A stretch of 60,831 nt of DNA, filler included, from Hausera hauseri (lineage: Eukaryota): assembly GCA_046269625.1 (NCBI GenBank). It is 10 parts of 10 records of this genome, joined end to end, with 100 filler letters (N's around TTAATTAATTAA, not from the genome) between each part and the next. Parts side by side here need not be neighbours in the genome. Positions count along the whole stretch, not along the records: positions 33,332 to 38,512 come from JBJURY010314830.1; 9 more parts are not named here. One strand, given 5' to 3'. This document shows positions 1 through 60,831 of this stretch, in pieces. The first letter of the stretch is position 1. The number at the start of each line of letters is the position of its first letter. The notes beneath the pieces are model-generated. The model made no database searches. It was not told the DNA's origin and worked only from the letters and a program-made list of their open reading frames with translations. The position numbers were made by a program, and so were the translations under genes.

Positions 1-395
1 TTCTAAGTGCACATTCACATAGAGAATCACATTTGCAATCGAACTGCACTTTTACTTTTTCGAAATCATCAATATTGACATTATCGGAAAACCGTTTTTA
101 TTGATTTTTGCACACTTGCACATGTGCTATGCACCTGCACATAATCAATCAAGGTGCAACTCGATGTGCTCTATCGATTAGCACTTTATCCCGATCGATT
201 CGATCAATACTGCACTGTGCAGCGATCGACTTGTGAAATGTGCAAAAGTGCCCTTAGCAACGGTGCCTAACGGCACCGTTGCCAGGCACTTTATGGATCG
301 ATAGTGGTCCGGGTGCACTATCGATCGGCAAATGTGCAAAATCGATTTATCGATTACCCCCGGGGGGTGGGGCAGAACCGCCATTTTCCCCCTAC
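1..395. mobile_element. End of a putative DNA transposon rich in ATCGAT/TGCAC subterminal motifs and hairpins
   Basis: 317-395 is near-identical to 44164-44242. Both copies stop at ...CCGCCATTTTC(C/G)CCCTAC and have different flanks afterwards. Two hairpins lie at 245-291 and 296-326. Confidence 0.5.
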
Positions 396-3300
396 TTTCG
401 ACTTTATGGAACTTGAAGAGGACAACATTGAACAAATGCATACGGAAAATTTGATCACGATAGTTTTTAACATTTTCAATATGCGTTTACCGACTGCGTT
501 AACACGATTTAGGGCAGATTGTGCCAGATCGGTTCTGCAACCCAGATTCTTGCCGGTGGCAACCCTTTGCGCCAATGACATCAGTGTGGCACACGGTGAA
601 TTGTCACTGACAATACGCAAGATACGAATGGAACTTGGCTCACTCGGTCAATGGTTCCATCAATTCCGTTTTGGCGATGTTGCATGCCAGATATCACTTG
701 GACAATCTACAGTCTTTATGGACACTTCTAGGCTGTACTCGTTGGCAGAACGGGTGCACGATAGGGTAAGAATGGTTGTTGTGTGCAAATTTGTCGGCAA
801 TTGTTATCTTCTCATCTTTTAACGGTAAATTTTTTCCTGACTTTGCCATATATTTTTGACTTTTTATCAAATGAGGGCTACTTGTCATCTGGAATTATTG
901 ATGAAGGATTTCTTTCATTTGTCCCACAGAATTTTCCTGTGTTAAGGACATCTGCTGTATACGTCAAGATTGTAGTTCTTTCGACATTGCCACACCCCCA
1001 TTTGCGTTCCATTATTAGGGACGGCTATAAAAAGGTTTCTATTAATACTGTCCCGTTACTCGCCTTCCCCGTAAAAATGCGATTGCACACTTGGAGCAAA
1101 ATCCGTCTCTGACTGGACCCAGCGGAGGGGGGACCCGGTCACCCGGATTCTCAGGTACATCACTGCGTGATCGACTTCCCGGCCGTCTGTCCTTTGTCAG
1201 TGGGTACTACGCAGCGGTCCGTTACGTCACCACATCACTCACTAGGGCCCGCACCAACACTCATCTTTCTTTTGACTAATTAATTACGAACTATTCGGAC
1301 ACAAAACAACGTATTTTATAGACGCAACCTACTTGCACAATTACGTACTACACGTCGCTAATATCTTTGACCTTTATCTCACTTACAACAACCTACGTGT
1401 AATTAATGTAAATTTTCGCAACCTTTCTGTTCCTTCAACACAATATATATTTATTCACGTACACATTTGTATCCGTGGGACATGGATTGTTTGCCCACCA
1501 TTGACACTACTGATAAAACTAACTCTAAACCAATACCATTCAGTTTTCTCCAAAAATCAACGACCGTCACGACGCCATCTACTTTCACAACTTATACGCC
1601 TACCCCTTCCTGCCAAACACACTTCTTCTCAGTGCACAGAATACTTTATTGACCATGAAAAGTAAGCAAAATATGGCTTAACTTTCACTGACTTTGGCTG
1701 CAGTCTAACAACATCACTGATCCCTCAGCCAAAGCTCATAGCTTACTTTGCCTCTTACCAAACACAGCGAAGACTTCTCTTCATGATATATTAGACATCT
1801 TTCAACAATCCGACCCGTACACCCATCTCTATAATGCAGTTTTAAAACTTATGGAACCGTCTATGGATTCCATAATCCATAGATTTTTCAACGATAACGC
1901 TATGGGTACACAAATACCATCCGATTTCCTCAGAACCTCTCTCGCTCAACTGCAAACACTCGGCGTTACAAAACAAAATAATTCCGATCTCTTACGACGT
2001 GACTTTCTAAACGCATTACCGATATAGATCAGGGCACAGCATATCGTCGTTGAGGAATCGACGGCGCCAGATAAGTTAGCCGAACTTGCAGGCAAAACGT
2101 ACGAGGTCATAAACCTAAACACAAAACCTATCCTTTCTGCAGCGCTTACAGCAAACTACAGCACATTAGAATATCAAATTCTACAGTTGCGGGCCGAAAA
2201 CACAGACCTACATAATACAATAAACAATATCAACGATAGATTAAATGAAATCCCTATGACTGAACGAAAGTTTTCTGCCTACGATCACGCACGCTCTGTA
2301 CCCAGAAGTCGATCACCTTCTCCTACGCGATTGCTGCTCTATTTTTACCATGATAGGTTTGCTTATAAAGCACAAAAATGTCATCTTAGGTGCCGATTTT
2401 ATATACAAAAGTATCAAGTTAACAACGCTATTTGCATTTATAACGCAAAGTTTAAGCATGATGCACATAAGTGTATCCCTTGTTGTATCTTTAGAAGCAA
2501 CACTTAACATACGAACGCGGACGTTCTCTGTTACCTTCTAACAGCCATCCAAGTTCAACACTTCCAAAAATCTAGTTCCGCCGCCAGAGCTTACGGCGAA
2601 TCCTGGCAAAGGCCATTCTCCAGCTTCTACCAGCCGAAAACTTTCTTTCGCCGTATTTACAGTAAAAGCAGTAACTACGTTACCAACAACTCGCCAAATA
2701 AATTTCCTTATCGATTCAGGTGCAGCAATTTCTTTACTGCCGCTCACCTTTCGAACTCAACACACTGCATCCAAAAATAAACCTCTATTTACAGCTTCCG
2801 GACAACCGCTACATGTTTCCGGTACTTGTGGGCTTTCTTTTACCCTTCCACAATTTACTCCTACGTTCCACTGGACGTTTACCATTTCAAACGTCCACAC
2901 AGCCATTTTAGGATCCGACTTTCTTTCGTACTATGATCTCCTTGTCGATTGCAAACAACGTGCCTAGCAAATGGTTGCAATAAGGAGCGAATCAATTATG
3001 CCGATACCATTTCGGCTGTCGTGCGGATAAATGCAACTCAAAAACCGACATTAAAAACCGTTGAACAAACCTTTTATTTACAATCATGATACTTTGTTTT
3101 ATAAGTTATCGAAGAATAATATTACTGACCATTGGATTTTGCACGGAGATGAGCATGATTCCGTTAACACCGCCAAATCATTAGATAAAACTACCACCTA
3201 TAATACCATCTTCAATACTACCATACTGCATCGAATACTACTTCATTTTTTATTACCAAATAATGCCCAAATTGCAACAGTTACTGATAAAACCATCTCG

Positions 3301-3483
3301 CTTCCTCCAAACTTTTCACAATTACCTGCGAGTCTGCAGCAATTCATCAACATATCTTGTTTTAGAATCATTCAAAAAGACAGGTCTTTTACACTAGAAA
3401 ATACCACTTTTCACCACACTGTAACACAACACCAAAGACCTATCCGCCAAAACGTGCGTCCATTATCTCCTCGTCGTAGATAG

Positions 3484-4680
3484 GCCGTTGAAGCCGAATT
3501 TCTGGACCTCAAACGTTCCGACATTGTACGTCGCTCCAAATCCCCATGGTCGTCGCCATTACATGTCGTGCAAAAGAAGGACGAAACTTTTAGACCATGT
3601 GGTAATTATCGTCAGTTGAACACTTTGACAATAATGGATGCATACCCGCTACCACTCATTAAGGATATCTTACACCGTCTTAATAACACTACAATTTATT
3701 CAACCATTGATTTATTGAAAGCCTACCACCAAATTCTGGTGGCATCTGAAGATATCGCAAAAACAGCCGTAACTACTCCTTTCGGCCTTTATGAATATCT
3801 GTACATGCCTTTCGGCCTACGGAATGCTGCGCAGACTTTTCAACGCCACATCGATGCTATCCTTCCTGAATTTCCATATGCTCACCTCTATATCAATGGC
3901 ATATCAATTGTTTACTCTTCGACCCAACTACACAAGGAACACCTTAGATCAATCTTTCAACGTTTACACCAGCATAACCTGTAGATCAATTTCGACAAAT
4001 TTCATTTTTCCAGAAGCGTATAAATTTCCTTGGTCATATTATTTCTTCCGAAGGTCACTCACCTCAGCTTGATCTAGTTGAAGCCCTAAAATGTGCAGCT
4101 ACCTCGAACAACAGCAAAAATGAGGAGATTTTGGGCGCTACACTTCGTTCACAAGTATGTGCCGTACAGCTCTGAACTTACCGCACCATTTGGTCACCTC
4201 AATCGTTGAAAAAAACACCAGCCAATACAATGGACTCCTGAAGTAGTTAACAAATTCGAAAAGCTTAGAGAAGGTTTAAAAACAGTCGATATATTAGCTT
4301 TCCCTACGCATGCTGCACAGCTAATCCTCACTACAGATGCCTCCGCCACCGCCGTAGGAGCTGTACTTCATCAAATTCATAAAGGAGAAAACCAGCCGCT
4401 TCAGTTATTTTCACGCAAACTAACACCACCTGAAACCAGATACTTCACGTTCAACCGAGAACTACTAGCGATAGTTCTCGTCTTAAAACATTTTTCACAT
4501 TTGCTCACTGCTCGACGTTTCACAATACAAACTGATCATAAACCCTTAATAAACATCATGGGAATGAAACATCCTTCTACTCGACAGGAACGGCAGATTT
4601 CGTACTTATCGACATTTAATTTCGAAATAAAACATATAAACGGCGTTAACAACTTAGTTGCCAATTTTTATCTCGGTCAG
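3484..4680 (+). pseudogene. Gypsy reverse transcriptase / RNase H, disrupted
   Basis: ORFs 3568..3984 and 4501..4683 plus the frames between them. YxDD has decayed to YING. Confidence 0.9.
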
Positions 4681-4841
4681 TAAGCTCAATTAACTTTAAG
4701 CCTATTTTCATCAAGTACTAGCTCCAGGGAAACCAACCACTCCAAAACATCCCTAGATCTTTTACTTCCTGCAATATCATTGATGGCGTAGCTTTCGGCA
4801 CGTCCACACTAGGACAACCTAAAATAATCTTAGAGCCTACC

Positions 4842-5810
4842 TTGCAAAAACAGGCATTAAACTGCATACATTCACTATATCACCCTGGTGCTAAGGCCAC
4901 CTTTCGCTTGCTTCACCGACAGGTAATCTGGACGACTATGCATTCTGACGTGCAAGCATGGGTTAAGGAATGTGTGGCCTGCCAGAAATTTAAAACCATC
5001 AAGCATTTGAAGCCACCATTATATCATTTCCCTTGCATATCGCATTTCAAGTCTATCCATATTGATTTTGTTGGCCTTCTCCCTCCTAACAACGGTCATC
5101 GGTTCATTTTGACCATAATGGATCGTTCCTCACGATGGCCAGAAGCCGCCCCTCTGCGAAGCACTAACACGGGCGCAATAGCCGACGTTTTCATTCGCAC
5201 TTTGATCAGCAGGTTTGGATCCACTAGGTTCATTATTACGGACCAAGGTACTCAGTTTGAGACCAACTTTTTTAAATCACTCTTTAACCGATTAGGAATC
5301 AGCCACATACATATAACACCGTATCACTTTCAATCGAATGGTCTTCTAGAGAGATTCCACAGAACACTGAAAGCGTCACTGAGAATCCTCGCTGAATCCA
5401 GTAGCAGTTGGACCGCTCTTCTTCCGTTAGTTCTACTTGGTTGGCGAAACACTCCCTCCACTTCTACAGGTTGTTCACCTACGGAAGCCTTATTCAAAGC
5501 ACCTTTGCGTTCACTATTTGAGCTAACCGCCTTGGAAGATACACCTACAGACGGAGCTATCCGAACAGCACTTTGTCTCAGTCAGTAAAGATTCATTCTG
5601 CAGAATACTACATACCAATAAAACGTACCTACCCGAGGATTTATATTCTGCAAAGTTTGTATGGCTGCGAGACCAGACGCCGTGCGGTTTTCAACCACGG
5701 TATTTGGGACCCTACATACTCGTTAAATTGCATTCTCGCAATGCCATAACTTTTAAAGACGGTAAAGAACTAGAGGTGCATATCAACAACGTCAAGCCTG
5801 CCTTTTTCGT
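4842..5810 (+). pseudogene. Gypsy integrase (HHCC + DDE + GPY region)
   Basis: HSLYHPG...CVAC, HIDFVG, TDQG, ERFHRTLK. A YLGPY motif follows after a frameshift (~5700). Confidence 0.92.
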
Positions 5811-6376
5811 AGATAATACACCCAAACTGAATTTTCTACCTCCTTTCTGACTTCTTCGCCTGTTCTTCTTTCAGTTCCTACACCCCTACACCTTTTTCTA
5901 TTCCTACCCGTACTTCTACTACTTAATCAGAACCTACTCCAAACTGCCCTTCTACTAACCTAACAGCCTTTACTTCCTTTTCTCCTCCAACTCCTCCTTT
6001 GTCCTTGAACGACACAACACCTTACACGACGAAATCCGACATTGTTTTACCTCGATCTCCTCAGCAATCAGATTCAAAAACATTGAAAAATAGCAAATTA
6101 GTTACATTTAGTACCTACAGTATGATGATTAACACTGCAGGGGTACAACGTCCTAATCATACAAAGACCACTTAGGCAGCTTATACAGTTTCTACACATT
6201 TTCTACTTTCTTACCTCTCTAGTCGTTGCTTTGCCATGTGGGGGGGGTGATTTTGCGCACGACACCGTGGTGTAACGGTTATTTTCATTACGCAAAACAT
6301 GTTCCATCAGGACGGACGGCATCGAACAAGAAATTTAAACGTACACTATTTGGTGTTTGTGTGGCTTCAGAAATCT

Positions 6377-6681
6377 GGTTACCAGAAGACCTTCGGTGCG
6401 TCACTCCTGGCAATACCAACCTTGCCACAAGGGGGGGGGGCAATGTGGTGCCCACATTGGCCCACCAAGATAACAATTGTGTATGTGCAATTTTTAATGC
6501 AAAATTTGTTTTTTGTTTAAAATTGGTGAACTTTTAACGTTTTTTATGATTTAATCCGGATCTACTTATTCTGTAATTGGAACTAAAGTACATTAAGTCT
6601 CCATCTTAACTTTACTTTGACTATTTTGAATTGTTGTAGTATTCGTCGAATATTCAAACGCAAACCTACTGTGGCTCTACA
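6377..6681 (+). mobile_element. Second LTR-element remnant: PBS-like TGGTTACCAGAAG, PPT, and an LTR starting TGTGG
   Basis: tggttaccagaag at 6377; purine tract at 6429-6440; TGTGG at 6444; possible end ...CTACA at ~6681. Confidence 0.4.
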
Positions 6682-6949
6682 ATATCAAAAGAGACCAAAT
6701 TTTTTATGTATATTATTGGACCAGTCGACATTAGAACGTGATTGGCGGAGATCAAATTTACATAAAGCTATCACAGTCGAGATTCAAAAGTAGTCGTTCT
6801 TTCATTTTGCAGCAATGGCACATGATCCCGATTCTTTGTTTCGGGATTATGCACAGGATTCGGATAAAGATGAGATTATAAGTAGTACCGAAAGAATAAA
6901 TACGAGTCAACGGTGTATTGGAGTAGATCTTAGTACAATGAAGGAAAAT

Positions 6950-7175
6950 AAAATGCAATCATTTCACAGTGTTATTCAAAAATCCCCGTGATCAGACTAT
7001 TATTGATTATGTTTCACGACAAACATTTCCTCACAACCGAGCCTACTTGACGGATGCGTATCATGATGCTACGACTGAGCCACACGGATACTTCTTCATA
7101 GACTTTACACAACAGTGTCCCGATGACATACGTGTACGAACAGATATTGTCAATCAAAAAGGTGTGTGTCTATAA
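6950..7175 (+). pseudogene. Polinton/adintovirus FtsK-like packaging ATPase, C-terminal fragment
   Basis: LFKNPRDQ...AYHDAT-EPHGYFFID...RVRTDI is the typical C-terminus of the Polinton ATPase. Confidence 0.85.
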
Positions 7176-7377
7176 AAAAATCCAAAAATCGACAACATGA
7201 TTGTGATAAAATGAAGAATTTGCGAGAAACAATTGTTAAACGTAAACCTACCAAGTGGGTATCCGGCAAGAAATGTGTATCAAAACGAACCGCTACAGTG
7301 AAGCGATTAATCAATTCTGTGTTTCAAACAACAAAAGAAGCAGCTAGACGCAAATTACCGTCACAGTGGCAACAGTT

Positions 7378-8964
7378 ATGAACAACTACGTCTCACCAGC
7401 ATCAATACGTCCACAAAAGTGCGATTCTAACGTAGTCAGCCGTACTTTATTGCTTTGCTCAAGGCACCTACGAGACATAAGGGAAACATGTCACGATTAT
7501 TCCTGAAGTTTGTAGTAGACGATTTTATAAAAATTTTGTACAATATTGTTGTGGGTCACGTTGACATTGGTAGTGGAAAGCGGAATTTACCAAAGTATCA
7601 AAAACGACTTATTGGCATTGCCAGCGCTTGTAGTAAACGACTGAAACGAGAGGTCATTGTTGTGTTCAACAAGACCGTGCTCCTTTAACCCATTTTATTG
7701 ATCTGTAAATACACTGTTGTTTTTTATTTGTCTTTGTTTTATTTGTCATTGTAATTGCCTCCGATTTGATGCACTTTTGTCGTTTTTATCTCATTGTGTT
7801 AGAATATAGCAGTGTACCGATGAGGTTGGGATCAACTTCATTTTGTGTCGTTTAATGTCAAAACAATTTCAAAAAACATTTTGTTCAAACATTTTGCCGT
7901 TGTACATGTGACATTCACAGTCGGGAATTTTAGTTGAAATCAAATCCGAACAGACGTTTTCAATTATGTGTCTGCACAGAAACTATCGTAGATTGTCGGA
8001 ATAAATACTGAACAGAAACAGAAACGACAAAGCATTGAATGACAAACGTTTTGAAGCTGGTGTAAATTCGCAAATGTTACCAACAATCGATGCCAATATC
8101 AAAGACAAAGGAATGCAGAATACTTTGAGAAATTTCCCTGATGAGAATAGAAGTGATGTGTAAACTCAAATATGGATACGCTGTAGATCATACAGATCCT
8201 CCAGAATACCAAATTCTCGACAAGCCATGTTTAGCCTCAACCGTCATATCCGGACCACAACAACACAAATCTATAGATCCCTCTTCGAGATTTCACACAA
8301 TAACCCAATTTTACAGAGCAATTCCTTTGTATCCGAACACAACATCAAAATACTGAATACCCTCAATCCAGACGGTACAACACGCCAACCAATATTCTAC
8401 GGCGGTATAGGCAATATTTACCAATCGGCGAAGACGAAGGTCAAATAAATCTGTACAGTAAACTATCCGACACGAAAAAATAAGCAAATATAATCTGAAC
8501 GAGTCGAACGTTAATCCTGCCCTATCAAAGTTTGATAATAATAATAAATCAAATACTTTGTCAAATTTAATGACAGATAACGGAGAAAAAGACTTATCGA
8601 AATATTCTACATTTCAATATAATGAGGCTCGTTTTGTGTAAACAATTTTCCTTTTGTTATACATTTACTAATCTGCATTTCATATGTTTTAATTGTCGTT
8701 CTCTATATTATTTCTAATAAACTATTTTGTGATGCTCAAATAATAAATATTGATTTTTGTAGATATTCAATAAATAAAAGTTTATACTTATTATCATTAC
8801 TGATAATTTTGTGTTTTAATAATGGTAGTACGTAAAATCCCGGAAATGACCATAAAACAACAGTCATGCACCAGCAAGACGGAGGATTCCTTGGTGCAAT
8901 TCTACTACTTGTCACGTCATTATTAGGCGGACTCATTGGTGGAACAGTTTTGTATAAACAATGA
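7378..8964 (+). pseudogene. Polinton conserved small gene with a Q-x-GGFL hydrophobic tail (PZ/'gasderminX'-type), split by a 1.2-kb insertion
   Basis: ILYNIVVGHVDI...KRLKREV at 7455-7657 rejoins MHQQDGGFLGAILLLVTSLLGGLIG in frame at 8868-8964 once the insert and one TSD copy are removed. Confidence 0.75.
7658..8862. mobile_element. Solo LTR or internally deleted LTR element, 1205 bp, with 5-bp TSD GTCAT
   Basis: Termini TGTTGTGTT...AAAACAACA; GTCAT at 7653-7657 and 8863-8867. Confidence 0.85.
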
Positions 8965-10062
8965 CGGTAAGTAAATGGTAATTTCCGATATGGGTGCATG
9001 GCTTTCATCTTTCTGTCCCAGTTTACCGAATCTTTCATTTACGTTTCGTTCTACTTGTTGTAATGCCAGCAAAACCGACACCATCCACGGCAACACTGAC
9101 GATGGGCGACGTGTGGTTCAACCCACGTCATCCCGTCGGCTATACTGGAGTCGAAAAACTGGCAGACTGTCAAACAGACTCGGCAACAGACCCAACGTTG
9201 GCTCGGGAAACAGTTAGCATACAGCCTTAACAAACCGATAATAAGGCGGTTTCCAACTCGTGCATACCGTGCTGCCGGGGTGAATAATGTGTGGCAAATG
9301 GATCTGATGGAAATGATTCCGTACGCTGCATCAATGATGGTTATCGGTACGTGCTGACATGTATTCATGTGTTTAGTCGTTTTGCACGTGCAATTGCTGT
9401 GAAATCTACATCCGGTAAAGAGATTGCCGACGCTGTACAGACGCTAATATAACAACAACAACAACAACCGAAGCACTTACAAACGGATTTTGGTAAGGAA
9501 TTCTATAACGCCCATGTTGCAGCAGTCTTGAAACGGTTCGGCGTAAACCACTACTCGGTGTTTTCCCAATACAAGGCTGCACTCATTGAACGATTTAATC
9601 GAACATTGAGCGGTCGTCTAAACAAATTCTTTACGAAGCAAGGCAATAAACGCTGGATAGATGTACTGCCGGATATTATTCATGCATAAAATCATTCGAC
9701 ACATCGTGGTATCAATGGATTACGACCAATTGACGTACTAGATGATTTGAACATACAGCTTTATCAAAACAACAACAACAACCGACAACAAGGACAACAG
9801 GTAATTAAACGTCACCCAAAATATAAAATCGGTGCTTACGTACGTATTTCGAAAATAAGTACGATGCCATTCATTAAGAATTTCAATCAGAACTGCAACG
9901 ACGATGTTTTCCGCATTTTGGCAATCAACACAAAACAAATACCGGTCATGTAAGTTTTAGATGATGAAAACGGTGAGGAAATACGCAATAAAATCTTCTA
10001 ACAGGAACTGCAGGTACAGCCCGAGAAACCCTATGTATATCGTACTCAGGAAATTCTACGTT

Positions 10063-10314
10063 ATAATATAAAGTGATAAATCTTTTTGAGGACAATAATG
10101 TTGCAAATTTTTCAAAGCTTATATTTCGATCTTATTAAGATCTTCCTCAGAGCACTGACGAAGATCTGATTAGTGCTCTAATTAGTACTCTGACGAAGAT
10201 CTTAATAAGATCGCAAAATCATCTTCGAAAAATTTGCAACATTATTGTCCTCAAAAAAATTTATCACTTTACGTTATATCATTAAATGTTGCTCCACAAG
10301 AATTTTCGCATTCT
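10063..10314. mobile_element. Palindromic insertion resembling an inverted Penelope-like pseudo-LTR pair
   Basis: ~90-bp inverted arms (~10068-10156 and ~10184-10271), flanked by GAAATTCTAC(G/A)TT duplicated at 10050-10062 and 10315-10327. Confidence 0.7.
10117..10153 (-). ncRNA. Minimal type I hammerhead ribozyme-like motif
   Basis: The minus strand reads GCU CUGAGGA A GAUCUU-AAU-AAGAUC GAAA UAUA AGC, i.e. the CUGANGA/stem II/GAAA core. A mutated copy lies on + at 10190-10216. Confidence 0.55.
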
Positions 10315-10413
10315 GAAATTCTACATTCGCGTAGCAAATGGTTCGAATAAACAATATCTCGTCAAGTGGCACGGATACACTGCACCGAGTTGGATTTTTG
10401 CATCACAGATTTA

Positions 10414-11472
10414 ATGAGCAGCCTTTACTTGGTACTTGATAGTAACAGATCATTATCACAACACGACGACAATGACAATACCGTTAAACAGTTTACCATG
10501 CACTTGAATCAACCGGTCGATTTACGCCAGGGAGCCTGGGAAGTGGCTTTGACGAAATTCGCATTTACATTTCCACCAAGGACAATACGTACGAACAGTG
10601 GTATTTATTTTACCCGACAAGAAACGTACCCTATTTCAAGTGGTTTACGGACAATCCGAAACAATAACCGATATACTCTTCGCAATTATTCGCGACATTT
10701 CTCGGTTTATGCTTATTTTTTAAACTACCGTATGAAACTAATGCATCAAAATCCCATTAAAATGCAGTTTAAATCTATAGCTGATGCTCAGGCATGAGGT
10801 TTTCAATCAATCAATGTACACTCAAAACGTCTACGGCTAGGTGAACAAGTTCTAATTGGTGAAAAATTAGACCTTTCATCCAATGCGGAATCCTATATTA
10901 TAGTAAAGTGGACTAGGTCAGGATCAGTCTTCCGCTCATACATTATACCACATGATTTATTAATGGAAACAAAACTGAAATTGTGTGAGTACGTCAAGGA
11001 AACGAATACATTAGCCGTAAAGACATGTAAAATAAACACAGATGATCATATTTCGCTTACACTACATGACAATGTTACGTATTTTGCCTTTGATAAATTA
11101 TTGGCTAGGAATCTTGGTTTTTCAAAACACGAATTCTATCAAAACATTGTTTGACGATCTATTGTTGCCAAATATAAACCACAACTCTATGGTACATTTC
11201 ATAGAATCAACATTTTAACGGACTTAACCGAATCCGTACTCGTTGGTGGAGAACGTAAACAACTACTAGCTTCTATCGAACTGGATTCTGACACGTACAA
11301 AACATCGGGTGAAATTGTTCGCGTTAATATGCTCAGACCCATGTACTTATCATTGTCTCGCAATATTGCGCACAGTATTTCCGTGTATATGCTTGATGAA
11401 TTTTGGGAACCCATTAAATTTCTGTTTGGGTCAACGACACATTTCACGTTACATTTTCGACGTCATCGATAA
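10414..11472 (+). pseudogene. Polinton minor capsid (penton-like) protein, copy 1
   Basis: N-terminus LYLVLDSN...NT..QF..HLNQPVDL..GAWEVALT; C-terminus TDLTESVLVGG...PMYLSL...FTLHFRR. Confidence 0.8.
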
Positions 11473-11511
11473 TAAAAAAACTGCATAATTATCATTGACA
11501 TCATTGCGAAT

Positions 11512-12372
11512 ATGAGTATTTACATGGTGTTGACGAGCAACAGTTGTCCGACGACTCGTCCGAACAATTCAGCCAATGAGTACGTTGTAGATTGGAACAA
11601 TCCTTTGATTTATCTGCTGGACAATGGGAGGTTGCACTGACGGAATTTAACTATCTTTACGCACCGGTAGCATTGAAAGGTAGTACGAAAATAACGTACT
11701 ACAAGACTGCCATTGAAACCAAAACACATTCTTGTCCTCTGACACTTACTGACAATAAAATAACAGTTGCAGAATTGGCCATTTGAACGACCGGTACAAA
11801 TTACAGTTTATATGGCAAGATTGGTGTTTCTATTTTAGGGGGAAACTTACATTTTATGGCAGATTTTGAATTTACTGCCACCTGTGAGTTTCTTAATATG
11901 GGACAGACATTTTGATTCAAAAATATACAGTACAAAGGTAAAAATATTAAAATTGATTATGCGGTTGCTCCAAGATTAAGTCCCGTATATTACCAGACAA
12001 CGTTTAAATTTACCTATACAGCCCAAAGGTGTCAACACCACACTAATCGATTAATAATGATGTCTATTGCGAATATGTAGAGCATTTCTGTCAACACTTT
12101 TCTTCAAATAAAAAGTACAAGGCGATATTTAAATTTTTCAAGTCAGATGTAAATGTATACACTAAATTTGAACTGGATAAGGATATTGTCGACATTTCAT
12201 TAGACAAAGCTTTGGTCATGGTATTGGTTTTGAAAAACATCCGTTTGAGGCATCGAATACGAAGACGGCAGCGGCACATGTTGCAACATTCAAACCCAAA
12301 CTGAAAACTGGACTAAGTTAAATGTACATTTACGTGAACGTCACCGAACCGATTTTGGTGGGTGGAGTACGT
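11512..12372 (+). pseudogene. Polinton minor capsid (penton-like) protein, copy 2, cut by the contig end
   Basis: MSIYMVLTSNSC...NNSANEY...GQWEVALTEF...YVNVTEPILVGGV. Confidence 0.8.
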
Positions 12373-12472
12373 NNNNNNNNNNNNNNNNNNNNNNNNNNNN
12401 NNNNNNNNNNNNNNNNTTAATTAATTAANNNNNNNNNNNNNNNNNNNNNNNNNNNNNNNNNNNNNNNNNNNN
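12373..12472. other. Artificial contig linker (others at 17271-17370, 22617-22716, 27820-27919, 33232-33331, 38513-38612, 44064-44163, 50292-50391, 55148-55247)
   Basis: An identical N44-TTAATTAATTAA-N44 six-frame-stop spacer occurs nine times. Confidence 0.99.
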
Positions 12473-12624
12473 CGATGGTAGGGGGTTCGAGACCACGTAG
12501 GATCCCACTCACGATGGACTGGCCATCTGTTGTGAGTTTTAGTGGGCCCCTTGAAACGTTGGCGGCTCTGCCAACGCCCCTACGCACCGCAAGGTGTATG
12601 GGACAATTTATTTTTTTTTACTTT
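12473..12624 (+). mobile_element. 3' part of a tRNA-derived SINE whose 5' part is at 17159-17270
   Basis: B box GGTTCGAGACC and a T-rich tail. TSD ACCGCTCACACA at 17147-17158 and 12625-12636. Confidence 0.7.
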
Positions 12625-12636
12625 ACCGCTCACACA

Positions 12637-13130
12637 CACTCAAAATCACCCCACTGGAAACTCAACAAAGCCTTATTAACACAAACACGACACAATTACA
12701 CAACCTAATTCAGGCATACGTCCAATACGCACCTAATGAGAATCTATCAACATACTGGGAAGTCAGTCCTCAAGTTCACAATAGTAGACAGAACACAAGT
12801 AATAACCACACAGATAGTTAGACATAACAAGAAAGTAGAAAATACCATACTAAGAGCAATAAAACTGACTAACAACAGGACCGATCCTCACCACAGCTGC
12901 AGACATTATACGACGAACTCTTCAAACACCAACAATATCGGTACCACGGCTCATACATAAGAACCACACTACATACTACAACACAAGAAGCCCCTAACAC
13001 TTGGCTATCGAACAAAACATACAAAGAAGTAGTCACATACGCCGCATTTTACATCACTTTCACAAATCTGGAAAAGTAAGAAAGCATAAAAACATCATCA
13101 AAACCAAAATTAAGCTATCAAAAATCAATG
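12637..13130 (+). pseudogene. L1/Tx1-like ORF2 fragment (region after the endonuclease)
   Basis: HWKLNKALL followed by YWE..KFTI. It continues the IYAP...ILGHF endonuclease-like fragment at ~17040-17146. Confidence 0.5.
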
Positions 13131-14352
13131 TTTTGCATCAAATGGTGAACGCCACAACCCACATATCTTTAGATTAGAAAGTTTGCTCCCTTAAAATAAA
13201 ACGTTTTAAAATGGGATATTAATGCTGTCAGTAATTAATATCCAAGGGAAACAATTCTTAATCATAATTGCTAATTATTACTCGAGTTTTAAAACTTTGT
13301 TACCCTGAATTTATAAGAAATTACTAGTTTTTCAATTCACGTAAACTATATGAAACTCATAAATCAAAGTTTTATTCTATTTATTTAGAAAATTTTAAAT
13401 CATTTAATATTACACTGCTTCTTTTAAAAGTAACCACATCATTTTATATTCACTTTTATATAATTACTGCAGTAGCTAAACCAGCTACTCAGTTGGGATT
13501 GATGATAAGTTATTATAAGTTTTTCTCGAGAGGAAGTTGATTCTAGATAAACTTCCTTGCCTTAATACAAAGTAATGATTATAGTTTATATTCTTCAAAT
13601 GTTTATCGTATTTCTTTTTTTGTTTTAGTTTATAACTGATATTTAGTTTCTTAATTAAATTTTGCAATAAGAAACCTAACTATTAAATTGATGTATCCAA
13701 ATATTTATAGGCAGTTAAAATTAAAGCACACAATATATAAAGGTGCAAATCGTGGGCATTGCGTAAACAATTGAAGAATTTTTTTGAAAGCAACAGAGAA
13801 CGAAATTATATGTGTGTACCGATGTCAAAGAGATCATCGCACGATATTCACATTAAATATCGCAAAATTTTGCGTGATTTGTTTAGCACCCCTCAAAACA
13901 TGCGCGCGAGTTTCGTGCGATAGTAAGAGGATGGTGGTAGCCCCTAGCATCGTGGTGGATCAGTTGTATGAGGCCTAGCATGGAATGACACCTGAAGGAT
14001 CTCGGTCTGGCGTTGAAGATCAATGTTATTCAAATGGAGGATATGCGTACACCCAGGGGTGCGGGAGACCTCTCCAGGGGAATGAAACAAAAATTTCTTT
14101 CAAATGATGTTTGGGAACGTGGCCTGTGGATAGATTTTGTCCTAGTTGAAAACGGAGACGGTTTTTAATTTTCTGACATCCTGCAAGCTGAATTCACCTC
14201 TTCTAGCCAATGTTATCCGCGTTGATCTAGGGGTATGAAACCTTCTTTCTATTCTAATAATATCATCTTGCACACAAATCATGCAATAATAAAAAAAAGC
14301 ACACACACATGCACACGAATACACACACACATCTCCACACACACGCACGCCC

Positions 14353-14470
14353 GAAGACGATGTAAAATCAAGAATAGGAAAAGCCAGACGGGCATTTGCT
14401 TTATTGAAGAACATATGGAAATCCAAACAATTAACAATTCAAACTAAAGTACTATATTCAATAAAGATAT
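14353..14470 (+). pseudogene. RTE-clade LINE fragment
   Basis: DDVKSRIGKARRAFALLKNIWKSKQLTIQTK. Confidence 0.65.
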
Positions 14471-15619
14471 TAACATAAGAACAGCAAAAGGAATACAAAC
14501 ATTTATAACACTGTTTTTTTGTTTGTATAGTGGTCCATTTAACCTAGCCTTAATTGATTATTTATTTGAAACTTTTATTGACGTCAGGAAAAGTTCCATA
14601 AAAACGCAACACAGATATGGAATGCAATACTCATGCAGTAATTCATTAAAGCTAATTCACTAACTTCGCTTGGTAACACACAATATTATTCTCCATACAC
14701 ACTCACTCACACACGCACACAATACAGGAGTACATACATTTTAAAGTGATAATTGTATAGACTGCCAGTTTCGGGGTTGGTAATTATATTCATAACAGGC
14801 GGGGTGGCGTCAACTGAAAGGCGGACGATACGAGGCGTAAACAGGGTTTGTTTACACGTTCCTAGGTAAAACTTCGGTGTGGCTGTCGTTCTTTTATTCC
14901 CTGGTGACAACCCTCGCCCATAGTGCTCTATCTTTTGTGAAATAATCAGCAATGATTCGAACTCACACAAGTCTAGCACTGTAGTCATCGCGCTATTTGA
15001 GTGGGGGGGAGGGGGTTGCACTATTTCCAAATGGTGTAATCATCGAAGCAAAGGTGTAATCATTAGGCAACAAAGTTATAATCGGCAACGCCCACTTTTC
15101 TACATAGGTGTTGGGGGCGTAAAGGGGGGGGGGGGGTGATTGCATTATTTCCAGCGGGTTCTGTGGACGCCGAAGCACAAAAGAGATGTATAGTCAAATA
15201 TGTACAAGGCATGTTTCATGGCCATGAATGAACAAACAAAGGATGGGCCGCTATGGGTCTGCGCAGGGAATGTGAGAGATGTGCTAGCTGAAAATGTTTC
15301 TCAGGGGTGTAATGTCCGTCAGGGTAAACTGCGTTGTTACGGATTGTCTATACTAAGTGTCTGTATTCGGCCAGTATTGTCAGAATGTATGTCTGTGCCG
15401 TGGTTGTCACTGTGGCAATAACATTTGTCATGATGACTTTGTGCATGGGGCATTTAGGCGCTTATTTGGTAAAGAGGACCTCTTGTGTCGTATGGTCAGG
15501 ATCACTATGACACAAGAATAAAATAGTTGCTCCTCCGTCTCTTGTAGTTTCATGGGGCATAGTTTACAGAAGACTGTGTTGCGGGCCCGGAAACAGGGCC
15601 ATATAACTAACGTTTATAT

Positions 15620-16880
15620 ATCAAGCGAAAGGTAATTTCTTTGGTTGTCGGTGAGACCGGAGTGGTGTGTAGGGTTGTATATATTGTGGTATGTGACCTG
15701 TGATGAAATATTTGTAACCCATTTTGATGCGGTAGAGTAGTTGGGTGCTTGTTTTTAGACAAGTTGCTGGTAAATTTGTTTGGTTGTTAGGTGTAGGAGG
15801 GATTCTTTTGGGTGGGTAGCAGTGATGCATTCTTGATAGAAGGCCGGCAGTGGTCCGAAATAGTGTCGTACTGTGTTGCTGTGTTTATGCAGTTTGGTTA
15901 TTTGTATGTCAATGTAATAGTTGGCTAAAGGGTGTTGTTTGTGCGTGTTTGGTGATCTCCGCTATGTGGCGGATTCAGAGCGCTTCTATTTTTTTGTTTG
16001 TATGTCGTGTTATCCGATGCCGCCTGCGCGTTTGTCTTGGATGAGGAGGGTCTTGTGCTGTATGTTGCTAATGGCATTTTTGAAAATGAATCTCTTAATG
16101 CACCGATTTATTCGCCTGATGATTTCTTTGGGTGGTGTGTATACGTTTGCTTTGTAGAATAACAGCGAGAGTATGTAAGTGTTTACCACCACGCTCCTAC
16201 CAACGATGGTAAGGATCTTGTGTTTATACATGGCCAGGAGGTCTTCCTTTTTTGAGGCGACCCGTCTCTATCGTTAGTGGCGGTTTCTCTTATTTGTTGA
16301 GTAAAATTCAATACCGTACACCTTCATTTCGTGCGCATGCGCCAGCGAAAGGACGTGCTCGGCCTTGTTCTGCCACTGACCGCCCATAATTGTGGACTTC
16401 TGCACATTGAGTTTGGATCTTCTTACTGTCAGTGGTTGGCGATGGCCGAGCGGTTAGTGCACTCAGCTGTGAGTCTAGTGGCGTGGGTTCAATTATGGCA
16501 GCCGGACCTCGGGTTTACCCAGACTGAAATGGGTACCAGGATAAAAACTGGGAAATAAATGCGACGAGAAAGGTGGTGGCGTCCCTACTCACAAAGGCTA
16601 AGCCTAGATAAATGAAGGCACTAACACTTCATTCCTTAGGGCATTCATAATGCTACGGGACCAAGTTTACTATTTCGAAATCTTCGAACACAGCGAGAAT
16701 GTTGCGGATAGATTTGAGGTCGCCCGGGAATAGCGTCGTATCGTCCGAATAAGCTGTAAGTTTGCACTCCTCGGCGCCTGGTATCATGACGCCTTTGATG
16801 TGTTTATCTTGTCTTATGGCCTCTAACACGGGCTCGAGCGTCAGAACATATAGAAGTGTGGCGAGAGTGTCAGCCGGATA
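15620..16880 (-). pseudogene. L1/Tx1-like reverse transcriptase fragment, interrupted by a SINE
   Basis: LYVLTLEPVLEAIR...AYSDDTTLF (16653..17000); LTIVGRSVVVNTYILS...GGIG (16010..16231). Confidence 0.8.
16438..16670 (+). mobile_element. tRNA-derived SINE with a Nin/Deu-like central core
   Basis: A box TGGCCGAGCGG, B-box-like GGTTCAATT, core CCTCGGGTTTACCCAGACTGAAATGGGTACC, tail GGGACCAAGTTTAC. Confidence 0.65.
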
Positions 16881-17158
16881 GGTTCGCTCAAAGTGTGGTT
16901 GATCAGAAGTCGACTTTCGGGTGCTTTGTATAAAATTCGTACCCAGTTTTAAAGTATTCTCCGAAATTGCACCTGTCCAGGATTTGGCGCAGGTATTCAT
17001 GTGACAACCCTATATTCACGCACTGGATTTCTCGGATGGGCAGAATATATGCACCAAGAAATTTCACCACAGCGACAGTCCAACACCTTCAGCAAATCCT
17101 AAGTTTCACAGAGCACAAGGCAATCCTCGGGCATTTTCACGCATCCACCGCTCACACA

Positions 17159-17270
17159 GGGGTCTTCTGTGGCTGGGTGGTTAAGAGATCTCACCTCGGA
17201 AACGATGGTAGGGGGTTCGAGACCACGTAGGATCCCACTCACGATGGACTGGCCATCTGTTGTGAGTTTT
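17159..17270 (+). mobile_element. 5' part of a tRNA-derived SINE
   Basis: A box TGGCTGGGTGG and B box GGTTCGAGACC. Confidence 0.65.
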
Positions 17271-17370
17271 NNNNNNNNNNNNNNNNNNNNNNNNNNNNNN
17301 NNNNNNNNNNNNNNTTAATTAATTAANNNNNNNNNNNNNNNNNNNNNNNNNNNNNNNNNNNNNNNNNNNN

Positions 17371-17960
17371 ATTTCAAAGAGAAATTGAGCAATTCTTCCA
17401 CCTAGTAGCAATGTCGCAGCTATTCCGGACGACGCAAGAGCTTAGGTTATGCCATTTTGGAATCAAATTGCTGCCAGAATCAATATGCTTAGAAACGTTT
17501 TACCAGTTCCTCCTGGCGCATCTAAGAAGATTTCTCCAACTCCGTTATTGACAGTTTGCATTATTTGATCGTAAATGCCTTTTTGCCCAAGCGTTAGCTT
17601 AGGAATATTTGATTGAACATATGACAAAAGATCACTCGTGTTATAATTTTGTTCACGACGCAATTCTACATCGAACGAAGCAGCAGCAGATAGATTCGGC
17701 GATGACATTTTCCAATTGATTGAGAACTTTGTTGGAGACTTCTAAGCACAAATCTTCAATCATTATCAACGCTTCGTTGTAGATTTCTGCTGTGAAATCC
17801 ATGTTCGTATTTAAATTTTCATTGCGTATTCGACGGAAAATATCTTTAGCCCAGTGCGATTTATATTTCGCCCATAACACTGTTGGAGATAAAGGAGATT
17901 AGGTGGTCAATATGATTGCAAATAATGCACGAATTTGATTTGGATGTTTCGTGTTGCACG
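17371..17960 (-). pseudogene. Helitron Rep/Hel PIF1-helicase fragment
   Basis: FLDAPGGTGKTFL, ALASSGIAATLL.GGR, LWAKYK...YNEAL..IEDLC. Confidence 0.9.
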
Positions 17961-18630
17961 AGCATATTTCATTTGTTTAAACATTTGATTCGAATAATTT
18001 TACAGTGCCAAACGAGGTACCATTAAACGAGGTACGGCTGTATTAAGATTTACTTAATATCTTTGCAAACATAATTTCCTAAGAAATATTCGTTATTGCC
18101 TATAAGTACATCCAACTGTTTGTCCATAACAAATGTAGTTGTCGCGGGTGTCAAAACAATTTTGCTAACATTTCTGTGTTTCCTCGTATATATCAAAGGT
18201 AGTAATTTTAAGTATTAAAACAGTTTCAATCACGAGTAAACATTTTATGGAAACAAAACCAATATTTTAAATCATTAAACTACAATAAACGAGCGACGAA
18301 ACAACGGCCATTAATTAATTACTTTGCTGCTTTTGGATAACAATAATAATGCACATGTAACAGGAATGGAAAGAAAACCCATCAGAGGTTCAATATAAAC
18401 AAAATGCACAACAAGGGTTTATTATTTACAACAAAACATACACATAGTTACAGTTAAATGGCGTTTGATTTTGTATCACGAACAATCCAGGATCAGTGTC
18501 AACAGTCCCTTCGGTCTGCCGGCACTTTCGTATCTTCAATGCTGAGTAGGTAGAAGTGACCTCTCACCGCACTTCTCTGATTGGTCGCCAACCCGTTTTT
18601 CCCACCTGATTGGCTATCCTGAATATTTCA

Positions 18631-19605
18631 CTAAAATTTTCTCACGACCTCCCCCAGAAAATGAGGTCCGGCAAAGAGGTTCGGACCAGGTGATATTGAT
18701 GGCGCGTGACGAGGTGAACAAAAGTTAACAGAGCTGTGGTATTGTGAATCGTCCGCCGAGGCGTACGAGTCCTCGGTTGAGGAGAGTAGCGGATCGTTCG
18801 GTGCAGCCCGAATCATGACATTGTCCGAACTGGAGTCTGACGGAGCTGGCTTTTGTCGTATCGTCTTCAGCCGGCGTCGACGGCACGGTACTGAAACCTC
18901 GTCTGGGCTGGAGCTCAGAGTTTGCGGTCTGTTGATTGTGCGTCGATCGGGAATCAACTGGCTCTCCGAAGGAGCCAGTGATTCGTAGAGACGGTCAGAG
19001 GCAGCCATCAGTCTTAAGACGACTGGCAGGAAAATTGACAAGTCAAAAAGGCGTTGGCCTTCCCGTCTTCGTAGAACCGATGAAGCGTGGTCGCCGGTAG
19101 ATGGTATGGATCGTACTGCCCCAGCCGGGTTAAGTGCCGAACGAAACAACTCCGTTGGAGCAGCTCCCGTACCGTCTGAAAGTCCGAGTAGGACCGGTAC
19201 GGGGCTCGCCTGTTTGTGTTGCGGCGTTGTCTGCCTCGTGGGCCGGTATCTTGCCGGGTGCACGTTGCCGCTCTTCTGATCGGCTTCGTTGCCGTACGGC
19301 GATACGGCGGTACTGCCTGAGTCGTCGTGTGTCGGTCGGGGTATCTTTGGAGTACGATATCCCGAAGTCAACGATGTCGTCGTGGCGTCTACTGGAGTAG
19401 TAGCGTCGGCCGGGGCGGCCTTCGAACCTTGTTTGGCGATCGGTTCGCCTGGTTTTGCGGTTGTTGGTATCTGCACCTGTTTGAGCGCTATCAGTGCTGC
19501 TGATATTTTTGAGTTCGGTGCTGACATTTTTGAGTTTGGTGCTGCTGACATTTTTGAGTTCGGTGCTGCTGACATTTTTGTTTTTCTTTTAAAAGTAATG
19601 TGCAA
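18631..19605 (-). CDS. Low-complexity S/P/A-rich ORF (324 aa), possibly a TE ORF1/gag-like protein
   Basis: Long open GC-rich frame in an AT-rich context, with N-terminal (M)SAAPNSK repeats. No recognisable domain. Confidence 0.45.
   Translation of the reverse strand: MHITFKRKTKMSAAPNSKMSAAPNSKMSAPNSKISAALIALKQVQIPTTAKPGEPIAKQGSKAAPADATTPVDATTTSLTSGYRTPKIPRPTHDDSGSTAVSPYGNEADQKSGNVHPARYRPTRQTTPQHKQASPVPVLLGLSDGTGAAPTELFRSALNPAGAVRSIPSTGDHASSVLRRREGQRLFDLSIFLPVVLRLMAASDRLYESLAPSESQLIPDRRTINRPQTLSSSPDEVSVPCRRRRLKTIRQKPAPSDSSSDNVMIRAAPNDPLLSSTEDSYASADDSQYHSSVNFCSPRHAPSISPGPNLFAGPHFLGEVVRKF
19495..19580. repeat. Coding minisatellite, 21-24 bp x ~3.5
   Basis: (GTGCT)GCTGACATTTTTGAGTT(C/T)G units. 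Confidence 0.85.
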
Positions 19606-20414
19606 TCTTTAATCTGTGGATTTAAACAAACGGATTAAATCTACAGATCTTGAATGTTTTTTAGTATTATAAGTGCTGGTTACTTCGGCACTTATAATTT
19701 GTAATTTAATTTAAGTATTTTGAGAAAAATTTTGTTTAGTGAATCCGTGATTTTGAATTTTGAGAAATTTGTAAATTTTAAATTGTTATTAGTAAAAAAA
19801 ATTTATTTTCCTAATAAATAATCTGAATATTAATCTTAATATTTTGTAAGGTGGAACCTTACATGTGGCTTACAGAAATGTAAGGGAGAGGCTCTAGAAG
19901 AGAAAGGAGCTAAACAGGAAATGTGTCACGTATAACGCGAAATATGTTGTTAGCACTGAGAAAATGTGTACAAGGGGTAAATATATACTGGCAATTCCAA
20001 TGGACATGGTTGCAAGTCAGTCAGACCACGGGAACATGGGGAAAAATCGATGGGAAATTTTCAAATAAGTAAAATTTCCCCATGTTCAAGTCTGCCGGTG
20101 ATAGAAATTTGTCTAATACATTGCCAATAAGTTGGGGGAAAATTCATGTCATAGCCGCATCACAATCAGACCAATGGGTCCGGCTGAAAAATAAATCTAA
20201 CGAACGAACGAACGAACGAAAAACGAATGGTTAACAAATCAAAATTATCATCGTTGTAAATGCCTTCGTTCGTTTTGTAAAAAGTCGTGTGAATTTTATT
20301 TTGTACGATGACGACGACGACGGCCACGACGAGCTCATATTTGAGTACTACTACTCACAAGGAGAATGATTGTGATGAATGAAAATATCATATTACTTCT
20401 AATGATTTGTTTCC

Positions 20415-20570
20415 AAAAAACAACGGTTGGATAAACGTACACAGCAATCCAATGTTCGCTCGGCAACAATGAGGTGTGCGTATTGACAATAAAGCCACCA
20501 GTTTGTCGTAAAATCACGCGGCATACAGTCCAGTATAAACACATCACGAAATGTCACGCCCAAGAGCAGT
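20415..20570 (-). pseudogene. Polinton adenain-like cysteine protease, truncated
   Basis: FIVNTHTSLLPSEHWIAVY, directly downstream of the major capsid gene. Confidence 0.75.
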
Positions 20571-20687
20571 TTTCCGTAGTGACTGAGCTCGGTGGAGCTA
20601 AATGTGAATTAAGTATAATAGTAATAGTAATAAATTACTTCATAGTACAACGAAAAAGAAGAAAAGGTGAGACACAGCGGATATTAT

Positions 20688-21909
20688 TTATACAACGACG
20701 GTTCCGTTTTTCGTTATTTCAACCGTGACATCAAATACACTGTAAATGTACATCACGGTAGGTTGCTCCAACGCTTTAGCAAAGTAAACCGCCAGTCGTA
20801 GGTTTCCCTGCTGAGGTAGTTGAATCTGTTCAACGTCATAATTCGGAGCCAGGACAAAGGTAAAGAATGGATAGGTGTACTTGAACAAATCCATCGATAT
20901 GTCATTGTAGATATTGTTGTTCAGCAAACCCATGTTGCGCACGATAGATTGCATATATGTGAAAACATAATCATTAGACTCAAAGTATTGTTTGTAGGTC
21001 TCAACGAAATCCGCATTCCGACCCAAACTGATGTTATTCACATTTCTATGGGCAAACGTTTTCGAATCGATGGTATAACTTCCCGTTTGTTGAATAGTGG
21101 TTTGGAATGTAATAAGCACAAATTTAGGCCATCGCATGTCGCCAAACAGGGCATCTTTGTAAAACGTAGTTGAAACTTTCGGTATGGTGTAAAAGACGAG
21201 TTCTGTGCGTTGTATCGGTTAACAGGCATTTTGTGTTTCCAAATCCAATTAATGTCCCATGAGCACATATGGTTCTACCTTTACTTGACGTACGTATAAT
21301 CGTGCTTCAGTAATATTTAGTATGGGTTTGAGATTTGCAACGGTGGTTTTCAAACAAAAGACATTGTCGCTGCGTTTGAGCCGAATCATGGTTTAACACC
21401 AAACAGTAGGTATTTCGGCTAATCGAAAAAGTCAAAGAACAGGGGTCCATACATGGTAAGTGTTTTTGATTCTGCCACCCATGCCTGACGGTTTGCTGCA
21501 GTGACGTCATATCCGATGGTTTTTGTCAAATGAGTCGTTTTCATCTCAGTACTGTAATTCAGAGCCGTTTCAATGAGTGCTTTGATACTGTCTAGACTGG
21601 TGTTGCCTGCGATTTTGCCGCTGTTTAGAGTCAGTGAAACCTCCTGGAACAGTGTGAGGAAAAGGTAATTGGCCAGTGCGACAGTGTCTGTTGCAGCGAG
21701 AACCGCTGATGCATCCTTTTTAACAATAACTTATACATAGAAAAGTGTATCGTTGAAATCCAGGTATTCATTGTCCGATGCCATAATGTTGAATTGAATA
21801 TCAGTGTTATCAAATCAACGGGGTAAATTTCTTCAAATGCCGCATTATCAATAACAACTTATGGTGCGCCTTTTTCAAATATACACCATTCAGATTTTGC
21901 AGATGCCAT
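20688..21909 (-). pseudogene. Polinton major capsid protein (double jelly-roll)
   Basis: FEEIYPV, IEFNIMASDNEYLDFND, LFQEVSLTLN, WPKFVLITF, QGNLRLAVYFAKAL...VEITKNG. Several frameshifts. Confidence 0.85.
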
Positions 21910-21924
21910 TTGTCTGTGAATGAA

Positions 21925-22270
21925 TGAATCGAAAATCCTACGACGACGATGTTTGTTTGTAGTTGATAAGCTCGATGATCCTCCACGACGTTTTCTCAAG
22001 CCATTGCCAGCGAATTGTTTTTTAACCGATTCAACGACTCCCGGTGCAGCGCTTTTTATTTCTGACAGGGCGTGTTCCTTCAGTGATGGTAAAGTCGATT
22101 TGTTTTCGTATAGTATGTCCTGTGGCGTTCTTGCTGCCACGACTCCAATACGTTTCAACACCGGGAATTCTAAACGTACCAATGTACGTAACCATCCAAA
22201 GCCATACTGTTTACTAACGAATTACACCAAGTTCACCATCCTGCTGGGGTTTACTGTAAATGGATACGAT
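21925..22270 (-). pseudogene. Polinton basic core-like protein (GxG motif, PM-like)
   Basis: QYGFGWLRTLVR..FPVLKRIG...AGNGLRKRR...HRRRRIF, lying between the penton and the major capsid. Confidence 0.6.
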
Positions 22271-22277
22271 TTCTGAT

Positions 22278-22598
22278 TCAATTATGTTGGATTCGACGGA
22301 AATAAAGAGTTAGAGTGGTTGTGATACCGTACGGAAATACAATAAGGCAGACCACGTCATATCGGATATTGACTTCAATATTCTTTATAGATGTAGATGC
22401 CACAGGTAGGTACATTGAATTATCGAGCTTGACAGTGACACTGTCACCAGCAGTATACGTGATGTTTTCCGGATAAATTGCACGGAGTAGGGGTACAAGT
22501 ACTCCACCGACCAAAATCGGTTCGGTGGCGTTCACGTAATTGTACATTTGACTTAGTCCAGTTTTCAGTTTGGGTTTAAGTGTTGCAACAGTTGGCAC
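22278..22598 (-). pseudogene. C-terminus of the Polinton minor capsid copy 2 type
   Basis: KPKLKTGLSQMYNYVNATEPILVGGV is near-identical to 12280-12372 and ends TLTLYFRRI. Confidence 0.85.
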
Positions 22599-22716
22599 CT
22601 CCTCTCCTGTTTTCGTNNNNNNNNNNNNNNNNNNNNNNNNNNNNNNNNNNNNNNNNNNNNTTAATTAATTAANNNNNNNNNNNNNNNNNNNNNNNNNNNN
22701 NNNNNNNNNNNNNNNN

Positions 22717-23229
22717 GTCTGATATCTCAGATACTTCAGCAACCGTGAAATCCTTCCTTACGCTTCTATGGCATTGTTCACGAACCAAAAATGTTTCGAG
22801 TTTCATCGGTTTTAATGATTTTATTCGATCAACTGAGTTGACAGAAAGAATCCCCATCGAATTATGTTTGGCTGCATGGATCGAAAAATTTGCATATGAC
22901 ATGTCGCCCTTATCTTTAACTGATTGAATTGAGTTCGAGAATTCTTTACATGTAACATATTTTTGTGGAAATAAAGGGTATAAATATTTCAAAAATGAGT
23001 CAACACATGGATCAAGAAAAATATCGGAGAACTGCTCGTAAAAATTGGGGCCAACTGATTCATTTGGTCCCTGAGAAATTATACAACTATTGGAATTTGT
23101 GGTAGGATTTTGAATTTGATTTGTTTCATCTTCAATGTTATTGCTATTAGAAGGAAATGAAAGATCCTTATTTTTTTGAGTGAACGCTGTTTTCATCCGA
23201 ATAAAATTTTGTAGTCGATGCATTGTCAT
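22717..23229 (-). CDS. Unknown ORF, truncated by the contig end
   Basis: Open for ~170 codons and overlaps the 3' end of the 1030-aa ORF in another frame. Confidence 0.35.
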
Positions 23230-26200
23230 CTACATAAATCATGAAAGGACTGCCAAAAACATTAACTCCATCAAATGTAATACACAAATTCAGCTTTGGA
23301 GTAGAATGCGGAATTAAGGAATAAATTCTTCTATTTTTTGAATCATTTAATATTTCCACCGGAACAGTTAAACCAGACTTATCATAACACTGGGTAACTA
23401 GTAAATTTGTGTGACCATAGCTGTGTGTTACATCAACTGTAAACATGTACGTATGACCAACTTTTAAAATTTCTTTGCTCAATGCAGGACCAAAAACTTT
23501 GATCTTATTGGATTTATGGTCTGTGGTACGACTTACAACGTCAATCATAAATGGGGAATTCAGTATGTCTTCGTTTTCAAACAGAATATGTATGGCATAT
23601 TCACCAACAGTTTGTGGACAGTATGACACTGTAGCGGAACCGTCACCATTGTCTTTGCATTCTATTTGTGAAAGAGAAATGAAAATAGATCTTCGAGCAA
23701 AAGTAATAAACATCTGTCGATCTGGTTGTTCATTATTTAAATTGATAATACGACACTTGATGTTTCCAAATCGGGGTAGACTTTTGAATTTTAGTAAAAA
23801 TTGTCGCCGACATTTTATTTCATTCATATAATCATCTGTATCATTCGCATGAGCATTAATCATTGTAACCAATTTAGGTCTTTTTGACGTAGATACCTTT
23901 GAATTTAAAATTGCAGTCGGAAGGGCCATCTTAAGTGCTTCTTTGGTTAATTTCCCTTCATAACCCTGTCCTCTAAGACAATAACATGCCAATGTCGTAA
24001 TTTTATCCATGTCGTCCATTGAGGAATTAATATCATCATCAAGCAGCCATTCTCCAAAAATCATCTCCTCCGAAAGCTGGTAGAATAATAAATTAATGAA
24101 TTCATCATTCCTTTTATCTACGTTCAACGGACATATCCAAGTAATACGTTTAAAATAAAAGTTATAACGTGATTGTTTTTGCTTCTGCAATAAATTAACA
24201 TGCTCATGAATGTAGTCTTGAGATTTAAGATAGCCGGAAAATATTGATTTGATTTGCTGTTTGCCATTCGGAACAGCCAAAAGTCCGTATTCCAAAATTT
24301 CTTTTTCATCAATTATTCCAGCTACTTTGCAGATCATGGCAATAACGTCACCAACTGTTGAGGTAAATGTTGTCTCAACTGACTTTGATCCTTTTGATAG
24401 CAAAATATTCAATTGTTTTACATAAGCTTCATTCAATAATTGTTGAATTTCCTCTTTTTTCGGGAATTCCTTCCGTAGGCCAAATTTTAAAAATAGTTTA
24501 AAATTTTTGATCACGATGTTTGCCAAATCTTGTTCAGGATTCAAAGGATTTTTTGCTACTTGTTTTAGGTGATATTCAAAATATGGCTGCATTCGTTTGC
24601 TAATTCCAACAAAAACAACAATAATCGATAAAAAGTTCCACAACATTTGACGAATCATATTATTAGGATTACCATTAATTTGTTTAAATACTTGCAAAAT
24701 GCCTTCATCTGAAAGCTCCCGATTTTGTAACAATTTTTTTAGTACATTGATCGCGTAATCAGCTGCTTTGCCACTACCACTGGGTTCGGCTTGGCTGCAC
24801 ATCATTAAAATTTCTTTGTGTTTAAAATACAACTGAACAAAATCAATAAGATTTTTATCCACAATTTTGTTTTCTGGTTCTTTGAGTGTCTTTCTGTCTT
24901 TCTCCAGTACAGTTTTAACTGGTATTCGTTCCTTATTTGCTCCATAAATGGAAACATTCAAATCACCACTGATAAGATTACTCTTTTTTAAGAGATCATT
25001 TTTACGACGCTTTCTATCCGGAATCAGTGGAATGCTTCCATCAATTTTATCTAGGTTCAGGATACCTCCAATAGTATCATTTTCTTTTTGCCCTTGAAAT
25101 TCTTGAATAAGCGAATAAATAGAATAGGCGTATTGTGTAATTATTTTGTATTTTGTTGATTTCGATTTAATTATGAGTTTTGTCTGATTACTATAAACGT
25201 CTGGATTTTCACAGTTCATTGAAATTATTGAATCAAATGGTATATGAGATACAATACTAATACGCGATTTTGGATTTGTAAAATTTTGTTCAACAAGCCG
25301 TACTCCGGTATGCGATACGGCGAGCCAAAAGCATCCATTGTATTCAGTTTTTGACGAATGCAACTTAATAGCATAAAATCTTGAAAAATACAATTCACAT
25401 TTTTGAGCTTCATCAATCACTTTAAGCATTAAGGATTTCGGAGCATTCAATGGTACTTTAGGATCTCTTACATTGCCGTATTCACCCAACAATGCGATTA
25501 ATCTTTTCTTTTCGTTTCCCATCCAACGGTTACACGGAAACTCCAAGAGATCTCGAACAATCTGACAAAAAATAACCGAGTTCAGTAAAGCGTTATCGTG
25601 AACTTCGCCAGGAAGAAAAATTTCTCTTTTAAGCATTGGAAACCACGATGAATTTGTATATGAAATATATCTTAAATCCGGTAGTCCCGATAAAATTATT
25701 GCCTTTTTGTCGGACACGAAACGCTTTTTCTTTGGAGGCTGTTCTAGAGATGTTTCTATAGATTTAGAACCCAATGATATAGAAGCATCTAATTCGTCAA
25801 GAAAAGGTTGATAGGATTGTAAAGATAAAACATTTTCATTTTTCACATTTTTAGAGTCTTTTCTAGCACGTTGCACGATCTTCGGCTTAGTTAAAATGGA
25901 ATGTTTTGCAAGTTTTCTCGGTGAATATATATTTAATGTATCAATGGAATCATTTTCATCATGTTCTATTCGTGCGGTTTCGTTCTTTGTATAAGACAGG
26001 CGTGGTCGTGGAATAATAGATTCTTGTCGTTTAAGCGAAATTGATGGCATTCGATCAAATTTGTAGGGTTTTGATTGAACATGATCGATTGGTGGCGACG
26101 GAGTTTTCTTTACAGGTTCTGGAGCCATTGGTAAACCTTTCTTTTTCTTAAAAAAATATTCAAGAAATAATGCCCGATTTGCAACGTCTACTTTTGGCAC

Positions 26201-26260
26201 TTCGCTAGGTCGAAGATTTCTTTTCTTCATTTTTAAAAGTTGGTAGTATTTTTGAATCAT
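23168..26260 (-). CDS. Myosin-XV-like tail (FERM-like/MyTH4/FERM) fused to ~1.5 filamin Ig repeats
   Basis: KREIFLPGE...FCQIVRD, LAVSHTGVRL, MyTH4 ELSDEGILQVFKQINGNPN, FERM FKRITW...LLFYQ...LPRFG, then filamin CKDNGDGSATVSYCP..GEYAIHI...SPF. Confidence 0.8.
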   Translation of the reverse strand: MIQKYYQLLKMKKRNLRPSEVPKVDVANRALFLEYFFKKKKGLPMAPEPVKKTPSPPIDHVQSKPYKFDRMPSISLKRQESIIPRPRLSYTKNETARIEHDENDSIDTLNIYSPRKLAKHSILTKPKIVQRARKDSKNVKNENVLSLQSYQPFLDELDASISLGSKSIETSLEQPPKKKRFVSDKKAIILSGLPDLRYISYTNSSWFPMLKREIFLPGEVHDNALLNSVIFCQIVRDLLEFPCNRWMGNEKKRLIALLGEYGNVRDPKVPLNAPKSLMLKVIDEAQKCELYFSRFYAIKLHSSKTEYNGCFWLAVSHTGVRLVEQNFTNPKSRISIVSHIPFDSIISMNCENPDVYSNQTKLIIKSKSTKYKIITQYAYSIYSLIQEFQGQKENDTIGGILNLDKIDGSIPLIPDRKRRKNDLLKKSNLISGDLNVSIYGANKERIPVKTVLEKDRKTLKEPENKIVDKNLIDFVQLYFKHKEILMMCSQAEPSGSGKAADYAINVLKKLLQNRELSDEGILQVFKQINGNPNNMIRQMLWNFLSIIVVFVGISKRMQPYFEYHLKQVAKNPLNPEQDLANIVIKNFKLFLKFGLRKEFPKKEEIQQLLNEAYVKQLNILLSKGSKSVETTFTSTVGDVIAMICKVAGIIDEKEILEYGLLAVPNGKQQIKSIFSGYLKSQDYIHEHVNLLQKQKQSRYNFYFKRITWICPLNVDKRNDEFINLLFYQLSEEMIFGEWLLDDDINSSMDDMDKITTLACYCLRGQGYEGKLTKEALKMALPTAILNSKVSTSKRPKLVTMINAHANDTDDYMNEIKCRRQFLLKFKSLPRFGNIKCRIINLNNEQPDRQMFITFARRSIFISLSQIECKDNGDGSATVSYCPQTVGEYAIHILFENEDILNSPFMIDVVSRTTDHKSNKIKVFGPALSKEILKVGHTYMFTVDVTHSYGHTNLLVTQCYDKSGLTVPVEILNDSKNRRIYSLIPHSTPKLNLCITFDGVNVFGSPFMIYVDDNASTTKFYSDENSVHSKK

Positions 26261-27573
26261 CTACGATAATTGAAGAAGGAACAGTGTTTTCAGAGTATTT
26301 TACTATAGATTTTTTTCTCAGTCGTGGATGATTCTTTTAACTTCCAGATTTTAAATCAATTTCGGTAGCATCATTAGAGGCGTACTGGAAAACGTCGTCT
26401 TCATTCTTGTTAAAATTGGGGGAGCTGGAGGCGGTCCTGGTGGTTCCGGTGGAACTGCAAAACTACTCTTAGATGGTAATTGGGATTCTCGAGTTGGTTC
26501 CACAGGTTCCAAAATTGTAACTGAATGGCGTCTCTTCTCACTGCGTGAATTATCTGTTTTATTCAAATTTGGTCGCGGAAGCTCATGATGAACAGATGTT
26601 TGGCTTTCATTATCCACTAGCAATTGAGTCTGAGAACCACTTGAAGTTTTGGATAAGTTTTCAATTCGCCTGTCGAATCTGGGGAACTTATTTTCTAAGT
26701 GTTGTTGAAGATTAACCGTCGTAACGAGGCCATAATTTTGAACTGGTTAAATCAATTGCGGTTAAAACTGGTAACCAAATGGCATCGAAGTATTTAATGA
26801 ACTGGGATTAAATATGGATTGCTGATGACGAACTTGTTCAAGACGACTTTGCAAAAATTCCTTTTCAATTGAAGAATGAATGATTTTATTTTCCAACTGA
26901 ACTACATTTAACTGGTCTTCTAAAGATTTTGTGGAGGACGTTGGAAGATAGTACATTGGTTGAGACAAATAATTAGTCGCGGGTATAACTGCATTTTGAT
27001 TCAAGGAGTTTACAAAATTTCCATAAGCCGGTTGAGCAATCAATGGGTTCCCGTTAACAATCGGTACTTGGTGCAATGGAGTTACTATATTATTCAATAA
27101 ATCTTCTTCAATGCCATGAATACAATTTTGAGGAGCAAATGATGATGATTCTTCATTTGAGAACGAAACTTCAAAGTTGTTTTTTAACCAGGTATCCATC
27201 GATATTCTGCTTGAATATGATGATATATCAATGTTGGGATAGTTACTGTGCTTTTTTGACTTTGATAATGGAAAGTACTGAGATAGTGCATTTTGATGCT
27301 CTTGCTTGTATAATATTCTATTCTTCAATATAGAAAACAATTCGTTCATATCACAGCCTGAAACTTCTTCCCAACAGCTTGGTAATTCTTTAGCGGAGAT
27401 CGCATCAAAAATATAGCCGTGACCTCCACAGTCGATAACCATATCGGAAGATATTATAGAAATTGACCAACCCTTTTTCATTTTATATCTTGATAGCATG
27501 AAACAAATAGAATGACTAGCGACTGCTTCTGCGGTTGAATATTAATTAACATGAATGGTTGGTATAAAGCCTG
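26261..27573 (-). pseudogene. Disrupted upstream part of the myosin-XV-like tail
   Basis: GWSISI...GYIFDAIS..ELP motif and a proline-rich stretch. ORFs 26762..27499 and 26351..26623 are in one frame separated by two TAA codons; a frame change is needed near 26350-26200. Confidence 0.55.
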
Positions 27574-28579
27574 NNNNNNNNNNCGGTTGTTGTTAACTGA
27601 TAATAGTTAATTGACAAATAATTATAAGCATAATGCCATCGGTTTATATAAAAGCTCAACCGGAAAACGCATTCAAAGTGGTTTGTAAAATGTATAAAAC
27701 AAGTATAGAAGACTTTTCATGTTGTGCAGGTCTAGAAATAATTTTTGTACACTCGCCAAGACCATTCAGAGAGACGCCGACAGATCGTGCAAATGGTACG
27801 GATTTCCAGACGAAACAACNNNNNNNNNNNNNNNNNNNNNNNNNNNNNNNNNNNNNNNNNNNNTTAATTAATTAANNNNNNNNNNNNNNNNNNNNNNNNN
27901 NNNNNNNNNNNNNNNNNNNTTACTGATTGTCTATTTTCCCACTGCATGTTTCATTTTTGAGCCGTTTAATTTTAGCTTCTAAATTTGTTTTGTAATTCTA
28001 AGTACATAAATAATTTCGGATAACAGATTTAAAATCATACCATTTGTCGTACTATTCCTTGAAACAACGCTATGCGATTTTCAAAGCCCATATTTATTCC
28101 CAAACACCAAAATTAAAATAAAAATTTTCTGACACAAACCGACCAATCAGATTGCACCAAGGGTGGGTGGGAATAGTGAAACCCAATCTGCACCAGAAAA
28201 TGCTTTGTTTAAAATTTAAACAATTTTTTTACGCGCCAAATTCAAATTTATACACGTATCTAAAAACCATACAGTACGCGTACTTGTGTATATCCACTTT
28301 GTGACTGTGTGTCTCCTATCTCCGCCCTATTAACCGTGTATGTGTGTATCGTTTTATCTACCCAATGACGCATCTGAGAACCACTTTTTTCCTTCCTTCC
28401 ATGGGGGGGAGGGCAATGTCCTCACTTCCTCCTACTTCCCGGTTTAACAGCACAGCAACCAATCCATTGGCAATGTTCATTGACTGCTGAAACTGCACAT
28501 TACTCATGTATGTGACCAACCGCTTTTCGCTATTGCATAGGCGTACATTGAGCCGCTTTTTTAGATTCTGCACTGTTTT

Positions 28580-31290
28580 CTTTACAGGGAATTGTTTTCA
28601 GCTTGTAGTAGTCCTTTTCGAACTTTGTCCAAGCTGCGGCTCGTTTCTCCGAATTTCCATCTATGTACGCCTTGAATATGGGAGCCTGACCAAATCGTAT
28701 TGCACGATGCAGCTGTGTGAGGCGTACACCCAACTGTAGCCGAAGCCAATTGACCACGTAATTGAGCTTCGGTTCATGCGTCATGAGCAGTTTCTTCACT
28801 TTTGAGCATGGCGGATATTGGTTAAATGGTGCGACCGGTAAATCGTCTAAAACGTCATGCAGCTCATCTGGTACCACGAGATCAACCTTTATCAGGTATC
28901 CAAATGAGTTTGCCATGTATGCTGTGGTAGGTTGATTATTATGTCGTCCAGGTCTTGTCTGTCGACTACCCATTTGAATGAACTGTACGGTAGGGGTTGC
29001 AAAAGCGCCCAGCCATACAGGTTATTAATATAAATATACAGCAGTGATGTGGTATCGGCGGTAGCACTGACCTGATGCTTGTTGACAAATATTATGCCTC
29101 CGCGAATAACAACATCAAACAGCCGGCACATTTCCGGGTCTTGCAACAGCTCAATGCTTCGATCCAGTGACATTAGAGATGACACTGGTATAGAATAAAA
29201 GTTGAGTGGCTCCAGCCTATCTTCAGTCAACGCTTTTGCTCGAAACGCCTGGAACACATCGGCTAACAGGTACACATCCTGTTTAAGATACTGAAGCATG
29301 TACTCCAAGAGGTTTCTACAGCCCATCTCTGCCTAAAACAATCGTGCTTTGTGATAATCTTCTTCTGTGATACCGAGTCATTGCGGTGGTAATTTGTCTG
29401 TCGTCTGAAGCCGCTCGTACGATATTACAAAGTCATACGGGAATATGCCTTTGCATCGTACAATATGCGTGGGGAACTGAGTCAAAGTTAGCGGCACATC
29501 CGGCAAGGCATTCACCAGCTTTGCCAGAGATTTATTGAGAAATTGTAATGAATCAAGGAAGCGTACCTGGAACCAGTTTATACGAGCAGACAGTGACAGG
29601 TATTTCAAAACCGTAGTCGGAATGATGAATAGTTTTCAGTGCGGATATCCGTTTATGGCCCATTTCAAAATATGGTGACAGTCATAAACTCGGAAATTAT
29701 GAAAGACCACCTGTTGGGATGGCCGTATGCTCCTTGCCAGATTGCATGAATTACATGCAGCGCCTAAGTATTGACCGGTCAAATGATCGTGATCCGATAC
29801 GAGCCGTTCTTGTGCATCAAACGGCAATATTTTGTGGTAGAGGTAGCATTCATCAATGGCGGCAAACATCAATGGTTCGTATTCGTCTGTCGATATCAGT
29901 GGCTTAGTGGAATTATTGAGATACCACGGCGCAATTTCCGTTTCTACTATTATTTCCAACAGATGTCGGAAATCACGTACACAGTTCCAACCGTGAAACG
30001 CATAATACTGTGGTTGACCAGTGGCTTTTATCGGAACAACCAGTACACCGACGGCGATTGGTATGTGTTTTTGGTCGTAGATGCTGTGCCGCGGTAGAAT
30101 TGCCTCGATGTCGGCATATGCTACATATGCCGGACTGTCCGTTTTTTACCAGTCAGTGCATCTTAGCTCCTTTCTGACGGGCCTGAGATACATTGTTGTT
30201 CCTGAGGCATTCTGTCTGCAGAGCACCACATGCTATTCACATTTTGCTTCTGATCTGAATCCATACAAACATAGCAGACACCCTTTAAATCTTATTTGTT
30301 TCTGGATGAACAGGTCATGCGCCATATTCAGCAGTATGTCAAGATTTGTCACTGCTACGTAATGAAATCGATCGTTCTGTTCCAACAGCAACAAATTCAC
30401 TGGGCGTCCATTCGGGTTTCGACTGCGATGGATGATGTTCTGATGGTTTTTTTTTAAATGTCTTCATCTGCCGGTATTTCCAGTATTGTGTTGTACCGGA
30501 AAACGTTGAATGACAGCGTCGGATTACGCCGTTCAAATGCCGGATGGATTTCAATTTCATTGGCATCCTTCTTTCATCATAGTACAATTCGGAGAAATAC
30601 TGCCGATACAGATTTGGACGACTGGCATTGTATCTGGCCACTTCATCATATTTCAATATGGCGAAAATACTGTAAAGAATGCAGTATTTATCGTTCGTAT
30701 TTTGCACATTTACTACCGTACAAGACTGTTGTAAAGCTGTAGGTGTCGGTATGAATGATCGGCCGGATAAATAAATGACATCACTAGACTTTGTTATAAT
30801 AAAGCCTAGTGTGACAATTTTCATATTTCGCCATCCACTACCCTTTTCCGTTTAGTTGGCGATTTTCTCATCAAGCTTTTCGCCAATGTCCCGAATAAAA
30901 TCTTCTGAATAAGGTACAGCTTGATGTGACAGGTACCATCGTTTCCTGTTGCCCTATACATTTTCGAATTCTGCAAGTGCGTAATATTTCACTTTGCAGT
31001 ATTTGAATTTCCGCACTTCAGCTTGCAATCGGTTTCGCACACTAGACGGGACATGACTCATTTGCGTTGTTGTGTTCGCGGACATGTCCACCTTCATGTC
31101 CACGTACGATTTGTTTAGATAGTAATTCACGGTAATGGGAAAATTGACTTCCTGTTCCTGCTGTTCCTGTTGCTTCTTTTCATCCTTATCTGTACTGCTT
31201 CGAATTAATTCGCCAAGGCTTGTGCAGGCCTGGAGTCTTCTGCTGCTTGTTGATAGGATGTTGTTGTTGTTGCTTTTTATTGCGTCTATG
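28580..31290 (-). pseudogene. Polinton protein-primed DNA polymerase B, degenerate and 3'-truncated
   Basis: GRSFIPTP...VVNVQN, DHDHLTGQYLGAACNSCNL, FHNFRVYDCH, FLDSLQFL, KGIFPYDF, YLKQDVYLLADVF, IRGG, NNLYGWA..QPLPY, FEKDYYKL. Confidence 0.93.
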
Positions 31291-31872
31291 AGTATCTGTA
31301 TTTTTGATCGCTTAAACTGGTACAATTGGTCCTTGTGCTGAATATACAATTGTTCATAGTTGATTTGATAATCAACTATAGAGCAGCCGGAACAAACACA
31401 AGCCCGTTTACTGTGTACCGTTGTGGTAGTACCATAGTATTGCTCCATTGCAGTATGGCAACCAGCAACGTTGTGCACTCTACTAGTACAGTAACGTTGG
31501 TATGTGGGGCAGTGCGCAAGCATCATCTTCTTGGACCACGTAAACGGCCCGAGATGATGCCTTGTGCATCTCGTAAAATTCAGCATAAGGGCACTGAGTT
31601 TGAACGTTGCACGTTAGACACAAATATGTCGTCCGTGCCAACGCCGTAATACTTCTCCATCTGCTGATAACACTGGTATTCATCTTCGTACATGAGTGAT
31701 ACTCAATAAAGGAGGTATTGCACACATTTCTAAATAAAATAAATTAACATTTGTTATAGATTAACTTCATAAATAAAACAAATTAAAATAAGTGTAAAAT
31801 GCATTATATATTAATACTTCAAATTAAACTAAATTGCTACTTCTACGTCGATGGTGATGGTGGTGGTGGTCT

Positions 31873-32178
31873 ATGAGTGAATATAAATATTGGTCACCAC
31901 AAGTAAAACAGATGGAAGCGTATATAGAAAGTGAAATTCGGAGATTGACCGACGGCATTTTGACCGTACATGTGTTTGACGTACAGTATCTATGTGAGCT
32001 GTCGGAAAAGGGAATAATGAGCAGGATAGAGTACATTGAATTATTAGTCCGGTCTCTTTTCGCGAAACGCATAGAAGACAAAATGAAACAAAAGCAACGA
32101 CGGATTAAACTTTTCATCGGACTCATATTCTCCGTTTCATTTTGTATTGTAATGAAAAAGTTGATTGGCCGTATTTAA
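31873..32178 (+). CDS. Small Polinton-associated ORF with a C-terminal hydrophobic anchor
   Basis: ATG-initiated, 101 aa, ending LFIGLIFSVSFCIVM; divergent from pPolB. Confidence 0.45.
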   Translation: MSEYKYWSPQVKQMEAYIESEIRRLTDGILTVHVFDVQYLCELSEKGIMSRIEYIELLVRSLFAKRIEDKMKQKQRRIKLFIGLIFSVSFCIVMKKLIGRI

Positions 32179-32309
32179 CCACACATTTGTATTATATTTG
32201 AATATACTTTTTTATGTATTTGTTTTATGCATTAATGTAATGTATTGCACGTTTTCGCTACATTGCAGTAGTATAAATACGTTTGTTGCGTTATCCAGGA
32301 GATTACAAC

Positions 32310-32796
32310 ATGTCTTACTTGACTCAACTCATTGCTCAGGAGTCACCTTTACAATCTCGATAGACCTTTAGATAATGATGTTTGGTACTCGTCGCCTGAA
32401 AATATACTCTTGCGTGCAGAGGCAAATTGGAGGGCACGTGACCCCTATGTACGCCATATGAACCATATTAATGGTGATATGAATGCATTATTCGGCACAA
32501 TTTTCCATATGTATCAGAAATTGGCGGATGGCTATGGGTTGTGCGATAATAAGCGTTAAATACGCTTTCTAGATGATTTCATACAACGTGATGAACTTTT
32601 TCCAATGTGGCAGTCAGCGAAGGAGATTTTCTTGAAGCAGCATTGCAACGTGATTACTTCCCATGGTCTTGATCATTCGCCTATCGAATTGGCTAATGCA
32701 TGTTTTCTATGTAATCCGATTATATTTGAACTACTGAGTTGCAGTGTTGGTGATTTTATATTACAAGAAGAAGACGACGACGAAGAAGAAATATAA
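32310..32796 (+). pseudogene. Small Polinton-associated ORF with an acidic tail, disrupted
   Basis: ORFs 32332..32559 and 32605..32796 are in one frame across a single TAA; CxxC and EEDDDEEE at the end. Confidence 0.4.
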
Positions 32797-32849
32797 TAAA
32801 CGTTTAATGCAGACGTTGTTTTTTACTACTAAACAAGACTGTTAAAATG

Positions 32850-33095
32850 AGGTAGGTGGGGAAATAGTGATGTCCGAAAACTACGTCAGGAAAAAATTAT
32901 TGTTATAGTCAGATAGGTGAGGAAATGCGGTTGACCGGAACTGGGTCACATGAAAATATTTCAAATGTAGTCAGATAGATGGCTAAATTTAGTTGTTCGG
33001 AACTGGGTCACAGGAAAAATTTTCCTACCCAACTCACCTTTCTGAGTCCAAATATACAGGTGTCCGAAACTAGGTCAGTTTAAAAATTTTTCCGA
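32850..33095. repeat. Degenerate ~62-bp tandem repeat, ~4 units
   Basis: Units of the form AGTCAGATAGGTG.GGAAAT...GTCCGAAAACTAGGTCA. The reverse complement occurs at 54816-54950. Confidence 0.75.
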
Positions 33096-33331
33096 CTCAA
33101 CCCATTGCACCAATAATGAAATAAAAGAAAATCATAAAATGAGACAAAACAAAACATAAATAGATGAAATAAATTAAATTTGAAGTAAAATTAATAAATT
33201 AAATAAAATGATAAATAAAAGACCAAAAATTNNNNNNNNNNNNNNNNNNNNNNNNNNNNNNNNNNNNNNNNNNNNTTAATTAATTAANNNNNNNNNNNNN
33301 NNNNNNNNNNNNNNNNNNNNNNNNNNNNNNN

Positions 33332-34380
33332 TTCGCAGGACACATGCCTGGAAGAAAACGTTAGAAAGAATATTGAATAAATATTTTTGGCCCAGCATTT
33401 ATATTGATGTAAAGAATTTGGTGAATGCTTGTGAAGTATGGGCGATTAAACAAAGGAAAACAAATAATTACATGCCCGAATTAAAACCAATAAGTGTGCC
33501 CTATAGGCCTATGCAAGTCATGTCAATGGATATAGTAGGACCGCTACATACAACTCATAAGAGTGATAAATATATTTTAACTTGTATTGACCGACTAACT
33601 GATTTTGTTGAGTTGATAGCGTTAATTGATATAAAGGCAGAAACCTTGGCAGAAGCTGTAGTAAGAAGAATCATTGGTCAATATGGACCTCCAGACCAAA
33701 TATTAACCGATCGAGGAAAAAATTTTACCAGTGAACTATTCGAGAAGATTAGCAAAATATTTTAAATCGAATGGTTAACTACAACCGCGTATCATCCTCA
33801 ATGTAATGGAATGGTTGAACAAATGAATGCAACTGTAATTCGCATACTATCAACAGTAGTAGCTAAGGACCAAAAAAATTGGGACGAATTTTTAGAATGG
33901 ACTGAATTTGCAATTAATACCACCCCTCATCCGGCGACAGAATTTACCACATTTTTCATAATGTATGAACGTGAGGCTGTGTTACCACAGACTTAGGAAT
34001 GACATCATACACAGTCAGTCCCGAAAATCTAGAACAAAACTTTGCAGAAGTATTACAGACGCGACTAGAAAAATGTTGGGAAATCGCCAAGGAATTACCC
34101 CAAGAATATCAAGAACAGTTTAAAAACAATATGATAAGAAAGCGAAACCACATGAATTAGAACAAGGAACCTGCGTTTATGTACATTATGCAGTAGCCAA
34201 GAAAGGCGCATTATTAAAACTGACTCGTATAGGCAGAGGTACGTACGAAGTTACTGGAGTTACTCCAACTACGGTGTACATAAAAACGAATGGAAAGGAA
34301 GAAGTCGTGTCAGTACAAAGAGTTGTTAAGACGGAGATACGGCCCAATAAACGTTATAATTTACGTAAACGCGAGATAAA
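33332..34380 (+). pseudogene. Gypsy integrase (element A)
   Basis: SMDIVGPL, LTDRGKNFTS, AYHPQCNGMVE, RYNLRKR. Confidence 0.92.
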
Positions 34381-35817
34381 AACTTCTTCAATAATTGCTA
34401 GACCGATATCATACATTCAGATAGTTTTAGCGCTATCATTAATTGCTTCCTACATCCCAAGAACACAAACCCAAGGGTGGGACGATGAAATTACGCTAGG
34501 AGACATATATGGAATTCGGAAGAGCGGACTAAAAGCGAAAAATACCATAGCGGAAAAGAAACCAAAGGCCCAAGAGATCCAGATGTGAGAAGACACTGTT
34601 TTGTTACAATCGATGAAGGTCATTATTTTTCACCAGACTCTCTGTGTTTGGGATTTAAAACTTTGAAACTGCATCAAGATTTTGGAAGATTTCAATTTTT
34701 CGTATACAATATAACAACAAAAGAATCGAAAAACTGTGATTTTGAACCCTAAGATTATACACAATGCTGCGACATAGATTTTGGATACATTTATATTCTT
34801 ACTTATCGACTATACTTACCAGAGTCATCAGACGTCTACATCGAAGTAAATTAACAACTTCAGTTAGTTATTCCCATTTGGATCAAACGATTCAAAGTGA
34901 AACCAGGTGAAATGCTACAATCTACCGACACAAACATAAGGTTATTAGATTAAAATATCAAAGGGATCTCAATAAATAAGGAAAAACAATGCATCCAAGT
35001 AGATGCTCAAATAGGATTAAACTTTAGTCAAGAAATTAGTACTGTTTTCGAAGCAGTAAACAGAAAAATCCCAAGAATAAATTACTGTTCTGTTCATGCC
35101 GGTGTGCCACACCCATTTTGCAAGCTACCAGTAAACCAAGAATTCAAAATAAAATTTGATCTATATTAAGTACGACCGAATAAACCGAACTAACATTTGC
35201 GAACCTATTACCCAGAGAATAGAATATGGAAGAATCCAGTAGAAACAACAACCGAAAAGCCGACTATTTGAGTTAGTGCCACTACAAGACCCGTTACATT
35301 AAGCAGTGTGCTTAAAAAAGAATTAGGAAGTATACCTGTTAAATTTTCGGCGCATCGATCTAAAATTGTGTTCTTTTTAGAAGAAAAACTAAATTACGAT
35401 ATACACATAAGCTGCCGAACAACGTATAATAATCAAATTGTAACATTATTTAAAAACACTTATCAGACAGAATGCAATCTGTTAAAACCACAATCTTATT
35501 ACATAGTACAAGTATATGCAGAGAATAAACAAAACCAAACACTTACATTGCGTACCTTGGACGAAATTCGCGCAGAGTTGCATATATACGAAAATATCGA
35601 CGACGAAGTCACAACACCAGTCACCACACAAGCACCAATAGGATTAACTACTTTACCAATCGTTTCCATTGTCGTACTATCAACGTTTATTCTCATTATA
35701 TTAATTGTCATTTTTCGGTTAGTTGCCAAAAATTATCATTGTAAGCGTCCTAAAAATACAGAATGGGAATTACGGGAATTGGAAACCCCCACTGATCCGT
35801 ATGATGAAATAATCTGA
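34381..35817 (+). pseudogene. Env-like type I membrane protein (signal peptide, ectodomain, FN3-like domain, Thr-rich stalk, TM, YxxI tail)
   Basis: IQIVLALSLIASY is in frame with the integrase end; CNLLKPQSYYIVQVYA; TM IVSIVVLSTFILIILIVIF; tail ends PYDEII. Internal stops and frameshifts. Confidence 0.7.
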
Positions 35818-35915
35818 CAAATACAGAGCGGGTTATTCTATTACCTAACAAAGAATTGGTTTCATTTTAAGACCATCCTTTGTTGTAATATTAACCCTTA
35901 CTGTTTATTTTTTAG

Positions 35916-38312
35916 ACTGATAAGTAAAGAGAGAATTATAAAAACGGATACCGGACAACCTAGGATCGACGGACCACGTTTTATCCGAGAATTAGAATCA
36001 CCAAAACGCCGAATTAGTATCGACGAGTTCCTGCAGAATTACGCTACCGTTTTCGTTCCAAATTCCAAATTCATATATCGAGAAATTTATAACGAACTGC
36101 ATGAGAAAACTTATGTGAAGTATGATCAGAGCAGTAAAATTCCTAACAATTTAAAGGGTATAACGGAGGAAAATAGGATTGTCTACCTTTACGCCATGAG
36201 AGAAGATAAGGATGCTCGAGCATATTCACTCAAACGAATAATCACGTATGAAAACCGTCAAATTATTTACATCCACCTAGCAGATGGAGAAATATATTAT
36301 CGATTCAAAGATCAAGAATGGAACACAAACAACGGAAGGCAATACAGATTTAGTATCCTTAGCTTACGTAGCGAAGATTTACAGCATTACGAATTAGAAT
36401 TCCGAGTAGCCGCCCTTCCCGTAAATATAATGTTCGAGGTAACGTACGACGATTACCCCTTTGTCAAACTGCCACCTTTGAAATTTCATAATCAACCGTC
36501 AGAAAAGGACTCTGGCACATTCTCACAATCTCATAGACTAGTGCAAGACGCCAGAAATACGAGAATCATAACAATCAATTGCGGAGAAGGGGATGAAGCG
36601 AAGAAAAATCCAATGTAAGTTTCAAGTCGAGAAACGAACGGAACAAAAGTATATTGTGCAATTATTAGCCCGAGAAAATGTGTTTGTGAGACATACTACG
36701 ATACGACAAGAATTCGCAAGGAAACACTCACAAGAGGTAGAGAGATCAAACTTGTCCAAGCTGAATTGAAACAATGTTTTTACGGATATATCCTAGCTGA
36801 ATATCGCATCGATAGAATTGTCGAACTCTTGGCGATACCGTGCTCAAGCATCGTAGGAATGCGTGAGATAGGAACAGACCCAGTAGTCGCCGAAAAAAGT
36901 AAACGAATATTGCGAGAAAGGAATTACCCTATGCCAAAAATTATGGACGCCTATTTCAAATTAATGGTTGACGCGATGAACAGCGAACATGTAAGATTAA
37001 CAAACTGTTAACCTCAAGTCAACGTACTCAATACTTGCGAGATATTTATGTAGCTTTAAAATTGGACCATGAGTGGACACCCAGTAATCCAGAACAAAAT
37101 TTACGAAGTACATCCGACCCGGAAACCATAAACAAAAAGTATCGTAAGCAGTATCGTTTGTATTCCCCGTGTAGAATCGTGGAACCCATGGGGCAGGATA
37201 ATATCAAAATAACTTCGGAAATGAGATAAATCGTGTACCGACGTGCCCAGCACCAGTTATGGTTCCCACATCAAACCAATTCCAGAAATGAAATCTAAAA
37301 TCAAGGAAATAGAAGCAATTGACACATTCAAAGTACCCAAAATTCCACCAAAAAGCTGAAAGCTGGAACACAAATTTCCCCGATTAAAAGAAAATTATCC
37401 CTCTATGATTACTTGTTCAGAAAGAAAAATAAAGGAACAAACTCAAACCAAGCTCAAGAGGACCGAACCGATGAAACGAACTAAGAACCCGAAATTTCAG
37501 AGATAGCAAGAGAAATCCCTACAACATCCGCAAATGACCAAATGACAATCCCAGAAAAACCCAAGAGAAAAACATACAAGTACAAAAACCTAGAGAGCGG
37601 ATTTCAACAACTGTTCAGGAAAGCAAATATCCTAAGAAAAAGGATTTCCCAAGAAGATATACACTTCGCAACAACTAAGGATTACCCGAAGATGCTAATA
37701 ACCAGCGAGTATTATAGTCACCAGAAAATTAAAGAAGCAATGTTTTTCGTGAAGACCACACCAGCTCGAGAAGTATACAAAAACACCTACATTTGGGAAA
37801 ATCCTAAGATAGGAAGGTATATTGCGCCAGTTTTCCAATCGAAAAGAAACGGCAAGTTAACAGTGCTAGTAGATAAACAAATGAAAGCTTTGCTGAAAAA
37901 ACAGCATCAGAAGTATCAAACGGATGGCGAAATTTCCGACTTAGATCGAGATACCATCGCCGATTGGATCTTAGTACCAGTAGGTTGTGACCCTAGAAAG
38001 AGTTCTGTAAACCCCAAACAAAAGAGAATCCATGGTTACCTATATCAAGATAAAGACGGTCTCATATTCGAACCCATAGAGCTCACAATAAGAGTAAATT
38101 TAGACGACGAGAAATGGGATAAAAAGGAAAACGAATGCCCAGTATGTGAAACAAATCTTAGTGAAAAATATGTTGTTTTGGATAATCGTGATTTTAGACA
38201 CAAATATTGCCGAGATTGCTTGGAAAAATGGACCCTAGATAATGGCAAAACCACCTACCCGGTGTGCAGAGCTGAAGCAACTGAACCGAAATACTTTTCG
38301 AACGGTAGTTAG
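35916..38312 (+). pseudogene. Accessory ORF3 of element A: N domain, dead DEDDh-like fold, conserved C domain, RING variant
   Basis: One frame runs from a polypyrimidine-AG (35914-5) through 36115..36618 and 36766..37011. It aligns with ORF 56301..58100. CPVC...HKYCRDCLEKW...YPVCR at the end. Confidence 0.7.
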
Positions 38313-38612
38313 ACCCGTGTAGTTCGAATAAAACCCCATTGCAGTTATGAATTGGAAATACGGACTCAGAAGTGAGCTTACGTAGACGAATAAATCTCCT
38401 AAGACAACCACGTTATGACGTCACCTCTCCTGACGCAATGGGCACTTACGAGGATGCCGCTCAGGGAGGGGAAATGTTGTAAAGACGTCCAATATTGAGA
38501 AGACGTCCAAAANNNNNNNNNNNNNNNNNNNNNNNNNNNNNNNNNNNNNNNNNNNNTTAATTAATTAANNNNNNNNNNNNNNNNNNNNNNNNNNNNNNNN
38601 NNNNNNNNNNNN

Positions 38613-40900
38613 TCTTGGAATGTACCCGGTGCTGCTGCTATTCCAAAAGGCATTCTGTTGAAACAAAATTGTCCCCGTTTAGTCGAAAAGGCTGTTTTCA
38701 ACTTAGATTCTTCCTCTAGTTCGACCTGGTAGTATGCGTTTCTCAGATGGATTGACGTAAAATATCTAGCCCGATATAGTTTATCCATCATTTCCATGAT
38801 ATTCGGCATGAATATGCTTGCCTTTATGTGACGAGTTTCAACTGTCTAAAGTCTAGACAAATTCTGACATCGTTTTTCTCTTTCTTCCAGACGCATATCA
38901 TCGGAGTATTCCAAGGTGATTTACATTTCTTGATTATATTGTTTTCCTATAAGTTTTGGATGGTCTCATCGATTTTAGTTTCTAAATCCACTGGTTGTCT
39001 ATGCGGTTTGATGTTAATTGGTGCATTTTTTGTGTCTATTCTATGCTTTACCAATGTTGTACAGTCGATATCCCACTTGTCAGCCACGAAAACGTCTTTG
39101 TTCTTTCGTACTATGTCCAATACGACTGAGTTTTTGTTTTTCCATAGAATCTCCTTCGCTCTTTTGAATCGTTCTTTATTCGTCACTTTTCGGCCAAATT
39201 TTCCTTCTACGTTACGTATATTATACCTTTGTTCTTCTCCATCTTTCTGTCCCCAACCTAATTCGATTTCAAAAGTATTTTGTAGTTCCATTCCTTCAAT
39301 TATTTCTGGTGATATGTCTGTCACTACTCTGAAAGTTACGCACTTTTGTACACTCTTGAGTTCCGCATTTACGGACAGTTCACCCATCCAGCCTAGGGGT
39401 CTACCATTTGCACAACGGAGCGCAATATCTGATTTCTCCAGCTGAACATCTATCAGACTTTCAAAAATCTTCCTACTCATTACGTTTACCCGTGCCACTG
39501 TGTCCAATAGGCAGTTTTCCCATCTACCCTGTATCTTTATTTTTATACCTGGCCGTCCTTGTAGTTTATCGTACGTGATCTGCTTTTGCGACAGTCCTGG
39601 AAAAAAATCCACTCTTCATGGAGGCTCTTGTTTTGACTTTCTGTAATTCGTACTTCTTCATTTCTGTCTCCAAACGTTCCCTCCTTTATGAACCGCCGTA
39701 ACTATTCCTCTCTTCTTTCCTTCATTTCTTCAATACCTTGTCTATTCCTTTCAATATTTTGGAAGCCTTTGGAGTTGTTTAATGTAATGCCCGACAAGCT
39801 CCACTTCTGTCGAGGCTCTGCCTTTTGGAGTTGTCGACTCTATGATGGATTCTTTATAGTCTTCATCAATATTTGCAACATATGCGTACCTGCTGTTTAT
39901 CCTCTCTACATATCTTTTCTGACCATACCACGCAGGTTTGAAATTGTCTGTATACGTATTTTGTCCTCCTCTGATCTTGTCCAATTTGTATAACATTCTT
40001 CTTCCCTGTGCACTTTATTGTGACACCTATTGAATTTTATGTTTATGAAATTTCGCTTTATGTGTCCTTGTTTCCGGCAGTTCCCGTCAATGTGCCCTTC
40101 TTTTCTGCAACCAAACATCTTGGTACTTGTTGGAAGTTGCATGTCCTGCTTTCATGCTGTCCTTCTAGCACGACCAGCATTTCATCCTTTTCTTTATATG
40201 CGTATTTTGTGATTTGAAATCCCTCCTTTCTTGTCTTGGTTTATCAAGTTTCTGCATTGCCACATCCCGATAACTCCGTCAACCCTCTCTAGTGTATTCT
40301 TTGACTGTGTCTATTTCTTGCATCTTCTTTGCAACTTTGTGAACTTTCTGTATTTTCAATTTGATTTGTTCTAAGTTTTTTTCGTCACCGCGGTAGATTT
40401 CCTTTCTCGTCTCCGGATCGTCACAACAGTGGATCACAATTCCTTTGTTAGAGCTTCCAGTGTTACTTTCTGGCTAAATATGCTTTTAGCCAGTTATTCA
40501 ATTTTGCTGAAGTAGGCGGCCAGTTCTACCACCTCATTCTGTAGTCCAAGGCCTCCTGCAGATCTCCACACAGTGCTGTCGGTTTTGAGAAGGCTTTTCT
40601 CAACCGGTTTTGGTATCCTTTCACTTTCTGGCTCACCAGATTGTATTTCTCCTGTGCTTCTTCCGCCAAAAGGCACAGGACCGCGGTTTCCCGGTCCGTC
40701 TCCGACATCTTTGTGAAGTCGAAGTATCTCTCGCATTTTCGAATAAAGTTTTCCACGTTGTCACACATTTGGAATTCTTTGACATCAATTTCTTCTCGAA
40801 AAATTCTCTTGAAGCGTTGGTCGCTGTGTTAGTAGATCGCGTTTCTACCATCCCGACTTCAATGTCACTTGATGATTGTAAAATACAATTATCCATAAAT
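38613..40900 (-). mobile_element. Degenerate Ty3/Gypsy gag-PR-RT 5' half
   Basis: Gag MVETRS...VENFIRKCERYF, zinc knuckles GCRKEGHIDGNC, protease LLDTVARVNV, RT HLRNAYYQVEL...MPFGIAAAPGTFQ. Probable LTR boundary at 40877. Confidence 0.92.
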
Positions 40901-41671
40901 GATTTATTATAAAAGTTTTATACAACATTTATCTCCTTCATTCAGGAAATGAGTCTTATTTTCCTTCTTTTCTGAATTTCCTGACTTTCTGTTCGCTGTT
41001 TACTGAATTATCTTTGAATTAAAACATTTTTATTTCAGCATTAATATCCGTTTCAATTCCTCCTCACAAGTAATATGTATAGAAGGAAAATTTAGATATA
41101 TTAGTAGTAGAATGTGAGCGATCTAGGACAAGCCCTCTTGTGTAATAAATCACCTGTTCGATTAAACCATTACTTTTAACGATGCAGCTGTTCCGGTTAC
41201 ATACTATCTTATAACGACATACCTGTTTCGGATAACGGATGCACCTGTTGCGCTTACGCAACACTTTCTCGTAAACTTGTTCCGCTCACACACATGCTTG
41301 TTCATGTCCTTACTCATTCGCTTACTCACAATCAACTGCTCAATATGGAAATTTGTTTATATGTTTTGTATATCTCGATTTTCCTCTATATTTCTAGAAC
41401 AACCCCCACGTCGCAATTATATAGTTCTTGCACATACTAGCTGTAATTATTATCAATATTCATTATTATTATTATTAATTAATTATTATTTAAAACATAT
41501 TTTAGTAATTGTATATTATTATTTTAATTATATTTTTGCACTTATTATCAATATTTAGTAATATTTTTCGGAATAATTATTAATTATTAATATTATTTTA
41601 GTAATATTTTGTATTATTTTAGTACTACTTACGGAATTTTTACTCCTTCAACCTAAATATTAACTGCACAA

Positions 41672-44043
41672 TAAGGTGGGTCATTTAGTACAGAAAATAC
41701 AACGCTTGCATTGGCTCTAGCATTAAAAGTTGCCTAATGGTACCAAAAGTTTCTGTCTAAATATTTATCTAATTTGAGCAATGTTTACTAGCCCCAACTT
41801 TAATTTCAAAATACCAAATTATGTAAATTAAAGCATTACAAACACCATATTTACAAAATCACCATCTAAGCATTTATAAAATACTTATAAAACGTCGGTC
41901 AGTTTGTTTTGCAGTTGAATAAATGTTGTTCATTACATGTATTGCTGTTTGGAGTCATTAGTGGAACATTTATGCTTTTTTCGCGATTCAGCAGCTGATA
42001 CAATCATGTTGTGTCTGGCTGTATTATCAAACAATTTATATGAGAAACGAGTTACTTCCTTAACGTCTAAATGCTTAACTGTGACATGGGAAGGTAGGTA
42101 AGATCACTGAACCATTTTCAGCTAACCGAAGTATTTCCGAATCAGGTATATTTTGTAGTACACTTGGAGGTGTGATAGTGTAATTACTCCAATCAACCAA
42201 GTCCACATAAGTCTGTGCCAAAAAGTTAATTTGGAAATTAGATCTAGAAAACTTTCTGACAACAAATTGAGTACAGCTCACTTTTATAGCGGCAACAATT
42301 TTTTGTGGTACTTGTTGTATAACATTAATATTGTCATCAGTTAATGCACACAAAAGAACATTTGGATGAGAAAAGTAATTATTTCGAGTCAGAAAATTAT
42401 GGACTACTCCACAAATTGACTGATCGGGGATCAGTCGAAATATATCAACGATAAAGAAGAAATTCCTGGTGCCGTCTTTCAAATAAGGATGGGTTTTAAT
42501 CTGAAACCAACTGGGAGCGTATACGGTAACAATATATGTCACAATAGACATCAGTTTCGCTGATGGTCTTTCACTACCAACGTATAAACGCAGAATGTGA
42601 TTTGCGCACGTCAACCATCTAGCGTGACTTAGATTACCAGGTGAAGTAGTGGATGGATAGGTATGATCACCAGCCTCAGCATTTTGGTATCAAAGTAGAA
42701 TAGCAGAGCAGATTCTATACAGATAAAGTTGATCTTTGCTTACGTCATGCCTTACTTCATCAGGTAATAGTGTTCGTACTCCGGTTATAGAATTGTAGTG
42801 TACTAGTGGCAATGAACATGGATCAAACTGAAACTTGCAACCAATTTCACCACAAAACCATTTTGATCGAACTGCTTCACCATCTAGATATTTGAAAACT
42901 CCTCTAAGATGCAGTTCACTGAGATGAAGCATGCAGATTATCCACTGAAATGCACGCTGAAGAATTAATTCCAATTGTCGGATTATACCACTTTGTTCAC
43001 CTGTGTTTGTGACTGTGCCATCGCATGAAAATGCTGTCAATGAATCGGCTGAGTTATTGTCATGTAGAACAGACATTATCTCACTTGCAAAATCTTTAGA
43101 TTTTTGACTTTGTGGAGCTACATTATCCATATACGTTCCATCCGGAAATTAAACAATAACACAGTGATCTTCTTTCTTAGATCTTAACATCGTTTTTTGC
43201 AATCCGGTATCATTGATTCTCCCATAAAATCCTACGCACTGAATGGTTTGATTGTTCATAATATGCCTCTAAATCTTATTTGTTGTTGACGTAATTTGAA
43301 AACAGAAGTAAATTTTCCGAAGAATTTAGATTCATATCCTGCAGTTTCTTATTTTACAAGCATCACGATTACTGACACCTGTTTGTTCTATGATTGTACA
43401 AAGATTAATGTATTTCCACATATTAGAACCATTGTCTACTTCATCAAATGTATCATCAATGTCATAATCATCAGAAAAGCTGTACTGAGAGCCATTTTCA
43501 GTTGAGTCAGAGATTTGCATATCATCCTGATGTAATATCTCTTCGGTTGCATTTAAATCAACTTTGTTTTTTTCTGTTTTTTCTTTTCTTTCTATTCTTC
43601 TCTATAGTACATTTGTTGTAAATCCACCGACTCACCCTATATACATATTTCTGTGTCCGTTTTGATCCAAACAAAACATCCACTCCATAATTGGCACTTT
43701 TATTTTACATGTAAATAAGCTTCGATCAAGTACACCAATAGAAACACATTTGCAGGGATAAATATCAAGGAGCATATTAGAACTTTCCTTTCTAGCTACA
43801 AAAGCATGAGACGTGCGTTTTGGAATTGGATACTGTGAGTTATAATCAAGAACGAAAACTCTAAATTTAAATTAGAAACATTTTTAAAATAAAAAAAATA
43901 ATTTAAGTGTAATATTAAAAGTATAATTTAAATTTAGAATTTTGGAACATTTGGGGAAATTTGTTTTCAAAGAAGTATTTTGGATGATAATAAAATTTTC
44001 AACTGGTGTTAACTTTTCAATGAGTAACTAGAAACGACCCAAT
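41672..44043 (-). mobile_element. Degenerate hATm-like DNA transposon
   Basis: CDGTVTNTG, CMLHLSELHLR, HARWLTCAN, VYAPSWFQIK, FPCHS. End TAAGGTGGGTCATTT at 41672 with an imperfect inverted match AAACGACCCA at ~44032-44041. The subfamily assignment is tentative. Confidence 0.65.
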
Positions 44044-44163
44044 TCCGCTTCGGCGGACATACCNNNNNNNNNNNNNNNNNNNNNNNNNNNNNNNNNNNNN
44101 NNNNNNNTTAATTAATTAANNNNNNNNNNNNNNNNNNNNNNNNNNNNNNNNNNNNNNNNNNNN

Positions 44164-44242
44164 ACTATCGATCGGCACATGTGCAAAATCGATTTATCGA
44201 TTCGCCCCCCAGGGTGGGCCATAACCGCCATTTTCGCCCTAC
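44164..44242. repeat. Second copy of the transposon-like end seen at 317-395
   Basis: Direct sequence match. Confidence 0.8.
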
Positions 44243-44532
44243 CTAAGAGGTGTAAAATCCTGCACCGGATATCACAAGCAGAACCCAGCACACATCCTAA
44301 AATAGACACAAACGTTTAACCGAAGTTGTTTAGTAATCGTTATCATAAACTCGAGTGTAACTTATTGTTATAGTCAGGAGACGCTACAATAATATCAAAT
44401 AATTGTTGAAAAGTTTGTTGTACTATTCTATTAGATAGTCTGAATATTAATAAAGATTTACAAAACAACACAAACATTTATCAACTATTATAGTATACAT
44501 ACTGGACTTATTACTAAAAACATAATAAACGT

Positions 44533-45427
44533 TTATATTGTGTTATCAAGTAAATAATACAAACCATTTGGACAGTTTGTTTGATTATTGTCATAAACAA
44601 GAAATGCATAAGGTCCGTTTGGAAGTTTTTTCATAATTATCGGATTCACTTGGCAGTATTCTAGTGCTGCTCTGAGCACAGTATTAACAACTTTCACTTT
44701 TTTAAATCCGAATGGGCAATCTCTGTTCAATGTCATTTGGACTCTTAAGTCTACTTCGGATTCTGGAAAGGTAAATTAAATACTGGCAATGATAATGTAA
44801 AAATGTACTGTCATTTTTCGAACACATTGGTATATTACACGGTTTAAATTTGAACTGTCTTTTAGAATGACTTCTCTTATCAATGAAACACCATGGACCC
44901 ATTGTATCCCCATCAGGATTACGACAATAATTCTCGGTAACGTTTTTCCCTCGTTGTTTATAACGAGTGTAAAGAGCGATGTTTTTCGACCACTTGACAC
45001 AAGGCGTTCCATCATGTGCAATATTTCTTGTGCCCATATAATTGAGACCCAGTTTCTCGGTTATGCATGTGACGTTGGGAATTTCATAGGTCGAATCATC
45101 AAATCGGTTGATGTCTGTCGCATTATGCAATTCATCATCATCAGTCTTCGTTCCTTCTTTCAACAATGGCAGGTTGTTTGTGTTGGATTTCTCCTTAGTT
45201 TCCAATAGAAATGGCAGATGTCGTGGAAAGTCAATTTCATTGTCATCATCGTCATTCAATGACTCGTCGTCACCACTTGTACTTAATATAAATTTTCTTA
45301 AATCGATAAACGACTTTATAGGGGAACGATCATAAGAAGGTAGTTTGCCGTTCCATGTGAATTTATCACCTGTGACAATCGTTGAAATTAATGTCAAAAT
45401 GGTGATTGAAAAGAAAATAATTTTCAT
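44533..45427 (-). CDS. Secreted kringle-domain protein, 2 exons (45427-44809, 44762-44533), ~282 aa
   Basis: Signal peptide MKIIFFSITILTLISTIVTG; kringle YMG...CVKW...ENYCRNPDGD..PWCF...CNIPMC. A 46-bp GT-AG intron at 44763-44808 joins in frame to ORF 44533..44736. Confidence 0.8.
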
Positions 45428-48224
45428 TGAATTCTGATGTAATTCATGTAGCGTAAATCATAAAGTGCCAACTGTTGAGGTTTGAAATAACGTTACTTAT
45501 AGGTTTATTAACCGGAAGTTATGTAACATCACTGAAGTGTAAACAGTGAAGTCTGATGGTTTAACGATTTATCATTTACATTTACGAAACTGTCAATGAA
45601 CGTCTCTTAACAGTAAAATTCTAAACTTTGTTTGAAATAAATAAACGTTATTATGTATATTGGTTTTTACTTACTGTACAATTATCATTATAGCTACTTA
45701 GAATTTTCATAATTTATTTAGTATAATAACTAAATGTAAAATTTATGGCATATAAAATGTATTTGATTCTACTAGAACAGTTCAAATAAATTTTAAATTA
45801 AATAACTAATCAATGGTCGATAATCATGATTCATATGTTTTGCAGTTGAAGTGTTGGACCTTCGAAATGACATTTTGGTGACATTGTGAATGTCAGAATC
45901 AACAACATTAGATTAAAAATAACAATCTGTACTTTCTACTCCCATGATGACAGTATTATAAAAGCTGCATCTGGGTTCAAATGCAACACATACGATTATT
46001 GTTTTATCTTTATATATGCTTAATTTTTTTATTCCAAGGATCAATGCGAATTTCATCATTTTCTTAGAAAATTATCGAATATAAAAAAGTGGAGATATTT
46101 CCTTTTGCTTTATTTTTGTAGTCTTGAATACCGTCACAAGCATTAATTATAACCCTTTTGTAAATCGGATGACCATATGGCATAACTTGTACCCGAAGTT
46201 AGAGTCGAGATAAAACAAGAATGATATTTCGGATATTATCCGTAATAATTTAAAAGTAGTTGACATTTGATAATAGTAGAGAAGTATTTATAGTCTTGAG
46301 CGACAACAGAAATCTTGATAACAATTTAAATTCATGTCTAACTGACAATTTGAAAATTGAATTCTCTTGATACATGAGTCATCCAACGAAATCGCGTAAA
46401 AATATATTTGCACTATTTGAACAATAGGGAAACCAAAAGTTCAAATCAGTAAAACAGCGTAGGGTAAATAATAACTTCATTATACGAGCTGATTTATTTT
46501 ATTGTAATAATTTTGTATAGTTATTGAAGTTTTGTAAAATATTTTAATGAATTTGATATGATATAAAGATATTTATCCAAATTATAAATAGACAAACAAG
46601 CCGCCAGCCATCTTTACTGATTGTTATCAATATTGTGTAACAGTGCAATCTGTAACTGTTTGTTGGCCTTCATCTGTTGAATTATTCACATATTGAGTTA
46701 CTATTTTTTAGTTCATACAATCCCAGAACATGCATACAGTAATATGAAAATCAACCAAATTCTGCTTATTTATTTTTCTACGTGAAATTTCACAATACTT
46801 TAATATTATTGTAATGATTTAAAATTAGATGCACTTGAATTTTCACAGAATCTTGTTTAATTTAACAAATCCATTATATAATATTCTTAAAATTAATTAT
46901 CCAGCATTTTGGCTATGAGGTTTTAATTTATCGAAAGTTTATTGCAAATCATTATCTACCTAAATCAGAAATTAATTCATTACATTGATTGGTCTATTAA
47001 ATACTCCTACACATGTTAATTTTTGAATCTTGTACCGACAGAAATCGGCATTTTAAAACTAAATTTTGGCATAGGGAAAATTTATTTGTGTAAACTACAC
47101 ATAAAATTTAAAATACATGTTTAATAGCGTAATACATAGAACAAATATATTAGTATGAAAATGGCATGAAATTGTACTTACATAATTTAAACATTTTAAA
47201 GTTTTATATTCAATGTTAAGTTATATATATATATATAATACAGTTATGTAGGGAAACTTATAATATTATGTAATATTTATATGGGTAGGACATTAAAAAT
47301 TGTATGATTTGCCCTACGGGTCATTTAATAGATGCTACATGTTAAAAATTTGTTGAAAATATGAGAAAAGGTAACATTAAAGTGAATCATTGTTTCCCGG
47401 TAAAATATGCTAAAAGAATCTATTCGAGACAATATTGCAGATTAATAGGTGTAATATAATTTTCTAAAATATAAATACAAAATACAGTGCACACACAAGC
47501 ATGAAGGCTAAGCAGCACTAACTGTAATTTTCTCGTAACAAATTCCCACACAGTCATGGAAACAGAAATTTGTTATTTATCAATCAATTGTCAAAAATGC
47601 GTCCGGTATTTTTGTCTGTTAAATGGTAGGTCTGCTAAATGAGTATTAAATAATGAGTACATTAAATGACATCATATAGAAATGAATGAAGTATCTGCTT
47701 TGGGAGATAGTGTTTTTTAGTTGAATAAGAGAATATCCTTCAGCTTTACACAAATTCCACTCATTTCAAACATTTCCTGTTATATACGTTTCAAACTAAA
47801 ACATCTAAATATAATAACATACTTGTCTGATTCAGTCGAAAATATATCAATTTACTAATTTGCAGGAACAATCAATTTTCTATTTTTATTCGAAAGGAGA
47901 TTATAACCTGACAAATTACTTAGTGCGTTATGTGAAATTCATTTATTCTATAATGAATGTTTATTAACAAAGTAATATGAAATATTAATATGCAACAAAA
48001 GTAATGTGCAACACAGCCATTTTAAGGAAAATGATAAAAAATACAATTTATGAAATATCAATTAATTCTTATTAATAAATATACAAAAAAGATATGAATT
48101 TGAAGCAATACCTAATAAGTACCATTAAAATCTAACGATATCTGTCATATTGACCAAATAGTATGCTGCATGAGAGACAAACTGTCTTATAATTAATACT
48201 ATATACTTTATTTTGTAAATTTGC

Positions 48225-48840
48225 ATGTCAAAAAGAGTGTTGTTAGCTTGTACTGGAAGTGCTGCAACAATAAAAGTACCAGAAATAGCTACAGAATTAA
48301 TAAAGAAAGATTACGAAGTTAAAGTTATATCAACAAAGTTTTCTTCTGCATTTTTAAAAAATTTAGAAGTTCCGTTAGCTATTTTGACAGATGATGATGA
48401 ATGGAATTCGTGGAATAAACGCGGAGATCCAATTCTTCACATTGACGTAAATTGTTCCATTTACTTATTGTATTAAATGTGTACAGCTGTGTGAATGGGC
48501 TGACATACTTGTAATTGCTCCACTGAGTGCAAATACTCTTGGAAAATTGGCAAATGGACTGTGTGACAATTTGGTTTGTTGTGTTGCTCGAGCTTGGCCG
48601 ACGACGAAAAACATTGAGGAAGACGAAATGCCCAAACCATTCTTAATTGCTCCAGCGATGAATACGCGAATGTGGAAGCATCCAATAACGAATAGCCATG
48701 TCAAATGTCTTCAAACAAACTACTGTGCTAAAGTGATTCAGACAATATCAAAAATGTTAATGTGTGGCAAATTTGGAGAAGGTGCAATGGCGGAAGTTCA
48801 TGAGATTATTGACGAGATCGATAGTTTTTTCAGTAGATAA
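48225..48840 (+). CDS. PPCDC: Phosphopantothenoylcysteine decarboxylase, 2 exons (48225-48446, 48487-48840)
   Basis: CTGSAATIK, LHID|LCEWAD..IAPLSANTLGKLANGLCDNL, APAMNTRMW.HP, LMCG..G.GAMAE. 40-bp GT-AG intron at 48447-48486. Confidence 0.95.
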
Positions 48841-49738
48841 CGAATTATCGTTGTGAATTTGTTGGGTTGATTTATAATAATGACATTGAGGGTTATTTTG
48901 GCATCGTTTTGGTTTTGTTTAATTTAGTGAAATACTTTTTGTTATCTGTTGTTTTCCTTTCTATTTGAGACATGATTCTAATCTTTGCAGATTGACGATG
49001 TCAAGATGTGGTCTCAATAATGAGATCTGTTTTCAAAATGCTATTTCTGGACAGAGACTGGTTGTTTCCTGAATTGTGGAATTTAACGTCGATTGCAATT
49101 CCGGTAGTCTTTGAGTTCAAAATAGTGTCACGGAATAATCCTCACTGGAATGGCACCCTTGTGATTTTCCCCGTAGATTTTGCATTCAGGATTTCTGCTT
49201 TATGGAACCTATCTGCCTATTTAAGATTTTTAAATTTTGGTTCTTTTCGTAGAAAATTAAACTTGAATAAATTTAAAATGTACAAGAGTTTCATGTTGAG
49301 AACAAGTTCTACAAGACGTGCCTTATGCGGAAAGCTACATGGAGGGGAACCACTTGAATGTACGTAATAAAACCACGAAATTAATTAAATGTAAATTTTG
49401 TGATAGTTACATGAGTATAACATTACAGAAACATAGTTTGTCGCCTATTCAGTGCACCATTGAGTCAATGTAATGGTTTCATTAAATCAATACATCAGAA
49501 AATTACTAAATTAACTTATTTTAATTTTTATATTTTATTTGAGTAACTTGTGCAAGTTAGGGCATGAGTCAACTTTCTAAACAAGCCATGTGTGCATAGC
49601 TAAATGGCTAACACAGCATAGTACTTTATCAATACATGATAAAGATCTTGTAATATGCTTTTTGTTCAAATAGAAATCTTCCTCAAAGCAAAATTAAATG
49701 CATTTCCAGCTGCACTTTCTGAATTATGGCGAGCTTAC

Positions 49739-50111
49739 TTTGGTGTTCATGTTTTGCGAGAACTCCAGGATGGTGTCCACTCTTGTCCACGCATCTGGAT
49801 GCTCTTTTAAGTGTGTCAACACTTCCTGCGCCATTCTTTGCTGCGATACAAAAACGGAGGGAACTTTTCAGGGTTCAGACCAACCAAACTCAGACCAGTT
49901 TATTTTAAAGAGGAGAATATGGTAAGAGAGATTAGATTGTCGATTATTCTGGGTCCGGTTTGGGTTAATGAAGCCAACAACGTACCTGAGGTCCCACGCC
50001 ATGATATAGGCAGTTCACAACATTATCCAGCAAGTTGATATCCAATTTCTGGTTGAAGTCCAGCAGCTGTTGTGCTGCATGGTCGGCTAACATTGTCATA
50101 ACTGCTGGCAT
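49739..50111 (-). CDS. XPO1: Exportin-1 first two coding exons (50111-49986, 49840-49739), vertebrate type, partial
   Basis: MPAVMTMLADHAAQQLLDFNQKLDINLLDNVVNCLYHGVGPQ|QRMAQEVLTHLKEHPDAWTRVDTILEFSQNMNTK; 126-nt and 102-nt exons with GT-AG borders. Confidence 0.92.
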
Positions 50112-51459
50112 AGAGTTCTGTAACAAGGACAGGGAGGGAGTCATGAATGCACAGAGCACACTCAGTGGGCAAAGTCATGTGAGCTGTGCATTTGGGAATG
50201 AGTCCAAACAGCTGATCTTGTCACAAACATCATTTAGAGAGCTGTCACTTTGAGAAATTAAACTCGTGGTGTCATATGTCTGACAGTGTTTNNNNNNNNN
50301 NNNNNNNNNNNNNNNNNNNNNNNNNNNNNNNNNNNTTAATTAATTAANNNNNNNNNNNNNNNNNNNNNNNNNNNNNNNNNNNNNNNNNNNNTATAAAAAA
50401 GTCCAGCCAAATCCAAAAGTATTATTCAGAAGATACGGCAAAAGTTTCAGAAACTCCGGTGCAAAATTCAAAAGACCGGGAATTATCACCAAAAATGTTT
50501 ATTCGCGATATTCCCAACATTATAACCCAGGAATTGATAATACGTGACTCTATGTTTCTGGATGTGAAATGGGGCTCTATTTACCTTTACCCCAGTTACC
50601 CCACGAATAAGATACCCTTCGGAAGAAACAGCTGTCCATTCTATTCTACTTTTCAAAAGTCCCCCTTGCCGATGATGGATGATAATGTTGGGAGGAATGA
50701 GGTTGTGTTTGGGGGCCAACCGGCTATCCCAACAATTGCGAGTAATGAAATAGTACTGTTCGAATTTATTACGATACAAGCTAAGTTCAATACAGCAGAT
50801 ATAGAATCATAGTACAGATCAGCCACATTTTCTTCCAAAATTAAGAATGTAAATCTTTCGGATCCAAAAATATACTAGCAAATTCGAAAATTTCCTTTTA
50901 GTCATACTTGAATCTCCGTTCAAATAAGTCACTTAGAATATTTTATCGTGGTTAATTGCCTCAATCCTTATATACTGGTCTCATTTTACTCCCACCCACG
51001 TTGATGAATTTCTGTCAAACCAGAATTCACCCAAATGGATTCTTCGTGGGCGTTATCTAATTTATGACATTTTCGTTGAAGCCGCCATTGATGTCATTTG
51101 TGGACTGAATCATTTAAAATTTCTAATTCTAATTTCCTGTTTTTCTGATTTAGAAAATATTTCAATTTTTGTTTTAATGGGATTAATAATTCTAATTTCG
51201 GTTTTTTAGATACAGCATTTTATTTACATTGCCTGTACAATTTTCTACTCAATTTCTATCTTTTACAACATTTCCCTGAACGGCACTATCGTGTGTGCCC
51301 TTTGCGTCAGAAGAGGTACCGCCTTTATTGGAGCGGCTTAGTAGATTTAGTCATCTGCTTAAGTCTGCTTCAGAATCTGATTCATTACCTTGAGAACGTA
51401 TCTCTAAATGGTAATCCGTATTGGGTCTCCGAGGGAATATCTCTACTGTCCTGTTACTT

Positions 51460-52376
51460 TCCCCATTGGAGAAATTTCGTAGTTTCGTGGATTCAGCGCG
51501 ACATACTGGATAGGTCGTTTTCCTGTTTTACAGGGTCCTCGATTGCAGACAATATCGACAATATTTAGGAGTGAAATCCGTTGTTTAATACTACGAATTT
51601 TTAGTAAATATTAGCCGCATATTGGGCATCCTGCGTCTTCGGCGGCGTCTATATCTACTCCGTCATCTAATTCAATTCGCTCAAACACTAGTCCTTTTTG
51701 ATCTAAATACAGATACCAAACAATTCTTTCTGAGCTGGATGGAAGAAATTTTTTCTCGGGTCGCCGGATACGGAAATTAGCGTCCATTCCATTAACTCAT
51801 CCTTATCCAAATCTGGAATACCAATCTTTTTGCACTGTTGCTTTAGATGTATCCGAACGTGGATATCTACCAGAACAGTCAATTTCCCGGTTCCTATCTT
51901 TGAACTGAACACTGGAGTTAAGTATTTCTCTAATTCTGAGTTTTTCCCAGCATATGCATTTTCATACACGCTTCTTTTGGAATCAGTAGAAACAGAACAT
52001 GGCCTCCTTGATTTTGCCTTTACTGTAGTTTTCGGTCATGATTAAAATCCTGGAGGATTCTTTGATTTGGCCAAATTCCATTACTATTATGGGAACGTGT
52101 TCCTCTGCTGTTTTCCTTAGATCATCTACTTCCGACATCCTGGCTTTTCTAGTTTCTCCTTCTTTAACCGTCCTTCATAGCGGAAGATTTTTCTTCTTTA
52201 TTCAGCGGTTTCTTTGGTTTTTTGTCGTTTCGGTTTTTTCTGGGATTCGTTGTTTCTTTTTGGTTTTTGATCCCGGTTTTGTCTCGCTTTGTTTGGTTGA
52301 CTGATAGAATATTGTTCGGTTGATCTGCCTTTTGTGGGCTGTCATTGGCCCTATTCTTCTTTGTCCTTATACGCAA
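51460..52376 (-). pseudogene. ORF3 C domain plus RING variant of a third related Gypsy element (C)
   Basis: PVFSSK..GKLTVLVD...DLDKD...DPRK, CPICG, KYCRYCL...TTYPVCRAE match 37542..38312. Confidence 0.8.
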
Positions 52377-52377
52377 A

Positions 52378-53111
52378 GAGTAGGTAGAAGCGAGCTTCCT
52401 GTTGCACTCCTCTGATTGGCCCTAAAACCATTGGTCCTCACCTGATTGGCTAAAACGACCATTTTGGTAAAAATATTGGTAACGCCCCAGTGAAGGAAGA
52501 AAGTCGAGCAATGAATTTTAGATCGTGACCAATTGGTCAAGCTAGACAAGGCGAGCAAAGGTCAACAGCGCCGCGAAACCGAAAAATGTAACCCGGTGGT
52601 ACAGGATGCGGAAGAAAAAAACGGGCAATATGCAACCAGCAACGCAACACGTTGCTGGTATACCAAAATTTAGTACAGAGGTAAAATTGATATTTGCAAG
52701 TCGAATGGACAGTTTCGTCGTCATCCGACCGTGGGAACATGGGGAAAACCGGTTGGGAAAATTTCCCCCTGTTCAAGTCTGGCAGTGATGGAAAGAGGTC
52801 AGACACATTGCCCATAAGTTGGGGGAAATTTGATATTATAACAGCCTCACAGTCAGACCAACGGATCCGGGTGAAAAATGCAAAAATTCGAAAAACGCAT
52901 TGTTAAAAAGAGTCAAAATTGTCATCATCATCATAATCATGATCATTGTCATTATCGTTTTGTCAATGCGTTAATTTTGTAAAACGTGGATTTTATTTCT
53001 TTTTGTACGACGATGCTTAAAACCGAACGGTTTACGATCGATCGATCGCACAAAAGCGCCAAGAGCTCATAATTGAATACTACTACTACTCACAAGGAGA
53101 ATGTTTGTGAT
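52378..53111. mobile_element. Short version of the unclassified element at 18544-20376
   Basis: Shares the left and right ends and lacks the 324-aa ORF. Confidence 0.6.
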
Positions 53112-54815
53112 CCAAAGTGCAATGGTAGTTGTGGTGGTGGCACCTGAGACCGTCTGCTGCTTACAAAACAAATAATCGGTTATCGTAACGGAATTTCACT
53201 ACACAAAACAAAAGCTTCAACAACAACAACAAAACATGTATTTGAAATTCACAAATCTGCAGTAAACATTTAGTCATTGTTCACAAATCAAGAGTTTGTA
53301 GCGTAAGCCACAATAGGCAGTAATGCCCACATAATACGGTAAGTGGATGTTGATCCCCGAGGAAGAGAAGAGAAGTTTAGAATAGGTATATATATGTACG
53401 GCTATGTTCATTGAAAGTTATATTACATATATAAATCGAACTTTGACAGAAAGTATTGTTACTGAACTTTGACATCAGACTTGATTTTAACCGAAGGTAT
53501 ATAATATCAATTCCACATTTTCCATGTCATAAATTTCAATTCAATGGCAAGTGAAGTGAGTATTAATTTTACTTATGTATGTATTAAATTTTGTCGATTT
53601 TAAATTTATTGAGATTTTAAACTTTTACGAAATTTGCAATACTTTTCTTTAACTAATATTGTTTTAATATACATTTAACACGTTTCCTATATGTTCTATC
53701 AATCTAAAATGTATTCGTTTAATTCACAATGGTATATTCAGTAGTGTACAGATTTTGGCTATGACATAACTGACCACATATTATATTCAATGGATATTTT
53801 CATTTCTTTTTAAAGCAACTTCTTCAATCATATGATGTGCTGATGATTATAAATAATTTTACAATTATTAATTAGTACTCTAATACTTTGATCACATTGA
53901 TCGTGCCATTACGAAATGGTTGGTGTAAATTGTTAATGATAAATGTATCATTTAGCTTATATAAAAGTAGTCGATAAATGAAAACTACAATATATTGTTA
54001 CGTTCGATTATGTAGCTTCGATACTAACCAATTGCGGACAAAATAAATGAAATAAAAGTAGGCAAGCTTATAGTGTTGACTTGTTTATTGGTCGTCGAAC
54101 AAACTGGACGTTGACCTGCTTAAGACATCTCCGTTTTATTTTTATATTAGATGTCAACACAACTGAATAATTTAAAGTTCTGAAACCAAAATCCAAAGAC
54201 GTGTGTGCTTTGCAATTATTATTTAAAATACAACGAAATGGAAAGGTTAAATGCATTAATTATTTTCCATCGAATTTTAATCGAGATTATTTCAGCCCTT
54301 AAATAACACCAAATATCAATGGTTGTATGCACGTCATTTGAAGCTTAAAGCGTCACAGAGCAATTAATAAAGGTGAAAATCATGCGAAGTTCTTATGCAA
54401 TAGGAAAGAATAATTTTTACATGATATTTACAAGGAACATCACCTTACTGTTATTCGGAGTTTTACAAGTTCTGCACGTTCTACAAGTAAAGAAAGAAAG
54501 TGTTTGTGTTATAATTCTATTTAATGAAGTGTTTTGGATAAACTATAATTTTTTCCAATCTGATACGTACACAAATAAGTTTGCTTTCCATTGCACTACA
54601 GTTTGTGACGAACGGGCGTGAACAGTCCGTACTCTAACGGTTTCCCATGTTGCTTCACATTGATCACTAATTTGTTGAAACCACTTGCGCACCACCTACT
54701 ATAAAGTGGTTATATTAATTGAGGAAACTTTGCTGGCGTACACAACTCATGAAAGTTTCACGGCAATCGGCTGAAGGGCATAGGAACAGAGAAGTGAGAA
54801 ACAGACAAACACAAC

Positions 54816-54950
54816 CACATTTCCCCACCTATCTGACTATAAGGATCATTTAAATTTTTTGGGTGACCTAGTTTTCGGACAAACACATTTCCCCACCTAT
54901 CTGACTATAAGGATCATTTTAATTTTTGGTGACCTAGTTTTTGGTCTGAC
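54816..54950. repeat. 68-bp tandem repeat x2, related to 32850-33095
   Basis: CACATTTCCCCACCTATCTGACTATAAGGATCATTT...GGTGACCTAGTTTT at 54816 and 54884. Confidence 0.85.
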
Positions 54951-55589
54951 CACACCCGTTTGCAAGCAGAGATATTCGGGATTTTGTGTATAATATCGAA
55001 AAATCGATATATCTCTGGAACGAATAAAGATAATTTAATGCAATTTAATGTGTATGAATGGAATTAATTCCTCTACTGTCCTGTTACTTTCCCCATTGGA
55101 GAAATTTCGTAGTTTCGTGGATTCAGCGCGACATACTGGATAGGTCGNNNNNNNNNNNNNNNNNNNNNNNNNNNNNNNNNNNNNNNNNNNNTTAATTAAT
55201 TAANNNNNNNNNNNNNNNNNNNNNNNNNNNNNNNNNNNNNNNNNNNNGCATTGGTTGATTTTTATTGGTTTGTGAATGGTTGTTATTTGCTTGTGTGCAT
55301 TTCTGGTTTTTTGTATGTATGTTTCTTTTAGTTTTTGTGTGTGTATATATTTTAAAACTTTTAAGGTTAACCATCCACTCCACATTTCTATCCACAATTG
55401 GGGCAAATAACAAAGCCGTTGTTATTAACAAGTTTTTACTAACTACATATTTTATCTTATTCAAAAATATTTAAATTTTTAATAATTTAGTTTATTTTAT
55501 CAATTGATTATTTTTAGTCAATTGTTTTCTAAAATGTTTAATTTCAATAATCTTTTTAATATAAAAGCATCTTTGTTCCCTAACACATT

Positions 55590-56093
55590 TGTTAAAAAAG
55601 AGAAATTTAAATACATTTCTACCATAGAAAATTTGTAATGTTTTTCTTGAGTCAAATTGTCACTATTACAGAATAATTCAAATTGTGAGCATTAACAAAA
55701 ATTTAAAAACAGTAATCGATACAGTCGTGTGTGTACGCTTGTTTAATGGCAGAATTACTCATACGATACTGATTGCGGAGTTTTTTTTAATTTTCAACTA
55801 CAGTAACAATTACGAATGATAATCAATGGCGTCTACAACAGTAACTGCTATGCACTTAGTCACCTTAAGTTTTGATGATATGGACTATTAGAAATATTTG
55901 AAATTTGCAAAATCTTTCAATTGTAAAGCAATTTTTCGAATTATGAAGTAGCATTTTAAAATGTTTCACTTTTAGCTAATTATGGTTATTGCATAATGTT
56001 CAAAGTTGTGTGTTCAATTAGGTTCTAACGTTCTAACTTTTCATCTGATTCTCTGGCTCTATTAAAGATGAAAAACATATCTGTTCCCTAACA
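55590..56093 (-). mobile_element. 3' LTR of element B (504 bp)
   Basis: TGTTA...TAACA termini. On the minus strand it is preceded by a PPT (A, G-run, AAGA) at 56094-56107. Confidence 0.75.
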
Positions 56094-56300
56094 TCTTCCC
56101 CCCCCCTGTAATGAAATTTTTCTTAAAAATTTAAATATTTATTATCATTTAAACATTCAATAACGAATAGAAGATATGATAAAAAAAATTTTTACAGTAA
56201 TAAACATAGATAAAAAATAAAGTACATAAAATATAAGATAGACAGATATAGAAATACACATAAAAGGAAAGTTATTAAATCACAGCAAGTTTGTTATTTG

Positions 56301-58391
56301 TCACAATTGGATTGTCCATCCTGGGGTCCTCTGTGTTTCTTCTTTTGTTCTTTGTCTAGTGGATAACTGATACAAGTTCTCCAATATCAATTCGTCTTTT
56401 TTGGCGAATAATAGCATCCGGAGTCTTCTTTTGTTTGTGTTTTTTATTTTAATCACTGTTCCACCTCTAGGTTTTGGGATTGGAATATCGTCCAGTTGAA
56501 CCGGTATTGGTTGTTGTATCAATATAGGTTCATTTTGTAAAAGCATAATGGCATCTCTATAACTACCAAGCATAGCCAGGTGCAATGTGTTGCCTTGGAT
56601 ATGCCGGTAAATAATACCAATTAATTTTCCATGATCAGGATGCGGAACTATCTGATTATCTTGATCTTGAGTCGTTTTTGGCTCGTGGATAAACGTTACG
56701 TTGATAACTTTATTTATGTTACCGTAAAGTAACATTGATAGTTTGATTCCTATTGTACGCAGAGTTGGTTCTTTTTCTTGGAATTTTGTTATTTTGTCAG
56801 TTTCTGTTTGGTTTGTTGAATTGCAGATTTCTTGATTATTTGGCTTTGGATCCTTTTCATGATCTTGTAGGTCTTCGAACTTGAAATTTTCATGGTATCT
56901 TTTTGGGATTTGGTGGAATGCTCCATAGTCGATCACATTATGATTTGGTGATAACCAATCGAACTGCCACGTTTCATTTGTGCAAGAATTGTCTATTTGA
57001 CTATAGATGTCCATTACTGCATGGATTATGGACTCTGCATTTTTCGGGAATTCATAAGAAAATCCATAAACTTTTGGTAGTTGGGTAAGGTTAATCTTTA
57101 AACCTTCTTCCTGAAATCTATCCTTGGTGATTTTGTTACTCAAGATATCTATTACGCCGAATACAAAATGTTCGGGTATCCGAAGTGCTTTTAGAATAGT
57201 GCTTGTATTAGCACTTATTATGACATATCCAGTTAGGAATTTGATCAGCTCGGAACGATTTGCTTCTTCATCTTCAGATTGTTGAATTATTTGAAGAGTC
57301 AAACCATGAATGTGTTCGTTGGTGTTGGCTATTCTCCGCCTAGGGTTTATGTAGGCCTGGAAAATAATCAACTTCTCTTCGTTTGTAATGATGACTTCCA
57401 CTGGTAGTGGATCTCCGTTGACTGCGTATGCTAAAGATACGGCCAAGAATCTATAATTAAAGGCTTGGGTTAGCCGATAATTACAAATGTCATTTTTTGG
57501 AACTTTGTAAAAGATAGGTTGTTTAAAACCCGCTTTGTCTTCTAATGGCTGGCAGATCTCTACTCCTAATACCACCGGAGTTAGTAGTACTTTGAAGTAG
57601 AGGTTGGTTTTTAGCGCATTGGCCATTATCCTCATGGTAGTCTTTGATCCAATGATGCTTTTTTGCGGATTAATACCATCATAGGTTTCGTTTTCAGCCT
57701 TCCACTGGATTTTACCAGTAGCCACGTGCACCAGGATTTTTTCGAGTGGCTGTTGTGGTTGAAATATCGCGGCGAAATTCATATTGTACGATGGTTTTTC
57801 GATTCTAATTATTCGAAAAACCCGTTCGTTGAGAGTATTTGATTTCAGCGCATTGTCCAAATACTTACATTCTGGATATATAAGATCGTCTGATTCCTGC
57901 ATAAGTTGAACTAATTTTGTGTAGAATTTTGTTGGGTACAGATTTCTGTTAGCATCATAAATAAGAATGGATTTGTCGTACATCTCTTCCCATGTACGAT
58001 TTCTGATTCTATCTTCTTCACTTTCTTTAACATTTTTTATAATTTGATCCTGAACTTTTTGTTTCTTCTTTTCCGGGAGATCTTCAAAAGTTATCTTCAA
58101 ATTCGGACTATTGATTGTATTTTTGGATGATTTAACAATTTTGGAATTCTTGGCATACTTAATATGCCTCGATTTAATCCGAACCCTTGGGTTGGGTTTT
58201 GAAAGGTGAAAGAAGTTGATGGTTCTGATGGTGGTATAACCCTTCGTTTAGGGTTGGGGACCACTGAAACGATTGAACTGTCTGAATCAGATTCTGAGTT
58301 GCTATTTTTATCGAGATCGACTTCCATATCTTTCGTTTTCTTTTCGTCTTTCGGCTCGTAAACTGGAGTGTTGAGAAAATTCATAGGTTTG
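56301..58391 (-). CDS. Accessory ORF3 of element B with an inactive DEDDh (REX4/ISG20-like) exonuclease fold
   Basis: FLAVSLAY...VIITN...IFQAYINP...TNEHIHGLT...ELIKFLTGYVII...LKALRI...AVMDIY follows the REX4-type pattern without the acidic or His catalytic residues. One frameshift near 58100 joins the N-terminal part. Confidence 0.72.
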
Positions 58392-58914
58392 CTGTAAAAG
58401 AAAAAATAATGATAGCGGGTCGTTTTTAATGGCCCGTTTGCAAGGTAGGTTGTTACCTTGCATTGGTTGATTTTTATTGGTTTGTGAATGGTTGTTATTT
58501 GCTTGTGTGCATTTCTGGTTTTTTGTATGTATGTTTCTTTTAGTTTTTGTGTGTGTATATATTTTAAAACTTTTAAGGTTAACCATCCACTCCACATTTC
58601 TATCCACAATTGGGGCAAATAACAAAGCCGTTGTTATTAACAAGTTTTTATTAACTATATTTTCATTTTCGAAATTTTGTAAGGATTTTAATTGTTTTTG
58701 AATTTGTTTCCTTTCTATAATCCATTTTTTTAATTCGATAATCATAAATGGTATAGATATTGTTATTAGGAGTACAGTTATTACTGTAAATGGGATTATA
58801 GTTTTTAATGTAGTGATATGAATATTTGGTATTATTGTGGTCACTTTTAAGGTATATTGTTGTATTTCTAATGGAATCAGATGTTTTTGTGTTTTGGTTG
58901 GTGTTCTGACTGTC
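58308..58914 (-). CDS. C-terminal stalk/TM/tail of the element B env-like protein (frameshifted)
   Basis: KTVRTPT...TIIPFTVITVLLITISIPFMIIELKK continues the 626-aa ORF after a 1-nt shift near 58920. Confidence 0.65.
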
Positions 58915-60831
58915 TTATATTATACTGCTGCATGATTTTGGGAAAACGACTAAATATTCTTCATAGGGTTGGAGATCACTACATCTTGCCATTTTTTCAT
59001 TTTGCTTTATGGTAGCGTATATAACATGATATTTTCCTATACATGTTATGGTGATTGGATTTTTTACTAGTTGCATGGTTTTAAATTCAATATACAAGTC
59101 TGTTGTGCTTAGGTCAATTTCTGGTATTTTATTGAAATATGATATAGGAGTTGATTTAGTTATATCTATTTTTGGTGTTACTGTAGGTGGTATTAGTAGT
59201 CGTTTTTCAACCTTAAAAAACTGTGGTAATGTCATGTGGATATGGAAGTTTAAGGCCTTTTTGCCTGATTTATGCTCGAAAAATTTTGGAAAATAATATG
59301 TTATTTGTAAGTCAACATTTTCTTTTAAAGTGGGTCTCTTTATTACGATTTTATTTATCATTTTTGGACTATCGTCTTTTTCTTGAGTGAAAGAGAAAGT
59401 TTGACCCATCTTTTCTACATGAATCTGTCGGGCTATCGGACTAAATTCATTTCTTTTTTGTATGAGGTTTTGAGTTGTCAAAAAATACAAATCAATGGTA
59501 CAAGCTTTATTTATGAGTGTGGTAGTACATTTTTTAGTAAGTAGCCATATGTCTAATTCTTTTGGTGGCAATATTAGTTGAGAGATCTTTTTAAATTCTG
59601 ATTCTCCAAGAAATAGTGCATTTACCTGTTTTGGTAAATATTGCCATCTTAAATTTATTCGTATTTTCATATCGTCATCGATCCGTTCGGTTGTTAATAT
59701 TTGGCCTGTTGCTGATAATATTAGACCAAAGATCATAATTATGAAGAATAATTGTTCTAAGCTACAAGTTGATTTTAAAACTGGTTGTTTAGTTGATCTC
59801 AGGGAGTATTTTGGTTCCTCTGTTGGTTTGGGTTCTTTTGGTCCTTTGGTTACTCGTTGGGCTGATATACATTCAATTCTGGTCTTTTTACCAGTTCCTT
59901 TTTCGATAAAAATATTTTCGGGTGTAGTTTTGACTACTACAAAAGGTCCTTTGCCAGTTCGAGTTAATTTTAATGATTTTCCTGGTTTGGTTACTGGATA
60001 GTGTACCATTACTTTATCACCTGGTTGAAACTTATGAGGACTAGCTTTTTTATTATAATATTCTTGATATTCTTGTTTGTATTGTTTTATAGCTTGTTTA
60101 GCCTTTTTCCAATAGTTTGCTAAGCTATTAATAACACTTTCATGTATATCTTCATCCGACTGATTTTCAGGAATTTCTTTTTCTGGTAATAACTGAATGT
60201 CCATGGGTAGAAGTGGTTTTCTACCGTACATTAATTCGAAAGGTGTAAAACCTGATGAGCTTGTTGGTGTGGTTGCTATTGCGAATTGCACGACTTTTAA
60301 ATGAATATCCCAATCCTTTTGGGTTTTATCTATCATAGCAGATAGTATACACTGTACTGTATAATTTAATCTTTCAACTTTGCCGTTGCATTGGGGATGA
60401 TATGCTGTTGTTAGCAATCTATTGGTTTGGCAAATATCAGTTATTTCTTTTAATAATTTACTTCGGAAATTTGGTGCTCTGTCAGTTAATAAATGTCGTG
60501 GTGCGCCAAATTGACAAACTATTCTATTAATGCATTTCTTTGCTACCGTGGAAGCTAGTAGATCCTTTGTTGGAATTAAGATAGGATAGCTAGTTAGATA
60601 ATCTGTGCATAACAAGATATATTTATTCCCTCTTGAAGTTGTTGGGAATGGTCCAGAAAAGTCCATAGCGCATAGTTCCATTGGACTGCTTGGTTCTGGT
60701 AATGATTTTAACTCAGGTTTGTAACGTTTACCTTTATTTTTCATGGTTGCACACATTTTGCATTCGTCTACCCAATCCTTTACATCTTGTTCCATTGTAG
60801 GCCAGTAATATTTCTGTTTTATTCGTTTTTT
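58915..60831 (-). CDS. Gypsy integrase fused in frame to an env-like ectodomain
   Basis: CKMC, AMDFSGPF, LTDRAPNF, AYHPQCNGKVERLN, KGPF, YSLRS, then hydrophobic LFFIIMIFGLILSATG and FN3-like CSDLQPYEEYLVVF. Confidence 0.9.
   Translation of the reverse strand, partial: KKRIKQKYYWPTMEQDVKDWVDECKMCATMKNKGKRYKPELKSLPEPSSPMELCAMDFSGPFPTTSRGNKYILLCTDYLTSYPILIPTKDLLASTVAKKCINRIVCQFGAPRHLLTDRAPNFRSKLLKEITDICQTNRLLTTAYHPQCNGKVERLNYTVQCILSAMIDKTQKDWDIHLKVVQFAIATTPTSSSGFTPFELMYGRKPLLPMDIQLLPEKEIPENQSDEDIHESVINSLANYWKKAKQAIKQYKQEYQEYYNKKASPHKFQPGDKVMVHYPVTKPGKSLKLTRTGKGPFVVVKTTPENIFIEKGTGKKTRIECISAQRVTKGPKEPKPTEEPKYSLRSTKQPVLKSTCSLEQLFFIIMIFGLILSATGQILTTERIDDDMKIRINLRWQYLPKQVNALFLGESEFKKISQLILPPKELDIWLLTKKCTTTLINKACTIDLYFLTTQNLIQKRNEFSPIARQIHVEKMGQTFSFTQEKDDSPKMINKIVIKRPTLKENVDLQITYYFPKFFEHKSGKKALNFHIHMTLPQFFKVEKRLLIPPTVTPKIDITKSTPISYFNKIPEIDLSTTDLYIEFKTMQLVKNPITITCIGKYHVIYATIKQNEKMARCSDLQPYEEYLVVFPKSCSSII

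Follow-up and report, generated by a model that had tools for sequence, protein, structure and literature searches.

The window analysed here (60,831 nucleotides of Hausera hauseri DNA, assembly GCA_046269625.1) consists of pieces of about 5 kb strung together with N spacers. Two of these pieces are each filled by a decayed LTR element, and the two elements, A and B, are related (Table 1). Their 5' halves are outside the window, since both pieces end inside the integrase (the piece of A begins within it). The integrases combine the H2C2 zinc finger and the rve core of Ty3/gypsy elements: A exceeds both Pfam cut-offs, and the rve core of B reaches 31.6 bits (cut-off, 32.6). As in Ty3/gypsy elements, a polypurine tract is followed by TG, the likely start of the 3' LTR, in both, and the long relatives listed are RT/RNase H/integrase polyproteins (27-39% identity). 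The two integrases are 46% identical over 208 aa and form one clade (SH-aLRT 99), to which none of the four Pol proteins fused to a fusogen belongs, in a quick tree of 114 rows (11 of the 125 proteins were left out, having no usable integrase row or being the query).

Table 1. Features of elements A and B (positions along the window)
Feature	Position	Strand	Basis or remark
Element A	33333-38512	+	fills whole piece
A integrase, zinc-binding and core domains, broken	33334-33987	+	Pfam rve E 2.7e-12, Integrase_H2C2 E 1.2e-07
A integrase C-terminal domain	34124-34396	+	ends YNLR (34355-34366); open into signal peptide
A predicted signal peptide	34397-34471	+	by eye and hydropathy; same frame as YNLR, no stop between
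A ectodomain repeat 1, four cysteines, one stop	34645-34848	+	after frame change; aligns with P0124 repeat 1
A ectodomain repeat 2 (homologue of repeat 1), with three stops	34933-35217	+	hhalign and P0124 alignment
A ectodomain stops	34750, 34852, 34951, 35167, 35191, 35269	+	
A membrane-proximal FN3-like domain	35320-35562	+	model and structure searches
A transmembrane (TM) helix, behind Thr-rich stalk	35659-35715	+	hydropathy 3.49; model helix 128-158
A tail Y-x-x-I motif and stop codon	35800-35817	+	tail ends YDEII
A accessory ORF, degenerate DnaQ/DEDD-like domain, one stop	35818-37011	+	profile matches
A accessory ORF ending in RING finger	37485-38312	+	Pfam zf-C3HC4 E 0.0008, below cut-off
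A polypurine tract then TG, likely 3' LTR start	38463-38512	+	cut by contig end
Element B	55248-60831	-	fills whole piece
B open frame: integrase, YSLR, signal peptide, ectodomain, most of FN3-like domain	58915-60831	-	638 aa
B YSLR	59808-59797	-	
B hydrophobic signal-peptide-like stretch	59760-59704	-	hydropathy
B FN3-like domain, most of it	59133-58918	-	inside open frame
B stalk, TM (about 58796-58737) and tail, other frame	58308-58919	-	hydropathy
B accessory gene, degenerate DnaQ/DEDD-like domain	56301-58391 (or 56301-58247)	-	profile matches
B polypurine tract then TG, likely 3' LTR start	56092-56107	-	

A and B belong to a multicopy family: at an identity of at least 80%, run X1, which may be the source sample and whose depth is not a copy number, gave 9204 contig records on A and 3031 on B, with 30 of 30 bins covered in each.

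Between the integrase and the 3' LTR, each element carries an env-like gene followed by an accessory gene with a degenerate DnaQ/DEDD-like domain. The accessory genes are 21% identical over 228 aa (E 3e-6); as a two-sequence profile they hit the exonuclease domain of PolC (E 0.00095) as well as ISG20L2 (E 0.0055), and the gene matches dnaQ at E 0.0019. By eye, the first motif of the domain looks degenerate, without clear acidic residues. The accessory gene is probably spliced, since the best acceptor-like site in each element sits just behind the env-like gene, before 35916 in A and before 58391 in B (rank 1 of 352 and 1 of 259 on a home-made score, equalled or exceeded in 40 of 982 and 41 of 902 windows). 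Because this gene and the polypurine tract with its TG are common to A and B, the env-like gene is placed inside both elements.

A third, decayed copy of the RING ORF, 43-67% identical to that of A and followed by a purine run and TG, lies at 51250-52150 (-), and its last 82 bases recur at a contig end (55066-55147). In B, 204 bases of the region behind the TM segment (58460-58663) are repeated at 99% at 55248-55451, beyond the polypurine tract on the same piece, which could reflect a tandem copy, an LTR-internal duplication or a scaffolding overlap. Two other decayed gypsy-like elements are present at 2028-5850 (+) and 38613-41400 (-), and in the tree the integrase of the former is placed at a long distance from those of A and B. 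Decayed pieces at 27920-33231 (-), 20688-21218 (-) and 6200-11500 (+) resemble Polinton/Maverick-type elements by eye: they include an endonuclease VII match (E 6e-06), fragments that we take to be polymerase-, ATPase-, integrase- and capsid-like, and 62- and 68-base tandem repeats near contig ends. The window also contains an open frame of 1030 codons that encodes MyTH4 and filamin domains and shows no apparent intron (23168-26260, -), as well as kringle genes; these genes mark the source as an animal.

An intact relative and the layout of the ectodomain

A search of 1.84 billion representative proteins returned three sequences at E <=0.001. P0123 is partial (189 aa, 45% identity, E 5.6e-32), and P0124 is an intact protein of 479 aa (33% identity in the search, E 3.7e-19). 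The third, P0125, was rejected as a spurious match: the alignment covers 36 residues of a bacterial repeat adhesin, whose FN3-like stretch yielded nothing when used as a probe. Further searches with the C-terminal ORF of A among longer proteins (0 of 891) and with the B ectodomain among proteins of near length (0 of 262 candidates) were negative. P0124 had no match among PDB sequences, the three-sequence profile retrieved nothing from the PDB beyond two TM-only rows, and NCBIfam held nothing relevant for the env-like proteins. As to the DNA context of relatives, no viral contig and no prokaryote genome was found; the metagenomes yielded three distant integrase loci, and the one examined is an ordinary gag-pol with a stop after the integrase tail and no FN3-like gene.

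P0124 shows the order of parts that is broken in A: a signal peptide with a charged linker behind it, then a pair of repeats with four cysteines each, a Thr-rich linker and the FN3-like domain, and finally the stalk, TM segment and tail. Its ectodomain spans about 390 aa and holds four N-glycosylation sequons, and the whole protein has only two hydrophobic peaks. Besides the signal-peptide region (55% identity to P0124 residues 10-62, 55 columns), A and P0124 are 31% identical over 356 columns. Repeat 1 of A aligns with that of P0124 with a score of 85, reached in none of 1000 shuffles. The tail of P0124 ends YDRIT, and the tyrosine and isoleucine of the tail are conserved in A, P0123 and P0124. 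Just 3' of the signal peptide, contig cover falls sharply in both runs (34544-34716; depth cannot rank parts), and P0124 likewise aligns poorly there; this stretch is likely a hypervariable linker.

Repeats 1 and 2 are homologous to one another (hhalign, 72%, E 3.4e-05); neither aligns significantly with the FN3-like domain (hhalign E 0.14-0.43). All three modules of P0124 nevertheless end in C-x(1-2)-L-x(4-5)-Y-x-hydrophobic, a common ending which suggests that its ectodomain may be built of three FN3-like units.

A and B align with each other in the membrane-proximal domain only (score 47, reached in 9 of 2000 shuffles), their N-terminal ectodomains giving no significant alignment (1936 of 2000 shuffles scored as high). 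The B domain also matches the A/P0123/P0124 profile (E 3.2e-06 in a one-sequence search) and, as judged from these alignments, is homologous to that of A; for the N-terminal ectodomain of B, no relation to any other sequence or structure was found. The earlier note had placed a shared I.I(S/T)C...C..L.P...Y.V motif ahead of the stalk and TM segment in both elements. A scan of all six frames of the window indeed gave two occurrences of I.I[ST]C...C..L.P...Y.V and no more, +35401 and -59055 (mean in 200 shuffles, 0.0), a count that speaks for specificity and is not independent support, because the motif was drawn from A and B themselves. The short L.P...Y.V alone occurs three times, against 0.96 expected.

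The junction between integrase and signal peptide

It had been claimed that a signal-like stretch follows the integrase Y(N/S)LR motif without a stop in both elements, and that the protein is translated as part of Pol. The first claim was confirmed by reading the frames: neither A nor B has a stop of its own after the integrase. Integrase, signal peptide and ectodomain lie in a single open frame only in B, whose env-like part has no stop in 296 codons (37 and 24 in the other frames). About 260 residues of the B ectodomain are within this frame, and the frame changes near 58915, ahead of the last strand, the stalk and the TM segment. In A, a frame shift between about 34560 and 34640 separates the signal peptide from the ectodomain; the ectodomain frame has six stops in 408 codons (24 and 30 in the other frames), and its last 181 codons, which cover the FN3-like domain, the Thr-rich stalk, the TM helix and the tail, are open.

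Since the junction is open (through the frame in B, at the junction itself in A), the genomic message of such copies, if intact, would yield a fusion of Pol with the membrane protein. In-frame Pol-Env polyproteins are present in other gypsy elements (P0025, P0030 and P0115). These three and P0094 are public gypsy polyproteins with a signal peptide and an envelope-like region in frame after the integrase, and three of the four match rhabdovirus G-, Monjiviricetes- or baculovirus F-type families.

The claim of translation as part of Pol therefore stands as regards the reading frame of B and the open junction of A; as a claim about the main route it is only partly supported. Somewhat short of an even chance is the alternative that most of the protein is translated from a start codon of its own, with a spliced or subgenomic RNA as template, the open junction being incidental or a minor route. 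P0124 is called with a methionine at positions 1, 6 and 10, the third of them immediately preceding the conserved ARPISY with which the signal peptide starts, and its residues 1-9 do not align with the integrase tail of A. That P0124 begins at its own methionines leaves room for a separate or spliced message, although its start position is the choice of a gene caller. Acceptor-like AGs in the same codon phase lie just 5' of the hydrophobic core in both elements (rank 8 of 352 in A and 18 of 259 in B on the same home-made score), albeit weak ones: 73 of 1013 and 172 of 933 windows of the same length score as high. The third ORFs of LTR elements typically come from spliced messages, according to PMC5408684. 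Against a separate message, the junction is open in A and B although their integrases are only 46% identical. Between a Pol fusion and a separate message, the balance is near even. Note that the question concerns expression and that a separate message is compatible with every functional reading below.

The fold of the membrane-proximal domain

A single-sequence model of the last 181 residues of A shows seven strands (residues 23-92), a coil and the TM helix, at low confidence (mean pLDDT 53.6, pTM 0.32). A Foldseek comparison of this model gave a result dominated by FN3 proteins: the best ten matches are FN3 entries throughout, and 36 of the 40 matches listed are FN3 domains, monobody complexes or FN3-built receptors, as sorted by title. 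The probabilities are mostly 0.95-1.00, but the best E value is only 0.0035, with no match at E <=0.001. A VIA comparison with 48,161 chains ranked a fibronectin type III fragment best (Z 7.3, rmsd 2.7, 87 aligned), with other Ig-like sandwiches interleaved among the matches and no Z >=8. In ESM Atlas, FNDC9, IL-11R alpha and FNDC5 were found at 0.87-0.88, below 0.9, which makes them a lead only. The corresponding analysis of the B ectodomain was uninformative (pLDDT 34.5; best Foldseek E 0.2; best Atlas value 0.79).

At the level of sequence, a two-sequence profile retrieved four rows from the PDB, of which three (E 0.27-1.1) belong to FN3 proteins. In FN3 domains, the E-F loop and F strand typically carry L-x-P...Y-x-V; this pattern is present here and is seen aligned to fibronectin in the profile comparison. 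Strand B of FN3 domains typically has a tryptophan, the position of which is occupied by a phenylalanine. The Pfam fn3 model gave at best 13 bits (P0123), against a gathering cut-off of 25, and no match for A, B or P0124.

The membrane-proximal domain is not a formal member of the FN3 family. The FN3-like domain announced in the earlier note is favoured by the topology of the model, by the structure searches and by the language-model neighbours, three weak and partly independent indications of which none passes a formal threshold. We consider it likely, though short of proof, that the domain is an FN3-like sandwich. As regards the further proposal of a captured adhesion- or receptor-like protein, no donor gene was found, and protein searches returned no sequence-level homolog among host FN3 proteins. 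The FN3 family expansion reported for a tapeworm in PMC8166898 is a donor lead only.

The role of the protein and known systems

As the earlier note had remarked, the furin site and fusion peptide of errantivirus F-type Env could not be recognized, and this extends to the intact P0124. R-x-[KR]-R is absent from the ectodomains of A and B, hydropathy shows no peak between signal peptide and TM segment in either, P0124 has no R-x-x-R before its TM segment, and none of the three combines a furin site with a hydrophobic fusion peptide. No Pfam match to Baculo_F or fusion glycoproteins was obtained (the positive control P0115 scored E 4e-29), nor to any fusogen family for A, B, P0123 and P0124 at E up to 1; class III or G-type families did not match the env-like proteins, whereas the controls P0025 and P0030 did match. 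Among the 50 BFVD matches and the PDB matches listed, no viral fusogen is named, but these concern the membrane-proximal domain only and exclude nothing. The intact P0124 supports the conclusion that the protein is not an F-type Env.

Domain III of class II fusogens, which is membrane-proximal, is Ig-like, and these fusogens require no furin-released hydrophobic peptide. The protein could accordingly be a fusogen itself, either a remote class II member or one of a new kind, as its env position and the beta-rich ectodomain of P0124 with its paired cysteines would allow. We deem this very unlikely: domains I and II of class II fusogens are interleaved, unlike the two tandem repeats with Thr-rich linkers, and the Pfam families that missed all four proteins did detect the true fusogens fused to Pol. 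Highly improbable, too, is a functionless passenger, that is, a stretch of host DNA caught up in the element. The two copies in the window are indeed broken, as a passenger might be, but the gene occupies an equivalent position in two elements that have diverged deeply, P0124 has its full 479 aa intact and shares cysteines, signal peptide and tail motif with A at 31% identity, and many diverged contig pieces cover the gene from end to end.

At the place where related elements have a viral gene for membrane fusion, A and B carry a protein that is likely borrowed and more likely to act in attachment or as a decoy than to drive fusion. Our preferred reading, to which we give about an even chance, is that the elements encode, directly after the integrase, a single-pass membrane protein, predicted to be FN3-like in its membrane-proximal part, that serves for attachment and is not fusogenic. 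The hydrophobic stretch would direct insertion into the ER, and host signal peptidase would cut the ectodomain free of the integrase (by eye, small residues occupy positions -3 and -1 of the signal peptide in A, B and P0124). A single FN3-like module, or perhaps three, would then be displayed at the surface on flexible Thr-rich linkers, with the tail Y-x-x-I as a putative sorting motif, and the protein would hold particles, or the cell that makes them, close to a target cell. Fusion might be supplied by a fusogen in the 5' half of the element or by another element, or might not be needed; flatworm GAG-ENV-POL elements are described as having their fusogen upstream of pol (section 5 of PMC13524379; PMC6431247).

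A shared FN3 fold shows in itself no function, and the protein could instead manipulate the host, as a decoy cytokine receptor or in superinfection exclusion or immune modulation, without a role in entry; it would then form a set of such factors together with the RING protein and the pseudo-nuclease. The structure and feature neighbours include cytokine receptors (IL-2R beta, IL-7R alpha/TSLPR and IL-11R alpha), single-pass proteins of herpesviruses and poxviruses and the CD2-like protein of ASFV are among the viral matches (all at E >0.002), and the N-terminal ectodomain is wholly different between A and B. Generic FN3 matches are nevertheless uninformative on the ligand, and the WSXWS-type motif, a hallmark of cytokine receptors, is found in none of A, B and P0124. 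Giant planarian elements do bear many host-manipulating domains, as described in PMC6431247, but position and layout here are those of an env gene, and we regard host manipulation as rather unlikely. Distinctly unlikely is a third kind of retroelement envelope, whose sole surface protein would consist of FN3 modules of host type and be released from Pol by signal peptidase. It would carry the element from cell to cell through adhesion, or through a novel mode of fusion, with no fusogen of viral origin.

If attachment is indeed its function, elements of this type either keep binding and fusion apart, as paramyxo- and herpesviruses do, or pass from cell to cell without a fusogen, and both options bear on how retrotransposons became infectious. 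The role is directly testable because an intact natural version exists. In the literature covered, chiefly the main texts of open papers, no FN3-type cargo was found in any LTR element.

Env-carrying Ty3/gypsy errantiviruses are alike in having a signal peptide, ectodomain and TM gene 3' of the integrase in a multicopy gypsy-like element. The survey of such elements classes Env as F-type or gB-type (HSV/gB) only (PMC13524379), whereas no fusogen match was obtained here, and the tandem small repeats with an FN3-like domain (A/P0124 type) are unlike errantivirus Env. That survey used fusogen baits, which FN3-like cargo would escape, and 'fibronectin' does not occur in its main text (Chary and Hayashi). 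The OVEX1 paper uses fibronectin, where it appears in the text, just as a tissue marker (PMC2717909). Elements that have taken up a non-env ORF where env would lie are already known: Juno, Vesta and TelKA of bdelloid rotifers carry DEDDy exonucleases and TM proteins of unknown function; as described in PMC5408684, their TM ORFs are separate, 210-230 aa long and without a described FN3 domain, and their nucleases retain catalytic residues, while the first motif in A and B looks degenerate. An env within the polyprotein, in frame, is likewise known from the giant planarian Burro/GYPSM1 elements, together with RING and other accessory domains, but in Burro the env is fusogen-like and has gag on one side and pol on the other, unlike that of A and B (PMC6431247, in which 'fibronectin' has 0 occurrences). 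Env-independent spread is known from the MDG1 group, where, according to 10.1101/2025.03.14.642691, sORF2/FAST-like membrane proteins serve the cell-to-cell spread of an LTR element. However, sORF2 is a short fusogen-like peptide, whereas P0124 is a multi-domain protein of 479 aa with a predicted cleavable signal peptide and is not a short TM peptide without a large ectodomain. Finally, host FNDC5, FNDC9, cytokine receptors and receptor phosphatases share with the element protein an FN3-like domain, a stalk, one TM segment and a short tail, from which it differs by two conserved cysteines and by phenylalanine in place of the usual tryptophan.

Follow-up and report, generated by a model that had tools for sequence, protein, structure and literature searches.

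Broken Gypsy elements of Hausera hauseri with an FN3-type membrane protein fused to integrase and a separate exonuclease-like gene

What kind of retroelement carries a signal peptide, an ectodomain and a transmembrane (TM) segment directly behind its integrase (IN), followed by a further large gene? This question is raised by the window, the 60,831-nucleotide stretch of Hausera hauseri DNA that we analyzed as a whole, in which short contigs follow one another with N spacers between them. A sequence-only reading had taken the segment behind IN for an env, and the further gene, ORF3, for an unusual accessory gene of complex retrovirus-like Gypsy elements.

Three decayed Gypsy elements in the window

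The window contains three Gypsy elements, present only as broken 3' parts: copy A (contig 33332-38512, plus strand), copy B (contig 55248-60831, minus strand), and copy C (within contig 50392-55147, minus strand). Between them they carry the same 3' half that relatives have, from IN onward in copies A and B, with nothing upstream of IN.

33334 to 34372, plus strand: copy A integrase, interrupted by one stop and frameshifts (Pfam; tblastn)
59797 to 60831, minus strand: copy B integrase with zinc-binding, core and C-terminal domains; the contig starts inside it (Pfam PF17921, PF00665, PF18697; tblastn with the relatives' polyproteins, E 6e-64 and 3e-73)
51264 to 52174, minus strand: copy C, with a broken ORF3 C-part, RING remnant, 3' untranslated region, polypurine tract (PPT; 51271-51277), and LTR start (tblastn E 2e-18 to 4e-18; DNA alignment to the copy A 3' end)
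58460 to 58663, no strand assigned: a 204-nt segment that is a 99% repeat of the contig end 55248-55451 and may be a secondary repeat or an assembly effect

Pfam Integrase_H2C2 scored over its cut-off in copies A and B; rve did so in copy A and was slightly under in copy B. The H2C2 zinc domain and the C-terminal GPY/F-like module of a Gypsy-type IN are both found (PF17921, PF00665, and a weak PF18697 match), and a GP-aromatic motif is present in the copy B IN and in four relatives. The two integrases are 45% identical. The pol order PR-RT-RNase H-IN is seen in relatives L001, L002 and P0010, and the window copies hold IN only. Our overall reading, which includes the functions suggested below and has a probability of roughly 0.55, is that these genomic copies are decayed and come from a Ty3/Gypsy (Metaviridae-like) lineage of animals, one with relatives that encode a single giant polyprotein.

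From IN to TM, copy A has many stops and frameshifts, with 21 stops in the best single frame. In copy B, the IN, signal and ectodomain form one open frame of 638 codons, and ORF3 forms another of 648 codons; given the base composition, the chance probability of each is about 1e-22. The third copy, which had been proposed near 51.5-52.4 kb, proved to be a true relative of the C-terminal part of copy A (tblastn E 2e-18; z 31, 0/500 shuffles).

Intact relatives encode Gag, a fusogen and Pol in one polyprotein

The intact relatives encode a single polyprotein of 3,000 to 3,900 aa, in the order Gag, signal, viral fusion glycoprotein, TM, two or three proteases, RT, RNase H, IN, second signal, one or two FN3 modules, stalk, and TM. 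A separate ORF3 follows, with an N-terminal domain and an ISG20/REX4-type DEDDh exonuclease. The fusion glycoprotein (PF24664) lies between Gag and protease, upstream of pol, in all four long polyproteins (E 5e-94, 9e-84 and 2e-89; P0011 by precomputed annotation). Gag zinc knuckles were seen in P0009 and P0010. Such elements require transcripts of 12 to 16 kb. L001 to L004 share one assembly prefix and are therefore not independent hosts.

The window copies begin at IN. Their IN is 38 to 43% identical to that of the intact relatives, which are 67 to 80% identical among themselves, and an eight-row IN tree left the placement of copies A and B open. Therefore, an upstream env in the window copies is an extrapolation, and we consider it likely that they once had this fusogen too. 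The domain assignments themselves are almost certainly correct.

The protein fused to integrase has an FN3 fold

34391 to 34447, plus strand: copy A internal signal-peptide-like segment, in frame with the IN C terminus
34448 to 35817, plus strand: copy A ectodomain (in pieces), FN3-like module 35362-35538, stalk, TM 35659-35715, and tail (best of 1459 window pieces, E 8.6e-6; hydropathy)
59710 to 59766, minus strand: copy B internal signal-peptide-like segment in the IN frame (hydropathy peak, residues 356-374 of the 638-codon frame)
58918 to 59709, minus strand: copy B ectodomain, with membrane-proximal FN3-like module 58930-59118 (relatives-only module profile, second-best of 1459 window pieces, E 1e-3)
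58670 to 58919, minus strand: copy B Thr-rich stalk, TM 58743-58799, and short tail, in a frame that differs from that of the ectodomain (break near 58915-58950)

In both copies, a hydrophobic signal-like segment continues the frame of the IN C terminus. The stalks contain 6 Thr in 29 residues (A) and 10 in 40 (B), and hydropathy places a TM segment after each. The layout claimed for the two copies stands for the IN, in-frame signal, stalk, TM, ORF3, and PPT; however, the stalk and TM of copy B are out of the ectodomain frame, and the frame of copy A is broken.

An FN3 module profile built without window sequence ranked copy A first and copy B second among 1459 window pieces. In a profile search against PDB sequences, the best match was fibronectin (E 0.0015), and the others among the best 25 of 29 were cell-surface and matrix proteins. 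The AF2 model of an L002 module (pLDDT 84) is all beta, matches FN3 structures (Foldseek E 4e-4), and superposes on fibronectin with a Z of 10.4 (VIA) and an rmsd of 2.2 over 89 aligned residues. The structure model is that of L002; the window modules were assigned by profile, and the assignment covers the membrane-proximal module of copies A and B. As judged by profile and model, the IN-fused protein is composed of a signal peptide, FN3 module(s), stalk and TM, and is not a fusogen. No fusogen Pfam domain matched in the window, and a fusogen profile from four relatives reached only E 1.1 there.

Five of the six elements with an IN end have this cassette (A, B, L001, L002/P0009 and P0010); the called protein of P0011 has no signal or TM after IN. 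The number of modules differs among elements. L001 has an additional signal-FN3-TM unit between two proteases, and in P0010 a protease sits between IN and the cassette.

ORF3 is an exonuclease homolog that has lost its catalytic residues in the window

35818 to 37008, plus strand: copy A ORF3 N-part, with candidate splice acceptor 35914-35915, N-terminal domain, DEDDh pseudo-exonuclease, and in-frame stop 36616-36618 (profile E 3.6e-6; 41% identical to P0005)
37485 to 38312, plus strand: copy A ORF3 C-part, a domain common to copy C and then a putative RING finger at about 38130-38270 (Pfam zf-C3HC4 E 8e-4)
58097 to 58413, minus strand: candidate splice acceptor (AG 58393-58392) and short ATG-led frame overlapping the copy B ORF3 start in another frame (one of two strong acceptors on the contig sense strand)
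56301 to 58247, minus strand: copy B ORF3, with N-terminal domain (about 57935-57450), DEDDh pseudo-exonuclease (about 57449-56955), and a further C-terminal part without RING (profile of six intact ORF3s E 2e-19; tblastn E 5e-11 and 3e-11)
55066 to 55147, minus strand: 82-nt second copy of the ORF3 RING-end, at a contig end

The short frame at 58097-58413 is probably the true 5' part of copy B ORF3, with a frame break between them. By sequence, ORF3 joins an N-terminal domain to a homolog of ISG20/REX4-type DEDDh 3'-5' exonucleases, and the window copies are predicted to be catalytically dead. The N-terminal domain had no match in PDB or Pfam. The exonuclease profile matched ISG20L2 (E 1e-19), ISG20 (1e-10), and SDN1 (5e-9). 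Pfam RNase_T (PF00929) scored over its cut-off in P0001, P0002, L001 and L004 and under it in L002, and the profile of intact relatives detected fold-level DEDDh homology in copies B (E 2e-19) and A (E 3.6e-6).

D-x-E, the acidic Exo II position, and H-x4-D are all kept in 7 of 11 ORF3 rows. The Exo II position, which we take from ISG20, is D in five of these rows and E in two. The catalytic set is absent from A, B and P0004; P0005 lacks Exo I, and its sequence stops before Exo III. Dead and intact ORF3s cluster apart in the tree (99/99), a split that rests on long branches. A rotifer-type DEDDy, RNase D-like ORF3 was rejected, because all seven intact rows have H-x4-D and the best PDB relatives are the ISG20 group.

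The putative RING finger of copy A scored 19.7 bits against a Pfam cut-off of 21, with one late cysteine position substituted; copy C has a broken RING, and copy B has none. The two ORF3s had been said to align along their length. This is true of the N-half (tblastn E 3.6e-4, 21% identity over 228 columns; z 10.6, 0/500 shuffles), but the A and B C-halves gave no significant alignment (z 2.2, 22/500 shuffles; hhalign probability 0.4%), which leaves the last two motif pairs of the sequence-only reading unsupported. The C-parts of B and C also gave no significant alignment (295/500 shuffles).

Protein-level selection and 3' ends

38463 to 38512, plus strand: copy A PPT and first bases of the probable 3' LTR, where the contig ends
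56094 to 56107, minus strand: copy B PPT, with TG next at 56093 (probable 3' LTR start)

Codon position 2 is best kept and position 3 worst in all eight pairwise comparisons, seven of which are in ORF3. Fourfold sites are identical at 6/20 (B versus A) and 11/33 (L001 versus L002); third positions are thus near saturation while the protein is conserved. Together with the layout common to intact relatives, this codon pattern upholds the claim of an accessory ORF under protein-level selection in a complex Gypsy lineage.

A PPT and then TG follow ORF3 by 150 to 190 nt in copies A and B, and the copy C 3' end aligns to that of copy A through the PPT. PPT and TG soon after ORF3 were seen in A, B, C, and L003; L001 and L004 had no clear PPT there, and L002 had just a weak and distant one. 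The LTR evidence in the window is the TG start alone. No long direct repeats were found in the examined parts of L001 to L004, which lack 5' ends. Strong splice acceptors precede ORF3 in only three of six elements.

Possible functions of the two proteins

We suggest that internal signal and stop-transfer segments would thread the polyprotein through the ER, and that signal peptidase and the element's own proteases would free its parts. In this scenario, the upstream glycoprotein would carry out fusion, and the FN3 protein, as a second protein at the surface, would bind a partner on cells, for attachment or cell-to-cell passage. We put the chances of such an attachment or adhesion factor at about even. 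The env originally proposed here has in its favor the position behind IN with signal, stalk and TM, the absence of the 5' halves from the sequence, and the first ESM Atlas match of the copy B ectodomain, a Monjiviricetes_fusion cluster (0.80). However, 0.80 is chance level by the tool's own calibration, only 1 of the 10 best family matches agrees, and the four-relative fusogen profile found nothing significant in the window. The module is FN3, and all four long related polyproteins have their viral fusion glycoprotein elsewhere, so an env is very improbable. The FN3 protein may instead act on the host cell rather than the particle, as a decoy receptor, as a factor in superinfection exclusion, or as an anchor holding Pol in position at the membrane. 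Cytokine receptors as well as adhesion molecules typically have FN3 folds, and the extra unit in L001, the intervening protease in P0010, the varying module number, and the missing P0011 cassette would fit such a role. We consider it unlikely, since one-to-one cotranslation with the fusogen and Gag would suit particle incorporation and the stalk resembles those of surface-displayed proteins.

ORF3, probably made from a spliced RNA, would counter RNA-based host defence. Intact forms may destroy or cut back small RNAs or RNA triggers; dead forms may still use the fold for binding RNA or a silencing complex, with the RING of copies A and C perhaps ubiquitinating a partner. Argued by analogy, a counter-defence factor is plausible, at slightly worse than even odds: an arenavirus DEDDh exonuclease is described as acting in immune suppression and noncatalytic Maelstrom in piRNA silencing (PMC7968707, PMC5408684). 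ORF3 could also serve the element's own replication, with intact forms in 3'-end trimming or quality control of a very long RNA and dead forms as an RNA chaperone or splicing/export regulator. The need for 12- to 16-kb transcripts, the many RNA-processing roles described for DEDDh enzymes (PMC7968707), and 3'-end processing as the first role named by Rodriguez 2017 (PMC5408684) favor this, and lost catalysis with a kept fold suits an RNA-binding regulator. However, the nearest solved relatives are ISG20L2, ISG20 and SDN1, the RING suggests action on other proteins, and catalytic loss speaks against an essential processing step, which makes a replication role doubtful. ISG20 and SDN1 are known from antiviral and small-RNA turnover. 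The broken state of the window copies would be in keeping with ORF3 and the FN3 cassette as neutral passengers or as host genes next to the element. Such a reading is scarcely tenable given the same gene order in A, B, L001 and L002, a PPT directly after ORF3, a cassette in frame with IN, and a protein kept despite near-saturated third positions. A dead ORF3 as splicing/export regulator would recall the accessory proteins of complex retroviruses.

An FN3 surface protein fused to integrase and a captured gene of RNA-degrading type widen the gene toolkit of retrovirus-like elements and bear on two open questions, the infectivity of LTR retrotransposons and their resistance to small-RNA silencing. 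The family supplies a candidate second surface protein, apparently of cellular fold, beside a viral fusogen, and its intact and dead DEDDh proteins form a natural pair for in vitro comparison of activity. Position alone is no ground for naming an ORF with signal, ectodomain and TM env when it follows integrase. As a long shot, the family may be an invertebrate metavirus lineage with two-protein entry (fusogen and separate FN3 attachment protein, both cut from one membrane-threaded Gag-Env-Pol polyprotein) and a dedicated RNA-silencing antagonist that, in the window branch, ceased to be an exonuclease and became an RNA-guided ubiquitin-ligase adaptor, made up of the dead nuclease and the RING. 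If true, accessory-gene logic like that of complex vertebrate retroviruses would have arisen convergently outside Retroviridae.

Relation to known elements

A search of papers, with Repbase outside its scope, turned up no such FN3 cassette and no such DEDDh/pseudo-nuclease ORF. The novelty of an accessory gene had been overstated. Bdelloid rotifer Juno and Vesta, also Gypsy elements, carry an exonuclease as an ORF of its own downstream of pol, for which a role in RNA processing or silencing has been proposed; that ORF3 is described as an intact, RNase D-like DEDDy enzyme that replaces env (PMC5408684). In contrast, the window family has an ORF3 of DEDDh type (H-x4-D) with an additional N-terminal domain and a dead branch with RING; in the relatives this ORF3 coexists with two membrane proteins. 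By sequence profile it shares the DEDDh fold of ISG20, ISG20L2, REX4, SDN1, the arenavirus NP exonuclease and Maelstrom; unlike them, it is retroelement encoded and fused to an extra domain. Viruses are on record as having captured DEDDh domains, and the catalytic set has been lost elsewhere too (PMC7968707).

The gag-env-pol order is also already known. Burro/GYPSM1, a planarian giant Gypsy, is described with a huge polyprotein and an env in frame between Gag and protease that resembles mononegavirus fusion proteins, and with extra domains (RING, ubiquitin-like) and accessory ORFs (PMC6431247). Its MATH, BIR, BCL2, ankyrin and dUTPase domains (PMC6431247) set it apart, as Pfam found none of these in L001, L002, or P0010. 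In a comparison by description, the Burro section has neither an FN3 membrane protein after IN nor an exonuclease ORF (PMC6431247). GAG-ENV-POL errantiviruses of Nematoda, Bryozoa and Platyhelminthes, with gB/chuvirus-type env, share with the relatives both the gene order and a viral glycoprotein akin to the ones that negative-strand RNA viruses carry; the main text of that report has no mention of "exonuclease," "accessory," or "fibronectin" (PMC13524379). Compared by description rather than sequence, some of them may belong to the window family, with an unannotated 3' cassette. The nematode ERVs of Sacco 2022 reportedly have this gag-env-pol order and such a glycoprotein as well.

Layout of the element copies

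The window consists of about eleven short, N-spaced contigs that carry animal-type genes (MyTH4/filamin, kringle) and several decayed mobile elements. An Rfam search of it gave 0 matches. The 3' parts of three decayed Gypsy elements lie on separate contigs:

33332-38512, + strand: copy A
55248-60831, - strand: copy B
inside 50392-55147, - strand: copy C

The contigs of A and B both start within the integrase (IN), and therefore the region upstream of IN cannot be read from the window for either copy. The sequence-only reading had proposed a shared layout, most of which we recovered. Both A and B contain IN, an in-frame signal-like segment, an ectodomain, a Thr-rich stalk, a TM segment, a separate long ORF (ORF3), and a polypurine tract (PPT) followed by TG. 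However, the stalk and TM of B are in another frame, and A is split into many pieces. Copy B has two long open frames, of 638 and 648 codons, with a chance probability near 1e-22 for each. Near each of the two frame breaks of B, contigs of two sequencing runs show small indels relative to the window. This suggests that the breaks are copy-specific.

The PPT and TG lie 100 to 190 nt past ORF3 in A, B, and L003, one of four related metagenome loci (L001 to L004), and the 3' end of copy C aligns with that of A. No PPT was found after ORF3 in L001 or L004, and the one in L002 is weak and far from ORF3. A strong splice acceptor lies ahead of ORF3 in each of A, B, and L002; at the threshold used, there was none in L001, L003, or L004. 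Further small accessory ORFs flank ORF3, before or after it (L002:9189-9854; L001:11583-12017; L004:2688-2969 and following). Several begin directly after a pyrimidine-rich AG, two look coiled-coil-like by eye, and none matched Pfam.

ORF3 is a homolog of DEDDh exonucleases

ORF3 of copy B alone had no significant match to Pfam or to PDB sequences, and its single-sequence AF2 model was unusable (pLDDT 31). RNase_T clusters came up as a weak lead in the ESM Atlas, with a score of 0.83 that falls under the tool's reliable range. An exhaustive comparison of this ORF3 with 1.84 billion representatives returned five matches at E <= 0.001. Four were full-length relatives, and two of the four had RNase_T above the Pfam cut-off. 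The fifth, the FN3/LRR protein P0003, was dropped as repeat-driven. A six-sequence profile (A, B, and the four relatives) matched the solved structures of ISG20L2 (E 1e-19), ISG20 (1e-10), and SDN1 (5e-9).

A further search added the database proteins P0007 and P0008, and JGI metagenome contigs supplied L001 to L004, which have a single assembly prefix in common. The viral and genome contigs that we scanned contained no relatives, and a word-index search with alignment A1 gave none among 5694 candidates. We then compared a profile of six intact ORF3s, those with catalytic residues kept, with the six window frames. This profile contained no window sequence, and its sole matches were to B (E 2e-19) and A (3.6e-6). 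The N-terminal domain of about 170 residues and the C-terminal domain of ORF3 had no match in PDB or Pfam.

The ORF3s of A and B had been described as aligning along their whole length. This was borne out for the N-terminal half, with a z of 10.6 and 0 of 500 shuffles; in the C-terminal half, homology could not be demonstrated (z of 2.2, 22 of 500 shuffles; hhalign probability 0.4%). The reported third copy of the C-terminal part is real, since copy C matches that part of A (z 31); C did not match the C-terminal part of B (295 of 500 shuffles). At the end of ORF3 in A lies a RING finger that scores just below the Pfam cut-off, and the RING at the end of C is broken. No RING was found in ORF3 of B. 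Alignment A4 hinted that the C-terminal part of A duplicates the nuclease unit, a reading that we rejected (hhalign probability 0.1%).

Catalytic residues are lost in one branch, which selection retained

The catalytic set of this ISG20/REX4-type family, D-x-E (Exo I), an acidic Exo II position, and H-x4-D (Exo III), is kept in full in 7 of 11 aligned ORF3 rows. These seven represent six distinct sequences, because L002 and P0008 are 98% identical. All three motifs are missing from A, B, and P0004, and P0005, a sequence that is cut short, lacks Exo I. The motif coordinates given here were derived from frames and match ranges, with a possible error of a few codons. In the tree, the four dead ORF3s stand apart from the intact ones with support of 99/99, with a long-branch warning. 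Each of the seven ORF3 comparisons had codon position 2 as the most conserved and position 3 as the least; the values for B versus A were 0.37/0.53/0.30. The earlier proposal of selection at the protein level was thus upheld, and this pattern indicates that the dead ORF3s were retained by selection and are not mere products of decay.

The IN-fused membrane protein carries FN3 modules

In L001 and L002, a single open frame of >3,000 codons lies upstream of ORF3. Pfam identified in it a Monjiviricetes fusion glycoprotein (E 5e-94 and 9e-84), followed by two or three proteases, RT, RNase H, and IN. The complete L002 protein is P0009, with 3,700 aa. Like P0010 (3,865 aa), it has Gag zinc knuckles near its N-terminus, and the same fusogen also occurs in P0011. 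We take this fusogen family, in part from PMC13524379, to be of the gB/chuvirus-like class. Three retropepsin domains were present per polyprotein in L001:1-9633, P0010, and P0011, one of them after the integrase in P0010 and P0011, and L002/P0009 had two.

After IN, the proteins of L001, L002, and P0010 continue with a second signal, one or two modules of about 100 residues, a stalk, and a TM. The called protein of P0011 has no such cassette after IN. An additional, complete signal-FN3-TM unit is encoded at L001:4100-4670, where it lies between two of the proteases and ahead of RT. A six-module profile built from the relatives ranked the ectodomain of A first (E 8.6e-6) and that of B second (1e-3) among 1459 window pieces. 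By sequence, the module alignment matched fibronectin and other cell-surface proteins. The module fold was confident (pLDDT 84) and superposed on fibronectin type III (FN3) domains (Foldseek E 4e-4; VIA Z 10.4, rmsd 2.2, 89 aligned). A BFVD fold search found FN3-like proteins of phage and large DNA viruses, with no retroelement among the 50 matches listed. The relatives' fusogen profile found nothing in the window. The IN-fused part had been called env; given the module evidence and the lack of a fusogen match, we conclude that this part is a membrane protein with FN3 modules rather than the fusogen.

The integrases of A and B are 38 to 43% identical to those of the intact set, within which identity is 67 to 80%, and the IN tree leaves A and B unresolved. 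By extrapolation from the relatives, A and B probably once also carried the upstream fusogen. The membrane protein before ORF3 in L004 (L004:3-812) has a small cysteine-rich ectodomain with no Pfam match, which suggests from sequence that the cassette may be swappable. Short Tyr- and Pro-containing motifs follow the TM in the cytoplasmic tails of L001, L002, L004, P0010, and window 35716-35817; these are possibly sorting or signalling motifs.

Comparison with known elements and a possible mechanism

The env of planarian Burro is in frame between gag and pol (PMC6431247), and nematode, bryozoan, and flatworm elements have the order GAG-ENV-POL (PMC13524379). In rotifer Gypsy elements, exonuclease ORF3s of the DEDDy type replace env (PMC5408684). 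The sections of PMC3985635 and PMC12440569 covered contained no such element. The literature covered contained no report in Gypsy elements of an IN-fused FN3 membrane protein, or of a DEDDh or dead-nuclease-RING ORF. The element type may already be catalogued, for example in Repbase or GyDB, by Sacco 2022, or in supplementary data such as the element sequences of PMC13524379. Related segments occur in the Gag-env interval of P0009 (about 584-668 and 838-922), P0010 (822-905), and P0011 (128-211). To the eye they have a ubiquitin-like character, a feature also reported for Burro; Pfam gave no confirmation for the one segment tried.

The sequence-only reading was confirmed in part as an observation and supported in part as an interpretation. 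We suggest that the way the family works resembles that of complex gag-env-pol metaviruses of the Burro/NERV type, a likeness in working and not a clade assignment. The polyprotein would be threaded through the ER by its alternating signal and TM segments, and its parts would be freed by signal peptidase and the proteases. The upstream glycoprotein would serve fusion, and the FN3 protein would bind a surface partner. A host-cell role for the FN3 protein is one of two main alternatives and seems unlikely to us.

ORF3 may be a counter-defence factor against RNA-based defence, in which intact forms would degrade, and dead forms would bind, with ubiquitination added in A and C. The basis for this step is analogy with the arenavirus NP exonuclease and Maelstrom (PMC7968707, PMC3429428, PMC3675627). 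By its title, PMC9815661 gives exonuclease activity only a minor part in interferon antagonism. The other main alternative is that ORF3 serves the element's own RNA handling, which we consider unlikely, and we favor the counter-defence role.

Other elements and genes in the window

The window also contains the following features:

28530-30851 (-), 20688-21218 (-), and 9150-9760 (+): Polinton/adintovirus-like fragments with Pfam endonuclease VII and rve integrase domains
2028-5588 (+) and 38613-40900 (-): two further Gypsy elements, also decayed, that retain parts of RT and protease and are not close relatives of A or B
23168-26260 (-): uninterrupted, host-like frame of 1,030 codons with MyTH4, FERM-like, and filamin domains

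The first group appears to be of Polinton/adintovirus type, presumably with a decayed DNA polymerase B and a capsid-like frame. Contig ends are duplicated at 12473-12540 and 17203-17270 (68 nt), 51436-51517 and 55066-55147 (82 nt), and 55248-55451 and 58460-58663 (204 nt), probably reflecting assembly breaks at repeats. A related unit of about 62 to 68 nt forms short tandem copies on two contigs (32887-33010 and 54811-54927) and is perhaps a Helitron- or MITE-like repeat. The host-like frame is unusual in spanning >3 kb without introns.

Follow-up and report, generated by a model that had tools for sequence, protein, structure and literature searches.

An accessory gene carried by an LTR retroelement of Hausera hauseri (GCA_046269625.1) encodes a segment that is almost certainly a catalytically dead DEDDh exonuclease fold of the ISG20/REX4 type, located at 57458-56970 on the minus strand (residues 176-338 if the methionine at 57983 is residue 1) and preceded in the same protein by a double-stranded beta-helix barrel. 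The analysis suggests that the element carries a helper protein of a new kind, one that binds and does not cut. The finding bears on the question of whether animal LTR retrotransposons make counter-defence or RNA-handling proteins of their own; the best-documented suppressor encoded by a transposable element is, in the available text of PMC6719617, a plant DNA-transposon protein. No instance of a beta-helix barrel paired with a DEDDh domain was found in the open-access literature searched. The family offers active and dead natural versions of one two-domain protein, through which a switch to a non-catalytic role is open to direct comparison.

Layout of the retroelements

The window, i.e. the whole stretch of DNA analysed (60,831 nt), consists of short contigs joined by N-linker-N spacers. 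It is AT-rich, no tRNA genes were found in it, and animal-type genes (MyTH4/filamin, kringle; Pfam) occur in it together with many transposon fragments. The gene with the dead nuclease belongs to element B, on the minus strand of the last contig (55248-60831), and a homolog is held by element A, on the plus strand of the contig 33332-38512; both contigs end inside the integrase, with the 5' halves of the elements lying beyond the window. The integrase of B, which together with the ectodomain described below occupies 58915..60831 (minus strand; open at the window end), is of the Ty3/gypsy type, with H2C2, rve core and GPF motif (Pfam). Integrase_H2C2 scored above the cut-off in both elements and rve above it in A and 1 bit below it in B, and the two integrases shared 41% identity over 254 columns. 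The Ty3/gypsy characters present are the H2C2-rve integrase and a polypurine tract followed by the TG of the LTR start.

The reading frame of the B integrase carries on through a signal-like hydrophobic stretch to an ectodomain with no family match (Pfam, hydropathy), and a transmembrane segment follows at 58737..58793 (minus strand) in a frame different from that of the ectodomain. This membrane-protein gene is broken near 58915, and copy B is not pristine. In A, the integrase and the env-position membrane protein (33340..35817, plus strand) contain several stops and frame changes. The env-position genes of both elements (B, 58737-59800, minus strand; A, 34400-35817, plus strand) encode single-pass membrane proteins that are fused in frame to the integrase and weakly similar to each other near the membrane (E 0.006). 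Neither protein matched known fusion proteins (Pfam, ESM Atlas), no Pfam family and no usable ESM Atlas match (0.77) was obtained for the ectodomain, and the gene of A gave a weak Fn3-like match (E 0.064). As regards a possible errantivirus-type env, B has signal-like and transmembrane segments, and its env-position protein matched no Pfam family.

A 204-nt direct repeat is present in two copies, 99% identical: one (58460..58663, minus strand) separates the membrane-protein gene of B from its accessory ORF, and the other (55248-55451) is found beyond the LTR start, where the contig ends. Close to the end of the repeat stands an AATAAA, and in the internal copy the sequence extends to a TAACA at approximately 58453. 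The repeat may be an R-U5-like piece of an LTR of about 855 nt that was duplicated internally by template switch. It may also be a small element of its own, or one unit of a tandem array with a period of 3212 nt. A splice-acceptor-like site (pyrimidine tract plus CAG; 58392..58406, minus strand; recognised by eye) is located upstream of the accessory ORFs. Just past it begins a 95-codon Ser/acidic-rich ORF (58097..58384, minus strand; three-frame view) that overlaps the upstream open frame of the two-domain ORF and is either a separate small ORF or its 5' part in another frame.

The polypurine tract of B (56094..56107, minus strand; 14 nt, 10 of them G) is the sole G-rich run among five purine runs of at least 11 nt on the minus strand of the contig, with TG directly after it. 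The 3' LTR is probably 55248..56093 (minus strand), which starts with TGTTA at 56093 and ends either with TAACA at 55590 or just past the contig end at 55248. This LTR has its opening 23 nt (56071-56093) repeated at 87% identity at 55563-55585, 508 nt downstream and 4 bases after TAACA, which could mean that a short LTR is succeeded there by another.

The order in B is integrase with ectodomain, transmembrane segment, 204-nt repeat, acceptor-like site, 95-codon ORF, two-domain ORF, polypurine tract and TG. The order in A is integrase, membrane protein, acceptor-like site (35904-35915, plus strand; from the sequence), homolog of the two-domain gene (36049..37011, plus strand), RING-finger ORF (37485..38312, plus strand; Pfam zf-C3HC4, E 8e-4, below the curated cut-off), purine run (38463-38474, plus strand) and TG at 38475, the LTR being cut by the contig end at 38512. 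Integrase, membrane protein, acceptor-like site, two-domain gene, polypurine tract and TG are common to both, and no counterpart of the RING ORF was found in B. No further homolog of the two-domain gene was found in the window besides those of A and B, a third element (50392-55147) included.

The third element contains a broken RING homolog at 51462-52081 (minus strand; identity up to 43-67% in pieces), which precedes an LTR start near 51270, and its 3' end is 72% identical to that of A over 107 nt. An 82-nt piece from the end of this RING ORF (51436-51517) is repeated at the contig end (55066-55147; 98%, 3630 nt apart) in a layout that resembles that of the 204-nt repeat in the contig of B.

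The accessory ORF

The accessory ORF of B (56301..57983, minus strand) comprises 560 codons from the methionine at 57983, its putative start, to the stop at 56301, with the frame open upstream to 58247; three to four relatives begin within about 20 residues of this methionine. Its stop-free length of 560 codons compares to a longest run of 146 codons in 2000 base shuffles. A location inside an LTR element had been proposed from the sequence alone and proved correct, as the ORF sits downstream of pol with the integrase on one side and the polypurine tract and TG on the other, in A and in B. Pfam assigned no family to the whole ORF or to either domain alone. The C-terminal 220 residues (56304..56969, minus strand) form a charged linker and then a region without an assigned fold (pLDDT under 50); they gave no Pfam match and no clear match in element A or the third element, and their alignment to relatives was unconvincing.

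Evidence for the DEDDh fold

An ISG20/REX4-type DEDDh fold had been read at 57000..57450 in the sequence-only reading, and the searches placed it at 57458-56970. The isolated segment, examined as a single sequence with ESM Atlas features, gave RNase_T as its first match (0.94; 190 of 256 features) and 10 of its 10 best family matches fell in the RNase_T family or clan; in the control, which consisted of whole proteins and not protein parts, shuffled whole proteins reached 0.9 in 4-10 of 100 cases. A profile built from the four intact relatives only assigned 36.9 bits to the B segment compared to 9.1 bits for the best of 1000 shuffles. The same profile, run on all six frames of the window, matched only B and A, the latter with E 8.6e-4 within the window.

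The AlphaFold model of B was built from 7 sequences and had a mean pLDDT of 50.5, with weak stretches at residues 272-313 and after 332. Compared to 48,161 chains, its top match was ISG20 (Z 15.5, rmsd 3.1, 155 aligned), and Foldseek matched the model to ISG20L2 (E 1.1e-7), so a DEDDh fold was found by the structure search as well. This match is not independent of the phmmer relatives because the model alignment includes the intact ones, and the ESM Atlas and profile evidence is cleaner for the same reason. MAEL (Z 9.3), Exuperantia (Z 8.8; 35th), Nibbler (Z 8.5) and arenavirus NP (Z 8.5; 42nd) ranked below ISG20, ISG20L2 and Pan2. Searched against the PDB with phmmer, the protein gave only a match to a PolC exonuclease at E 0.4.

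Catalytic positions

In the alignment, the catalytic positions of B are occupied by A181 (57443), S183 (57437), I263 (57197), K314 (57044) and I319 (57029), so all five are replaced, as had been claimed from the sequence. The D-x-E of ExoI corresponds to A181-V-S183, compared to D-A-E in four of four intact relatives; the ExoII Asp corresponds to I263 (Asp in three of the intact relatives, Glu in one) and the His-x4-Asp of ExoIII to K314 and I319. ExoI had been read as S-L-A, which is off by two residues: the aligned residues are A-V-S, two upstream, and the S-L-A register was ruled out by sequence alignments that put the D at A181. In structural alignments with ISG20, Pol III epsilon and ExoX, whose catalytic numbering we assumed for this check, the first aligned residues agree with A181 if the strand is ungapped.

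The homolog in element A was also said to lack the site, and this held for ExoI and ExoII (T, N and I), the ExoIII region being poorly aligned; an in-frame stop at 36616-36618 in that copy had gone unmentioned. It is related to the B protein with a BLASTP E of 1e-6 and 19% identity over 226 columns. Across the four dead proteins ExoI reads A-V-S, A-V-N, A-V-N and T-I-N at a mutual identity of 17-36% in the nuclease domain, and no alternative invariant acidic or Cys/His cluster was found in these four rows.

Fifty columns are invariant in the intact nuclease domains, and B keeps 12 of 25 hydrophobic, Gly or Pro positions among them and 5 of 24 polar ones; P0005, a dead database relative, keeps 12 of 25 and 6 of 24, respectively. 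A Pro-Arg pair is retained in all eight rows. The nuclease domain of B is slightly acidic (K+R 15, D+E 20), the active relatives being net acidic too, and residues 176-338 include a single Cys.

Family members and age of the loss

A phmmer search of 1.84 billion proteins with the whole ORF returned five matches at E<=1e-3, four of which are true relatives. The fifth, P0004, was dropped, its match consisting of Fn3-like repeats over 46 residues. The Pfam RNase_T cut-off was passed by the two best matches (P0002, P0003) and failed by P0005 and P0006. Alignment-based homolog searches yielded three relatives in 7999 candidates (two of them new) and two in 6820 (none new), and a word-seeded search with residues 50-390 of the B protein as a single sequence yielded none in 2352 candidates. 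A scan of bacterial and archaeal genomes with P0008 gave 39 pattern matches and no relatives, and tblastn of P0002 against phage records gave no match. The family is either sparse in the collections searched or beyond the reach of the searches. Contigs bearing relatives measured 15073 (P0002), 14867 (P0008), 14253 (P0009) and 1561 nt (P0005).

In total, six database relatives have both domains, four with the catalytic residues and two without. P0002, P0008 and P0009 read D-E-D-H-D and P0003 has Glu at ExoII, while P0005 has none of the five residues; in P0006, which breaks off ahead of ExoII, the ExoI pair is missing. The family as analysed has eight members, and its dead set includes the truncated P0006 and the broken copy of A. 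For intact copies that keep the site, raised from the sequence alone as a counter-case, the check covered the family level, where the four relatives, 19-22% identical to B in the nuclease domain, keep it.

Identity in the nuclease domain was 44-62% among intact members compared to 17-36% among dead ones, and in the barrel 22-45% and 14-46%, respectively. These ranges indicate that constraint on the nuclease in the dead members fell to the level of the barrel. Dead and intact members were split in the tree with support of 97/97 when catalytic columns were dropped, 85/91 for the barrel only and 93/91 for the nuclease only. This tree has no root, its longest branches are those of the dead rows and may attract each other, and clustering as strong arose in 21 of 500 label shuffles. 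Since the four dead proteins share one side of a branch and retain their hydrophobic core, the loss of catalysis looks old, on sequence grounds, and not a matter of copy decay.

The N-terminal barrel

Residues 17-147 approximately (57543..57935, minus strand) form a double-stranded beta-helix domain with the fold of the cupin / 2OG-Fe(II) oxygenase superfamily; neither this domain nor the rotifer precedent discussed below featured in the sequence-only reading. Folded alone, the barrel reached a pLDDT of 75. Its structural matches were prolyl-4-hydroxylase (Z 10.5), ALKBH6 (10.3), pirin (9.6) and small cupins (about 9), with rmsd 3.4-3.7 over 134-143 aligned residues, and the matches listed were barrel proteins of this superfamily. 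The subfamily is not assignable because the top matches are tied within 1 Z unit. Viral matches of the barrel were AlkB-bearing plant-virus replicases and poxvirus proteins, and the full model matched the N-terminal domain of vaccinia C16 (Foldseek, E 1.7e-4), one of many barrel matches and not the best. Poxvirus C16-family proteins are inactivated oxygenases.

The barrel is common to all eight proteins, with invariant Y, N, L, K, R and G. Enzymes of the 2OG-Fe(II) oxygenase and cupin type bind metal through an HxD/E..H triad, which was in place in none of the eight rows; HxD/E itself was absent from seven, and the barrel of element A has one H-Y-E on a different strand. Judged by these residues, the barrel is non-catalytic in all eight members and the nuclease in four.

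Among the BFVD matches of the full model, the second was a piece of a 1231-residue viral protein (BFVD A0A1L3KJK8_2; E 9.2e-6, 374 columns, rmsd 29.9). This protein may hold a similar barrel and exonuclease pairing, or the long alignment may be an artefact.

Comparison with known systems

Juno and Vesta, LTR retrotransposons of bdelloid rotifers, carry a DEDDy exonuclease as ORF3 whose function the authors left open, naming Maelstrom and EXD1 as inactive derivatives (available text of PMC5408684); reviews repeat this account (available text of PMC6338049; PMC6431247). Like that ORF3, the gene of B is a DEDD-superfamily gene downstream of pol inside a gypsy-like LTR element, and ORF3-type genes are described as typically expressed from spliced messages (available text of PMC5408684). 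The rotifer protein is RNase D-like, DEDDy, intact (DEED) and in place of env (same source), whereas that of B is DEDDh-like, fused to a barrel, placed after a membrane-protein gene and dead. Unlike the DEDDy type, the relatives of B have the ExoIII His, and the best matches are DEDDh.

The structure of B and the sequence of the intact relative P0008 (E 6.4e-16) both find their best match in the ISG20/ISG20L2/REX4 group (PDB 1wlj, 7yw5). Unlike members of this group, B lacks the catalytic residues, has a family-specific N-terminal barrel and resides in a retroelement. The two-domain gene sits like the rotifer ORF3 and is folded like ISG20, and it fits neither by its defining residues. The barrel likewise has the fold of the cupin / 2OG-Fe(II) oxygenase superfamily without its metal triad.

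B has an exonuclease fold without catalytic residues, as expected of a DEDD pseudonuclease, and by analogy it may bind RNA. In Exuperantia and Egalitarian the exonuclease domain is dead or dispensable (available text of PMC5785220), as it is dead in B; unlike B, these are host genes with different partner domains, and Exuperantia ranks 35th by structure. The two-domain protein may work like Exuperantia without its defining residues. MAEL and arenavirus NP share a DEDDh-derived fold with B, the DEDD motif being absent from MAEL. Each of the two has an ECHC zinc site, which B with one Cys cannot form, and the NP exonuclease domain is a viral counter-defence domain (available text of PMC7968707). 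The analogy with arenavirus NP drawn from the sequence is weak, as the NP exonuclease is catalytically active (available text of PMC11796362, which, like PMC7968707, treats RNA-virus DEDD domains) and ranks 42nd by structure.

In the open-access literature searched, no report was found of LTR elements with an exonuclease of the DEDDh type, a dead one or one fused to a barrel. In the available main text of a survey of env-carrying gypsy elements (PMC13524379), the term DEDD is absent.

Proposed function

The preferred reading, to which we give a probability of roughly 0.4, is that the dead domain acts as a non-catalytic adaptor or binder for the element's own RNA, by analogy with Exuperantia and Egalitarian. 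The gene belongs to the accessory region of a large Ty3/gypsy-type LTR element with an env-position membrane protein. The family goes back to an ancestor in which a beta-helix barrel became joined to a 3'-5' exonuclease of the ISG20/REX4 type; by alignment, model and tree, one lineage then lost all catalytic residues, presumably long ago, while keeping the fold. The acceptor-like sites in A and B suggest that the protein is probably expressed from a spliced subgenomic RNA. The dead domain would bind structured element RNA without cutting it, and binding could shield the RNA 3' end from host trimming nucleases or route the RNA for packaging or germline delivery, in the way that Exuperantia and Egalitarian handle host mRNAs; the barrel would serve as a protein-contact domain. 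We favour a binder of own RNA because of this analogy, the dead DEDD domains of both proteins binding structured RNA (available text of PMC5785220), and because known anti-silencing factors of transposable elements are narrow in action and do not target whole pathways (available text of PMC6719617). Pocket-based RNA binding is not favoured given the slightly acidic charge and the few polar residues kept.

The decoy or suppressor of small-RNA silencing proposed from the sequence alone is conceivable but unlikely; here the dead domain would imitate a DEDD factor from the piRNA, siRNA or antiviral pathway of the host and titrate its RNAs or partners. The accessory position in a genetic parasite would suit such a decoy, as would the fast divergence of the dead lineage, although relaxed constraint accounts for that divergence equally well. 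Maelstrom and EXD1, both inactive DEDD derivatives, take part in piRNA biogenesis, and a part in silencing has been considered for the rotifer DEDDy ORFs (available text of PMC5408684); the nearest folds of B, however, are ISG20, ISG20L2 and Pan2, with MAEL, Exuperantia and Nibbler ranking lower, and the single Cys leaves no MAEL-type ECHC site. Broad suppression by transposable elements has also been argued to be self-defeating (available text of PMC6719617).

It is also doubtful that the protein is purely an adaptor between proteins, in which both dead folds would scaffold a host restriction or DNA/RNA-sensing protein and possibly pass it to a RING ligase. The catalytic acids were mostly replaced by hydrophobic or small residues, with the core kept and the polar surface lost, and RING ORFs homologous to each other lie downstream of the gene in A and ahead of the LTR start in the third element, but B has no RING ORF and no partner is known. 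The structural match to the N-terminal domain of vaccinia C16 points the same way, although it is one of many; C16 blocks DNA sensing, though via its C-terminal region (available text of PMC8301327). A further reading, which we also hold to be improbable, would see an undescribed lineage of large LTR elements with a membrane-protein gene and an accessory region like that of retroviruses, in which an active element-borne nuclease was turned into a double pseudo-enzyme (dead oxygenase/cupin barrel and dead ISG20-like nuclease) for counter-defence against host RNA trimming or small-RNA silencing, in some elements together with a RING ligase.

Maintenance of the dead fold over the long term is probable, and a neutral relic, i.e. 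a captured nuclease gene that lost its function and drifts in decaying copies, is given little weight. Copy A is interrupted by its stop at 36616, the membrane-protein gene of B is broken, the dead rows carry the longest branches, and variation of ORF3 within rotifer genomes is mostly neutral (available text of PMC5408684). That 560 codons stay free of stops although B differs from its active relatives by about 80% is nevertheless incompatible with long drift and fits selection on the fold, and the ExoI replacement is common to four distant proteins in which core residues were preferentially retained. It is very improbable that the domain has kept nuclease activity through a non-canonical active site, a case that has been made for some MAEL domains: the fold is intact and the Arg215, His227 and Asp238-type positions are partly kept, but none of the metal-binding positions holds an acidic residue, and the dead rows show no substitute invariant cluster.

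Other features of the window

Fragments at 20688-21218 and 28530-30851 (both minus strand) resemble, by eye, the Polinton/Maverick genes for the capsid and the protein-primed polymerase, and the only Pfam match in them is Endonuclease_7 at 29639-30145 (E 6.3e-6). An uninterrupted ORF of 1030 codons at 23168-26260 (minus strand) contains MyTH4, FERM-like and filamin domains (Pfam), a pairing that is unusual, and it is unusually intron-free for an animal gene. Finally, degraded gypsy-type pol fragments (RT, integrase, protease) are located at 3484-5588 (plus strand) and 38561-39615 (minus strand), on separate contigs and unlinked to elements A and B.
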